DNA from: Marsupella aquatica
Taxonomy: Eukaryota > Plantae > Marchantiophyta
Assembly: GCA_973895155.1 (NCBI GenBank)
Contig: OZ316896.1
Span: 12,256,549-12,320,548, forward strand
Direction of reading: 5' to 3'
DNA: 64,000 nucleotides
In this document: piece after piece, positions 1 to 64,000 of the stretch
How the letters are laid out: every line of letters starts with the position of its first letter
How positions within the stretch are numbered: the stretch's first letter is position 1
The notes under the pieces: model-generated
Told to the model about the DNA's origin: nothing
Databases searched by the model: none
The model's input: the letters and a program-made list of their open reading frames with translations, nothing else
Program-made: the position numbers and the translations under genes

Positions 1-1162
1 AGGCAATTGGGTCGTCACAGTCTGCATTTGAAAAGAGATTATACAATAGTTTACTCTGTATTGGGCTTGTTGGTGGGTGTTCATGATTTGAATCTATAGC
101 TTTCAGATGATGACATACCTGTTGAATTGTTTGGGGAAATTAGCCCATCAGGGTTGGGACAGCATTTTAGTTAGCCATGATAGATATGTACCGTGAAATA
201 TAAAAGAATGTTGTCAGTCAGATTGAGTATTTAATGTACCCAATAAGCAAAACCCACTTTGGTTGGAGATAAGTCTCGTATTGCATATGGAATCCTTTAT
301 TCTTACAAAATTATGAAAACCACCAAGAATCGAAAACATTCCGAGACCACTCTCTGCATGGCCTGAGCTGCAGCTTTTTTTATTCATGACTCGGTCAAGG
401 AGCCTCTTGGAGGCAATTTGGGGGCAGTGTCCCCAAAACTGCAAGAAGCCATTTCTGTACCGAAAGATTAAGTGAATGGGACAGCACTCTCTTGTCCGTG
501 TCACACCTTTTATACCACCAAATGTACTCCACCTCCAGCCGTGGGTTGTACTTTTCTCACCAATATAATCGTCTCTCAACCCGTGGAAATGGACATTGGA
601 AATTCCCTTGCCTCCTCCATGGAAAGTGTGCTGGCTCGAGCGCAACGGTTATATAATCCGTGTTTAGAGTAGTTCTCCCTTCCATATGGAAGTTTTCGAT
701 GGTAGCTTTCAAGCAGACCAATCACTAGCTTATCTTACAAGCCACCCTTTGACAGGGTCTTCCTATCGTCTTCCTTCACAGCTACCCAACTGTACAGCTC
801 AAGACGTTTGCCTGTCTCTGCTGAGCGGCTTCCGTCCTTCTGTCTCGATGTATATAATTTTTATACTTTCTCTCAAGGAATGAATGAAATGATCGAAGTT
901 GGAGATCACTGTGGCGAGCATTTTTTATTATGTCCACAATGTTCTATCTCCCAAAACCGATTGTGTGAAGATTATCGAGGTCAATTCGATCAGTTAATTA
1001 TACCGTGACGGACTCGGAACCATCCATATTCATATGTTTGGATTCGCCTTCAAAAGTCGTCCGCGCAGGTGCAGCAAAAGTACTCTTCAGAATTATGCAT
1101 CGATATGAGAAAGAAGCGCTAGCTTATGGTTTCGTGTTTTGAGCACGTACCGATTACGTTAC

Positions 1163-3247
1163 TTACGAGTCCCAAATGGGGCCAAAAGCTGGAATGCCGA
1201 TAGCTTTGCAGGCATTCACTATCTCGTTCGTGCCGATCGGATTGCTGGTGACAACGACCACGTCAGCGTTCCATTCCTTGGCCTTGGTCAGGACTATTTC
1301 TTTAGTATTCGGCCTCCCAGACACTGCGGTGTCAATTACAGTAATTCTCCCACCAGGCGCGTCGTTGACGGCTTCCCAAAGCGCATCGCCAAAGCTTTCT
1401 CGGATTTTCCTGGCGATCCAAATGAGGTGCACATCTAATTTACGTTGTGGCTGCAGTAAGAAAGATAGGTACACGCCTATTCCCGAGCCCGTGCCGACCA
1501 TAAGTACCCTTTGGTACAGACTGCAGAGGTAGGGGAGACCTGGGCAGAAGTTCAAAACACATTCCACGGATATAAGTCTATGTTGTAAGACTGAGCATTC
1601 AAATTGACCTCTGCCTGGACCTAGCTAGAGCTTAGTACTTAATTATACAACTGCATCCCGCCTCGCCATCGAAACACCCATCTGTTATACATCAGTGCAT
1701 TTCTTCAATCTCTCAGGAAGCTGTCCACTAAACGTACTTTCACTTATGCTGAGAAAGACTGCGATACATGTACGATTCAATACCTGCGAAGTGGATAGAT
1801 CGAACCCATATGTGTGTGGGAGGCTTCTCCACGAGAGACTTTGTGAAGTCCCCGACCGCTCCTGCCAAAATAGTATGTCTCGTCTGTCCATCGGATATGA
1901 TCCCGAACGCGTGCCACTCTGAAAATGGAGAGCGGCTAATTCTGGCCAGAAACCCAGGCTTCACACCTCCTTCGAATTGGATCATGGAGTTGAACTTATT
2001 GGCCGCTACCACAGTCTCCACTGCTACCCTCCTCACGCCAAGCCACGGAAGAATGATCATGACTGTAGTGGCCACCGTGAACCAGAGGCCCTGCATCCGC
2101 GCCAGCTCTGTTCCCGACCGACTCGAAACTCGGTACGAATCGGTGGCCGGGTCCCAGAAGGAGCTGAGCAGGACGAACGCCCACACCAGAGCCAGCGATA
2201 TCCATCCCGCGAACCTGTGGACAATCTCAAAAAAGTTGTGGTGGAGGTGCCTGACAACCGGGAAGGCCGCCAAGGAGGTCAATGCCAGGAGACCCAAAAT
2301 GCCGAACGCAACTCCCACCATCTCGTCGCTGGCTGTGTGCCGGTTTTCGAAGGTCAGATCAATTGCGTATGCCAGCCACATTACAGCTCCGAGTCCACAC
2401 CCTGAGTGAATGCCTCCCAGGCTTTGGAGCAGGGAAGTCATCATAGTTTTCAGCCTCAGTGGAATCCACCAGTGACCCAGGATCTTGACCGAAAGCCAGT
2501 AAACGCCGCGAAGAAAAAGTTCGTTTCGCACAAGCACGGTCATCATAATGTTCCCCACAGCGAATACGACCGCCTTAGACTTGGCATATGGAAAGTGATT
2601 AGTGGCGGCTAATGTCACACCAATGGCATTGAGTACGATTGCGGCAAGGTAGAGGCGCTTATAAACCGTGAACCAGCTTTGCTCCCAGATGAGTGTTCCT
2701 ATGCGAGACTTGGCTTCAGTCTTCGTGCTCGGTCGCTTTTGAGGCTCACCTGTAAACACGACAGCTATGGTCACTTAGACTGGTCACAAAAATTCTAGAG
2801 TCCATTGAGCATCTCGTGTGCGTAGGAGGAAGCCATAGAAAGGCTTTTGTACTTCGCATTTGACATGAAGATTGATTGGTTTTGATTTGCACCTGGGGCA
2901 ATCTGACCACTGTTTGGCCGCTTGACGGACTTTTCTTTGTGGAGAACCCGGTTCTCAGAGAGTATATCTCCTGATTCGAGATCCCCCTGCTGTTCCAGAC
3001 GCTCAAGAACCTGCTCCATAAACTCTTCATGGTCCACGGGCACCACTTGGCCGAAGGTGAGTGAGTTGGTCCTGGAATACCTCCTGGACCCTCTCTCCAG
3101 TTCTGCGAAGCTCAGAGTTCGCACGCTGGAAAAACTTGGGGAGGAGTATTCCGTCGCCGACTCATAAATCTTCTTGCTTGCTTGCCGCACGAATTCGACG
3201 GGTGCTGTCACAAGCCTGCCGCTGCCTAACCGAGAAACTGCATCCAT
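1163..3247 (-). CDS. Ferric-reductase-like transmembrane + FAD/NAD(P)H-binding (FNR-like) protein, plant 'adenylate-forming reductase-like' family; predicted exons 3247-2893, 2749-1784, 1539-1163 (565 aa)
   Basis: Three minus-strand ORFs join in frame through GT-AG introns (CAG|GTGCAA...TTTACAG; CAG|GTATT...CCCAG); 1698 nt in total. Several hydrophobic helices with His motifs (GGIHSGCG, HHNFFEIVHRFAGW), EWHAF and GDFT (FAD-binding-like), GTGSGIG (NAD(P)H-binding) and C-terminal AFGPIWDS. The exon-1 donor is the weakest call. Confidence 0.8.
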
Positions 3248-4944
3248 TCAAGTACGGAAGTGAGCTACGTTCGTCAGGGTCGGCTCGGACTCAAATTGCA
3301 AAAGTTGCTGAAATCCACGTACGATCCAAAAGTTTCTCCATAGTTGCCCAATGTTCAGACACTCACAAACTCTCAGATTTTCTTAGTAGGCAGAAGGCAT
3401 GCTATGAGTAATATGTACGTGGAGCCGATGATCATGGAACCATGCTAACTTTGAGAACTCGGAGTTTGTCAGTGCGGTTCATTGTACAGGTCACAGACAT
3501 GAATTCTATCAAACATCACACCGCTGATGTCTGATTTACTTTGAAAATAGGATGGGCAAAAGCTCTCTCAGCCCAGCCAAGGTTGCCGATAAATATTGTG
3601 CATTCAGTTCCATGTGCAGTGCTGCAAGGCTCATGTTCACTCCGGGTATCCAGGTGGAAGGAAAAAGTCAAATTAAAGAATAACTTGCCCAATCACCCAC
3701 AGGAACAAGGAACCGCCTAGCTAGCTATATATCTGACTGTGTGAACTATAGATATCCTGGCTCGAATGAGATTTTACTGGTGTTCCCGGGAAAGCCACAG
3801 ACAGCGCTCCAAGCAATGAGTTCAAGGTGATCATTTCAATACTCCAATGCTAACTAGAATGCTCAGCAGTACGTTTGGTCAGTACACCAGATCGAAGACT
3901 TGGTCATTCCCCTTGCAAAATAATGAGATAGCATTTCAAGTAATATTCTCGATAGACAGGGTCGGCGTTTGAAAGATAATCTCACATAGATTAAAAAATG
4001 TTCAGACACCTTCCACAGTTGAAACTCAGGCCATATGGTACAGTAGTTCGTTCATTTGGTGAAGAAACTACTTGGCAAATCTGTACTGAAGCTAACGTGC
4101 CCTATGTGAATCTTGACAAGTGTAGTGGTTCTAGTCGACCACGCTCTCGAGATTTATTCAAAGCTACGGTAGTCGCGGTGTACTTTCGGATCAAATGAAA
4201 GCCTACATCGATCAGTCTGATGGTCGAAATCTCTCGTCAGTGAGAGTCTAGGGGCGGGGAGCAATGTGTGAGTAGGGAACAATATCTACAGTCATCTCTG
4301 TGACCTTGCAAGCTCGAGCACAACGCACTAAACAAAAAGTGACGTCCCTGTCACAAGTTAAAACTAAGAAGACCCATTCCCTCATTTACTGTATTGTAAC
4401 GCTATCTAATTTTCTGGGAGACAAAATACAGTTCTGACGTTCGACTGGGTTAATTTGTTGCTGGGTTTTCAGGGTTATAATCTAAGGTCATCTGAAATTG
4501 ATTTCGGTGTGGAGTGAAATAATCCAATAAGGGTTGGGGTTGAGTTTCATTTGAGCAGGATTCTTACTTCCACTAAACTACAGACTGAGTAGCTACTCTT
4601 ACAATAACAAACCCACTAGCCTTAGTAGTGTAGCCAGGAGAAGCATCTCTACATTTGTATCGATCATACAGCACGAATTGATGGGATCAAACTATAAAAG
4701 TATAAAATCCAACCGAAGATCCCACTGCCCTTCCCCTCATCATCTCCTTGTCGCGAACTACAGCAGAAGCAAATTAATTAATGTATGCCCCAATTGCTGT
4801 AGCATGGTGTATTCATCGTTCCAGACTTCCAGTGCCGTCAGCAATTTGAGCAGGCATCTACAGGTTGTGTTCATGGCGGTAATAGCCCGGGCAGTAGTTA
4901 CCGCTGTGGTCAATCACTTGCAACGTCATAGATAGAGGTAACCA

Positions 4945-5272
4945 ATGACAGTTGAGATCCACCATAGTTCCGATCAATCTAGCTGACAGGCGCTCCGCAA
5001 AAACAGACAAAGAACCAAGGAAGACAGATTGATCACTTAATTGCGGCTTCCTAGTTTGTTTTAGGCAATTTTGGACATCTGGGGCTACATTACAGGTACC
5101 TTGTAATTCAGATGTAATACATTGATATAAACAGTGACGGTTTAGATCCATCACCACACCGATCGATCTACTTTAGTCCACAGAAACACACAAAGAAGTC
5201 TTGCTAGAGATTGACCACTGACAGCTTCGTAGCTCTGTTTTAGGCGATTTGAGACAATCTGTATGGCTACAT
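4945..5272. repeat. Diverged tandem duplication, ~190-bp period
   Basis: TGACAGTTGAGATCCA...TGTTTTAGGCAATTTTGGACATCTGGGGCTACAT recurs as TGACGGTTTAGATCCA...TGTTTTAGGCGATTTGAGACAATCTGTATGGCTACAT. Confidence 0.6.
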
Positions 5273-6687
5273 CTTACAGCATATTCGTTCATTTTGTAGC
5301 CTTTCCTTGGTGTTTTCTCTTTTAGAAGTCCCTGTGTTACCCTGCTTTGGTTTACTCCCTACTCATCGAGACAAAAAAGAGGACGTGGAAAGCTGGACAT
5401 ATCAAATGGGCGAAAGATCGAAAGTACGAGGATCGGAGAAGAAGTAAACAAACCCCAAAACAAACAATTAAAATAAAGACCTGGAACACCCGAAAAAGTC
5501 AAAGCTGCCACTAAATTTTACAACCATCCTCCAATGCCACCAAGTCTCAACTCTGAGGGCCCCAGACGAAGAAGTCACACCTACGTACTTGGCAGCGAAC
5601 AAATTGAAATTTGGAGACTTTGGTTGACTCACACTGCAATGATGCCCTGCCGCGGGCTGCGTCAGTTGGAAATGACGTCCTCCGGAAGTGGCCGGACTCC
5701 AATCCAGGCCTGACCTCAGTTGTGGGAGGTACGGTGCCCAGGTCGGGTTCAGCAGCCTCCTTCGCGAGTCTGACAGGTTGCTCGTCGACCGTGTGGTCTG
5801 GAGAAGTTTGTGCTGGAAACACTTTGGAAAGCGTCGAAACGCCCCTCTCCAACGAGCCATGCTGCTTGTCCATAGTGTTTTCCATCCCCCCAATTTGAGT
5901 ATCGCTCCCACAACTGCTTTCTCCGACAACTCGAAAGGTTGTCTGTGTCCTACGAAAATGATACCTTAATTAGAGCTCATCCGTTGTCGAAAGGCTGCTC
6001 TGAGTGGGCTCGGGAACCGGTCTAGGTGTCGTTCTCACTGTCTTGACCAAAAATTACTCCATCATTTCGCATTCAACTGCCCACGTCGATCGCGCGATCT
6101 CACGGCCGGTCAACTCTTGCTAGTTCGAATCGCAGCTCTAGCCACACCGACACCAAATGCAAAATTTCAATATAAGGCCGGATGTTATATAAGAGTTTCA
6201 GTTGTAGCTCATAATGCTCCCGTAACAATTGTGAAACTCATACTGAAGTTTCAAGAATGAGCGTGCCAAGGCTCCGGAGATCCTCGGATAGAAACCAATG
6301 ATGTCTTGAGCTACCAGAAACAATCTCTGCAGTTGGAAACACAGCCCGGTTAAAATACTATCATCACCTTCAACTTCACCAAACTGGATTTCGAAATTGA
6401 GGAGCACTAATATAAGCATTTCGGGCATTCAAAACTGAGCATTTGAATTCAAAAATTTAACGGAATGACTACGTAGCATCAATGTTTTGTTAAGCCCGAG
6501 CATTATACTCAGTAAGAGACTCACCTCATGAAATAGGAGCAATGTAAATCTTTTCGGATCCAGAAGGATTACTTGGAGTAAAGTCTTGAGCCTCCACACT
6601 AGCACGCTACTCGATCTACTCAATCAACAGGTAGCAGGCCTCGCAGTAGACGGAATTGATCAAGAAAAGTAGGAGCTGATCAATTCA

Positions 6688-6867
6688 TCCCTGCGGATAG
6701 CAAGATTTTCCTGCGGCCGTAGGTTTTCATCCTGGCTGAAGTGAAGGCCTTACCCAGAGACAAAACGTCGTACTAGGTGGATGGGAACTAAGCCATGTAT
6801 CACCAGCGGAAGCTAAGTTGTATATGGACGTGACAATCGAGTAAGTAAATCTTGCTATCCACAGGGA
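6688..6867. repeat. 21-bp inverted repeat pair (1 mismatch), 138-bp spacer
   Basis: TCCCTGCGGATAGCAAGATTT (6688-6708) vs AAATCTTGCTATCCACAGGGA (6847-6867). Confidence 0.75.
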
Positions 6868-7204
6868 CTGTTACCAGGCTTGTTGCACCATTCGTCAGTT
6901 CGTCTCCTCAACGAGATAGAGATCATTCACAATGGACGCTAGGTACTGAATATGGAACATAAATATCGCACAATGCTGAAAAGTACCGAATGAGATTTAT
7001 GGTACCATGTACTGCTCTGGAGGTCTGAATTGCTTTCACTTCAGTCTTCTATACCGCTCAAGCTAGCCACAGTACCTCCGTTGGTCCTCGCCAATGAATG
7101 ATCGATCACTTACTCGAGCTACGGCAGCGTGGTCCTATTATTCAAGCTTGTGTTGGAGGATATGCATTTTATTCCGATGCAAGGCGCGCCTGTCAAGATA
7201 ACTC

Positions 7205-7310
7205 TGTCGTTCCTCGCTTATGAGCAAAGCTATCTTCGTCGTCCTCGCGTATGTCTGAGTAGTTCCTCGCCTATGAGTCAAGCTACCTCCGTCGTTCCTC
7301 GCTTATGAGT
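7205..7310. repeat. Short tandem array (~25-31 bp units, GTTCCTCGCTTATGAG core, 4 copies)
   Basis: Repeated GT(T)CCTCGC(T/G/C)TATG core visible directly. Confidence 0.7.
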
Positions 7311-7809
7311 GATCACGTACCCGCGCTAGCCAGGGCAGAGCGCTCCGATGATTGAGGCAACTCCATTGAGCTTGTGCATAGTTTTCAATGCAGGTCTTGT
7401 CAGTTCAACACAGAATTTAAGGTTCGATGCAAAATTATACTCCTCACAGAATGGAATTTCATTGTACGTACGTGACGATGAATGCTTCGATTGCCAACAG
7501 GGTGCGCCAGACCCGATATATGCGAGATCCGAGTGGTGGATCACTGAATGTTCCTTCCTAGATGCAAAGTAGTGGGGCCGCATTGATAAAAGCGAATTGC
7601 ACAATCGATCGCAACGATTCGACAGATGAAATCAACGTTCCTCGACTATGGGACCGAGTCCTCGCCCTGTCTGAGGTGGCTGAAAGCACAATTGAGGTGG
7701 CTGAAAGCACAATTCACCAGTTTGCTAGCGTGCTGGCAGGAATTGAATCAAAGCCATGATCCAAAGCTAGCGCCAGCCAACGGCACCTATGAACTGCAAA
7801 GAACTGCAC

Positions 7810-8652
7810 GCTCCGTATCCACAGCCTTGAAATCTGGACACATAAAAGAGGGGAAAACACATTAAATAGGGGAATACAGTCTATCCTGTCTAAGTGCCGG
7901 CTCCAGGGTCTAAATGCATAAAATAGGTGAACACAGTCTACCTTGTCTAAGTGCAGGCTCCAGGTCTACGGTGTCTAAGTGCCAGCACATAAAATAGGGG
8001 AAAATACATAAAATAGGGAAACAGTCTACCGTGTCTAAGTGCAAGCTAAGTGCAGGCTCCTGGGTCTACCGTGTCTATGTGCTGGCTCTGGGGTCTAAAT
8101 GCAGGCTCCCGCACTATACCCGAAGCCTGCAGTTATCCACTTCATGCACTTCATCATAAGTGCATGTTGCACTTATCCATATGTGCATATTGCACTTTCC
8201 AATAGGTACATAATTATGAAATTGCTTCTGCAGTTCCACAAATGTATTGTCAAGTCATACTCACAGGGTGTCTCGTCCCCAGATTAATTCTCATAGTCCA
8301 CAATTCAACTGGATAAGTGCATGAATCTACAATGTGTAGTTGTCTGCTGCACTTATCCAATAAATGCTTCTAACATATGTGTTGCAATAATTGATGAACG
8401 CATCTGTACCCTTGTAGACTGAAATTCCCTTATATACATTTGTCATTTAGTGACGGGTAACCTGCACTTACGAATGGTGCATTTTTTGGTGCATTTGCAA
8501 ACTAAGGAATTTGTTGTATTATTGAGGTTCTACACAACCACCCTACAAACTACCCATGGAATGCAGTTATACATGCTGCATTTATCCATGGTAGACTGTA
8601 TATGCTCCGTATCCACAACCGTGAAATCTGGACACATAAAGTAGGGGAATAG
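7810..8652. repeat. Composite repeat: ~45-bp direct repeats at 7810 and 8604 enclosing a minisatellite (CAGTCTACCGTGTCTAAGTGCAGGCTCC-like units, ~7865-8110)
   Basis: GCTCCGTATCCACA.CC.TGAAATCTGGACACATAAA occurs twice; GTCTAAGTGC and AAATAGGGGAA units recur between them. Confidence 0.65.
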
Positions 8653-9439
8653 GCCTTACTAGCTGAGATTGACTCAGATTGACTCGGACCAAACATATAG
8701 GGCCCAATTTTTGAACCTCCACTAGGCCCCCATTTTTTTAACCTCCACTAAGTATGCACTAGTCTTTTCACCCCAATCGGGTCTTTTCACCCCACACTAC
8801 AACACTACCGACCCCTTTTGCGAACCCCGTCCCATCGCAACTAACAAAGGACCAAATTATGAAATTCCGGCGTTTGCGAAACGCTACGCATCGCAACCCT
8901 TTCGCATTCTTTGAAACCCATAGCTTCGCAATCGGACTTTCGCAACCCCTTCGCAACACCTTCGCACAGTGCGAAACTTATTTTATCACACATAAATCAC
9001 ATTTATGCGATCTCGACAGACTCTTTATCGGTTTGCGACGCGCTCTGAACTATAACTTATTTGCGAAGCTGTTGTCTTGACAATTCCGTTGCCATTCATA
9101 TGGTATCGCATAACTGCGTCAGTCAGGGTGTCGCACAATTGCGAAACCAAAAGTATCGCAATGTTCCAATACTCAATGTATGGCAAGTTTGCGATAGTAT
9201 GGCGTTCGCATGTGTTTCGCAAGGATAGTTTGAGGGCTGGGTTTTGTATATTTGGGTTCATAATTGGGTTGGGGTCTTATTGCTCCACATGAAGATACCA
9301 AAGCAAAACTTTATATATGCCAAAAATCCCTGAATGTACAAAAATTAGGGTTTTCTAAAACCCTATGGGGTATCAAATACCAAGACACTGTCCTTTGACT
9401 AATCCATATGCCATATGGAGTGAACTACATCTGCATCCT

Positions 9440-11479
9440 CTAGAATGGAGCCCGCCTACTCCTCTTTGCTGGCCTCTTCCCCTTGTCCTTCTTGCTTTGG
9501 GCGGGACGAGCTGGATGGGGAGGGGGTGGTGGTGGTGGTGGCGGTGGTGGTGGTGCCTGCTGCTCCTCCCCATCTGGCTCATCCTCATCATCGTCATCAT
9601 CCTCATCATCATCCTCCTGGTCTCCTGGTGTGCTAGGTGTGGCCCCTCTGGACCCACTCGTGGTGGCCCCGGTAGTGTCCCCATCATCAGCGCCGCTATC
9701 CTCCTCACTGCTATCCTCACTCCCCTCCTGCTCCTCCTTATCCTGCTTCCATGTCACAAGGTTAATTCAGGTTTAGGGTTAATAGGAAAAATGTATAAAC
9801 CTTATAAATGGAATGGGTGCGGGTTTAGAAAGGGTACTACAAATCACTCACATTAGCCAACTCTGCATCAACCAACTCAAAGAGATGTCTGGCCCCATGC
9901 TCTGCCCCTATCTCCATCTCCTTTGTTGTTATCTTGCGGCGGTACCTCTTATACTACCACAAAAAAATGAAACACCAAAACATAAGGGGCCCGGGTTAGT
10001 AACTAAGGGTACTTAAGCAAAAAAGGAATCCTAAAAAGGATAAAAAGGGTACCCTAACCAGAAAAAAAAACCCATTACCCTAACAAACATTTGTCACTCG
10101 ACACTAAATGTTTTTCAAAATGAAACAAGCTTTGCGAAACTCCCACCTTCGCAAATTCAAATATATTTAAGTTTGCAAAATAGACTGCGAATTGGATTGC
10201 CTTGCAATGGCTTCGCAAACCTTACGGGAAAAAGGTTATAATAGAGTTTGCGAAACAATTGCGAGGCAACCCGCTTCGCAATTGTTTCGCAAACTGTGCT
10301 TTTAAAAAAATCCGAGAAATGGCTAAGGCACGCAATGTGTCAGGGTGACCTAAAACGAAAGGGGAGGCCATAAGGGGTAAAGCAGAGGTCTGCGAGGGGC
10401 ATTGCAGGCAAGCAAACAACAATTGAAGGCAAAGGAAAAGAAGCAGGGGAGGAGGGGAGAGGACTCACGAAGGTTGCTTTCAGGCCGGGAAGTCCACCTT
10501 GCCCCATCTTGTGTGTGGTCTTGGGGCGTTTGCTGACTGCAAGGATGAACTTCTGGGGTGGTGTCCCCACTTCATCCACGATGTGCTGCAGCTGAGAGAC
10601 CTTCTCAGCCAATGCCTTGAGGTCTTTGTCTGACTTCCCGGCCTGAAGTGCCTTGGCCTCCTTCTCCTTCCAGAATTGGAGGTCCTTGGCTGCTTTCAGC
10701 TGCACCTCGACCTTATAGAACGCGTTCCACACATCCTCTGTGAATTGCACTGGCCTCCTCACGTTCTTGTACTCCTGCAAGCTTGCCAGGTAGGCCCTCA
10801 CCTTCCTCCTATCATGGTATCGTGCTTGAGACATTGAATTCAAAATTCTATCTGCAAGCCATTGGTCATCAATCTCTGCTCCATTTTTGAATGAATCTTT
10901 GACCTGAGTCATTACTTTCCTCTGCTCTGCTCTGCTTAGTTTCCCCCACTCAACACCTCGTGCAAAGCTAGTCCTCACAACAAGCCTGATAGTGCTCTTT
11001 GCCCCAGTGTAGGCCAACTCAGTAGGAATGCCCTCAACCAAGGCAATCAATGGCAGCTTCTTCCTCTCTTCCTCCTTTTTCCGCTGCGCCTCACGTTGTG
11101 CTTGAATCTCATCTCGTTCCTCCCTTCTCCTCTTCTTTTCGAGGGCTGCAGGAGAGAGTACTCCTGCCTTAGCCCTCTCCTCCTTCTTTCGTTTCTTCTC
11201 TCTGGCCTTCTCCTCAGCTGCAGCCTTTGCCTCTTTCTCCCTCTGAGCCTGCCCTGCTGCAACCCCGGTTTGCAAAGCTTGCCCTAAAAATGCACTCAAA
11301 GAAGCAATCCCAGCTGGTGTACTCAAATCCAAATGGCTCAGCTGTGTGGCATTGAGATGCTCGGCCATCAAATTTGTCCATTGATTACTCTCCTCATTCC
11401 TGTTCCCTCCATTGCCATTGCCACTCCCACTCCCACTTGCCCCTGCCCCATCCCCTCCACGCCCTCCACTAGAATCCAT
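9440..11479 (-). CDS. CACTA second gene, TnpA/Ptta-En-Spm-like accessory protein (tentative); exons 11479-10469, 9953-9852, 9742-9440; 471 aa, intact
   Basis: Two phase-0 introns with GTGAGT donors and AG acceptors join three ORFs without stops (1416 nt). Gly-rich N-terminus, K/E/R coiled coil, HKMGQGG motif reminiscent of the H-x-x-G-x-x-G motif of Ptta/En/Spm proteins, acidic tail, poly-Pro, basic NLS-like end KKDKGKRPAKRSRR. Confidence 0.7.
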
Positions 11480-11944
11480 AGCTATTCAACACCAAGCGCG
11501 CGCAAGCTCTCCTCCTGCCCTCCCTCACTTCAAAAAATGTTGAATGGGCCTCGTAATCCGGCGGGAAGGTCCGAATGCCCAGACAAAACACATTTGCGAC
11601 GTAGTCCGCATCGCAATTTGCGAATCAGCCCGCTTCGCAACTAGTATCTCAACTTTCCAAAACCAATGCGAAACCACACGCTTTGCAAAGCCTTCGCAAA
11701 GCTGCAGAGACACGAAAAAACGCTCTCAGGCTCTGTTTTTCCGAAGTTGTTGCGAAACATTTTGCTTCGCAAATAATGTGACCAAATTCTGAAGCAGGTT
11801 GCGAAGCAGGTCGGTTCTCAATATCGTGGCAATTCCTGGCGAATTTTTTTTTCACATTCTTTCCCTCCTCCTTTTGTTTAGGCCATGTAAGTTATACTAT
11901 GCCCTTTTGTGTAATTAAGAAATTCCGCCGTTTCAAATCCCGGC

Positions 11945-12420
11945 GTTTGTTAGGGTTGGGTCTTGGATGAAGCTGGTTTTTTTAGGGGTTAAAAGCGAGA
12001 TTACCAGTCAAACCTTCCGTTTTTTAAGCTATACATGGTGTGGGTGTAGGCTAATTTTGATAAGAGTTGGGTTTTGGTTTAAAATTAATAAGTGAGGAAA
12101 GGGTTTAGGATTAAAGTTGGGTTTGGGTTTAGGGTTTAAGTCTTTAATTTTGGGTTTAAGCAGGGTTTGCATTTATGGTTGTAGGCTTTTAGGGTTCAAG
12201 CAAAGGTTTAGGGTTTAAAACAAACGAGAGGAAGGGGATTGGGAGTGAGGGTCTAGGTTTTTGTAATAGGTCAGAGGTTTGGGGGTGAGGGTTTGGAAAA
12301 GGCAAAGCAAGGTTAGATGAGATTAATGTTTTAGTTGTTTTACCATGGGTTTTATGGGTTTTAATGGGTTTTATGGATCTTTTGGGTTTTAATGGTTTTT
12401 CCATGGGTTTTATGCTAACA
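11945..12420. promoter_or_regulatory. GT-rich, telomere-like/telo-box (TAGGGTTT) region between the two divergent CACTA genes
   Basis: Several TTTAGGGTTT, TTAGGGTT and GGGTTT variants (e.g. ~12128, ~12188, ~12207) between the ATG at 11479 (-) and the ATG at 12846 (+). Confidence 0.45.
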
Positions 12421-12845
12421 AAGGAGGAGGAGCTATGACAACTTGCAGGGTGCGGCACTTTTGCATGAATTGATACTAGCTAATGCGTATGCATCGTATG
12501 AGCCCGGGCATCTGGAGGTACGGACTAAAATAGATGGGTCTAGTTAGGCTTATTCATGTAATTAAAATTTTTGGTTCCCACTATCTATAAAGAGCACATG
12601 TATGTAAGGTGTTTGCTTTGTGTACTTGCAGCTTTTCTCATACTTCCAGATTCGGTTCATTATTTTAGAGCCACAAGACCTATTGGCACCGCTGAGCCTG
12701 GGTCTCAGAAAGGTATTTTTTAGTGTTCCTTTTCTGTTTGGTTTCATGTCATCATTACTTGAGAACTTACATATGTCCAGCTTGATATTGTGATGTTATT
12801 TGGTAATAACCCCTAACTTGCAAATTATACATCTTTGTAGGGGCA

Positions 12846-15800
12846 ATGTCTTCATCTTCTGAGATCTCCACCACAGATTCTTCCTCCTTCGATGAAGATA
12901 TACCACCTCCTCCTCAACCTCACACGACTGCACCTCCTCCTCGTGGTCCACCCCGTCAGCTTTGCCAATGTGCCAAATGCGTGGGTCAGGTTTCCCAAAA
13001 GTCCTATATATGCACCCAGCATATTGAGAGATATGGACGTTACGGACGTCATACAACAGGGGCTTCCTCATCCCATGTGGTAAGTGTTTACGCCTTAGTT
13101 TCTACCCTATTTCCACATTGCAATGGTGAAGGTTTTTAATTTCACACCTCTTGTTGTTTGTTTTGGTTTGGGTGGAATAGGTATCTAGTAGGCCTAGACC
13201 TGCGGCATCAGCACCTTATGTCCCATCACAAGGTGTTCTAGATGCTATAGGCAATGCATTTGCACAAGCCTTGGGTCTAGCAACAGCCCCCTCCAGTCCT
13301 AGGGCAGTTGGGGGTGAGCCTGTTGTCCCAAGAGGGAGAAAGCGTTCCAAGAGACGGCCCTGAGCGGATACTGATTTGTACAAGGCAGCGGTTACCGGTA
13401 GGTGGGGTAATTGCGAGTTTACTGGCAGATGTGTTCCTATCATCAAGGACTGGGATCCCCAAGACTCTTGGTTTGCCACAAGAGCTTTCCTATGGTGAGG
13501 AGGTAGAGGTTTGGGGAAGACGTTGGGTTATCAAACCTTCCACCCTTGGGGATAGACATGGCTATGGAGTTTTTGCTTGTGAAGACATCATTGTGGATAC
13601 CGAGAGTGGTAGTGGTGGACGCGGTCGAGAAGGACCTACGTTGTTTCCTTATGGTGGACCCATCTACAAGAGAAGACATTGGAACATGATCCTTGCACAA
13701 CATCCTGAGTGGAAGACTTATGCCTTGGAGTTAGATACTTTTGATGGAAACACTAGGAGGTATAGTGAGCAGCGGGTGATAGATGGGGACCCCATACGAA
13801 CTGGGAATATAGCTGGTTTCATAAACAGTACTGTGGGGACTCGCCCCAAGCGTAGGCAAAATTGTGAGTGGGTTTTCATTGAGGGTCCTCCACCAGCCCC
13901 TTATGGCCAGACATATCATCATGACCATTGTCTGGTTGTAGCTACTAGGACCATTCACTCAGGTGATGAGTTGTTTACTCACTATGTGTGGGATTAGAAA
14001 ATGACCATACACATGGCGTTTGGCCACATTTTGTATTTACACCAGTACCGATATTATTTCATGTTTGCACACCCCCATATATTCTTCTACATGTTGTAAC
14101 TATTTGCTTTGTAACTTTCAATTGTTTGCATTGTTTTTAGAATGTGCGACCCTCTCAAAATATGTTACTGCGGAGATTGAGAGCAGCATATCGGGAAATG
14201 GGTATGCCGGAAGAAGGACAAGGCTCTGAGTCACATTCCTCATCAAGTGACAGTGGAAGCAACAACCCTGATCGCAATGTACCTAGAACATATGAACAGG
14301 TTATTGATGACCAAGATAGAGCCATGGATGATTTTATGGTTGATTGGTTTGGTGTTGACGTCCCTGGTGATGATGCTGATCGAGGTGTCTGCTGATCAAG
14401 GAGGTCATGTGCCCCCCAATGATCCACGACCAAGACATACCCTCGAGGGACAGCGCCAATGGGAGGAAGCAGAGGAACATGCCCGAACTCCTATCTATGA
14501 GGGTGCTCGTTTGAGTTGTCTTTCTGCTATCTTGGGGTTGATGAATCTACAGGCCAAACACAAGGCAAGCAATGCCTTGTTATCTGATATGTTTGCACTT
14601 TGCCATGACCTTATGTTACCTTCTGGCAATGTGTTGCCAGGAACTTGGAAGGAGGCCAAGCGTGTTCTCTCATCAATTGGCATGGAATATCATATCATTC
14701 ATGCATGTGTGAATGATTGCATGTTATTTCATGGGGCCGATGAGAAGAAGACACAGTGTACTGAATGTCATGAGCCACGGTATGACCCCAACATGATTAC
14801 AAAGAAGGTGCCAAGAAAAGCTGTTTGTTGGTTTCCCATCATTCCTCGGTTGTTGCACATGTACAGGTGTTCTGATTTGGCAGAGTTGATGGTATGGCAT
14901 AAGACTCATCGATCAGAGCCTGGTGTTATGCGGTTGCCAATTGACTCTCCTGCAGTCAAACATATTGAGGAAACATGGCCAGACTTTGCACATGATCCTC
15001 GGCATGTGAGGTTGGGATTGGCATCTGATGGGGTTAGTCCTCATGCCCTTGGAGGCAAGGGAAGACCTACATCAGTTTGGCCTGTGGTTGTGATGAATTA
15101 CAACCTTCCACCATGGCTATCCATGAAGAAGGGGTTCCTCTTGCTGTCTTTGATTATTCCAGGTCCAAAAAAGGTGAAGAACTTTGACACTTATTTGGCA
15201 CTATTGATTGGAGAACTCCAAAAACTGTGGGGTGGAGTGTGGGCATATGATGGCAGGAAAAATACATGAGGCATTCCACGTGTATTTAAATTGAGAGGGG
15301 TAGTTTGTTGGACAATGCATGACTATCCTGGTAAGATGACTTTTTGACCATATGCCACCCTTCTTTGATATGCTCTTTAATATACTTGTTTGTCATGTGA
15401 CAACCCTAACATTTAGTCTGGTTTTATTTTTGGTGTAACCAGGGTTTGGCTTTGTCTCTGGATTGCAAACTCAGGGGTACAAAGCTTGCTCCACCTGTGG
15501 TCCACAATTGCAAGATATGGCAATTTGGTCCCCATGGCTTAGGAAGATTGTTTACATTGGGCATACAAAGTTTCTTCCGATGGGGCATGAGATGAGGTCT
15601 GACCCACTTTTATTTTCCTCCTTTGACATGCCCCTTGGTGATATGCAGGAAATTCCGGAACCAACAACTTTTGGGCATTGGAAGTCACTAGCTGATAGGG
15701 TGGCAGACCCTAATGATCCCCTCACCTTTGATGGTACTGGGTTGACGAGGTGGAGTATACTAGCCAGTTTGCCCTATTGGTCAGAGTTGAAGATCCGCCA

Positions 15801-17566
15801 TCTTTTAGACCCCATGCACATAGAGGGAAATGTGGGGAAGGCGTTGATAGCTCATTTTTATGGGGAGAAGGACACTAACTTTAGGGAGGCATGTGAAGAG
15901 TTGGAAATGCATCCAGATGTATGGGTACAAGTTGATCCTGCCACAGGTTTGGAACATCGTCCTTCTGCTCCTTGGGTGCTTAGTGTTGGCCAAAGACGTG
16001 AATTCTGGAATCGTATAGGGGAGATGCGGTTTCCTACAGGCTATGGTGACAATTTGAGGAAAGCTTTTGGGATGGAGGACAATCACAAATGGCCACGGTA
16101 TCTCAAGACACATGACTATCACCGCTTATTGCAGCATATATTGCCAGTGGCAATTATAGGGTTGGGGACCAAAGAAGTGCAAGATGCCATTTGGTCATTG
16201 GGTCGTTTGTTGAGATGGATATGCTCAAAGGAGATATATGTGGAAGAGATTCTCGGAATGGAGGTATTGGCAGCTGAGGTGGTTTGCAAGTTGGAGAAGG
16301 CCCTCCCTCCTTCCTTCTTTGATTGTCAGGTTCATTTACTTGTGCATCTTGTGAGGGAGCTAGGTTGCCATTGCTGGTCCAGTTCATTGTCGATGGATGT
16401 ACTGGCTTGAGCGTTACATGTCAATCTTGAAGGCTTATGTACGTAACCGTGCACGAGTGGAGGGAAGCATAGCTACAAGATACTTGGCTGCAGAGAGCAT
16501 GTTTTATTGTAGTAACATCTTGGCCACCATTGATCGGACTTTACCACGTACTTGGATGGAGGAGAGGCAAGAGGAGGAGGACCGTTTAACAGGAGCAACA
16601 AAAACACGCATGCTTACATCAACAGAGTGGACACAGTTGAATACATTCATGTTGAGTAATAGCAATGTCATGGATGAATGGAGGGAGTTTTATGACAATG
16701 CCAAAAGAATGAGTCAAAGGGCAAGGATTTTTCCTAAGTTGCATGAGTTTATGAAGGAAAAGTTGGTTGAGTTGGATGGCATTTTGGCACAAGGAGGAGA
16801 TGTCTCACAGTTTCCTACTATGACAAATGACATTCGGACCATTGTTCATGGCCCATTGAGAGTGGTAACATCCAAGACGGCCATGTGGACCCAAGGGAGA
16901 CACTTCAGGTTTCACTAGTTCCTAACCTTGTTTTCCATATTCATGTACTACTACTTAAGATATAGTAATCATTTTACTTAAGATAAGTGTGTTTTTCTCT
17001 TTTGGTATGAAAGGTTCCTCATAACATGATTAGTGTTTTTTGTGTAGTAGTAACAATATATGGGTCTTGTTAATTTCAGAATTTCTTCCCTTGATGAGAA
17101 GAGGGCTCGTACTTTTGATTGTGGAGTTCAAGGGCAGTTTTGTCAGGACTCCCGGAGTAGCCGACATGACAGGAACATTGTTCGTGATGTTGTGCCACAC
17201 TATGGGAAGATAGAGGAGATTTTGGTGGTCTCATATGACAACCAATCTAAGTTTGAGGAGTATGTCTTCAAGTGCAAGTGGTTCAAAGTGAACCTTGTTG
17301 GTAATAATCGCACTGTACTCCAAGATGAGAGTGGGTTTACACGGTTGAGGACAAGTGCCACTAGTTTTCAAGCATCTCATTGGCAAACGTCAGAGCCATT
17401 TACTTTCCCATCTCACTTGGAGCAATGTTTCTACGTTCCATACCCCTTAGACCCAGAGTGGTCACTTATCATCACATATGTGTCACGGTCTCGTTCCATT
17501 GTTTCAGACAAGCCAGACACTATTTTTGTGTCAGATGTAGAGGACATTGAAGGTGACCAAGTGTGA
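12846..17566 (+). pseudogene. CACTA TnpD/Tnp2 transposase, disrupted; exons 12846-13079, 14141-15330, 15443-16908, 17080-17566
   Basis: Exon 1 encodes CQCAKC...CTQHIERYG, like the transposase-associated Cys/His domain. Downstream motifs: IHACVNDCMLF, RLGLASDG, SVWPV...YNLPPW, TMHDYPG, LDPMHIEGNV, HLLVHL, RWMYWLERY, FKCKWF. Introns are GT-AG. Lesions: frameshift ~14385, in-frame TGA 15267-15269, frameshift ~16360. Confidence 0.92.
13181..13997 (+). CDS. SET-domain protein-lysine methyltransferase exon inside CACTA transposase intron 1 (SET ~13524-13988)
   Basis: ORF 13308-13997 has SET motifs in canonical order: IKPS...GYGVFA, PYGG, IDG...GNIAGFINS...NC, VVATRTIHSGDELFTHY, then stop. There are no post-SET cysteines. 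A strong acceptor lies at 13180. Reading from that acceptor gives a 1-nt frame offset near 13360. Confidence 0.85.
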
Positions 17567-18815
17567 GAGACACTTATGGATATTTAAACCAAAAATCTAT
17601 ATCATGGATTGTTCATGTTGTTTCTTAATTAATATTTCATACACCATTAGTGTGGTAGGTATTTTCATTTTGGACTCCTACTTTCAAAAGAGGTCATGCA
17701 TATAAGTGACATGGGTACTCCCTCCCTTATCCCTCCTCCCTCTTTGAACCCAAACTCTCCTTTCTCTTCCAAAAACTCCATAGCTTTTTCTCCTCCCTCC
17801 CTCTTCGCTAAAGTCTCTCCTATTTTTAGTAAACCCTCTTTGGACTCCCTTCTTCCTCCGTCCCTCATCCACCTTCCAACTCCCTTCCTCCCTCTTTCAC
17901 CTTTCACCTCCCTCCCTCCTCCTCCCCCATTCAAACTCTAACCTAGATGCACACACAAGTCTAACATAAACGTTTGCGAACTGTTTGCGAAACTAAACAA
18001 ATCCCAACCAAATCGCAATTCTGCCATTTCAATCGTTTCTCAATTATTCCATACTATACGCTTCACTATTTTGCGATATCCAGAAAATGCCACCTTAACC
18101 ATCCATATCATTTCGCATATTTGCCATACAAACCCATCGCAAATTGTTTGAAGCTAACCTTTTCGCAAACATCCTCCAATACTAATTGTTTTGCATCATT
18201 AATGTTACCATGGTTTTGGACTTTCAGAGCGGTCGCGGAGCCTTCGTAATGTGTTTTGTAATCTCTGTAGTTTCGCAAACTATTGTGATACAATAAAGTT
18301 CGCAAAATGTTTGCGATGCAAATCGCATGGAAGACCAAAGTTGCGATACCACAAGTATCGCAAATTGCGATGCGTATTGAGTCATCAACGGTTTGAAGCA
18401 TCTGGAATTGCAAATGTGTGTCCGGACTCAAATGAGCTTCGCAAAAGGGCAAAATATGTTGTAGTGCCAGTGTCACAGTCACCCCAATGTTGCAGCCCAG
18501 CAGTTTTCCCAAGGCCAGCGGCCGTGTGCTCCACAAGCTAACGGGACACAACCTCCGTACCAAGATGAAGTGCTAATGGCCATGGGCCCTCAGTCTTGTT
18601 GTGATTGAACTCTTTGCAGTTGGCGAGTGTAGTTACTCAATGCTTCAGCTTTACTCGTGGTTCAAACCCGGTTCAAACCATGGCTGGCTGATGTTGGTGA
18701 GTGTGAAACTTGAGGCCTCTTGTTATGATCTAACTTCTCTGTAGCTGCTCTGGCAAGTGTACTTGATGCTTCAGCTTTTCTCATGGTTCAAACCATGGCT
18801 GACTGATTTTGGTGA

Positions 18816-19147
18816 TGTTAAGGATTGCTCTTAGTCTTGTGACTCAAAGGTTACGGCACTTAGGCTAACCACAGTTAGGGTCTTAGCTGAGGTTAGGTTA
18901 GTCCTGTGTGACCTTGTATATACCAGGGCTAGTGTAAGCTGCTGGTGTGTGGTGCTTACTCATTGTAACGGAGCAACTTGAGGAAGAGGGAGAGCATGTG
19001 TGTTTGTTTACTCTTGAAGTAAAGCTTGAGTGTTCGTGTGGACGTAGCCTTGGAGAAGAGGTGAACCACCTAGAGATTGTGTCGACTACGTGTGCATGGA
19101 ATAAGTCATGGTTGTATGGTCGTTGCAAATGACGTCTTAGTTCAACA
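18816..19147 (+). mobile_element. Solo LTR (332 bp)
   Basis: Starts TGTTA, ends TCAACA, flanked by 5-bp TSD GGTGA (18811-18815 and 19148-19152). Removing it restores the second unit of a local tandem duplication. Confidence 0.85.
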
Positions 19148-19484
19148 GGTGAATGTGAAAGGCAGGGCAGGTGAGGAACCCTAAGTCCCCTTCAAGGACC
19201 AGCCCAAATGCACAAGCACCTCACCCGCTAGCTAAATATATCTCCTTGATGGGATGTCAATAAAGCAACAGATTTCACCAAAAACATACTAGTAAACTCT
19301 TGTCTAGCAATAAAATATTTGCAAAAATGCTTAGTGTTAAGTTTGTTCTTAGTTCGGTAGGGCTTTAGTTCTTTTGCCATTTTGGCTTTTGGGCTTTTTG
19401 GCCATCCTGGCTTTTTCCTTTGTTTCTCTCTTTATTGTATTTTTTGCCTTGGGATACTCACCAGGTCGTGCAGGCTTTATTCTT

Positions 19485-19615
19485 TGGCAGATGTAGAGTT
19501 GATTAAAGGATGTCAAGGCAAGAAAACAATGTTGAGAGTAGGAAAATATGTCGAGGAGAGAAAAGATGAGAAAGATATCAAGGTGAGAAAAATATCTCAA
19601 GGCGAGGCAAGAAGA
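19485..19615 (-). repeat. Inverted, degenerate copy of the 18-bp minisatellite at 21225-21630
   Basis: GATGTCAAGG..., ATGTCGAGGAGAGAAAAGAT and GATATCAAGGTGAGAAAAAT are reverse complements of TCACCTCGACATCTTTT-type units. Confidence 0.65.
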
Positions 19616-21224
19616 TATAGGTTTTGCAATGTAATTATTGAGACATGTTATGTGTGATCCTAACCATGCACTTGTGGTGGTCATGTTCAATACTTGTACA
19701 TTGCAAAAAAATGTCACAGATTGCATAAAAGATGTCATTGCAGATGTCCATGTCAAAAAAAATGGTTGCAAAAGTTATACAAGAGATATGTGATGACAAT
19801 ATAAGCAGACACATTCAAACAACCCTAGGTGGAGGGTGACATCCCCCCTCTTCCTCATGCACCTCCTCTTCCCATTTCTCTTGCCCCCCCCCCCCCTAAA
19901 AAAAAAAGCAAGGGTGTCCCTTTTCTTTGCTTTTCCCTCTTATTGCCTTATATTATTTTCTTTATTTTCACCTTGAGTTCCTTTGCTCCAATTTGTCTCA
20001 TCCCCTATCTTGTACTTATGGGAGAATATGCTACTATTCATCCCTTCACCCATGGGTGCATCATTAATTCTCTTTCCTACTTTGAATTCTATGTCTCCTA
20101 GTCCTTATCCCCTCATAATGGTGTCCCAAGTGCTCATTCCAATGGCAACACATGACACTCACATAGAAGGATGCAATCATTCCCCTCTTAGAGAATCTTT
20201 GTGCATCAAAATAATTTGTCTTGTATGCTTTGGGTTCAAGAGATAGTTTTTTACTAATGAAAGGTTGGGATAAAAGAGGTTATAAATCCAATGGTCATTG
20301 AATGTTCCCTCCAAAAGTGATTTTGTGACCAGATGACCCACCACTTTTGGCAGGATAGGGTATTATAGTAGTAAGATAGTAAGATTTGATTTCTTATGTC
20401 ATCTGATGCCTCATTGTTTCTTATTGTTATTGCCAATTGGCTCGCTTTAGCTTTTGCGCTTTGATTCATTTGAATTAAATAACATATGTAGAAGTAACTC
20501 ATTAAAGGCCTATTAGTACTGGACTTGGTATGGGTACCTAATCACTATAATATACAATCCCACCCTTTTTTACTTATGGTCTTACAAAATGCAGTTTTGG
20601 AGGGAACTCATTATGACCCTTGGATTTAATGCCTAAATATTCATGTCCATGAGATTGGGTGAAAGGATGAATAAAGACTCTCTCCTAGCTTGGGATAGGG
20701 ATGCGCTTCCACCCACACCTAGACTATGGCACTAACATCCATAAAAGGATTCTAATATCAAGGTGACTGGAAATTGAATGTGAGTTGACATGTGACTATA
20801 ATGGGTAGGTGGGTCTAACAAGAAAATCTAAGTAGACTCACATCACTTTTGGACACATGTTTGTCACATTCAATTAATGTAAACATATAGAAAAAGAACA
20901 ATACAAATTAGAGTTTTCAGTTTAAAAGACATCATTCATAGGAAAGTGGTAAAAAAGGCTATTGAGGGGAGAACTAAATTAATTTCTTACTTTTTCTATT
21001 CTATGTGCGAAGAATTTCTTCCAACTTACATTATTTAACACTAAAATCCTAATTCTTTTTTGCAATAACCATATAATTGACCAAGGACACAAATGAATGG
21101 CCCCACACATAAAAATGGCCACAACAATGAAATGGTCACAATGACAATTGGTTGCAACAATGAAATAGTCGCAATAATAAAATGGCTGTAATGACAATTG
21201 TGCACTGCATGGGCAATGGGGTTA

Positions 21225-21630
21225 TCAACTCGACACCTTTTGTCGCCTCAATATCTTTAAGTTTCTCTCCTCGACATCTTTTCTCACCTCGACATCTTTA
21301 TCACCCCAGGATCTTTTAATCACCTCAACATCTTTTATCACCACAACATTTTTTATCATCTTGACATTTTTTATCACTTCAATGTCTTTTTCTCACCCTT
21401 GACATCTTTTTATCCCCTCGACATCTTTTATCACCTCTACATTGTTGATCACTTTGATATCTTTTTCTCATCTCAATATCTTTTCTCACCTCAACATCTT
21501 TTCTCATCTTGACATCTTTTATCACCTCAACATCTATTTTCATCTCAACATCTTTTTCTCTCCTTAACATTTTTTTCTCTCCTCAATATCTTTTCTCCTC
21601 TCCTCGAAATCTTTTATCACCTTGACATCT
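21225..21630 (+). repeat. 18-19-bp minisatellite (consensus ~TCACCTCGACATCTTTTTA), ~20 copies
   Basis: Direct inspection. Confidence 0.9.
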
Positions 21631-21658
21631 GTCGTGCAACGCACGGGCATTGGGCTAG
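21631..21658 (+). mobile_element. Helitron-type 3' terminus (5' end not resolved)
   Basis: Hairpin CGTGC-AAC-GCACG, then GGCATTGGG-CTAG, then T: the typical Helitron 3' signature. Confidence 0.7.
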
Positions 21659-22995
21659 TCTTATTTTATGCTGGGACATTAAATATGCTCCAGGTCAATC
21701 CATGTCATACATCCAAATATTAAATTCACCTCACCAGTTAAATAATTAACTCAACATCTAACCAGTTCAAGATAAACTGTACGTGTTAGGCAAACAAACT
21801 GTGCTTCACAATAGACACAAATAAACACTTCAAAGCATGTGCAAGAGCAACATACCCATGTTGGGGTAATCTTAGGAACAGATCCATGCTTGACAACCCA
21901 GACTTGCATAACACCTTAGTTACTGTTTCAATGCTTGTCTTGAAAGGTGCTTTTATTAAGAAATAATAACCCTGTGGAATTCTTGTTGTTCAAGCTTTGG
22001 AAGGAACCACATTCAGAGACTGAAGGGACCGAGGGCACTGAAGGCAAGGACAGTGAGGCAGAGGGTGTGAGAGTAGGTACTTTTGGCCAATGGTGACAAA
22101 AAAATATTTTTCAGCTGAGGCCATGATTGTTTCCCACCCAGATGACATTTTATAAACTTTCTATGTATGATAGAGCTATGATACTTTCTTTTGTATATAT
22201 CCTCTGGTAAATGTATACTCTTGATTTTCAGTCTAGGTTAGGCATAATCCCTCTACATACCACCGGTTTCTTTGCACACACAAGATTTGCCTTCAGTTTG
22301 AAGTGTAATATTGCTGGTGTTACCTACAGTAGTTCCAAAGCCCTGCCCGCGCCTGATCAGGTCATTTTATCTTATTGAGATTTCTGTTTGTATTTTTGTT
22401 TCAATTTGCCTTAGACAATGTGCATCTTTTGTATTGGACAATGAAATTGTTTCTTATTTCCGTTTTCTAGACCCCCTCTCTAGGCCTATATTTACCTTTC
22501 AATCTTGCCAACCCTTTCTTAGAATATGTCATCTATTTGTTATTTTTGGAAGCTATATATTTGGCATTGGATTTTTGGGGATTTGGAATTATTTTGTGAT
22601 GAGAGTATGGGTTTTCATCGTTACATTTAAGCTATATGTAATTAACATAATTTCATATGCTTGGGATACCTAAACCCTAAGCTATCTCTTCCCAAGAATG
22701 TGAGAAATCCAAGTAGTGTGAGAAACAAACAATCTAAGATAATGCCAACCCCTCCCCTCACAACTACACACTAGCACTCATTGTGTTGTTTCCTAGTTTA
22801 TGGTTTTTAGTGACTTAGATGCCACTAACTAAAGTCGTTATGATTGAGAGAAGCATGAAAGGCCCACCACTTTTGAAACGGATTCATAGTCTTTTAGAAG
22901 CTAAAAAGTTGTGTACTAGAAAAATGACATGTGAGGATAAAAGGGAGACCAACACTTTGTAAGGCCACGAGATGTGAGGAGAGGGCACAAGTACT

Positions 22996-23400
22996 AAGTC
23001 ACCCAAAACTAACTTATTTTTTCTTTTAATTAAGGTGGTTCGTAAAAATTCATCCCAACTTGTAAAAGAAATGATTCAATAATGATTATTCTTAAAATCA
23101 GAATCTTTCATTTTTAGAGGAACATTACGAGACAAGCGGGACGACAAGTCACTTTACTTTCTTTTGGAGGATTCTTACAAATCTAGGTACAAAGTCACCC
23201 AAAACTACGGTATTTTTGCTTTAAAGTGGTTCATGAAAATTCATCCCAACTGTACAAAAGAATGATTAATGATTATTCTTGAAATCAGAATCTTTTTGAG
23301 CATGAAAACACTACATTGTAGATAAATGAGCAATGAAAGCAAATTTCTTTAAGCTAACTAAAGTTGTGAGGATCCCAAAAAGAAAGTAAAGTGACTTGTC
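22996..23400. repeat. ~195-bp-period direct duplication plus ~36-bp inverted repeat (23143-23179 / 23365-23400)
   Basis: AAGTCACCCAAAACT...AATCAGAATCTTT occurs twice; GACAAGTCACTTTACTTTCTTTTGG vs CCAAAAAGAAAGTAAAGTGACTTGTC. Confidence 0.7.
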
Positions 23401-24220
23401 TCAGATACAATGGCCATAAAATCTTGTAAATACCATTTGGGGAAGGGTTATTAACCTACCCTGAAGCTCACGGGTCTCATCAAATAACACTTTTCACATT
23501 TGGGGTTTCATGTAACAAATACCTCAGATTTGGACAAATCATGCCATTATAGGAGAATATAGCAAAGCTTGAAAATTAGGGATGATGACATTAGATCATA
23601 AAGAATAGGTCATAACTTTTTCACAACATTGTGTGCAATATTTTTTCTTTTTTTTCTTTCATCAACCTCTAGAGTGACTAATGGTTATGGCATAAGATCA
23701 ATCCTAATGGCAAATATGGACTATGAATTCTACAGTCCATCTACAACTATAATAAGAGATCCCATGTTTTTTCATCCTTTGTTCCAATACAAAAAAGTTA
23801 CTGGGCGGGAAATGTCCACAGCCATTGGATTATTTGGCTGTTTTCCTTGACCATTGATGAAAGAAATGTGCACCCCTAGCACATATGTGCTTCCCACTGC
23901 CCCATAAATACCCCAGTCGGACTCCCTATGGGCCGGCCCTCCTAGTGCAACTCACTTGCATAGGGCTCCTAACCCATAACTACTGTAGTGACTTCAAGTA
24001 CATCAAGTTGCAAACTTTGAGACGCCCTATTGTGCCACTTTTGCAAGGTGAAAATGTGCCACTTTTGCGAGGTTAAGAAACCTTTGCTCGACGCCTGTGA
24101 CTCCATCGTCATTGCCAACAGCAGACTAAAACCTCAAGACCTCTTCGCGCGTGGTGGAGCTCGAAAGCTTGATGTACTGCAGAGAATGAAGTAGTGCATA
24201 GGGTGACGGCTTTCGATGCG

Positions 24221-27200
24221 ATGGAGCTGAGCACAGGAGGAGGAGGAGGAGGAGGCACCGTGAGCGGGGGTGGGAGAGCAGGAAGCGGGGTCATAAACGT
24301 AGCCGGAAGCACTGGTAACGTTCGTGCAGCAGTTCAGGACCTCTTCAATCTGTATCTTGCGCGGCCAGCCAGCAGTAGGAGTGCTGTCATTCAACAGAAC
24401 TCTAAAGCTCGGGTGAGGACGAATACCGCTTCAGGAAAGCACGAACTCCCCACAGATGAGCAATTCACTCTGGACTTCTTTCAACTGCAGAAACATTTTC
24501 CTGACCCGGAGCAATTGCGGTCATCAGCTGAGTCTGTTCTTGCTTCGTTACTCGTGCAATGCAGTTCTCACTCCATTCAGGTCGAATTTCTCCTCTTCGC
24601 GCTGCGATCGTTGGCGAGGTTAGGGGTCCTGCACTGGGACTCTTTTATTCCCTTGTTATTACATGCGGTTGGGACGTTGGAGATTTCAGCAGGGCTGCAG
24701 CAGGCCGGACTTCATAACACTGTAGGGACCCCACAAGGTCCTCAATCGTCCCCAGGGAATGCCCACATGATGCTGATGGGAGGAGGGTCTGGAGCTCTGC
24801 CTGGTGTTGCGGCTTCTCCAGCTCCCAATTCTGCTGTGGTAACCTCCCCATCCCATTCTGCAGTTGACGTTTCCACAAATTTCTCCCAGTCAAGCAATGT
24901 AACAGGAGGGAGCCCATTTGGTTCTGGGAACAAGGGTACTGCAGTAGGCACCAAGGTGCTAGCCTGGTTGTGTCCTCTAATTTGCAAGATCCTGTCGGCC
25001 GCTCTAGATACCGACCTGAAGCCTGCAGTTGTGCACGACATCCTCGTGCAGGTTGTGAGCTGGATAAATCAATGGGATTCAAAGGGGCCAAATGGGAGAG
25101 AAGTACAATCTGTCAATAGGTGGGAAAGCACGGTGGAATCATCAACCTGGCTGCACAGCTGTGTGGAGCTCGTATGGGCGTTGATTGATGAGAACAAGTG
25201 TCGGGTACCCCTCTATTCTCTGCTTCATGGGCACTCCCAACTGCAGGTTGACCTCTGGCCTGAGAATGAAGAATTGTTTGCCTTGTTTCTTGAGGTCCAC
25301 CGCAGACGTGACAAGATTGCTTTGCACATGCTAATGCTTGACCATCATCTGCACTGCCCAACTTTTGCCACATTGCGAATGACCGCACTGACTTATCCTG
25401 GCACTCTTGGAGAACCTCTTCATGGAGAGGATGTTGCAAATGCTGTGTCCAGGGGTAGTCTTGACTGGGAGAGGGCAATGCGGTGCTTAAGCCACGCCTT
25501 GCGTTGTAATCCCTCTGCTGATTGGTGGAGAAGGGTTTTAGTTTTCGCTCCAAGGTATCGGAAGGATTCACAGTCTCAACCGCCTGCTCCTAGGCCAGGA
25601 CCAGTGTTCATGACACAACCAGCTCCGGAGTTCTCCTCAGATATGATCTGTGAGGCTGTTGTCGATCGCATCATGGAACTCATGCAACCTATGCAACCGA
25701 CCAATAATAATGGCAGTGGATCTATTCATGTTTCCATGACGGAGTCCGGGCGCTGGCAAGAGTGGCTTATTATTGCAGACCTCTTCTACTTTTTCATGCG
25801 AAGTGGTTTCATAGATTTTCTGGAGTTTGTTGACAAGTTGGCAATACGATTTGCCCGTGGGGAGCAAGCAGTCATTCGCAGCAATCATGTCACATGGCTT
25901 CTTGCTCAGGTATTTCGCCTAGAGACAGTCACAGCTGCTCTTAGCACTGACTCCAGAAAGCTGGAAACGGCTCAGAAGATCTTGTCCTTCCACATGGCAG
26001 AACGACCAATCGATCAAACAACAAATCTTTCCCCGCAGAACATGCTTTTAGATTTTGTGGGGAGCAGCCAAACTCTAAGGCTTTGGTCAATTAATCGTCA
26101 AATGATGGAGCAAATCACTGGGAATCGTATGCCTGAGCATATTCAGAAGGGAAAACAAATCGATGAATGGTGGAAGCAGGTCGCCAAAGGTGAACGTGTT
26201 CTCGATTATTCTAACTTGGATGATAAGTCGATGGGAATGGTGTGGGTGCTTTCACATACAGTGAGCCAACCGATATGTGACTCAATAATGACTTGGATAA
26301 ATCAAAAGGGTCATGGTGAAGTGGTTGGCGTAGGGGGTCAGGCAGGAGAGAGAATGCCTGTTGTGCTTGAAGTTCGCCCTCTGCCAATCTTGCTACTCTC
26401 CGGGCTCTCTTTGCATCTATGTTTTAGGCTCATCAATAACATTGAGGAGGTCATGCTTGCCGGACAGATAATTCCTAGCATTGGGATGATAGAAACGTAT
26501 GTGCGTCTGTTGTTAGTTGCACCCCAGACACTCTTCAGGCACCATGCTCATGGAATTATGCAGAGATTTCAACAAGGATTGTCTAAGCCTGGACTCTCTC
26601 TTCTTCTCTTGGAGCTTATGAACTATCGTCTCATACCTTTGTACAGATATCAGGGAAAAACTAAGCAGCTGATCTTTGACATTGCCAAAATCCTCATAAC
26701 TGTAAAAGTCAAACGCGGTGAACATCGTCAATTTCGGCTGGCTGAGAATCTCGCCATGAATTTGATATTGTCTTTGCGAGAAGTTGTACTGATCAAGAAG
26801 GAGCTTAAAGGTGCCACAACAGAGTTCACGGAGACATTGAACAGGGCAATGGTGATCAACCTTGCATTTACAATGAAGACCAGGGGAGTTGCAGAGATTG
26901 AACAGCTGCTCGTGCTGCAGCCAGCTCTGGACCAAATCTTGGCAAGCACCTACCACAAATGGTCAGAGAAGACATTGCGGCACTTTCCTCCCACTCTGAG
27001 AGATGCAATCAAGGGACGCCCGGACAAGAGACCTCAGATTATAAACCAATGGCAACAGGTCGAGGCGACTGTTTTACATCATTGCCGACAGCTCTTGGCA
27101 CCAAGCCATGACCCTTCGTACATACTTACAGCTCTCAATGCCATGAATCACAGCTTTCCCCAGCATCGACAATATTTGTGTGCAGGAGCTTGGATCCTGA

Positions 27201-29113
27201 TGGATGGACATCCAGAAAGTATCAATAGCGTCAATCTTGGACGTATCATGAAGGAACTTCCACCTGAGGAGGTGACAACAAATACTTATACAATGGTTGA
27301 TGTCCTACTTCACAATATTCAGCTTCAGCTTCAGCATGGTCATCTATTGCATGATCTGTTGCTGAGAGCAAGTGCCAGTCTAGCAATGCTCATGTGGACT
27401 CAAGAGATCCTGCCGTTTGACATCACTCTGTTAGCTCTGGCTGACCGTGACGATGACCCACATGCTCTCCGCTTGGTGGTGGGTTTACTGCTCGATAGGC
27501 AAGAGTTCTTAAACCGTGTGCAGCTCCACTTGGTTAAAAGTGGTCAAAATGAGCGTATCAACCATTGGGACCACCCAGGTCCGTTCCAGAGGCCGGAACC
27601 TCAGCAAGCCCTTGGTCAGCATCTAGCTGGGAAAGACAGGTATCCTATATTCTTTGATGAGATGTGTTTGCGCGCTCTGCCTATCATACCACTCATTATG
27701 TATCGCCTCATAGAGAATGATGCAACAGAGACTGCAGAGCGACTCCTGGCATCATACTCTGGCCTCTTTTTCTATCACCCAGCGCACTTTACGTTTGTCC
27801 GAGATACCCTGGCATACTTCTACGGAAGCCTCCCATCCAAGCTTGTGGTTCGACTCCTTGGGAGCCTCGACTTGACGAAGATTCCCTTTTCAGATACATT
27901 CCTGCAGCACGTTTCCCTAAACACAGGAAATACTCTTCCACATGAGTACTATTCAAACTTGCTTCAGGGTCTTGTCACCAAAGTCATTCCCCCTGTGAAC
28001 AATGTTCGCTCAAAGTCGAGTGCCACTGCAGCAGACGGACTACCTCCAGCTTCTCGTTCGAGCTCTAACAGAGGTCCAGCAGTGTCAACCAGCGGTGCAA
28101 CAAATACACCTGAGGTTCAAAGGGCGTTTTATCAACATCAGGATCCGGGAACCTACACTCAATTGGTTCTGGAGACTGCAGTGGTGGAGCTGTTGTCACT
28201 ACCTCCGCCACCTAACCAAGTGGTGACAATGCTTGTCAATGCAGCTGTACGTGTCCCTGCCCCTCCTACAGGACATTCATCTTACGGGACCCCAAGGAGC
28301 CCATTACTGCCCACTTCACCGACAAGTGTAGGTGGAGACAACTCCAACGCAGGGAACATTTCTGGGAGTCAAGCTTTTTCACTTACCTCGAGCCCGCTAG
28401 TTATACAAGCATGCGGACTCCTGTTAGCACAGTTGCCAACAGCATTTCATGGAGCCTTCTATTCGGAAACTGCACGAATAATCAAGGATAGTTGGTGGGT
28501 GATTGATCAAAACAAATCCGCTCGGGAGCTGGGTCCTGTATTTAGTCATGTAATCTGGGATCCGACATGGGCAGTTCAGGATGAGATGTCGAATGTGTTA
28601 GGAAATACGCTGGCTCTTGTACATACTTTTGGTGTGAATCTTCCTTATGATTGGTTGGAAGGAATGCATGCCATTATCAAACTTCAGAGACCCGTCACCT
28701 CTGTTGTGCATTTGAGACTGGCTTACAGGATCATGGGACCTTTGTTATCTCGTCTGGTGATCTCTCGACCTCTTTTTACAAAGACGCTTGCTTTGCTCTT
28801 TGCAATCATGGCAGATGTATTCGGTCGCAACTCACCGACATCGCCTGCCATTGACCTCAGTGAAATATCCGATCTTGTGGACTTTTTACATCATGCAGTG
28901 ATCTTGGAGGGACAGGGACCAAATAACGTTGGCGGAAAACCTCGTCCAGACACTCTTGCATTCTGTACTAAGGCTGTAGATCTGCTTCATCCAGATCTGA
29001 AACACCTGTTTCGTCATCTTAGTGCTGATGTCAACACTTCCATTTATGCTGCCACTCATCCCAAAATGACGCAAATTCAAATGCCTGCGTCATCTTTTGG
29101 GACTTCAATGTGA
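24221..29113 (+). CDS. MED23: Mediator of RNA polymerase II transcription subunit 23, single exon, 1630 aa
   Basis: 4.9-kb uninterrupted ORF from the first ATG at 24221. Plant MED23-like segments: LFNLYL, LDHHLHCPTF, GSLDWERAMRC, RSNHVTWLLAQ, RGEHRQFRLAENL, FPQHRQYLCAGAW, LVLETAVVELLSLP, SIYAATHPK. Confidence 0.92.
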   Translation: MELSTGGGGGGGTVSGGGRAGSGVINVAGSTGNVRAAVQDLFNLYLARPASSRSAVIQQNSKARVRTNTASGKHELPTDEQFTLDFFQLQKHFPDPEQLRSSAESVLASLLVQCSSHSIQVEFLLFALRSLARLGVLHWDSFIPLLLHAVGTLEISAGLQQAGLHNTVGTPQGPQSSPGNAHMMLMGGGSGALPGVAASPAPNSAVVTSPSHSAVDVSTNFSQSSNVTGGSPFGSGNKGTAVGTKVLAWLCPLICKILSAALDTDLKPAVVHDILVQVVSWINQWDSKGPNGREVQSVNRWESTVESSTWLHSCVELVWALIDENKCRVPLYSLLHGHSQLQVDLWPENEELFALFLEVHRRRDKIALHMLMLDHHLHCPTFATLRMTALTYPGTLGEPLHGEDVANAVSRGSLDWERAMRCLSHALRCNPSADWWRRVLVFAPRYRKDSQSQPPAPRPGPVFMTQPAPEFSSDMICEAVVDRIMELMQPMQPTNNNGSGSIHVSMTESGRWQEWLIIADLFYFFMRSGFIDFLEFVDKLAIRFARGEQAVIRSNHVTWLLAQVFRLETVTAALSTDSRKLETAQKILSFHMAERPIDQTTNLSPQNMLLDFVGSSQTLRLWSINRQMMEQITGNRMPEHIQKGKQIDEWWKQVAKGERVLDYSNLDDKSMGMVWVLSHTVSQPICDSIMTWINQKGHGEVVGVGGQAGERMPVVLEVRPLPILLLSGLSLHLCFRLINNIEEVMLAGQIIPSIGMIETYVRLLLVAPQTLFRHHAHGIMQRFQQGLSKPGLSLLLLELMNYRLIPLYRYQGKTKQLIFDIAKILITVKVKRGEHRQFRLAENLAMNLILSLREVVLIKKELKGATTEFTETLNRAMVINLAFTMKTRGVAEIEQLLVLQPALDQILASTYHKWSEKTLRHFPPTLRDAIKGRPDKRPQIINQWQQVEATVLHHCRQLLAPSHDPSYILTALNAMNHSFPQHRQYLCAGAWILMDGHPESINSVNLGRIMKELPPEEVTTNTYTMVDVLLHNIQLQLQHGHLLHDLLLRASASLAMLMWTQEILPFDITLLALADRDDDPHALRLVVGLLLDRQEFLNRVQLHLVKSGQNERINHWDHPGPFQRPEPQQALGQHLAGKDRYPIFFDEMCLRALPIIPLIMYRLIENDATETAERLLASYSGLFFYHPAHFTFVRDTLAYFYGSLPSKLVVRLLGSLDLTKIPFSDTFLQHVSLNTGNTLPHEYYSNLLQGLVTKVIPPVNNVRSKSSATAADGLPPASRSSSNRGPAVSTSGATNTPEVQRAFYQHQDPGTYTQLVLETAVVELLSLPPPPNQVVTMLVNAAVRVPAPPTGHSSYGTPRSPLLPTSPTSVGGDNSNAGNISGSQAFSLTSSPLVIQACGLLLAQLPTAFHGAFYSETARIIKDSWWVIDQNKSARELGPVFSHVIWDPTWAVQDEMSNVLGNTLALVHTFGVNLPYDWLEGMHAIIKLQRPVTSVVHLRLAYRIMGPLLSRLVISRPLFTKTLALLFAIMADVFGRNSPTSPAIDLSEISDLVDFLHHAVILEGQGPNNVGGKPRPDTLAFCTKAVDLLHPDLKHLFRHLSADVNTSIYAATHPKMTQIQMPASSFGTSM

Positions 29114-30175
29114 GAAGTTGCTCCTTGTATTTTGTACCCGTGAAGAATCAGGTAATACTGTTGTCATATTGGCCTTTCCATGTAGATTCGTGTCATATCG
29201 TTCCAGATGTTTACAATCAAGGGGTCCTCAATTCACTTGGTAGGCCCATTCACATTATACTTAACTCTGCAGCATAGGAAATTCAGAAATCTGCCTGTAC
29301 TAAAATGCACCAGTCAGCAATATATATTCGGCTCATCGTTTCAGCTTGAGATGCATTTGGAATTTGAGTTGGGAAAATCCTTGGTGTCAGGAACACTTGA
29401 CCCACGCATTATTATTGGAATTATTAGTTATGTTTCACAGATGCTTGTTTTTTTGAATTGAAAAGTTGGAAGACAATATTTCCACAGTTTAGCCTCAAGA
29501 GGAATTCCCGAGGTAGTGCTTAGCACGAGTGTCACAGAGTTGAATGTTGAACACCTGTAGGAAGGCAATTTCGCATAATCACAATGATTCAGACTCCCTG
29601 TGCTAAGAATCTAGAGGACGAAGTTTCATCATTTTGGCTTACTCATTCCGACGACCATTCTTCTACTTTCGGACACGGGTGAAAGCTTTGGCTAGGTTGT
29701 GAAACAGCCAGTAGCATGGAAGAAAATCAGGAGCTTGACTTCAAGCACAATATCATTTCTGTTACAAGAGATCTGGCACGAAATGAATCTCGCTGAATGT
29801 TACTATTATGAGCATGTTGAAGCACCCCGACCAGATCTACTAAATAGTAGAGTTAATCTAATCTAGAAGCTACACTTTCTACCATAGTTACTGGTACTAT
29901 GAATATGGTCTGACACTGTAATGAGTGTGAGTTAGAGTAATTTGAATGATTGATTTATGTGAATGTGATGGTTTAGTGAGGATCTCTTGATTTAATGTAT
30001 TCTTAGTCTAAGTTATTGTCAAAATATTCTTGTTTAACGGGCTTGTTTACCAAGCTTACACTTGACAGCAAGATTGTTTTTGCAAACTATATATTTTCAG
30101 CAACATCATCTTTTTGACAGCATCATCTTCTCTACAAACAATTTTTTTTACAAAACATCTTTTCGCAGCAACCAT

Positions 30176-30269
30176 GAATTGTAGCATGGACTTAGTTACA
30201 AGACTTATCGCTGGAACCCCAGAATGAATGGAACCTCATGAATTGTAGCATGGACTTAGTTACAAGACT
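30176..30269. repeat. Direct repeat of 33 bp (CATGAATTGTAGCATGGACTTAGTTACAAGACT)
   Basis: Two identical copies ~63 bp apart. Confidence 0.8.
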
Positions 30270-30879
30270 AGGTGTGGATCTTCAGCTCATCACACTATTG
30301 AAGTGATAGTTTTTTTATTACCTCCAGACCTAGTTATGAAACTAGATATGGACCATTAGCTCATCACACAACACGGAGAAATGATGATAAATGTTCATCT
30401 CTTCTTTTTCCTCTTTCCAGGTTTTCGGAGTTTGTTGTTTGTCCTTTATGGATCACTTATGCTTCTACTCCATTGTACTTTGTTTGGCACTTTTTGAGTA
30501 AGTTGGTCCTTTTTAGGTTCCCTTCAAAGGTGTATGGGGGGTTTCTAGTTTACTGCTCAATAGAATTTTAGTTTTTTTCCTGCAATGGGGGGAATCTTGG
30601 GCTTTTTGCCTCCTTGGTCTCCAGTGGTTTTTTCCTTGTTATCTCCCCTTTATTGGCTCTCCTAGCTTTGGGATTGTGTATCCCACTTTGGCACTTTTCC
30701 TGAGACACCATGCACATGTAAACACCATACAAAGTAGTCGACAGAGCGAGAACGTGATTCACCTCACAACTGAGGCTACATCCACGGGAAAGCAAAAGAT
30801 CTTTACTTCTCTCTTGCTCCATTCCAACAATGAACTGAAGATCCACAGGGGCTGACATCAGCCGTGGTTATATACAACA

Positions 30880-30970
30880 TGCATCACTACTAACCTTAGC
30901 TATGTCCTAACCTGAGTTAGTCTAACTATGATTAGCCCTAGAGTCAGAAGACTAAGAACAATACTCAACA
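30880..30970 (-). mobile_element. LTR fragment related to the solo LTR at 18816
   Basis: Reverse complement TGTTGAGTATTGTTCTTAGTCTTCTGACTC...GTTAGGACATAGCTAAGGTTAG resembles TGTTAAGGATTGCTCTTAGTCTTGTGACTC...GTTAGGGTCTTAGCTGAGGTTAG; other end not resolved. Confidence 0.55.
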
Positions 30971-33140
30971 GTTTGACAGTGTGAGATCTACTCCTCAATG
31001 AAGCTCAAGTTTAGTGTGAACCCTATTCTGCTAGTTCTCCTTGGTTTTGCACTATTATAGCCAAAATATGGCTCTCTATCCTCTCTACAGAACAAGAAGA
31101 GCCCCCATATACTATAGAATCCTTGCTGATTCTAGAGAAAGGGATGGACACAATCAAACCATAATGTAACATAATAGTAGGCAACAAAGTACTCTCAAAA
31201 ACTGAAACTAGTGCTCGATGGACCACTCCCATGAACCTTGCAACCCGGACATTACCTATTTCACAACGGAAAAGTGCTATCTGAGTACCAAAAACCATCA
31301 AGTTATACTCCAGTTACACTCTTATAAAATCTCAAGCCCCATGGACTTAATTAGATCTTATACAAACAGCTCGGATGGACCCGCACAGCCCCATGAGCTG
31401 CAAAAAATAGTATATATATTAACCTATACTTCCATATCATGACACCATACAGTTCTGGTAGTGATCATGATCGACACTAAAAGTTTGTGTGTCCATCTAA
31501 GTAACAGTGTCAAACATTTGTTCTGATCTTAGTTACTTGGCCACTTTTTTTTCTAAATGGGAAACTACCTTTGAGCAAGTGGTGCAACTGGCTTGCAGGA
31601 AAGGAGCCTCCATTTCTATTTTGTAATTTTCTTATTCCTTACAAGTACCACAAACACCTATGGGGCGTAAACATTCAACCAGCTAGTCAAGACAGTGTGG
31701 AGCAGAACCTGTTACATGCAAGAACAGAACTTGAGATCTTTTTAATCTAGAAATAACACATTCGACTGAACCACTCAATCCGAGCTATTAGCTCAGATGG
31801 CACCTACAGTAGTTCGTTTTAGTTGGACAGGATATTTGAACTTATATGAAATCAATACAAAGTTGTGTTTTAGTTTAGGATACTTCTAACTTATGATTCA
31901 GCTGAAACAAAAATAACCCAACTCAACCCAACTCACCTCAACTCAACTGCCGCAGTAAAACTTCAGTCAGTTGAGAGAAAGGCCGGATTATTCTGCCGGA
32001 TTATTCTTGATAACAGTCGACAAGGACTGTGGGGCAGACTGGGTGACCTTCATTTCATCTGAAATTAATTCCCTTTTATTTCTGGATCATAACTTTCTAG
32101 TAAAGTTATAATTATATTGTGGGAACCTACCAGTGGCTTCATAATTATATTGTTTGTAAATAGTTTACTCATGAAGCTTGGGCGAATCTTCCTCTGGATA
32201 TCTGACTAAATCGTGCTCTCATGAAGTTTAAAATGTTCCCAACAAGGTTCAAAGGAATTTTGGGAATGGATTTCTTAAGTATGGGTCGTCTACAACACGG
32301 CTGACAACACGGCCCTCCTCCACGAAGTGCACCTCCGGAGGCAACCAACGAAATTCTTCTCTAACGTATCGTTTTACCTTGGGATCATGTTCTACAAGTA
32401 GGAGCTCCTACACATGGAGCTATTCGTAGTTCAGGGATTATCAGCTCCCGGACTGCCAAATGTCTAAGTGCGTTGGCGTGAGAAATTATTCCTAGCCAGA
32501 CATAAGATTGCAAGAGGAAGTCATACCCGAACTGCAGACATTGGCTAGCAGAGGAAAAGATAAAATGCATTCCTCCACCTTGAACTGTTCCGCCGGTTCA
32601 AGCGTAACTCATCAACATGATCTGGGTACTCGCCAGTGATAAGACCACCATAACACTGATGTTGCATCTGTACAATTGAAATTGATCCAGAGTCTCCTGC
32701 CTCATCCTTCCTCATCTTCTATCTAGATAAATGTTTCACTCTAGATGAAACAGCTTTACTTGCGTTATCCTCATTAAGTGAAAACGTTCTAATCATAAAA
32801 TCGGTAATAACTACAATTTAAATCCTTGTTGAGACTTCCCAAGACCTACCACTAGAGAGATACTCGTGCAATACAGGAGGTGACCTATCTCCAGGGACCA
32901 ATCTGCAAGGGGTCACAAGCACATCAACTAAACAACAACGCCAACAGCTATCTTGCAAGAGGAGCACAATGGTGCCTGAAGAAATGGAATTACTTGGACC
33001 CGCCACAACAATGAGATAAATCCCACTCCAATTGGGATACAAAATCGAGAGATGCTTCGGCCCAAATATACTTTTGGGAAGCAAAGCATTGATCTGACAA
33101 ATGATTGTAATATGAGATCCCCAGAAATGTAGGGCACCAA

Positions 33141-35471
33141 TCACCCCCAGATGGTCCGCCTCAGCCACAACATAATTATCACCACTCCCACAACGATTGC
33201 CACAGGTGCCCATTTCTTGATTAATGCCTGAAACAAAAAGGAACCAAGCTCAAGGTAAGTCTGCCGTGGTTCTGTTGAATGAATGTACTTTTCAGGCATC
33301 ACTGCTAAGTCATTGTTGGAAGCTGCGCTGATAGACAAGTGGACTATTTCAGAGACTTGACGATTGCACTCGCTTTCATAATCATTTCATAGGTACCAAG
33401 ACTTGTTGAGAGTGTGGCTTCAAGTTCAGCTCAAACGAAATCAAGACACTGTATTTCCCGGCATCTGACGAGTGAAAGCCACCTAAAGTTATTCAGATGA
33501 AAAAATAATCAGATTCGGTCTCGTGAACAGGGTAATGAACTAATCCTGGTCGCCCAGGGGCACAGGTTCTCTGGCAACAAGGCTGCAGCGGGCGTTTCAT
33601 CGTAAGTACTGTCTCTAAATAATCGACCAGTTCGTTGAGCGTTCATTTGTTCATCTTGTCAGACCTAAAACCGAGATGTACGACTTCTTCCGGTTCACAA
33701 TCACATCATATCCCTTGAACAGGTACATAAAGTCTGACTAAAGGAAACAGCCGGGACCTCTTCCGGTTCACAATCATATTATATACCTTGAACAGGTACA
33801 TAAAGTCTGATTGTGCAGATCATGTTATTTGAGACCACCAGGATCCGCTATGTAGCGTTTTCCCTTGGTATGACGAACGGATTGGAAAATTGATCCAACG
33901 ATTTCCTCACCTTGACTCTTGAGAAATCTTTGTGAAAGAGCAGCCTCATGAGAAAAAGGAGGGAACCGAATACCCTCACAAAATCATAAAGTGGTGCAGA
34001 GAATTAGTGAGAGACAAAAGGAGCCATATCAAACGATCAAATATCCTCCTACCTGCCGGTTGAGGTCCTTTGCTTTCAATGCAAATACACGAGACTCTGC
34101 AGACAGGCGGTCTGACATACTGCTAACCTCTGCATCCACGAGATCAATTTAGTCAGAAGTCACGTCTAATCTGAGCTCTCGGCATTGTGCAACTCTGCTC
34201 TTGTTGTTTTAAAGTATTGCCTGTCATTGAGGTCAAAGTCGTCCGAGGAATGAAAATCGAGCTGCACGAACGTCAACTGGTAATGCAAGCACTTTCAAAG
34301 CAAAGGATGAGGATCCTTACGATCCAGTCTGTCCCCAACACCTAAAACTTCTTGAATGTTGCGCGTCATAATCTGTTGAACTTCATATAAGTCGTCATTT
34401 AACTTTGACAAATTCCTTTGAGTGCGAGTGTCCAGATACAGCTTCCTTGTCTTTTGAATGAAAGTATCTACGTAGGCACAGAAGATGTCAGCATCTACTT
34501 GAAAATAAAAGATAACACCAGAAGAATGGGCGACGCATCTGACAATCCATATCAGTTAAAAACGAATCTAGCAATGGCACAGAACGTCTCAAGTACTCAA
34601 AATTAAATACAAACAAGATGATGATCAGAGAATAATCCTGTTGCGTTTAATTTGACTAGACTCTCGCAAGTTATGTTCTTCCAATGAAGAAAAACGGCTG
34701 TGGAACTTCAAAAGAAAGCCTACACAAAACTACCCACATCAAATTACACTCTAATGACTAGCAGAAACCTGACAGAGGGAGAACATTAGACGCTACATAC
34801 CGGATTGAACTAGACCCAGACCCACAAAGCATGCCTACACAAGATGATCTCAACAGCGGGAAAGGATACCCAAAACCGTAATTGACTTCTAGAGTAATAG
34901 AATTATGATTAAGGAATCTTGAAGGTTACCAAATTTTATGAAAGCATAAGGTCTCGCAACCGTTTCGATTTGACTCCTGTTAACTTTTTCAAACTCCCTT
35001 TGTAGTTCTTCAAGGTACTGATAAGCTAGTTTCTTCGGGTAGGAGCGCTCACACAAAGTCAGGTAACACACACCCCCCTCAATGATATAGCTGTAGGATT
35101 TCTGTTAGGGGAAGCATCTTAGTAAATCATATCAGCAATGTGGTAACTCCAAAGAGAAAACACGTCACCAGCCCTAAATTCAGTGGAAATCAGCTCCAAG
35201 TCCTGGTCAATCTCTAAATTATCAGGACGAAATGAATCTAGCATGCACAGGACACGACTTAAAAACTCTGATGAGGATACTGGAAGTAATAGGAGCCGGT
35301 TTCAACAGACATTCGAGATGGCTCATGTTGGCCTTGAGACAACTTCTTAAACAGAGACTTCGCTTGTTGCTTGTAGAACTCCAAATCCTTCTGCTGGTCC
35401 CGGCCGTCATCAAGACCCTCAGCCAAAGGAAGCCCGTCTGTGACCCTGGCAATAATAGTTAATTTAACCAT
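33141..35471 (-). CDS. SEC22: SEC22 longin-domain R-SNARE; exons 35471-35281, 35090-34930, 34467-34321, 34129-34053, 33227-33141 (220 aa)
   Basis: MVKLTIIARVTDGLPLAEGLDD, YPKKLAYQYLEEL, ARPYAFIKFDTFIQK, IMTRNIQEVLGVG and a C-terminal TM helix; five exons sum to 663 nt in frame. Confidence 0.95.
35091..35280 (-). other. U12-type (minor spliceosome) GT-AG intron in SEC22
   Basis: Donor GTATCCTCA; branch site TTCCCCTAAC (35113-35104) about 13 nt before the acceptor AG; no polypyrimidine tract. Confidence 0.8.
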
Positions 35472-36879
35472 CTGGAAACGTTTGCGATGTCCAAATGAAA
35501 TTGTACGAAGCCCTGTCGATGAAGCAAGTCCCACACGCTTCGATTCTCAGGGAATCCAAGAGATATTTCGGCCACAGGCAATTAATGCAAGGCAGTGTGG
35601 ACGACGATGCCCAATTCAGGGTGTCGAATCCAGACAACTTCCCTACAGGATCCAATCAAACGTTTCGAACGTTACTTCTTCAGCTCGGCCCCGTGCTCGC
35701 GTCCGCAAGTACCGCAAAGTGAGCCACAACAAGGTGAAAACCAATGGCATTACTCTCAGGACATCAGCAGCAAGAGACCGTGACCTTCATCCTACCCGGA
35801 CATACATATCCCAGAACCTCTTCCACAACAACAGATCGAATCGCCGAAAATTGGTACCCTGACCGACAATCGGATGGTGGCAGCTCCAATCCCTATAACA
35901 CCCCTCGTTCGACAATCAGCAACGCCTCTCCCGTCTCTGCTCCTCTCCCTGGTCCTCCTCCGCCTCCTCTCGTCGAACAATGACCATCCAAAAATCGTTC
36001 CGACCTCCTCCTTCCAACCCACCCACAGATATCTACCCGTTCCTATTCTCACCAGATCTGAAAATCAATTCCAATCCAGTCCTTTCAAACCCGGACCAAA
36101 ACAATCTCCTCCCTGCTCGTGCTCCACAAACGTTCCGCTTACCGCGTCAAAGGTCTCGTCGAGACGGCAAAGGCAAAGGATTCTGGGCCACAATCACGCC
36201 AAAATGTAGAGTGCAGACGAACGAAGAGACCACTGTAGTGCACCAACTACTAAAATGAGAAGAAGTTCCTCGTTAAATGCTCGAATCTAAGAATGCGAAA
36301 GGGAGGGGTAGACCACGGTGACGAAGAAGAGTGAAGTGGAAGGGAGGACAACGGGAGAAAAGGAAGACGAAGACGAAGAAGAAGGAGGAGAAGAAGCAGC
36401 AGCCGAAAAGAAGAGGAAGGGTGATCGACGAGTAGTGAAGAGTCTTCTTCGAAAGACGAAGAGAAGTCGGTCGGAGGACAAGTCGGTCGTGGACACTTTC
36501 AAGAGGAGGACATGGTGAAAGGCCAACACCTGCGTTCCCGAGTACGTTAACCTGAGTTATGTGTAGGGTAAGGGTAACCCATCCCCAAAAGGGGGTAATG
36601 GGCTTTAATCCCCGAGGGCATTAGAGTTACCTACAGTAGTGGACAGCCTGAGTGAATTTTTACAAAGCATTCCATTCAATTTTACATAGGAAAAGTGTGA
36701 TCCATCACAATTCAATTTTACATAGGAAAATAGGTCACAGTCTGCCACTTGCACTTTACTCTATTCTCATTCAAATTTCATAATCCCCAAGCCAGCTGGC
36801 TGGCCCAGGGGTTCTGTGGCTTCACCCGGGGGTAGTGCATCATAACCTTGTACACACATACAAAGGGAAAAATTCAGGA

Positions 36880-37033
36880 AGGGTTTACGATTAGGCACAC
36901 CCTGGACCGCGGTTACGGATCCGGGCGTGGAATGAAGGACAGAGAGTGACGAGAGGGTTTATGATTAGGCACACCCTGGACCGCGGTTACGGATCCGGAC
37001 GTGGAATGAAGGATGGAGAGTGACGAGCGAGGG
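36880..37033. repeat. 74-bp tandem duplication
   Basis: AGGGTTTA.GATTAGGCACACCCTGGACCGCGGTTACGGATCCGG...GAGAGTGACGAG twice, few mismatches. Confidence 0.9.
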
Positions 37034-40000
37034 CATTTACAGTTTACACTACAGTCATTCCTCCCTAAGTGCAATCCCACTGGAGTATTTTCACAACTTT
37101 CACAATTGCACTTATAGAGTTGTCCTCCTCCTCCATAAGTGCATCATGTAGAGTAATGTTTAGAGGGTATTCTGGGCTGTAATGCCCCAAAAAAGAGTTT
37201 GAGTTCAAGTTCTGAGGGGGTATTATTGCCCCATGATGTTGTGGTAACAGACCTTAATACACTTAAATGCCCAAGAGATTTTATTTTTACTAAGTTTAGT
37301 GAAAGTAGAGGAGAACTTTTATAATAACTAAGGTGATCCAAATCTGGACCGTGCATTCTTCTCCAATAACACCCTGAAAATTACAAAGAGAAAAATCATA
37401 AGGACATTAAGTATAAAGTAAGGCGCTGTTTACAAGGCATTGTGTGTCATTCTTCCCCCAATAAAGAAGGCTTTAGCTTGAGTTTTGAGGATTACTGTTG
37501 CCCACACTGTCTAGGAGGTTTTTTATTGTTACTATGTTTTATTAGTAAAAGTATGGGAGAAGTTCAATAATGCCCCTATCCAAATTTTTGCTGTGGATTC
37601 TTTCCTATGAAAGACCAGAAATTACAAAGAGAAAAACCATGAAATGCATTAAGACTCAAAATTGCACTTGGGCCAATCATTTTCAATAAATAGATTCAAG
37701 GCACTAATTGTAATTACAGGGTCCTTATTGAGATCAACTTATTTGTAGCACCTCATGCAAGCTAGCTATCCACTTGCATTTTAGGCATTAAACCAATTCC
37801 AAGTGACTTAAATAAACATAAACAGGTGTATCCTGTTTGCACCAGAATGACACTAAATAGGACACTAAATACACCTTTAATTTGGAGAGCAAAAAACTCT
37901 TCTTAATTGTGATTCTAATCAAAAGATTATTTTCCTACCATAACACACTCCCATAATGCCTATGCATTGCACAATGTTGTAGAGCAGAAGTGAGATGTTC
38001 ATGCATTTGGATGCTACAGTGACTTGGCAAGTGGATTTCAAGCAATGTGCAAGATTGATTATGGAAACACAATCAAATGGTCAAGGGATGCTTCCTTGCT
38101 AGGCAGTACTCTTGGGTCTAGAATTACTCAATAACCATAGTTAATCTGTTCCCCGATCTGTTCATAGTCAATCTAACCACAACTGAACCAGAATCAAGTA
38201 CTTGCATATTAAGGTTGGCTTGAGTGGAATTTACTTAGGCTCATTGTTACTGAGGCATCTAAGAGATAGAGGGAGTTTAGCCAATGGAGACCCTATACGG
38301 TCGACAAACCTAGAGTTCAGTAAAACTCTCTTATGTGTTCAAGTGGATGTAACCTCCAATGAGATGACCCACATATCTCTTGAATGTGTCAACTACTTGT
38401 GTTTTGTTGGATGTTGCCCATTTGCATGTTGTCTGTGAGGAGTGGTCGTTTACTCAACAATCCCGTCATAATGACATTTCATGAAACAGACCATGAGGGA
38501 AAAAAAGAGTGAGATTGCATAATACAGTGTTTGGATTATATAAATGACAATAAAACAAAGTTACATAATCTTCTTATAAAAAGTATATGAGAGAATGGAG
38601 AAGCAAGGACAGAGAGATCAAGGACACAATGAAGGTCCCACGCGTTATCGCATTAAACTGGGCTTCTATAAGAGCCATCTGCTCGTGTTCTGGTGGCCCC
38701 ATCGTTTTCTGGTTACCACGTGCATCATACATTGGTGCTACTTAGGTGATTGCAAGCGTGATTGTTGGATTAGTATGCATGGTAGACAATCCCTAACACT
38801 AAGTTTTACTAAGACATCTGGATAGTTTTTGAGGGGTACACGGGATTGACAGTCATTAATAGTTATAGAAGTCTACAATTCAAGAAATTTTGTTGTGTAA
38901 CGATTGCAGACAATCATGCATATGTGTAATATTGCAAAAGTAAAGCTTGGATGAACCAAGGGGTTTGCTCTGAAGCCCCATGGATTTCCAAAGTTGGGAT
39001 GGACTGACTCAGATTATCAAAATTTGCTCAGATAGCACTCTTTACAGTTTTTACTCACATGTAACGTCAGTTGACCTACACAAAAATGGGCAGGCGGGGC
39101 AACATCTAAGAGTGGAACCCAAGGGGTTGTAATCAAGGACTTTCCAAGCAAACTTCTACGTGGATCCAGGCAGTACCCCTCCCACTGTACAAAGGGTGCA
39201 CATCAACGCTTATTGGCTCTCAAGTGCATTAATGAATGCATTTTTGGTACACTCTATCTAATTTATCTAAACTTGATCTAAACACTAGAATATGCAATAT
39301 CATTCTTTCTATCTCGTGGTTTGTTTACCTAGTGTCATTCTGATGGGAAGCCTCCCTTCATAACCATGAGTTGGATCCAAGGTGCCACTGTGCACCTTTT
39401 CCACACCCACCTTGTCACTCTCCTTACAACTTGCACACTTCTTGAAATCCAGTTGCCAGACTGACTTGCCAACTCCCTACAACATCCTACGGCCTGACCA
39501 TCTCTCTTATGCTCGAGAACACTTCTGCTTGACATCAACTACTATTGACAATTCTATCCAACTCGTAGGCATTGGGCTGGTAGTGCAAATAATGAGCCTA
39601 TGTGAATACCAGGGGTTGGGAGGAGAGTGTACACACTCCTTGCCCCTGGTCCATAGAACCTAGCTCTGAGTGTACAGAGTTTTCAGTGGGAACCTGGATT
39701 CTAAGTTAGGGCAAACATACATCATCCAGCCAAAGAGCAAAAAATTCCTAACCGGGAGACACCATCCCAAATGCCAGAGATCCAATAGGGGGTCTCAACA
39801 TTGGTGATGGCAACTGTTTTGATGGCATACATGAATGTCCCTAAGACAGCTGACAGCACTAAATGACAGGCATAAATATTCTTTGGAGCATAATTTTGAG
39901 ACTATCCGTGAATGGTGGACCACGAAGGGATTCCTGCCCTCCACGGCAAGACCAAAAATCCAGCGGGCAGCTGGTGTGGACCACCCTTGTGGGTGCCCGT

Positions 40001-40525
40001 CCCCAGTTCGCCTACAGCCGTGGATGATGTGTCACGGGCGGCCAAAAACAGGCCCATCACGAATATTGAGGCCCCTTAATATAGAGGAGAAAACCCAAAT
40101 GCTGGAGACCCAATATGCCGGAGAAAACCATGGAAAAACCCAAGAAACCATAGAGCCAAATATCCATAATCCCAAATGGAAGAGAGCCAATAAAGAGAAG
40201 AAAGGAGGAGAAAAACCCATGAAACGAAGGAGCCAAAAACGAACATCACGAGAACAGAGCTAAAGCCCTAGTGAGCAACAACAAATTGAAACGCATCGTA
40301 AAGCTTGGGCGATTACACGGGAGAGACCATTAGGAAGAGAGATGAGAGCACGCGAAGAAGTGATCTTTTTCTCAAAATATTCTCTCAAATTTGTTCACAA
40401 GGGGGTATATATTGGCACTGCAGAATTGGACTACCGACAGTGCGGAGTTGAGTGCAAGCGATTGTGATCGATTAGGCGAGACTTCAATTCTGTGTCTAGA
40501 AGGAAGGAGGACGAATTGGCTGGCA

Positions 40526-41919
40526 ATGGCGACTGCAGCATCGAGAAGTAGGGCCCTTGCTCTGTACCGGAAGCTGTTGCGCTCCTCGCGCATGTGGCCC
40601 GGCCCTGCTTCCGAAAAGATGTACATTCTCGTGAGTCTCTACGAGTCTCGACTCCGTTCTGTTAATGGATCCTTAAATGATAGGGCACGCAGTACAGTCT
40701 TGTAAGTTTCAACGAGTCTCGACTCCGTTTTGCAGATTCTGGATCCCTAAGTGATAGATAGGGCATGCAGTGCTGGGAATGACAAAGTTGGCTCTGGCTG
40801 GTTGGGATGCGCTGCTGCTTCTTTACCGTGAATCACGTTTGCTTCCCTGTGGTGTCTGTACTACAGTGCACTGCAATTTACGGTTTACTGATACCAAGAT
40901 TGAACATACATGGTGGCAGTGTGTATGAAACCGTTGCCTAGTCTGGATTGGGTCAGCTCTTGAGCTCCGAGCTCCGATATGGCATGAAACCTCAATAAGG
41001 AATACCCCTAGATTACTGCAATCCATCTCATTTTAACTATGGATGGTACGATGATAGATCGCTAAGATATCAAGTTGCATACCTTTCGTCCAATGCTGAC
41101 GCATCTGAATTTGACGAATATCTTGTACGCCCGGTGTTTTGTACTGTGTTGTTTGGATCCTAGCATGCTCTCAATGTAGGGGTCAAGTTACTGACTGTCG
41201 AGCATATGCAACAGAAAGAAGGCCGATATCGCTACTTTCGGCTTGTTATAGTCGTAAATTGTCAGGGACATTCGTGCAAGGAATTTTTGGTCTGGAAACC
41301 AACTGTTGAGACAAACATCGCATCCCTATTAAATCCTGTGGGCACAGGGATATCTCTGTTTCTTTGGCAGTTGATATCTCTTTCTCTTTGCGAGTTAGCC
41401 TTCTAACTTCTTGTCCTCATCACTATCGTTTCGATTTTCATGATTTTGATCCGTCCAGGCAATAGAGACTTGACCTTGATATTTGCTGACCGCGTTTTGT
41501 GGTTGCAGGACGAAACGAATACCTTGTTTCGATTGAATCAACAACTCACAGATCCAGAAAAGATTAATGACAAAGTAAGTTCGATGTATATCCTGGTAAC
41601 CATGTAGCAATTGTGAACCTACAGATTGTGGAATTTGAAGGGCAATGTACTTGAAACTGAAAGAAAATTATTCTTCACTTGTTGCGTTATTCCAGATCAT
41701 TGAAGGCGAGTCTAGACTTGACATTGCATGGCACTACAAGATTCCATATCCAAGGCTCCATAACTTTGCAACAGGGACAGTGACTGAGAAACCTTCTCGA
41801 CCGGCAGGTCCGAGTTACAAGGTACGTTTCAGTTTGTTCCTGATCATCGGTGGTGACGCTATGTTTAGATGACATACCGATTATGTTCTATTTCTCAGAG
41901 AAACTCTTCTTTGCTCTGA
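40526..41919 (+). CDS. LYRM1: LYR-motif protein, LYRM1-like; exons 40526-40630, 41509-41574, 41696-41821, last exon uncertain
   Basis: ALALYRKLLR...W...EKMYIL / DETNTLFRLNQQLTDPEKINDK / IIEGESRLDIAWHYKIPYPR, joined by phase-0 GT-AG introns; HYKIPYPR is characteristic of LYRM1. The terminal exon could use the acceptor at ~41898 or ~42307. Confidence 0.82.
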
Positions 41920-43927
41920 AGATTTGTGGCCTCTGGTGTAATGTTCGCTGTTGCCTGTGATTTGTCGTGACAACATTCTTCCAGGACTCAGTTCGGAAAC
42001 AAAAGATACAGCGATCCATTTTCCGTTTCCATTTCTTTTGTGCTTCTCACACCTGTTCAATAAGTCGGAGTGAGGGTCAGGTGTTAACTGAAGTGCTGTG
42101 TGGATGACAGATCCCTTCAGATGAGATGGGTTCTTTCGATGATGAAAAGCCATCCGCAAACAGTGGAGGCTGGGCAAGTCTTTCATTGAGAACCTAAGCT
42201 GAGATAATTGTCTTTCTGGAGTTTGGTGATTCCACCTGGAGGTGATGACTGCGGCCACAGCATCTGCGGGCAGAACCATTTTGTTCTGTTTTTGGACCTT
42301 ACGCAGAAGTCTCCCTCCGTCAGCTGCCACTTTGCAACTTAGATGCAGCTCTGATCCCTCACAGAATGAGCAATGGTTTTCAAAAATCGAGGAGTATCCT
42401 GGTGAAGAAGACGCATGCAAAGGAGAACTTCCTGTTTATGAAAGTGTTGTCTGTCCTACTTGGGTTAAGTTCGTTCGAGTCGACAAATGTACAGAAGCAT
42501 ATAGCATAGTTCCTTTCAGATCTAGATGGGGAAGCATCAGAGAAACTAGCCCCATTCTAATAAATTCCTTTAAGATCTCTCTTTAAAAGTTACGATATCC
42601 CATCCTTCGTGTTGCGAGATATAGCCCAAATTGGTAAACAGTGCATCTATCAATATTCTATTTCTGAATTTCGTCCAGGAGATCTAATCTTCTGTCTAGG
42701 ATCTCCATGCCCTGCCTTGGATGCTGGGTTAGGCTATTCTTGTCCATCCTTCGTTCTTTGTGGAGTCCAAGGCAAGGCATGGAGATTCGAGAGAGAGGAG
42801 TAAGTCCTCTATGTGAAGTACAAGGACATGATATCTTGCCATGGAGATTCTAGATAGAGGATATGCCCGTGTGAAATACAGGACAAGGATATCTGGAAGA
42901 TGCTCTATTTACCAATTCGGGTTGTGTGCAACATGAAAAACATTTCTGATGAGGATGGCTATCAGTTGGATCTGATTTCTGAACCTTTGAGGCAAGACGA
43001 GGTGACCACAGAAGCTGCGTTGATCTAGAGGTTGGAAGAGGAAGAGGGGCACCTATTTCTGGACATGGCGATCCAGTCAACAACTAATCTTGCAGGCCTT
43101 GATTAAGAAGCTTTGAAGGAAATGTCCTTTACTACTGTTGTATATTATCGGAAGGGATGCACGGCTTATGGCTCCCAATCACAAGGAGATTAATTGGGCA
43201 TAAATTCAACAAGGAGCTTGATACACTGTAGCTCTTACTAACAAGCAGTTGAATTGGAGCTGGATACAATGGATTGTATATTCAAAAAGATGTCCCACAT
43301 GCAGCATTTCTGTTGCAATAATTGATCGGACTATGCCATAATTCTTTGCGATAAGATAGTATGCTTAATCTCCTCTTAGGATGGATATATGGGTTGGGAA
43401 TCAGTAAAGGGCCTGTTGTTTTGAGACTCTTCTAATAACGTAAAGTCCACCTCTGGGGCCCATCCTGCACTCCTCAGATTTGCCTGTTGTTGCCTTAAAA
43501 AGGTATAGCAAATGAGTCTTAGCTGTAAACCAAAATACCAAGAGTTAATTTTTCTTGGGCTTCATGCTCATTGAACCTGAGCGTCTTTACACAAGTAAGG
43601 AGAGGCAAAATCAATAAATAAGCACAGGTTAGTGGGGACTTTACATAAACCCAGACTGATGGAGTGAATTGATTTGGTAGACCACCTCTTGAGGTGGTGG
43701 TCTAAGAACTTTTCTTCTCACCCATGACGCATTAGCATTCACAACAAAAATTAACGGCCCCATCGAAAACCAACTAGGATTGGTAGTCTCCAAACCATAT
43801 TGTGCTGTCACTCTTATGTAGAGTCAATTACACACATGATAATGCAAAAGAGATTTACTGTGGTTTATGTAAAGTATCCATTGGGCAAAAGACTAGTCTC
43901 CAGTGCTATGGCCGGCTTTGGTGTTGG

Positions 43928-44212
43928 CGTCACTTGTTCGGCAGTTGATTTCAAGTCCTAATTACTTTCTGACACTGGGGTTTGATTCTACATTTCAAGG
44001 CTTTCTAGGTGTGGTGTCCAATGGTTTAAAATATTGCTCTCCTTGGATGGTTGCAACCCATATTACTCGCATCACTTGTTGGCAGTTGATTTCAAGTCCT
44101 AATTACTTTCTGACACTGGGGTTTGACTTCTACATTTCAAGTCTTTCTGGGTGTGGTGTCCAATGGTTTAAAATATTGCTCTCTCCTTGGATGGTTGCAA
44201 CCCATATTACTC
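43928..44212. repeat. ~141-bp tandem duplication
   Basis: GGCAGTTGATTTCAAGTCCTAATTACTTTCTGACACTGGGG...GGTTGCAACCCATATTACTC twice. Confidence 0.9.
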
Positions 44213-45799
44213 AATAATCTTCCTTGCTCTACTTTGGCAACTTTCAAGACGGCTGTGCTTCTTTGGCCTGGTTAAATTTATTTTTTTGACAGTTTTGATC
44301 AAACTGTCATGCCCAGATGGTTTGGGTCCTTTGGGAAATTAAGGTCGACAGTTTTTGGGAAACTCATTTATTTCCCCTTGGATCCTACTCTTAGATGCTG
44401 CCCGCCTGCCTGGTTCCATTTAGGTGATAAAGAGAGTGACTCCAAATTTTACTAGTTTTAAGTCTTTTGTGTGCAAAGGGCTTCAGTGAGGGCTTGTGAA
44501 AAAGTTGGTCAAGTGATGAAGCTTGAACTCCAAAACTTGAAAAACTTGGTCTGTAGTGATTAAAAGCAGCAAAGTTTCGAGTTCCTAGCTAAAGTTTTAT
44601 AGACAGAGTTTTTCAAATGACCTGATCAGTTATGGATGGCTGAAATTGCATTTAGTGGAAATATTTGGAGATGAGAATTGGGCAGAATTCCCAAGCTAGT
44701 CAGGGGTACGTCTACAGGAACAATAGTTCCTCCCTTCCGTCTGTCCACATGGACTCATACTGGGTGACCCAACAAAACAGAGTGTCTTATGCTAAGTGTT
44801 ACTATTCTTTGTTATTGTTGGGACTTATAAAGCACATGTGACAAGGCAGGATGTTTGGATGTGAGGTTCACAAGGGTCTACAAGCTTATGTCTGACTACA
44901 CATCACACCATAGTCATAATAAGGTTTTTGCAACAAATAAATAATTAAAGGAATTGGCGTCCAGCACAGTCAAATAAAGCTCCAATACTGGGTTTCAAAA
45001 TACGCCGGTAGTTTGGGGAAGCAGGGAGGAAATTACGCTCCATACACTAATGCCTGAAACTTTCTTAAAAGCCAAATGCCCTGGAAATGTGCTTTCTGTT
45101 TGGATTAGAATACAAACACATGTTTCAGCTAGGTGTCAGCAAAATACTGAAAAAGTACTTGAGTTCCAGAAAAATTCAGCCATCGGGTAGGGACAGCGTG
45201 GAAGCAAACTCAAATAAGAATTCACGATCTTTATGGTATTTGATAAGACAAAATGTTTGGATGTGAGGGTTTCTCCATAGTAAACATAAACATCTGAATT
45301 AACATACTTGGTTCACTATTATTTATTGTGACCAATAATTGGAGCAGGGCTTTTGTAAATAAGCCATTATTACTCCTGCCCCATCTCACATTCAAACTCT
45401 ACACTAAGTGCACCTGGTGAAGAATCTTTTCACAAAGATGATATGGACAACTACTGTACCTAGTTAAGAATTTTCTCACAAAAGATGTTGTGGACATGGC
45501 CATTGCTCTGCTGACTTCCATTTACTAACTTTGTAGTTTACAACTCGAGTTTATGGCTCAGGAAAAGGTATTGTATGATGCAAGCAACAGGAATTTTGAG
45601 AGTGAGGAGACTATTGTTAGTGAGACACTAGAAAATTTTAATTTCTTTTAATTTTTGCTGACTTCATATTTTTAGTGCATTTTAAGACCTCCAAATGACT
45701 AGCGAGTTCATTAGCCAAAAAAGGAGGAGTCCCACAATTGGATTTTACTAACCAGATTTTGGATAGCTATGAACTAACTTTGCTACGCTGTCCACGGTA

Positions 45800-47602
45800 A
45801 ATAGTGTGACACCAAATTTAGAGTGACTCACACTAATTTCTTTTAAAACATTTTTTAACACTAAATTAGTGTGAGTCACACTAATTTCCCACTTAAAATA
45901 GTGTTGCAATTAGTCTTAGTCACTCTAATTGTGTGTTAGTGACATAAATTTTAAAGGGCTATGCAATTAGAGTGACTAACACTAATTGCAAACACTATTT
46001 TAAGTGGGAAGTAAAATTTAGAGGGCTATGCAGTTAGAGTGACTAACACTAATTGCAACACTATTAATGTGATAAGTAAAATTTAAAGGGCTACTCAATT
46101 AGAGTGACTAACACTAATTGCAACTCTATTTATGGACCCCCATGAGAAGTCTCTTGCAAATTCTCTGCCACGAGGTTGCGCCACATCATCACAATCAGCC
46201 ACAAACAGGAATGATCATACTTTTAACAATGACAAACATGCACATTCCTGTTTGTGGCAAAAGTAATGTAAGTTTTGGGGCGCCATGCCGTAAATATTAA
46301 ATGTAAAAAAACCAAAATACAAAGGAAGAGATGTCATTTAGTAAAATAAAGTTACCATTATTATGTTTGTCAAAGATGTATAAATGTTGTATATCAAATG
46401 CTTGTATTTTTTAATTGTTTGCAAGTTTGAAAAAACCAATTGATAAAAATGTACATAGTTAAAACCCCTTTGGCTTCACATTGTAAAACTAAATAGTCAA
46501 TCTCCTTAGTGCTTGATAAAATCTGTCAATGTTTGATTCATTGGAAAACTCAACATCAAGATTTAGAAACATAGACCTCTCATTGGAAAGCTAGAGTAAA
46601 ATTAAAAACTCATCATCTCCTTAGTACTTGACAAAATCTATCAATGTTAGGTTCATTGGAAAACTAGAGAATTTCAGGTACTCATGATCTCTCTGATTCT
46701 TGACAAATAGTCTCAATGTCACACATTAGAAAGCTGAAGAGATTGAAAACCTCATGATCTCTCTAGTACCGTGACAAAATCTGACAATGTCGAACTCAAT
46801 GTTGGAAAGCGAAAACAATTCATGAACTCATGATCAAAATTTCTTATACTCACACTCATTGGAAAGGCAAAGAAATTCAAAAACTCATTTAGAACTTTAC
46901 AAAATTTGTCAATCTGAGGCTCATTGGAAACCCTTTCTTGATTAAGAGATATCACAATCTCATCATTGTCAAAAACTTAGCCGTTGCAAATTGATTTCTT
47001 TGATTACATCGTCATTGCTTGTCCACAATGCTTGCTTCCTGACTTGAATTGTTTGCATCCCTCTAGTCTTCAACTGAAGTTCACTGTGAAGAAAGGTTGA
47101 CGCCAAATGCAACCTCTATGTCAAAGAAACAATTGTTGGTCTCCCTCTCACACCATAGTTTTCTTAAATTAAAAAAATTACAAATCCTTCGTGTGAAGTG
47201 ATGGCTCGTTCATTTTATGTGTTCTTCCCACCGAATCAACAAGCGCTCTTTTGCCAACAACTGAGTGTTGTCTTCCAGTCTGTCTTGTGGCGGTAATGCT
47301 CAATGTAACTCACAAATTATCAAGAATGGTTAAAACACAATTTCTCCAGTAATGTGTAAGCAAAAACCGTCAAAAAACTCAATTCCTCCACATTCAACCT
47401 TTTGTTTGATAAATTTCCTCTATCTTTTGAGCGTTTTCTTTTATACAAGTATACACCAACACCATTGGGAGACTCAAAACCGTCACTGCCTTGCTGAAAA
47501 TTGATTTCAATTGATCATGCACACATTCCTTGGATGAACATGGGGTACACGGATTAATTTAAGTGAGAAGTAAAGTTTAAAGGGCTACACAATTAGAGTG
47601 AA
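45800..47602. repeat. Repeat-built, foldback/MITE-like non-coding element
   Basis: ATTAGAGTGACT(A/C)ACACTAATT units in both orientations at 45800-46125; a related unit at ~47560-47600; internal ~60-75-bp repeats (TGACAAAATCT..CAATGT..CATTGGAAA) at 46490-46930. Confidence 0.55.
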
Positions 47603-47839
47603 CACTGACTGAGGACACTGTAGTGTAATGTTTGTTTTTACTCATAAGAGTAGATTAGTTAGTATTTGCTAGCATGCTACAATTACCGGGTCAGAAATTT
47701 ATAGTCAGTCGTCAGAAAGAAAAAAACATTCAGAAACAATCGATCTGGCGATGATGAAGGAAGGCCGCAAAATTTCCGCAAATATGACTGAGTTTTCCAA
47801 GTTCTCAAGTTCTCAAGTCGACTGTGCTGCCTGCAGCAC

Positions 47840-47859
47840 GAGAGAGAGAGAGAGAGAAG

Positions 47860-47904
<45 letters not shown>
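47840..47904. repeat. (GA)n microsatellite, followed by a ~120-bp tandem duplication (47900-48140), upstream of the phosphatase gene
   Basis: Direct inspection. Confidence 0.95.
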
Positions 47905-47907
<3 letters not shown>

Positions 47908-48238
47908 GTGATCAGTGTGAGAGGATTTCGTATCAAAGTTGTCCTTGAGAGATTGGTGATAAGCGGGAGTCAGAGTGGGTGGTCGGTCGATTCATCAGCA
48001 AGCACGAGAACAGAGAGATAGGGAGCTGTGATCAGTGTGAGATTCTGAAGCTTACACGGAGAGGATTTCATATCAAAGTCCTGTGAGAGATTGGTGAGAA
48101 GTGGGAGTCAGAGTGGGTGATCGGTCGATTCATCAGCAAGCTTGCAAGCGACCTTGCAATCACTCATTTCTTACCAATCAAGCGACTCTACAGAATTTCC
48201 TGAGGCGCAGCAGCAGCTGACGAAGGGAGAAGGGAGCG

Positions 48239-50768
48239 ATGGTGGGATTGCCAGGGCAGTCGCTTCTAAACAACCAGTACTGGTTCCTGCGGCACGGGCG
48301 CAGCATTCCCAACGAATCCGGACTCATCGTGTCCTTGCTGGTCTGTCTGACTGTCTGTCTGTCTGTCTGTTTGCTTTTTTGCTGGCATTCATTCCCTCGC
48401 TTTCTCCTTCTGTATTTTGCACGTGCTCACTTCTCAAATGACATTCATGGAGATTCACAAACTTCCACGAATCTACTTTTAATGGGATTCATTTCCAAGT
48501 TGGCCGAGCCGAAGATGATGTTCAATTCTCTTTTTTGTTTCTATCCTGGTCTGAATCCGGCTTCTTGCTTGATCCGCCCCGCCTGACTGAATATTGTTAG
48601 CAATTCCGCGTCGACGCGGCTCTTAATGAATTTATGTGTAGCGTCAAGGGCTTGGAATGTGCGACTGACTTTGAGGCAACTGTTACAAGTCCAGGGAAAT
48701 GAAATTGGTTTATAGCTGTCAAACAAGTTCAGTCGACCGAGGGGGAAACGAGCGGTGTAATTTTTATCTAGAAGCACAGGGAACCACTTAGCAATATACC
48801 CTGATTGGTTCCTTCCCTGCTCAGTCGTATCAATGTAGAAGTCTGATCAAGTCTCCCACACGGAGTTGGACCTGCCTTGTTAGCCACCGGTTCAATCAGC
48901 TGAATGAATAAAATGTGATGAGATTTTACAACTTGCACTGGAAGTATAAATTGTTTCTGGTGATCTTCTGGCCGTACTGCTTTGAAGTCAGTCATGTGTT
49001 GTCCTCCTCGTAGGAAGAATGTTTAATTATTCGAACCACACATTCAGATTATTTCGATGAGAACAGCAAAGAGATTTTTGTGGGGGTTCTTTCTTCATTT
49101 CTCGTTTTGGCAAAACAGAACGGTTATTTTAGTGGGTTTTTGGGATCTTTGTGACCGCGCAGAGCAATGGAGTGTTGCCACAATATGGCCTTGCTCCTAC
49201 AGGGTTTATACAGGCAAAACTGGCAGGGGAACTTCTTCTGAAGGTAACATTTCTTCTTGACACTTCATTCCAGTTGGCATGGAACCACAGTTATCTGAAA
49301 TGCATGTCAATAAAGGCCTACTGTAGGTGCTGTAGTTGGGTTTATGTCGTCGCATGGCGGTGATCCTGAATTGAGGGGTTTGGGTTTTTACGCTGGTAGG
49401 GTTTTGGCTTTAATCAGGTCGAAATGGGTATCGATACCACCGGGCATCCATTTGAATGGGATGCTTCATAAGGACCGGCCTGCCTCGCTCTGATTACAGT
49501 GCAGCACCTAGACATTTTTGCTGCAGATTCCTCGGTTATCTTCACTCAGGGACTCCTTCAGGATTCTCAGCTCTGTTACCACTCAAGAGCCTTTCAAGAA
49601 CCCCAAGTGCAAAGAATGCTTAAGAGTAACATCCACAACAACTAAATGAATGCAATGTTCCTTCCAGGATTTCCAAGGTACGGGCATCCCCGCTGATAAC
49701 TTGAGAATATATTCATCACCTTTCAGCAGAACGAGACAAACAGCAGAGGCAGTTATAGAAGTGCTGGAAGAGAAGGGTATACATCCGACTGTTAAGGTAT
49801 GTAGGTGATCTGAGCAGTCGATTGCTTGTCTGGTCATGCTGTAGAGTTTGCAATCTGTTCTGGTGCCCTCTGTGCCCTTATTTCTGCAACCCCCGGATTT
49901 CAGTTGCGATTGAAGAGGTGGTCACTTCCACATGAGTGGATTCATGAGCTTCGATGCCTCATTTTCTTGAGCTACTGAATGTAACAGTTTGTGGAAGACT
50001 TAAGGGAGCGATTCTTTGGGCCTGCATTGGAGCTTCAGTCCCATGAGCATGTAAGGTTTGCTGGTGTTCTTCAAAGGTGAATTCTGGCAGTTTCAAAAGG
50101 TTTATGTGGCTTAGCCTATATCTTGAAAAAGTCGGAGACAAAGTACGCCTTGTGCGTCGCTCATGACAAGGCTCCTTAGCAGTGACGTTAAAGGGGTGTT
50201 GTTTTAACGTGGTTGTTTTGGTTTTGCAGTATACAGAAATCTGGGACATTGACGCTAAGGATCCAATGATTGGCCCTGAAGGTGGGGAAAGTGCTGCAGA
50301 CGTTGCTCGAAGAACAGCTGACGTTATAGCCGCTATTGACAAAGAAGTGCAGGGGTATATACCTCTTATGTGTGCACATTGCTGGTTTCTAGTTTCCATG
50401 TTCCATTCATCAGCTCCACAGGCCCTTTCTCCTCGATTCTCCAAGCCATTTGCATCACTTTCAATAGTCGTACGTGCTGATGATGACAACGGCAAATCTT
50501 CGATCACATTTGCCACTTAACGAGAGGAATTTGAGCTTGCCAGGAACTGACACAGCTTATTCTGCTTTTACGCAGTTGTGCTGTACTCGTCGTCAGCCAT
50601 GGGGACCCACTCCAGATTTTGCAAACCGTAATTGCCCAGGCATTGTGCAGAAAAGCGACAGAGGGTGACACATTGTCTGCCCGTTTACACGAGGCTGTTG
50701 ATCCTTTCATTTTGAAGCAGCACCGAAAATTTCCTATGAACACTGGTGAGTTGCGACGCCTGGCATGA
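48239..50768 (+). CDS. Histidine phosphatase / phosphoglycerate mutase-like protein; exons 48239-48340, 49163-49243, 49668-49796, 49988-50050, 50230-50354, 50576-50768 (230 aa)
   Basis: LRHGRS, YSSPFSRTRQTA, DLRERFFG, GGES, LVVSHGDPLQIL; six exons sum to 693 nt with GT-AG introns. Confidence 0.9.
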
Positions 50769-51687
50769 AAGGGTATTTTCATGGAAGCAAAGCACTTTTA
50801 CTGATGCGCCTTCTGCTCATAGGGCTCTCTTTTACGGCCAAACGTTACCGAAGGATCCATGCGCCCAAGAATCTCCATGCGTGAAAAGATTCTTCGTATC
50901 TAGAAAGTTAAGAAGCTAATCGAGAGCGTTTGGAGAACTTAACACTACCTGATGTTAGGGTTAGGAGCTGTACCAAACAAGTTACGAGTTCTGAAGTCAT
51001 GGAACTGTATTTGATTAAGCAAGTGATGAACTTCAACTTACAGGTTTTTCGAACATTGTTTATACCTGACTGCGAAATGGAATCCTGTCAAATCTGGAAA
51101 TAAACTCCTAGTCACAATGATGAACATTTATGTTACTACATCCTGTAAAGAGGAACTCCTTGAATCTTGTCTCAATCAATTGAAGGTGATGGTTTCCTAG
51201 GTTGGCGCTCATAATTTACCATATTCATTGAAGTAACATTAAATCCTCACAATAGTCTCATTTCATTCCATGTAACCTCAAATTTGCTTCTCGACTCGTC
51301 ACGCTTTGACCAGGTATTTCGCATGCCTGGGTTACCTTCCAATTGTGACACTCTCCCTCAAGCTCCACCTTTTGTACTTAAGTGTTATTGTGGGCGATCT
51401 CATTTCTTGAAAATTTCTCAGTGCACAGTGTAAAGTGAACATTTCAATACATTTATTACTCAGAATGCTTAACATACCATGAAGGCTGTGCAAATCATGA
51501 GACCAACCTTTGCCAGACTGCTAGACGAAGAGAATCGACGTCGTCAAAGACAACCTCGTTAATTTCGACTAGGGGGCTAGGCCCTCCTTCCCGTCTAATG
51601 TCTATCAAAGGTTGTCGTTGTTTCAATGATAACATGGTTCATCAAGAAACTCTATAAGGATTCTCTATTCTACCGCCATTCACAAAT

Positions 51688-54600
51688 TTAATCTCTATTC
51701 TTTGCAAGGTTCCTTACATCTTTCCAAGGTCTGATTTCCCACAACTCGAGATCATCCCCCCTTTCATAATTTTGAATATATTGTGGTATCCCTTTAACAC
51801 CAATCTTCTTCCCCCAAAACTTGCGTGATGAAGTGTCGGAATCAATTTTCTCGTTTCCGATTTCATCTTCGTTGGACGCCCAACCTGCAAGGAAGGAACA
51901 GGTACTCACTAACACATCAAATAGCCCTTCCAAGGTTTGGCACCTGAGTAGCCGATATGACGGCTAAAACTTGTCAGGAGAGACCTCAACTTTAAACTGC
52001 TGAAGTCATGCTCGGGCTGCAACTCAGCTTTACCCTTGAGTTCTACACAACAGTTTACGACGTTAAAATGCAATGCAAACACAGATCATGACTACTTACC
52101 AGATTCTGTCCCGAGTGGGCAATCCGAGGTGAAGAAAGTTTGGAAATGCTTGTAGCCGTGAGCAACAACATCTAGGTCTTTCAGGCTGAAATTGTAGCGC
52201 TTCTCCATTGCCAGATAAAGAACCTGTGGAGCACTGGATGAGGTAAGGGACAACAATTCGTGGAACTAGAACTAGAACATCGTTTTGGAATTTCAGCAAG
52301 AGCTACCTAGTGTGGCATTCAGGTAAGCAGTGCCAAAAAACAAATTCCCAGTCCGTCTTTCTGTGACCCGGTGTCATGATGTACTTACCTTGTCTGAATT
52401 GACTGGCATCAGCTGCTTTAGGGTCTCGAAAAACGCAGTTGTTAAATCTTCACTGTATACCACGTCTGCTGCAAGTAGGATTGAGGCCATTCCAGCATTC
52501 TTAATGTCTTCAGAGGTCCATTGGTAAGGACCAATCTTGTCCCTGCAAGATGCTTTCCAATTGTCAGGTTCTTTAGCTTTTCTCACAAATAAAAAATAGC
52601 CATTTGACAGACAACACCTTAGTTGTATTCATACCATTTTTGGCTCCCAGTTCAGATGGCTTGAACTGTAAGATAGTTTTAAGACCTTCTGTACCGTTTG
52701 TTGTGCTTAGCTGTAGATTTTACTTAGTTAAAAAGGACATCAACGCAAGCTCTTCGACCCACTAAAAGAGACGATAAGAGAGTACATTACAAGTTTAGAA
52801 AGTCCTCATCATCAGAAAGGTGAGGTGGCCAGGGTTTCCGCCAGTCCAGTTCTCTCACTCTCACAGGAGGTTCTCCGTTGCTGAACGAGCGTCCATTCAT
52901 GACAACATTCCGACTGCAGTTTTCAAGAATGTTCCTTCCTATATCTGGCAATTCAGCAGCAGCCCCAATGTGAACAAAATGTCAGACTTCAAGCTATTAA
53001 TTAAAAGGGAAGGATGGAAGAGAACCAGGTAAGGTCATAAAACTAAAGATCACGAATTGTGTGTAAATAGTTCAATCATCTATAAATACCCACAAAATTA
53101 GTGATCTGACCCTTAACACAATTATCTGGAGTTATTAGTTTCTAAGAACAGTGACAATCGTCTGGAGATAGATGCTCGAAACTATTACCTGTTAGAAACA
53201 CTAGCTGCGCAGCACGGGCCATTACCAAACCAGCAAGTCCTGAAATGAAGCATTTCACATCAGGAGACAGAAAGGGAACTCCTGTAAACAAGAAGGAAGA
53301 TCATCCGAAACCCGACAATATAACAGAATCTATGTTTCGGACCTAGTTGTCGCTCATTGCATTCACGCTGTTGAAATGGTAAGCTACTGTAGGTGACCTG
53401 TGCCTGAACCCAGCTCTAAAGCTGTGACATCGTTGAAAACGTTTGACGAGCACATCTTGTGTAGAATGAAATCTGACAGCAGTAGTGCTCCTCTCCATAT
53501 CTGCCCAGTGGGTGGACTGTTAGAGCGCCAAGTTATAGCTACAACAAGTTGGAAAGATTACTCATCTCTTACACAAAATTACAAGTACATGCAGGTTCAG
53601 CGCCAAATATCCAACACGGTCTCAACTTGACATGGGTAGACTTATAGTCCAATGCCATACAAGCGCTTTGCAGGTCACCGTGATCTTTAGTGCCATGTGG
53701 TAACAACTATTAACCATGTCCCCTGCAAAAACCTTACTTAAACATCCTTGACCCAAGCTGTAAAGCTATCTGCGCCCAGGCCTGGACTACTTCTTTCTGA
53801 TCCAGTGAATTGAAGAGATAGGAGGAGAGCGCACTACGTCATACCTGCAAACCCACTTGTGGAAGAAGAGTTGTCACATGATGATGGACCACCACAGCAT
53901 CCACAGCAGGATTCTCTGAGAACGATGTCTTCAAAACAGGTCAACTCCTTGATATCTCGTCTGCGGATTGCCAAACTGGACAACAGCTGGAGCTGTTCAA
54001 GATAATGCCGACCACATATCCTATCATACTAATGTCCTGAATGGAACTGAGGATATTCAAGTAGAAGCTTTGTAATTCAAGACCAATTCGGATAATATTA
54101 ATGAATAAAGATGATGGAGTCGATGTGCTCATTAATTAACAAACATTTGTCAATCTTTGGTTCTCACTCACTGCAAACCACTTCCAATTTACCTGGTAAA
54201 GGGTAAGTTGCAAATGCCTTTACATCATCCCAGTACTGCAGTATTTTCGCATGGATATGAGGGAACAACTGGGAATACGATGGCGTGAAAGAAAACATGT
54301 CCTAAGAGTTCGCTACCACCGTTGTATGAGAAAGACTTTTAGCTCATTGTATGATATTTTGCTTACAATGTGTGCATCTATGTGTTTGCGGGTGAGAGAG
54401 GCGTGGTGGTGGACCTCAAACTCCAGTCGTTGATTTTCTCACCAGCTTTGCGCTTCTTTGCCCTTCGCGGGAGAACAAGGTCGCCGTGCTCATCAGTTCT
54501 GAAAAAACCGTCGTCATCTCCTCCGTCATCGCTGGATGCCCGGCCTCGCAGACTTTCCTCATTTTCCTCGACTGCAGGTCGCCGCCCTTTCAAAAAGAAG

Positions 54601-55072
54601 ATACCAAAGACGAAAAGCAAATTTATTGAGGAGAACCCAAGACGACTATCGTCATAGCGGGTATGAATTTCGAAGCAGGTAACCCGATGAAAAAGAATAC
54701 CATTCCAAGGAGCAAAAACTCCAAGCAAGCTGATCATCAATAGAATTAGTCGCAGAAAAGTGGTAGACATTTGGAAGCACAATTAGCAAAGACTTATCAA
54801 AGAAGAACACACAAGAGAAATAGAGCACGCACTTCCGGGGCAGCACCTGAGTGATCCACTTGCTGTGAGGAGGGATTGTGAGCGAGCTACAACAGCGAGG
54901 AATGGAAAAGAAGGGGATCACATTGGGATGAGATGTACAAACCAGCGGGCGGAGAAATCTCAAATACAGAGACTGTCGATCGGATACCGACTTCAGTTCC
55001 CAAGTGAACCTCGCTCATCACCTCCGCCTCCTCCAGCCATGCCTTCCCTTCCGTGTCTTCTCCAGCATCCAT
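51688..55072 (-). CDS. Seven-beta-strand lysine methyltransferase, METTL22-like (multi-exon; not every boundary resolved)
   Basis: [45 protein letters not shown] (motif I), [41 protein letters not shown]. Confidence 0.85.
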
Positions 55073-55149
55073 TCTCAGGTAACTACTGTAGCTGTTGCAG
55101 CTCTCCTTGGTAAGGCATTCCTTCTGCCTTGGTTCCAATTTCCAAGGAA

Positions 55150-55335
55150 AGGAGCAAATTCACCCTCACCAGAGAACAGAGCTTCAACGAGCAAGATTTT
55201 CTTGGGATGGGAAAGGGAGCAAATTCACCATTATCAGAGAACAGAGCTCCAAGGAGCAAGACTTTCTTCAGGTTGGAAACAGAGCAAATTCACCCTCACC
55301 AGAAAGCGAAGCTCCAACCAGGGAGATTTTCTTCA
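55150..55335. repeat. Three ~65-bp tandem units upstream of the METTL22-like start
   Basis: GAGCAAATTCACC...CAGA..CAGAGCT repeated. Confidence 0.75.
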
Positions 55336-57823
55336 GGATCTGCCACCATTCATCGAAATATTGAAACAAATTACGACACCTACAGTACCATTCTGAAACG
55401 TCAAGATTGCGGTGCAAAGACGTGGTCGGATTCTACACTGTTCTCCAGGCCAAAGCGATTACTGTGGAGGTTTTTGCATACCGGGCGCTGTTGTTGAATA
55501 TGGGTGACAGAACCAACTCAGAGAAGGGGGGTTTCAAGGGGCCTAAAAGAGGTGGGATGTAATTTAGGAAGTGTAAGATCGATGGACACAAACGTTTGCC
55601 GTGAAAACATGTGAAAATGCGAAACATTTATATTTACTCACATAGCTCTACCAGGCTCTTGCCGATAGGTAGGTTTGAGGTTTCTAGTTCCTGATTGTTG
55701 GCACTGTGGGACTTTGCTGAAGTCCCTCTGGTTTTTTGGCTCCTTGATTGCCGCCCTCCCCACCTCTCTTGATTGGGTTTCTCGACTTTGGGAGCTTGAC
55801 TCCCCATTTGGCGTCTTTGTTTTTTTGGGGCAGTCTGTTTGAAATACACCATACCATTTTTTATTCTGTCATCCCCAGAATTGAACAAAATTACTAAGTT
55901 ACCCCCAAGATTAAATTAATTGTTATGTTGTTTCTGGTGGCCCAAATAACTCAAATAATTGGAATGTGCGGCTAAGATGAACTCATTTGGGCAGCTTACT
56001 AATTAAAAACCGTTTTGGGGGCAACTCTAAAAAGTTGTGCAATTTTGGGGGTAAAAAACAGATATATGATATTGTACATTCCAAAAATGAGTGGATTCCT
56101 TCTACCTGCATTCTGTCCATTTGATTAGTAGTAGAAGGTTTTGAGTGGATTCCTCCTGCATGTATTCGGTCTCCATTCTCATTGAACTGAAGGCAATTGG
56201 GTTCCCTTGGTTACCAAAGTTATTGTGTATATAACCTCTTACAATTGCATATCATAACACTTTGAGGTTCCAGGAGTCGAGTGACACACTAAAGTTCTTG
56301 TTGCCATCGCAACTTACACTAAAGAGAACGTCAAATAGTGTGCCCTGGTCAGCATGACACCAACAAGATGCACACTATAAGCTATGAAACACTCGTCTAC
56401 CAGAACTACTGGGTTTAACTTATGACCGGCATGTTATCAAGTTCAATTCCCATCCAGATATTTCTACTTCTTTCAGCTATGCTAAGACAATTGGTTCTGC
56501 TCTAAACGTCTGCAGCAGGTTTAATGTGTTGTGCTCCACAGGCTTTTGTAGTAGTTGTAGGAATTTATTGAAAACATACAAAAGTCCAAAACGGGGGTTC
56601 TTCCCTTCTGCAAGTCAGTTACATGGCTTCCTCAAGGGCAGCTTTCCCTTTGACAAAATGTTGCTGGGTTTCCCTTAACAAGATCTATGGTCTTGAAGGT
56701 TTGCCTCTCTAAAGCTAAGATTACATTCTTTTGAGTTCAATTGTCCAATACTTGAGCTCATCATTTTCAGTGTATGACTCCTTGAGACCAAATTCTAATT
56801 AATTCAAGGTCCAATTCAAAGTTCAGTAGGCATTCCTTATAAGCAGCACTTTGGAGTGACTCCACAAATTCCTCATATATTTAGAGTTTGCTTATCCCAA
56901 TACAGGCAAATTTAACTCCACTTTGCTAATACGGCTCTAAAAGCAAATCTAACCCTAACTTTGCTGACCATGCTAAAAGAAAACTTAACAAAAATTTGTA
57001 ACAACAGAGGGTTTTGGACAGCCAGGGGCTGGTTATCCTCAAGAAATCCTCAAGACAAGACTTCAAGGTTGCATGTCTTAATGTACACAACGACCTCTCC
57101 GTTACCTTAGTTTGATTAGTATAATCACTAAGCACATTTCAAATCTAAAATGGAGTCACTAAACATGTACAAATCTACTGGAATCAATTACTTTGTGGCA
57201 ACTCCGGTTATGGATGGCAACACGTTTACCCTCCTTACATGCAATTTTAATTTCAGTTTCCTTATAATTATATTATATTGGTTATCCTATATACGCAACC
57301 CCAAAATTAACTTTGCTCATCTAGAGACTTTGCTTATATAGAGTTGTCTTGTATAATTGCATTTTTGGCAGTATTCAGGGGGAATTTTGTTATGCGTAGG
57401 CAAGGAAGCTACTTGTCGGAGTAAGGTCTCACCTTGTTTATATCAAGGGATTCCTCATATTGATGGACCTTATACATGGGGACGACTGTTATTATCTCCC
57501 TCTGCGCAAATTGAGAACTCTTCAGCAACTCAACGAAAGCGTCTGGTGTAGAAATGGATTCCTCTATATTGTAAAAGAGAAGACGGGGCACTACATATCG
57601 TCAGCTGAGAAGTGAAATAACGCCTCCGCTTGTGACAGATTCCAAGGCTGCAGTAGTTCTCTCAGGTGAACATAATGTCGTGTGATTGGTTGGCGCGTAC
57701 TATCGAGATACCGTCGATTTGTCACTTTCATTTTTGGCTCACTGCATCAATTGACGGAAACACCTCAGCTCCTCCAAGTGAGGGTTCGGCAAAGTGAAGA
57801 ATGATACGGTGGCCATGTGTTTC

Positions 57824-58153
57824 TGTTGAAACTCACGCGGTCTTGTCTCTTGCCTGCTCCCATGCCTCGCTGTCAGATGTGGTTACTGTACACTCTGGCT
57901 GCATCGGATCTTACTGACTACCTTGAGCTTGCTGCCGGTCGGTAGGCTGTCTGGTCGATCCCGTTTGACTCTGATCCTCTTTCTGTCCTATCTGGCTGCG
58001 CCCACTTAGACTGACTACTACTTATATTCCCGGTCAGAGTTTACTTGTCGTTTTCCTTTGCTCACGCACTTGGACCCCACTCCATTCATGTATTTAAACG
58101 CACTATTGTGCCTTACGTTAATCAAGTTTCATAATCATCTGAAAACTTCCACA
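57824..58153 (+). repeat. 5' LTR
   Basis: Near-identical to 63409-63738. Confidence 0.97.
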
Positions 58154-58165
58154 TGGTATCAGAGC
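58154..58165 (+). promoter_or_regulatory. Primer-binding site complementary to initiator tRNA-Met
   Basis: TGGTATCAGAGC directly after the 5' LTR. Confidence 0.9.
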
Positions 58166-58211
58166 CTACCGCTCCTTGCACCTTTATCTGATTAGAGTGT
58201 TACTATTTACC

Positions 58212-61200
58212 ATGGCGTTGAGTGATGCTACCAAGATCTCATTCTCAGACAGCGACAAATTAGTAGGAGCACACAACTATATTGTGTGGTCCTTCTACGT
58301 TGAGCAGATCCTGAGAGAAAAAGATCTATGGGAGGTCGTTGACCCCACCATCAATACGCCAGCATCAGCATCTGGAGGAAGCAGCGCAGCACAGCAGCCA
58401 GCTCCCTCACAGGCACACAGTGCAGCCTCGACATCTTCAGGACCAACTGAAGGAACTGCCGTTCAGCAGCAACCTACGGGAGAGCCGAAGAGTCTGACTG
58501 AGGCTCAGAAACGGAAGGAGAGGGTAATCATTATTCTCACCAAAACTGTTCATCATTCCATTGTCCCTATTGTTAGAAGGCTGCGGAGTGATCCTGCCAA
58601 ACTCTGGGCAACACTTAAACAGAAGTATGAGTCTTCTGTAATCCAGCGCAAACTGGACCTCAAGACTGCACTAGTCGAGGCTCGCCTATGTGAAGGGTCC
58701 TCTATGGAGGACTATCTCAAAAAGATCGAGTACCATGTGATGGAACTCGGTAGTGTAGGAGAGGAAGTTGACGATAAAGAACTGATCCAGATTGTGTTGA
58801 GAAATCTACCTGAAAGCTGGTCAGCATTCAAGTCAGCTTACGGTGTCATGTATGCCAAGGACCCTCTAGCTACTTTTGCAGATCTGGAAGAATATCTACA
58901 GGCTGAGGACTTTCGTCGCAAATCAAGCAATGAAGGCAGCGAGCAGTCTATGCTGGCCTCTGCTCACCAGAGACGTGGAGAAGGAGGCAGAGGACATCGT
59001 GGGCGAGGACGAGGGCGCCACGATCGAGCAAGACAGCAGAGAGGCTACGAAGGTGGAGCAGATCGACGCAACTGCAACTTTTGTGGCAAACGAGGCCACT
59101 GGGAAGCAGACTGCTTCATCAAAGCTGCAGACACTGAGATCAAGACAATGTCCGTATCTCAGCTGAAGGACCTACATTCCAAGATCAGAGACATCAAGGC
59201 TGCTCCTGAACCAAAAGCATATTTTGCTGAGGGAGACATCGGAGACAACAACTCTGACGTTGGCGAACCCAGTGAGCCCAAATCCTCACTTACGATTGAG
59301 GCCATGCTCAGTGAGTTTGATACTCCAGGCATTGATGACCAGACCTGGATCATCGACAATGGAGCCTCAGCTCACATAAGTCGCAATCGTAGTAGCCTTA
59401 CTAATCTGATCAGCAGCACCCCTACGTCTAATGTTCTCACGGCTAACGGCTCTAAAATGCCCATATCCGGATCTGGCTGTATTTCTCTTTCTGGCAATAA
59501 ATCTGTTCGTGATGTTTTGTACGTGCCGTCTATTACAAGGAATTTACTCTCTGTTGGTAAATTTACAGATCAGGGTCATCAAGTGCTATTTACTTCCAGT
59601 AGATGCTACGTCTATGACCCCAATAGACCCTCACAGCCTTATCTCAAAGGCTACAGAGACCCTCATAGTAGATTGTATAAGCTCAAATTGCCTGTCGTCT
59701 CTCCGGACAAATATTTAGGTAACACTAAATTAGCACATCCCAACATGTCCGCTCAGTGTCACTTAGTCGAACCTCCATCGATGTCTCCATCTGAACTTTG
59801 GCACCAAAGGCTAGGTCACTCTAGTCATCAGCGCATCAGCTACATGACTCAAAACGGGCTTATCACGGGAGCTCCATCAAATCTTCTAGTCAGCAAAATG
59901 ATCTGTGAGCCCTGTGTGAAAGGCAAGCAGTCTCGACACCGAGTACCAAAATCAGCAACTTTTCGCGCCACCAAACCTCTGGAATTGATTCACACAGACC
60001 TCTGTGGTCCTTTACCGGTCCTAGCTCTCTCTGGGGCCCGGTACATCATCACCTTCACTGATGATTTTTCTCGACATTCTTGGGTCTTCTTTCTCAAGTC
60101 CAAAACTGAGGCTTTGGAAAAATTCAAGATCTTCCAACAAGAAGTCGAAAACTCACTAGGCACCAAAATTAAATGCTTACGAAGCAATCGAGGCGGAGAA
60201 TATATGTCTGATTTATTCATGGCATTTTGTCAGCAACATGGGATACGAAGGCAATTTACTGTAGCTCAAACTCCTCATTAGAATGGAGTCGCCGAACGTA
60301 AAAATCGCACCCTTCTAGATATAGTAAGGAGTATCTCAATAGGCTCAAACTTTCCATCCTTTCTCTGGGAAGAATTAGTCAAAACGGCTAATCACATCAA
60401 CAACCGATGCAGCACTCGTGCATTAAATCTCTCTACACCAACAGAATGTCTCACCGGTACCAAACCTGATGTCAGCCACTTCCGTATCATTGGAAGCACA
60501 ACTCACATTCATGTTCCAAAGGAGATGCATAACAAGCTTCAACCCAGGTCCATTTGTACTGTACTTGTTGGATACGATGACCACAGCAAAGCATATCAAT
60601 GCTTTGACCCGATCTCTCGAAAAATTCTTGTTTCCCGAAATGTGGTCTTTGACGAATCAACTCTTGGAGACTTCTCAACGGGACAAGCCACTATCTACGA
60701 GAGCATTCTCAATATGTTTCCACTTGAAGATGAACCTGACCACTTGCAATCTCCAGCCGAACATTCAACTCCATCAACAACTGGCTCTCCTCCAACACCA
60801 ACAGCCACCGACTCCACACCAGCAACCGAGTCTACATCCCCAAATCTTCCTGACTGCAGGATTGACTATCCCGAGCCTGAACCCCACGAGGACACATCCG
60901 CTTCCACCACTGATCCACCGCTTGTCCCTCAACCACGTCAAGCTCGTCGTGCAAAACAACGTGCCACTCAACGTCTCCTCCAACGGTCACGTCCACCCTC
61001 CAGTCGACTCACATCTCATCCCTATTGGCTATCTAATTTCACAACATACCTTTCAGAAACTACTGAGCATCTCCTGTTAGCTCTTCTAGCTGACTCCATC
61101 GACAATATATCTGTAGAAGATGCTCTCTCTGATTCCCGTTGGACGGAAGCCATGCAAGCTGAAATGAATGCTCATCTTAAAAATGGCACTTGGGAACTTG

Positions 61201-62717
61201 TCAACCTTCCCTTGGGAGAGCGAGCACTATCAGCTAGATGGGTCCTTCGGGAAAAGCTTGACCAAGCAGGAAACATTAAGTTCAAAGCTCGGGTAGTCGC
61301 TAGAGGAAACGAACAGCGTGAAGGATTAGATTTCGAAGAGACCTTTGCCCCGGTAGTCAAATGGTCCACTGTCAGACTCATTGTGGCACTTGCAGCTGCG
61401 TTTGGATGGCCATTATCACATATGGACATGGTCACTGCATTTCTCAATGGGACTCTTAAGGAAACCATTTATATGATGCAGCCACCCGGGTTCCTCTCTC
61501 CTGGTCAAGAAAAACTCGTGTGCAGACTTAGAAAGTCAATATATGGACTAAAGCAAAGTCCAAGGGCCTGGTATGAAGAAGTCGACTCATTTCTCAGGTC
61601 AATTGGATGCATACGTAGCTCCCTAGATCCAAATCTATACACCCTACAACAAGGAGGAAAAATTGCCATCATCCTGCTATTTGTCGACGATCTCTTAATC
61701 ACAGGCAGCGGAGTACAACTTATTGAAGAACTGAAGCAGCAACTAAAGGCCAAGTACGAGATGAAGGATCTTGGAGAAGCAAAAAGATATCTCGGAGTTG
61801 ATTTCCTAGTCACCGAAAAAGGGATTCTACTGCATCAGAAACACTATTCTGACCAACTTGTGCAAGACTACGGAATGGACACATGCAAGCCAGTGGGCAC
61901 ACCCCTTCCAGAAGGCCTTGAGTTATCATCGGAGTCCTACACCCCCGATGTTGACTCTACACATTATTGTCAGTTGGTAGGTAAACTCATATATCTAACT
62001 AACACTCGTCCAGACATCTCCTTCTCAGTTGGTCTGGTGAGTAGATTCATGAGTCAACCACAACAAGCTCACCTAGATGCAGCCATGCACATCGTGCGCT
62101 ACATTAGCGGCACCTTGGATCTAGGAGTGTTCTACAGCAGAGACAGTCAACTTAATCTCGAAGGCTTCACAGATTCTGATTGGGGAAATTCATGCCCTGA
62201 TACTCGAAGATCCACCGGAGGATACATCTTCAAGCTGTCTGAAGGTCCCATCACATGGAGCAGCAAAAGACAGCCAACAGTGTCTCGATCGACTACGGAG
62301 GCAGAATATAAGGCACTTTCAGATGGCGCCCAAGAAGGTGTGTACCTAAAGCGATTACTCGAAGAACTGGTTGGTAACACATCCTTGCCTACCAAGGTCA
62401 AATGTAAAAACACTGGAATAGCAACTGATCTCGAGCAAGCTGCAGTGCCATCCCTTCAGGACTTACATTTGAGGTGCGATAACATGAGCGCTGTTAAGCT
62501 CGCCAAAAACCCAGTCTTCCACGCGAGGACAAAGCACTTAGAAATTCACCATCACTTTGTACGTGAAAGAGTTTTGGAGGGAGAACTTTCAGTGCATCAT
62601 GTGAAAACAGAAGACCAGGTAGCCGACATTCTGACTAAATCATTATCCAAAGCAAAGTTTCTCAGAAATAGAGATATATTAGGAATGAGGTCGGCAAAGC
62701 TGCTACCACTACGATGA
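58212..62717 (+). pseudogene. Copia gag-pol polyprotein with one premature stop (TAG 60279-60281)
   Basis: Zn knuckle CNFCGKRGHWEADC; protease WIIDNGAS; WHQRLGH; IHTDLCGP; TPH*NGVAER; KARVVARG; YGLKQSPRAW; LFVDDLL; TDSDW; RTKHLEIHHHFVRE. ORFs 58176 and 60525 share one frame. Confidence 0.95.
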
Positions 62718-62803
62718 TAACACATCTTTGATACATCTCCATCGCTCTAAGATTGTCTTACAGCATCCCACGATTAACTGGTGTCAATAGTCAGTTTCTC
62801 CAT

Positions 62804-63286
62804 CTAGAGAGCTCTAGCCTGCTCTTTCTTTAAGTACAACTCGGCCTCTATCCGAGTCTTGAAAGACTTGTACTTATTGCCTCGGAAGCCACTTACTAAG
62901 GGTTCTACCTCCTTCCAAGTCGTATAGATCCCTGGACGTCGGCCTCGAGCCACTGAATAGTATCGCCTTGGCAGCTCTTCTGAGAAATCTCTCACTATTT
63001 CTCCTGACAACGGGTGACAGGACTCCTCTTTATACATTGGAGCACTTGGCTCTACAGGGACTATTAGCTCCCTAGCTCGATCAGTCTCCGTTGATGCACC
63101 TGCCTGCGGCTCAATAGGTGTTTCTTCCGATTGCCCACCAAGGGGTCTCTCCTCCGGTCCTAATGAATCACTATGATTACACACTAGGTAAGCATAAACA
63201 CTCCGCGACAATGCTGAGATAAATCCCAACAAGGAAAGAACGAGTGACATCGCCGATTCCCTTAATGTCATCTCCTCCTGCGCCAT
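62804..63286 (-). CDS. Antisense accessory ORF of the copia element: hydrophobic N-terminus plus C-terminal RNase H1-N/caulimovirus viroplasmin (hybrid-binding) domain, 160 aa
   Basis: YYSVARGRRPGIYTTWKEVEPLVSGFRGNKYKSFKTRIEAELYL fits the YYAV..GR..GIY..W.EC...V.GF....YKSF....EA..YL pattern; ATG context ACCACCATGG; located between the pol stop and the PPT. Confidence 0.85.
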   Translation of the reverse strand: MAQEEMTLRESAMSLVLSLLGFISALSRSVYAYLVCNHSDSLGPEERPLGGQSEETPIEPQAGASTETDRARELIVPVEPSAPMYKEESCHPLSGEIVRDFSEELPRRYYSVARGRRPGIYTTWKEVEPLVSGFRGNKYKSFKTRIEAELYLKKEQARAL

Positions 63287-63408
63287 GGTGGTTTCTATCC
63301 AATGTACAAAATTTGATTTGGATAGATTCAGTTACCATACCGACGTTCCATATAATTATCACAGCACACTCTCCTCCTGAATCTTTGCGAGCCATGGTTG
63401 AGGGGAGG

Positions 63409-63738
63409 TGTTGAAACTCACGCGGTCTTGTCTCTTGCCTGCTCCCATGCCTCGCTGTCAGATGTGGTTACTGTACACTCTGGCTGCATCGGATCTTACT
63501 GACTACCTTGAGCTTGCTGCCGGTCGGTAGGCTGTCTGGTCGATCCTGTTTGACTCTGATCCTCTTTCTGTCCTATCTGGCTGTGCCCACTTAGACTGAC
63601 TACTACTTATATTCCCGGTCAGAGTTTACTTGTCGTTTTCCTTTGCTCACGCACTTGGACCCCACTCCATTCATGTATTTAAACGCACTATTGTGCCTTA
63701 CGTTAATCAAGTTTCATAATCATCTGAAAACTTCCACA
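63409..63738 (+). repeat. 3' LTR
   Basis: Preceded by the PPT, followed by TSD GTTTC. Confidence 0.97.
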
Positions 63739-64000
63739 GTTTCCCACAATTGTTATTTATTCGTGTGGTAATGCAAGGAAGCGCTCAGACCCTTAGATGT
63801 TCTGGTGTAATAGTTCTCAGTCAGATTGCAGTCAGAAAACTATATATCGAGTTCTTCATAGCGGTCACTCGCACATCACAAAGAAAATTCCCGAACTGAT
63901 AGTGCTACTTCGAAATCACCAGTCACACAAAAGATAGCAAGCTATTGACCAGACCTGTCTCTGAGATAAAACTGTAAAAGCTACTGTTGATGCAAGAAGC

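Follow-up and report, generated by a model that had tools for sequence, protein, structure and literature searches.

Introduction

Motif clusters in VANDAL transposons sit in non-coding parts of the element. These transposons belong to the Mutator superfamily and encode a factor, VANC, which in the portions of the literature at hand is not a SET enzyme. In the Arabidopsis CACTA element Spm1, the protein TnpA binds clusters of the motif CCVTCGCAAA at the Spm1 termini and removes CG methylation there by way of host glycosylases, according to the available part of its description (bioRxiv 10.64898/2026.08.24.746577). The same text describes TnpA-like proteins as restricted to flowering plants, gives TnpA a tandem helix-turn-helix, and reports that domains are separated, either through alternative splicing or by placement in distinct genes; in the part available neither SET domains nor bryophytes are mentioned.

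SET proteins encoded by DNA transposons are also in print. In the accessible sections of one preprint, red-algal Plavaka elements of the EnSpm superfamily (PAG2/PAG3) combine SET with inverted-repeat arrays and a proposed self-targeting, and PAG2 is a separate gene in which SET is fused to an adenine DNA methylase (bioRxiv 10.1101/2025.02.11.637652). HarbingerS and Phytophthora MuDR elements encode a SET protein as well (PMC12730594, in part). Several groups of transposons are on record as carrying SET, and the passages available contain no test of SET function. Outside transposons, the available part of a paper on Legionella RomA/LegAS4 describes a short SET protein that has no NHS histidine, methylates H3K14 and needs ankyrin repeats for H3 binding (PMC10653858).

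Here we describe a liverwort CACTA element found in a window of 64,000 nucleotides (the whole stretch of DNA that was analysed). It resembles Spm1 in its CACTA ends, its TnpD transposase, its second gene, its clustered CpG motifs with a TCGCAA core and its CpG-rich termini, and a splitting of domains by alternative splicing is predicted for it too. It differs from Spm1 in having a SET gene, a dyad with an 11-bp spacer, motifs that are also internal, a second gene (ORF2) that is divergent, and a liverwort host. Unlike the Plavaka elements it has a TnpD of the Transposase_21 type, and its SET domain is an exon inside the transposase gene, with no methylase domain. HarbingerS and Phytophthora MuDR belong to other superfamilies and hosts, and their SET domains can be likened to this one by description only. 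Like VANDAL, it encodes a factor of its own and has motif clusters outside coding sequence, whereas its transposase is a Transposase_21 protein rather than one of the Mutator type. RomA is ~23–26% identical to the liverwort SET protein, with no sign of a common substrate. The original prediction knew of no described plant CACTA with such an architecture. No land-plant CACTA with SET turned up in our literature search, whose coverage excluded Repbase Reports and most subscription journals, but the claim has to be narrowed, given the SET cargo of other DNA transposons including Plavaka. Our best single reading, with a probability of roughly 0.4, is that ORF2 protein bound to the dyads recruits the SET protein, which would mark the histones of the element's copies in a way that benefits the element.

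A CACTA element in a leafy liverwort

The element occupies positions 8795..18466 of the window and carries three genes, for ORF2, the SET protein and TnpD. Its 10-bp ends are inverted and flanked on both sides by a CCA duplication (Table 1), as predicted for a single CACTA element bounded by terminal inverted repeats (TIRs) and target-site duplications. With CACTA TIRs and a 3-bp duplication, TnpD domains and clustered subterminal repeats, it has the features that define the CACTA/EnSpm group. In run X1, the fit of one contig begins at 8795 and is preceded by 34 non-matching letters. The flanks (8000–8790 and 18467–19220) are both repeats, and the right one reaches great depth in every run; the element is thus surrounded by further repeats.

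For the MED23 gene near the element (24173–29113, plus strand; one unbroken reading frame of ~1,630 codons), identity falls from 96% with Calypogeia fissa to 76% with Marchantia, 73% with Riccia and 66% with the moss Ceratodon, and this series identifies the host as a leafy liverwort. No Sphagnum MED23 was among the best 120 matches. Elsewhere in the window there is a young Copia retrotransposon (57824–63738) with 330-bp LTRs that are 99.4% alike and an in-frame stop at ~60280; a frame with an RNase H1 N-terminal (Cauli_VI) match lies on the minus strand of this region (62804–63331). Other features are a minus-strand membrane protein (1163–3247) with a weak match to a ferric-reductase NAD-binding domain (E = 0.003), and a degenerate tandem array of ~95-base units (21220–21630).

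Table 1. Features of the element and its target site, with positions in the window.
Feature	Position	Strand	Remark
Target-site duplication CCA, left	8792..8794	.	
Terminal inverted repeat, left, CACTACAACA	8795..8804	+	
Motif cluster 1, left subterminal, dyads and half-sites, CpG-rich	8815..9225	.	Same place in L012 and L024
ORF2 exon 3, with acidic and proline-rich tail and basic end	9440..9742	-	Tails of P0043 and P0069
ORF2 exon 2, 34 codons	9852..9953	-	Matches relatives
Motif cluster 2, ORF2 intron 1	10130..10295	.	Same intron in L012, L013 and L024
ORF2 exon 1, 337 codons; DNA-binding protein of predicted TnpA type	10469..11479	-	Homologues, dN/dS
Motif cluster 3, upstream of ORF2, shared promoter region	11590..11825	.	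Same place in L012, L013 and L024
GGGTTT-rich stretch, two exact telo-boxes	11950..12410	+	Weakly conserved
Predicted 5' untranslated exon	12632..12712	+	AG/GT ends; aligns in diverged subfamily, adjoining introns do not
First coding exon, ATG 12846, CxCxxC...H zinc knuckle	12841..13079	+	Predicted common start of SET protein and TnpD
SET exon (linker and SET domain ~13500–13994), own stop	13181..13997	+	Pfam, homologues, fold
TnpD exon 2	14141..15330	+	Pfam; conserved acceptor
TnpD exon 3	15443..16908	+	Pfam
TnpD last exon (DUF4216)	17080..17566	+	Pfam
Motif cluster 4, right subterminal	17970..18445	.	Same side in L024
Terminal inverted repeat, right (reverse complement of left)	18457..18466	-	
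Target-site duplication CCA, right	18467..18469	.	

SET protein and transposase are predicted splice products of one gene

The expected TnpD transposase is present: Transposase_21, DUF4218 and DUF4216 all score above their Pfam cut-offs, and CxxC and HxxxH are visible in the translations. The first coding exon of this gene ends in a phase-0 GT donor in all 12 loci compared. Its zinc knuckle is present in Riccia members too, and in one relative the exon has a weak match to Transpos_assoc (E = 0.031). Two phase-0 acceptors follow the donor, one at 13181 that leads into the linker and SET domain and one at 14141 that leads into TnpD. Among the fetched loci, 10 of 12 have the SET acceptor in phase, 23 of 24 have a stop behind the SET domain, and 13 of 14 have the TnpD acceptor; gene models P0002 and P0007 represent the knuckle-plus-SET form. 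Because donor, acceptors and SET stop are all conserved in phase, we predict that the SET protein and TnpD are alternative splice products with a common zinc-knuckle exon. Four gene models in which SET is fused to the transposase (P0033, P0210, P0238 and P0239) were rejected as annotation read-through, given that stop. Some deep-branching SET members–P0231 and P0232 (Calypogeia fissa), P0229 and P0246–have no knuckle exon, and some of these could be host-domesticated or lie in other transposons.

The SET protein keeps cofactor-binding and catalytic residues

The SET exon matches PF00856 above the cut-off (E = 3.3e-6; 27.9 bits against 22.4) and its model has a SET fold, which confirms the SET exon of the original prediction. 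The model, built from 63 input sequences, has a pLDDT of 90.8 and was used in place of one from 25 close sequences (pLDDT 38). We found 42 close homologues, with 86% identity in Calypogeia and 65–83% in Sphagnum, and a profile search extended the family to 110 clusters at 50% identity. Among 30 clusters looked up, those named to organism came from Riccia sorocarpa (10) or Calypogeia (2). The Riccia members aligned are 36–44% identical, and several Riccia gene models run from this SET domain into Transposase_21.

Pfam recognises SET in 52 of the 63 members, at E-values up to 0.1. The two GxG glycines are kept in 57 and 61 members, Asn118 in 56, Asn130 in all 63 and the terminal tyrosine in 51 (with 8 gaps), and Tyr65 and Tyr83 are kept as well. 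The protein therefore combines the fold, the GxG cofactor motif and the C-terminal catalytic tyrosine of SET lysine methyltransferases. Canonical SET families also have an NHS/NHxC motif and a post-SET zinc site. Here the asparagine of that motif is kept and the histidine is replaced by serine in 60 of 63 members, and no member has CxC in the first 25 residues of its tail. The best PDB match of the deep profile (E = 2e-5) is RomA/LegAS4, which is without the NHS histidine too, so the loss speaks against membership of the canonical families rather than against activity. The GxG motif and C-terminal tyrosine are named as SET features in the part of the RomA literature available (PMC10653858). 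The SET protein is likely to be an active minimal enzyme. If it were instead a catalytically weak, PR-like binding module, it could aid the transpososome on nucleosomes or compete with TnpD as a regulator; the lost histidine, the absent post-SET and the similarity to PR domains (Z 11–12) would suit such a role, but the GxG motif, the two asparagines and the C-terminal tyrosine persist in members down to 25% identity, and we find this explanation improbable.

Foldseek matched the model to SET8 (E = 1.5e-7), and structure comparison gave Z 13 to both Set1 and SET8. The model resembles SET8, Set1/MLL, PRC2, SET7/9 and RomA about equally, PRC2 and ATXR5 folds scoring equal to Set1; activating and repressive families tie, and the substrate is not readable from the modelled fold. 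We count this tie, like the replaced histidine and the missing post-SET site, against our main reading. The host plant SET classes (SUVH, E(z), ATX, ASHH and ATXR5/6) are tied at 13–26% identity in the structure comparison, none of the matches to the SET protein is a close host SET gene, and a phmmer search of the PDB with it gave no match. Viral SET folds match at 16–24% identity, and a phage cluster in the Atlas reaches a score of 0.92, sharing 158 features; these likenesses are leads only as to origin.

In the 63 members we found no flanking domain, chromatin-reader domain or DNA methylase (PF01555). The missing reader is one reason to consider an enzyme active on a non-histone target, either the element's own TnpD or ORF2 protein, so that transposition would be tuned, or a silencing factor of the host. 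Such targets are known for SET enzymes (PMC10653858, available part), Lys/Arg runs are abundant in ORF2, and the first exon is predicted to be common to the SET protein and TnpD. Against this, histone methyltransferases give the best matches by fold and by profile, although the PDB is biased towards them. We regard a non-histone target as somewhat unlikely.

Dyad motif clusters and a candidate binder

The four non-coding clusters of one CpG motif that had been reported for this locus are real, and the motif can be defined more sharply. Its unit is a dyad, TTGCGA-N11-TCGCAA, with an 11-bp spacer. Allowing at most one mismatch, the window contains 14 dyads compared to 0.18 expected, and 13 of them (9 exact, 4 with one mismatch) are in the element. 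There are 52 TCGCA/TGCGA sites in the four clusters (1,340 bp, with cluster bounds set after the sites were seen), 5 in the element's remaining 8,332 bp and 54 in the 54,328 bp outside it. CpG observed/expected ratios are 1.3–1.6 in the clusters, 0.30–0.35 in the coding parts of the element and 0.54 in MED23. Exact dyads occur in 6 of 32 metagenome loci. L024, which has no recognisable right TIR, has dyads in the same four places, and L012 has them in all three that it covers, with unrelated spacers. Since the length of the spacer is fixed and its sequence is free, the dyad looks like the site of a dimeric protein. Its half-site shares TCGCAA(A) with the core of the Arabidopsis TnpA site, and by this analogy the motif-binding half of the original prediction is well supported.

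ORF2 is the obvious candidate for the binder. It is intact, with three exons in frame (471 codons), an acidic, proline-rich tail and a basic end, much as had been predicted, although the label 'nuclear-type' given to it describes composition only. It has 246 homologues, the best at 61% identity, and is rich in Lys/Arg runs. It has no Pfam match in 30 members, no PDB match, no Atlas match and no profile likeness to the SET protein. Together with the description of TnpA-like proteins as restricted to flowering plants, these missing matches count against our main reading.

Telo-box-like sequence between the genes fared less well than the motif clusters. GGGTTT is enriched in the stretch upstream of the plus-strand gene (14 occurrences compared to 0.77 in base shuffles), but the two exact telo-boxes have no counterpart in the matching region of any of 5 relatives, and we rejected telo-box recruitment as a core feature. 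The stretch nonetheless lies in the promoter region, and bears on whether the SET protein might methylate histones in an untargeted or repressive way, dampening host defence broadly as RomA does, or limiting the element. The closest profile match is a host-repressing enzyme, PRC2 and ATXR5 folds score as Set1 does, and some transposons of Marchantia are silenced by H3K27me3 (10.1101/2022.10.24.513474, available part). On the other hand the telo-boxes are not conserved, and an untargeted enzyme would presumably help rival elements equally, which leaves this explanation clearly unlikely.

Linkage, selection and possible transfer

A SET-based scan found 32 metagenome loci (peat loci), so the counts given here cover SET-bearing loci. 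Their ORF2 genes are 76–90% identical to a Sphagnum jensenii protein. A transposase is downstream of SET in 16 of the 18 loci with at least 400 bases on that side. ORF2 is upstream and divergent in 5 of the 11 loci with at least 2 kb; four of the six misses are SET fragments, and we count these misses against the main reading.

By the Nei-Gojobori method, dN/dS between the window and the loci is 0.17–0.26 for SET in 32 of 32 pairs (which have one long branch in common and are not independent), 0.20–0.23 for ORF2, 0.11–0.23 for TnpD and 0.09–0.16 for the knuckle exon. Among the peat loci the median is 0.94 for SET (463 pairs), 0.42 for ORF2 and 0.45–0.81 for parts of TnpD. Such values are as expected of decaying copies, though highest for SET, and the excess of SET over the transposase parts counts against the main reading. 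Synonymous divergence (dS) to the peat loci is 0.56–0.99 for SET, 1.3–2.2 for the next TnpD part and 1.4–1.7 for ORF2; the lower value for SET could reflect either module exchange or extra constraint on its codons.

The SET segment is not confined to one copy and shows no sign of neutral evolution between hosts, so the sequence checks proposed with the original prediction do not refute that prediction: the segment is family-wide, with relatives in Calypogeia, Sphagnum and Riccia, it co-occurs with the transposase and the divergent gene, and its dN/dS, like that of ORF2, is below 1 between hosts. That it is a neutral captured fragment of a host gene would agree with the broken SET of this copy and with dN/dS near 1 among the peat loci, but the ratio of ~0.2 between hosts, the 110 clusters with residues kept and matches that include no close host SET gene largely refute it, and we give it almost no weight. 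On the evidence of these sequences, the SET module is a real, old and selected part of a CACTA lineage of bryophytes, where it stands next to a site system of the TnpA type.

The SET and TnpD DNA of the liverwort element is 70–78% identical to the peat loci, and one TnpD part is 72–76% identical to full-length peat matches compared to 48% for Riccia models. In a midpoint-rooted SET tree, for which alternative topologies were not compared, the Sphagnum sequences fall in a 12-member clade with the window and Calypogeia (support 96/96), and Riccia sequences lie outside it. This pattern fits horizontal transfer between liverworts and mosses; the alternative is old paralogous lineages.

A dead copy of a young family

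The copy in the window is dead for SET protein and TnpD alike, as read from its sequence. The SET exon is interrupted by a stop (13361) and a frameshift (~13460), and TnpD has 4-base insertions at 14378 (exon 2) and 16358 (exon 3) and a stop at 15267 (exon 2); the original prediction does not mention these lesions. The two insertions are private and could be excision footprints of another element. Among the best-supported matches listed, public contigs of four runs are without the SET frameshift, both TnpD insertions and the TnpD stop; the SET stop is not among the contig differences listed for those runs. The sequences thus reveal a young family free of most lesions of this copy. In run X1 the MED23 contig has 0 differences and a depth of 12.6, and element contigs (up to 1,529 bases) have depths of 361–438; in run X4 the depths are 39.8 for MED23 and 573–650 for the element. 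As a rough guide, from depth, which is no copy number, the family has ~15–35 near-identical copies. At 80% likeness, run X1 also contains a second subfamily, at a depth of 530–635, whose alignment spans ORF2, SET and TnpD but is largely limited to exons.

Compared to the family, 30 of this copy's 39 listed element differences are C-to-T (with 210 differences on the whole stretch). They comprise 15 in CG, 8 in CHG and 7 in CHH contexts, where 244, 258 and 1,347 sites are available, and this excess by context makes it likely that the copy was methylated in the past. Three of the changes fall in motif CpGs. The copy was hence not protected, which counts against the main reading.

Discussion

Under our main reading, ORF2 protein would bind TTGCGA-N11-TCGCAA at the ends and promoter of the element as a TnpA-like dimer. 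The SET protein, for which splicing from the transposase's first exon is predicted, would reach the dyad sites through the shared zinc knuckle and would then probably methylate lysines of the local histones, to the advantage of the element. Our certainty falls from alternative splicing, through ORF2 as binder and an active enzyme, to recruitment by the knuckle and lastly an activating histone substrate. Arabidopsis TnpA does its job with no SET protein, by way of host glycosylases, and we count this too against the main reading. It is likely, and we hold this with considerable confidence, that the element gains from its SET protein in some way. The proposed pairing of a motif binder with the element's own methyltransferase is supported in part, in that SET is family-wide and selected and the motif half is supported by analogy; its telo-box part is weak.

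A bolder extension, which we think speculative and on balance doubtful, is that this bryophyte CACTA is a complete sequence-addressed histone writer, in which splice choice would switch between marking and jumping via the shared knuckle, and that the whole unit moved between leafy liverworts and peat mosses. With a small family, a defined site, young near-identical copies and a clade that includes the genetic model Marchantia, the question is testable.

The known plant anti-silencing factors, TnpA and VANC, bind motifs and borrow host machinery. If our main reading is true, this element would be, as far as our search reached, the first land-plant transposon that itself writes a mark on a protein. 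The findings also suggest that TnpA sites of the TCGCAA type are older than the flowering plants, and they hint at transfer between liverworts and mosses.

Follow-up and report, generated by a model that had tools for sequence, protein, structure and literature searches.

Why would a transposon in a liverwort genome carry a gene for a SET-domain protein? The question is raised by a locus of Marsupella aquatica, analysed here in a window of 64,000 nucleotides (the whole stretch of DNA examined; contig OZ316896.1, positions 12,256,549 to 12,320,548). The SET gene sits within a complete CACTA transposon of 9,672 bp at 8795-18466. Perfect 10-bp terminal inverted repeats delimit the element (CACTACAACA on the plus strand at 8795-8804, its inverse on the minus strand at 18457-18466), a 3-bp target-site duplication, CCA, flanks it on either side (8792-8794 and 18467-18469, unstranded), and the same 10 bases open the element at four related loci (L011, L014, L037, and L039). 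Directly downstream of the SET gene, Pfam matches to Transposase_21, DUF4218, and DUF4216 were obtained with E values of 2e-32, 6e-18, and 1e-7. The element contains 43 copies of the motif TCGCAA (4.45 per kb) versus 18 outside it in the window (0.33 per kb), a 13-fold difference in density. By motif count, the copies fall into four clusters: 13 copies on both strands in the left subterminal region (8818-9222), 7 and 8 copies internally (10132-10292 and 11594-11804, the latter between the two divergent genes), and 13 copies in the right subterminal region (17974-18444). CACTA ends, a 3-bp duplication, a transposase with all three domains, and subterminal repeat clusters identify the element as a member of the CACTA (En/Spm) group. 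The SET gene within it is a real, conserved, transposon-encoded gene, present here in a broken copy.

Next to the element lies an intronless host gene, MED23. The CpG observed/expected ratio is 0.29-0.35 in the element versus 0.54 in MED23, and CHG relative to expectation is 0.69-0.91 versus 1.2. Since the element is poor in both, it is likely to have been methylated by the host, and its composition suggests a long exposure.

What does the gene look like? The original prediction described a stand-alone minimal SET protein whose reading frame starts with a TTG at 13308. From that start to ~13460 the frame is the wrong one, homologues over this part following the frame that opens at 13181, and the protein is not minimal. 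The gene has two exons on the plus strand, 12846-13079 and 13181-13997, with about 349 codons in all. Exon 1, delimited by splice signals and NCBI models, encodes a Ser-rich start and a Cys/His motif, CxCxxC-x9-C/x-xxH, and ends in a phase-0 donor; intron 1 (13080-13180, plus strand) is a GT..AG intron of 101 nt. Exon 2, assigned from Pfam and homologues, encodes a basic linker that precedes the SET domain, a conserved N-terminal extension, the SET domain itself (PF00856 match at ~13560-13985), and its own stop. The motifs originally listed (GYGVFA, PYGG, IDG..GNIAGFINS, NC, and ELFTHY) are all found in frame within 13281-13997. As had also been noted, the SET segment has neither an intron nor a pre- or post-SET cysteine cluster, and NS replaces the usual NH. 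Full-length NCBI models of the family (P0210 and P0211) match PF00856 only, with none of the CXC, AWS, pre/post-SET, PHD, or SRA flanks of host families. The closest labelled protein, from Calypogeia fissa, is 76% identical over 341 aligned residues when the window gene is read with X at its two breaks.

Downstream lies the transposase, also on the plus strand, in three exons. The first (14141-15330; Pfam, splice signals) has a phase-0 acceptor before it and encodes the start of Transposase_21. The second (15443-16908; limits predicted from GT/AG sites) encodes the rest of Transposase_21 and DUF4218, and the last (17080-17566; start predicted from an AG site) encodes DUF4216. How are these exons joined? 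The exon 1 donor GT is kept in 16/16 related loci having exon 1, and an in-frame acceptor for the SET exon is found in 14 of these 16, with introns of 111-118 nt. NCBI models from Calypogeia and Sphagnum, among them P0210 from Calypogeia fissa (CAM-series) and P0211 from Sphagnum jensenii, splice exon 1 to the SET exon. Because splice signals and gene models both support this junction, exon 1 is very probably spliced to the SET exon. Phase-0 acceptors precede the SET exon, at 13181, as well as the transposase exon at 14141. The transposase acceptor AG is kept in 20/23 loci, the codons right after it are conserved, and the frame upstream of it is closed. From the equal phase and the conserved splice sites, we infer that exon 1 is probably also spliced in frame to the transposase exon, with the SET exon skipped. 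Plant CACTA transposases usually start with a Cys/His-type domain, and skipping of the SET exon would supply the transposase with a Cys/His start. The direct junction from exon 1 to the transposase is seen in 0/8 longer proteins containing exon 1, and translation could start separately in the transposase exon, whose codon 8 is a conserved Met. In contigs of 8 out of 13 runs, neither predicted splice junction is among the joints listed, a result that says nothing about expression. In a Pfam search, exon 1 itself left the N-terminal transposase-associated domain PF13963 unmatched; a Riccia-like relative (P0154) matches it weakly, with an E value of 0.031, below the cut-off.

Could the SET domain instead be part of one long SET-transposase fusion, made through a donor inside the SET exon? 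Four models (P0070, P0100, P0214, and P0139) do join the transposase exon to a portion of the SET exon. However, the junction differs in each of the three Sphagnum models, all four models cut off or pass the conserved SET stop, and a simple donor scan of 13181-14140 gave just two candidates, both upstream of the SET domain and in phase 1. A fusion is accordingly very improbable, and a SET protein with its own stop is the reading that we follow below.

The copy in the window is not the intact gene that had been implied. Exon 2 is interrupted by a TGA at 13361-13363 and, near 13461, by one inserted base; up to ~13460 homologues match frame 13181, and beyond it the SET frame. The transposase is broken too, by 4-base insertions at 14378 and 16358 and by a TGA at 15267-15269. 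On its reading frames, this copy is dead. Sister contigs from four runs of two coded organisms were compared at these positions. At 13361, all covering depth reads something other than the stop, and many or most of these contigs lack the additional base near 13461, both 4-base insertions (14378 and 16358), and the second stop, at 15267. The common form of the family thus looks open where the window copy is broken.

Is the SET gene a feature of an element lineage or a stray passenger? Relatives were gathered by a word search (55 matches among 72 candidates), a profile search (72 matches from 3,893 candidates), and a full scan, which gave 92 clusters at 50% identity. All named members are from bryophytes: seven Sphagnum species, Calypogeia fissa, and Riccia sorocarpa. 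Twenty of the 92 representatives were looked up, of which 5 are from Riccia and 15 carry no organism label. A search for relatives by short exact patterns of the close clade, which distant relatives could escape, found none among 21 pattern matches in viral contigs and none among 32 in prokaryote genomes. A mostly Basidiomycota SET cluster, listed in the Atlas at 0.96 and without an alignment, is a lead only. The family tree, made by a quick method from 69 rows after 20 short rows were dropped, holds family members only, without an outgroup, and serves to describe clades.

The linkage of the SET gene to the transposase was followed in 39 metagenome loci, which come from few samples, represent essentially one subfamily, and are a median 87-89% identical to Sphagnum proteins; one of them (L039), having no SET match, was left out. 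The transposase exon lies downstream of SET in 23/26 loci with room for it, and exon 1 lies upstream in 14/18; all 7 loci without the neighbouring exon are truncated SET fragments. The position of the homologues beside Transposase_21 genes, proposed as a check in the original prediction, extends to the Riccia model P0139, which is 46% identical and contains both SET and Transposase_21.

Selection was estimated from dN/dS. Between the window gene and the loci, the median for SET is 0.157 (27 pairs, pS 0.50; with one long branch common to all, the pairs amount to little more than a single comparison), and the transposase parts give 0.12-0.19. Among the loci themselves the SET value is 0.78, and 9/27 contain stops. 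A low ratio between subfamilies with a high ratio among loci is the usual pattern, taken to reflect selection in the transposing lineage followed by decay after insertion. Because the gene order is the same in relatives and dN/dS is ~0.16, like that of the transposase, the element maintains its SET gene; by this measure, the lineage keeps a SET-fold gene as strictly as it keeps its transposase. Stops in the window copy and in the 9 related copies are what a passively carried, decaying host SET fragment of the Pack-CACTA type would present. That explanation is nonetheless largely refuted by the between-subfamily ratio, by the 92 clusters, and by the fixed position of the gene in the elements of Sphagnum-like loci and Riccia. 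Host SET families are also absent among the 92 representatives and the 72 profile matches, most of which are unnamed. The same linkage, selection, and absence of a named host family bear out the claim of a transposon-borne SET lineage as opposed to a recent host capture.

Does the protein have the fold of a SET enzyme? The predicted domain matches PF00856 at an E value of 3.3e-6 and 27.9 bits, against a cut-off of 22.4 (frame 13281-13997), and structure prediction is in agreement. An intact relative (P0003), 80% identical to the window gene, was folded with AlphaFold from an alignment of 86 sequences and gave a model with pLDDT 94.2 and pTM 0.88. All top matches to this model in Foldseek and VIA are SET enzymes. 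Foldseek matched LegAS4, SET8, MLL, and ATXR5 at E values of 2e-7 to 2e-5 (LegAS4 best, 2.3e-7), and VIA gave Z scores of 11-12, with an rmsd of 2.2-3.2 over 117-135 residues, tied among EZH2, SET7/9, Set1, SET8, ASH1L, and LegAS4. A single-sequence search of the PDB found nothing; a profile search returned LegAS4 first (E = 7e-6), with eukaryotic SETs next. Viral SETs in BFVD score like cellular ones, the top viral matches having an E value of 3e-7 at 22% identity. Descent from Legionella or viral SETs was considered and rejected, as their structural scores are tied with those of eukaryotic SETs. Taken together, the SET fold, its location in the element, and purifying selection on it are practically certain.

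Is the protein an active enzyme? The family has the cofactor-binding GxG and Asn, the channel tyrosines, and the catalytic Tyr. Among the 86 sequences, the GxG glycines are conserved in 74/78 and 76/78, Y90 in 62/81 (F in 19), Y113 in 75/85, N148 in 73/83, N160 in 79/79, E196 in 68/70, and Y201 in 63/69. Conserved residues map onto LegAS4 Tyr135, Tyr159, Asn181, and Tyr220 (numbering derived from the alignment), which are named as cofactor-cleft or active-site residues in 10.64898/2026.05.29.728679; the sixth residue named there, Tyr231, has no counterpart in the family. The structural alignments end with model residue 204 at SET7/9 338, SET8 339, EZH2 729, and Set1 1057, and so, provided that no gap falls within the last four residues, Y201 would occupy the position of the catalytic tyrosine.

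Two features might argue that the domain is weak or dead. The first is the RFINH motif, which is non-canonical in the family, G-F/Y-I-N-S, with Gly for Arg in 75/82 sequences and Ser for His in 79/83. In yeast Set1, H1017A is reported to be hyperactive while H1017L and H1017R are null, and R1013H loses trimethylation (PMC3585878). LegAS4, with Phe at the position of the motif His, is described as active and as methylating H3K14 (10.64898/2026.05.29.728679). Replacement of the His is therefore no bar to activity. Two positions before the catalytic Tyr, the family has a small residue (T, A, V, or C); in Set1, Y1052V is reported to increase trimethylation 2.7-fold, and Y1052V and Y1052A keep or raise it (PMC3585878). 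The second feature, a serious caveat, is the C-terminus. The chain ends 3 residues past the catalytic Tyr in 19/63 sequences and at most 7 past it in 43/63, so that the C-terminal flank (post-SET or cSET) that completes the pocket is missing, a flank that a review describes as required for SET activity (PMC3980110). What takes the place of this flank could be the conserved ~45-residue N-terminal extension, a loop specific to the family, a second subunit, or a partner.

With the flank missing and both the His and the Arg replaced, might the protein be a weak or dead enzyme kept as a binder or decoy? It could then hold histone tails, bind SAM, or stand in the way of a host methyltransferase complex, or it might depend on a partner for a complete pocket. 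We regard this reading as rather unlikely. The lysine-channel tyrosines, the cofactor Asn, and GxG are kept in members down to ~30% identity, and Set1 and LegAS4 tolerate loss of the His. From these residue identities, the SET protein is probably catalytically active and probably adds more than one methyl group.

On what would an active SET protein act? The substrate cannot be read from the structure because the matches tie across H3K4, H3K14, H3K27, H3K36, and H4K20 enzymes; naming it from the structural neighbours was rejected on the same ground. In the mechanism that we favour, one transcript would yield either transposase or SET protein by alternative splicing. The SET protein would bind SAM and methylate a lysine more than once, and its basic linker may direct nuclear import. 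It would be brought to the TCGCAA clusters by a DNA-binding protein of the element, or else by the shared exon 1, and would there mark histones on the chromatin of the element and counter host silencing. Accessory products of alternative splicing in Arabidopsis CACTA elements are described as anti-silencers (PMC13547354; 10.64898/2026.08.24.746577), and the proposal draws on this analogy. Granted that the enzyme is active, a histone substrate with an anti-silencing effect, reached through a DNA-binding protein or the shared exon, seems slightly favoured. For the full chain ending in anti-silencing histone methylation, we would put the probability at roughly 0.45. More tentative is the general statement that a bryophyte CACTA family may make its own flank-free histone methyltransferase by exon skipping and use it to place an anti-silencing mark on cognate elements, the family being old and possibly having moved between liverworts and peat mosses.

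The divergent ORF may encode the DNA-binding partner. This accessory ORF (10340-11479, minus strand) is mostly helical and is conserved at 55-59% in 9 loci, with a dN/dS of 0.19. A second minus-strand ORF at 9440-9766, with putative limits, is probably a later exon of the same gene and encodes an acidic, proline-rich segment with a basic tail. Searches of Pfam and the Atlas gave no assignment for the divergent ORF and the PDB no useful match, and its predicted model is poor (pLDDT 57). It is a candidate TnpA-like DNA-binding factor, by a putative resemblance.

Two other readings accept an active enzyme. One is that its target is not a histone: it may methylate its own transposase, the divergent accessory protein, or a host silencing factor. 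The tied best structural matches include small enzymes such as SET7/9 and those like SET8, some SET enzymes are known to act on proteins other than histones (10.1101/264291), and the shared first exon could bring the SET protein beside the transposase. The SET part is also not strongly acidic, with a net charge of -3 to -5, whereas the histone-binding surface of LegAS4 is described as strongly acidic (10.64898/2026.05.29.728679). Nothing speaks directly against a non-histone target, although transposon-borne SETs elsewhere are called histone methyltransferases, by annotation only. We consider it fairly unlikely.

The other reading is that the enzyme writes a repressive or milder histone mark, for example on H3K27, by which the element would limit its own activity or exchange permanent silencing for a reversible state. 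The chlorovirus vSET methylates H3K27 (10.1101/264291), EZH2 is among the tied best structural matches, and transposons are reported to carry H3K27me3 in liverworts and hornworts and mostly H3K9me2 in moss (10.1101/2022.10.24.513474). However, the best viral matches in structure do not surpass the cellular ones, and the plant DNA-transposon accessory factors characterised so far are described as activating their elements (10.64898/2026.08.24.746577). A repressive mark therefore seems improbable, and anti-silencing methylation is the reading that we retain.

Why does this matter? The known anti-silencers of plant DNA transposons, VANC and TnpA, bind DNA and recruit host enzymes; a SET enzyme would, if the proposal is true, write marks itself. 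SET capture has been annotated from sequence in elements of oomycetes and red algae, for which the available texts contain no reports of activity. As intact-looking natural copies exist in Sphagnum and Calypogeia genomes that have been sequenced, and the domain is small and folds well, the question of what a transposon SET methylates becomes directly testable. Since bryophytes differ in marking their transposons with H3K27me3 or H3K9me2, the substrate would be informative, and the missing C-terminal flank bears on the minimal requirements of SET catalysis. Finally, many bryophyte proteins annotated as 'SET domain-containing protein' are encoded by transposons, so that counts of host epigenetic enzymes would come out too high; one 90% cluster of such annotations has 360 members.

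How does this element compare with known systems? A full-text literature search, whose scope did not extend to Repbase Reports and some bioRxiv supplements, returned no report of a SET gene in a land-plant CACTA element, and the available main text on 962 Spm proteins does not mention a 'SET domain' (10.64898/2026.08.24.746577). One close case is PAG2 of the red-algal Plavaka elements (EnSpm/CACTA superfamily), which carries a PF00856 SET (10.1101/2025.02.11.637652). Like the window element, Plavaka is an EnSpm-superfamily DNA transposon, and in both the activity of the SET domain is putative. PAG2 differs, as described, in being a separate accessory gene with SET fused to an N6-adenine methylase (PF01555), in elements of 17-19 kb. 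In the window element, by contrast, the SET exon lies between a Cys/His exon and a Transposase_21/DUF4218/DUF4216 transposase of plant type, within 9.7 kb, and Pfam found no PF01555 in P0210, P0211, or the element ORFs. SET genes are also reported in HarbingerS and MuDR elements of Phytophthora (PMC12730594) and in Helitrons (10.1101/2025.02.11.637652). These, mainly from oomycetes, are alike in the capture of a SET gene by a DNA transposon and, compared by description only, differ in superfamily and host.

Maize En/Spm (TnpA/TnpD) and Arabidopsis Spm3 share with the window element the CACTA ends, the 3-bp duplication, and the clustered subterminal motifs (PMC13547354; 10.64898/2026.08.24.746577). 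One locus of these elements is described as yielding a transposase and an accessory protein by alternative splicing, an arrangement that is only predicted here. The TCGCAA core also lies within the TnpA-Spm1 motif CCVTCGCAAA (10.64898/2026.08.24.746577), although the full Spm1 motif occurs only once in the window element. TnpA is described as a regulator that binds DNA and brings in host DNA demethylases, with H3K9me left in place, whereas the accessory product of the window element has the fold of an enzyme.

Outside transposons, Legionella LegAS4/RomA is likewise a small SET that lacks both cysteine clusters and the motif His, and its active-site Tyr and Asn residues match; it differs in its own C-terminal helix and ankyrin repeats, at ~21-29% identity, and its VIA Z of 11.3 is tied with those of eukaryotic SETs. 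The chlorovirus vSET and other small viral SETs are also compact SETs encoded by a genetic parasite (10.1101/264291). vSET is described as a stand-alone H3K27 homodimer (10.1101/264291), whereas the transposon SET protein has ~150 extra N-terminal residues. From the known transposon SETs, the gene described here is distinct in its host, in its place inside the transposase locus, and in its truncated C-terminus.

In a quick tree restricted to members of the SET family (69 rows, with 20 short rows dropped and no outgroup), the sequence of the window (13494-13994) falls with copies from Calypogeia, a liverwort, and Sphagnum, a moss, in a clade of 20 rows with a support of 96. Copies from the liverwort Riccia lie distant from this clade. 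Why do liverwort and moss sequences group together? Horizontal transfer could account for such a topology, as could old paralogous lineages; dS between the window and the Sphagnum-like metagenome loci is 0.8-1.7. An Atlas search with P0003, an intact relative 80% identical to the SET protein of the window, returned as its second-best cluster (0.96, 64 members) a SET family drawn mostly from Basidiomycota, which may be another mobile SET lineage.

Comparison with sister contigs identified 4-base differences between the window copy and related copies at 14378-14381, 16358-16361, and 12476-12479, the last compared with one contig only. All three sites share a pattern in which two bases of a triplet are followed by their reverse complement and the whole triplet. 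This arrangement fits the excision footprints of elements that generate 3-bp duplications, and, given this footprint-like pattern, other CACTA-type elements may have inserted into the window copy and later excised from it. At two metagenome loci that carry the related element, additional CACTA-type ends occur both beside its left end and within it (L014:6060-6741 and L037:3832-4513), suggesting nested insertions.

Elsewhere, the window encodes MED23 (24173-29113, + strand; PF11573, E 4e-32) in one intronless reading frame that stays open for 1,646 codons. A Copia-type retrotransposon (58143-62717, + strand) with gag, integrase, and reverse transcriptase comprises two long frames separated by one in-frame stop. 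Another ORF (62804-63331, - strand) encodes the N-terminal domain of RNase H1 (PF01693, E 4e-18). An 18-base tandem array and inverted copies about 2 kb upstream (19489-19605 and 21224-21630) probably constitute a non-autonomous element.

The divergently oriented accessory gene (9440-11479, - strand) is conserved and under selection, and searches of Pfam, the Atlas and the PDB with its main ORF (10340-11479) assigned it to no family. TnpA-like proteins are apparently confined to flowering plants, according to a preprint (10.64898/2026.08.24.746577); if this ORF is TnpA-like, their known range extends further. TCGCAA, the core of the subterminal repeats (8818-18444), also forms part of CCVTCGCAAA, which the preprint gives as the target motif of TnpA-Spm1 in Arabidopsis (10.64898/2026.08.24.746577); the complete Arabidopsis motif occurs once in the element.
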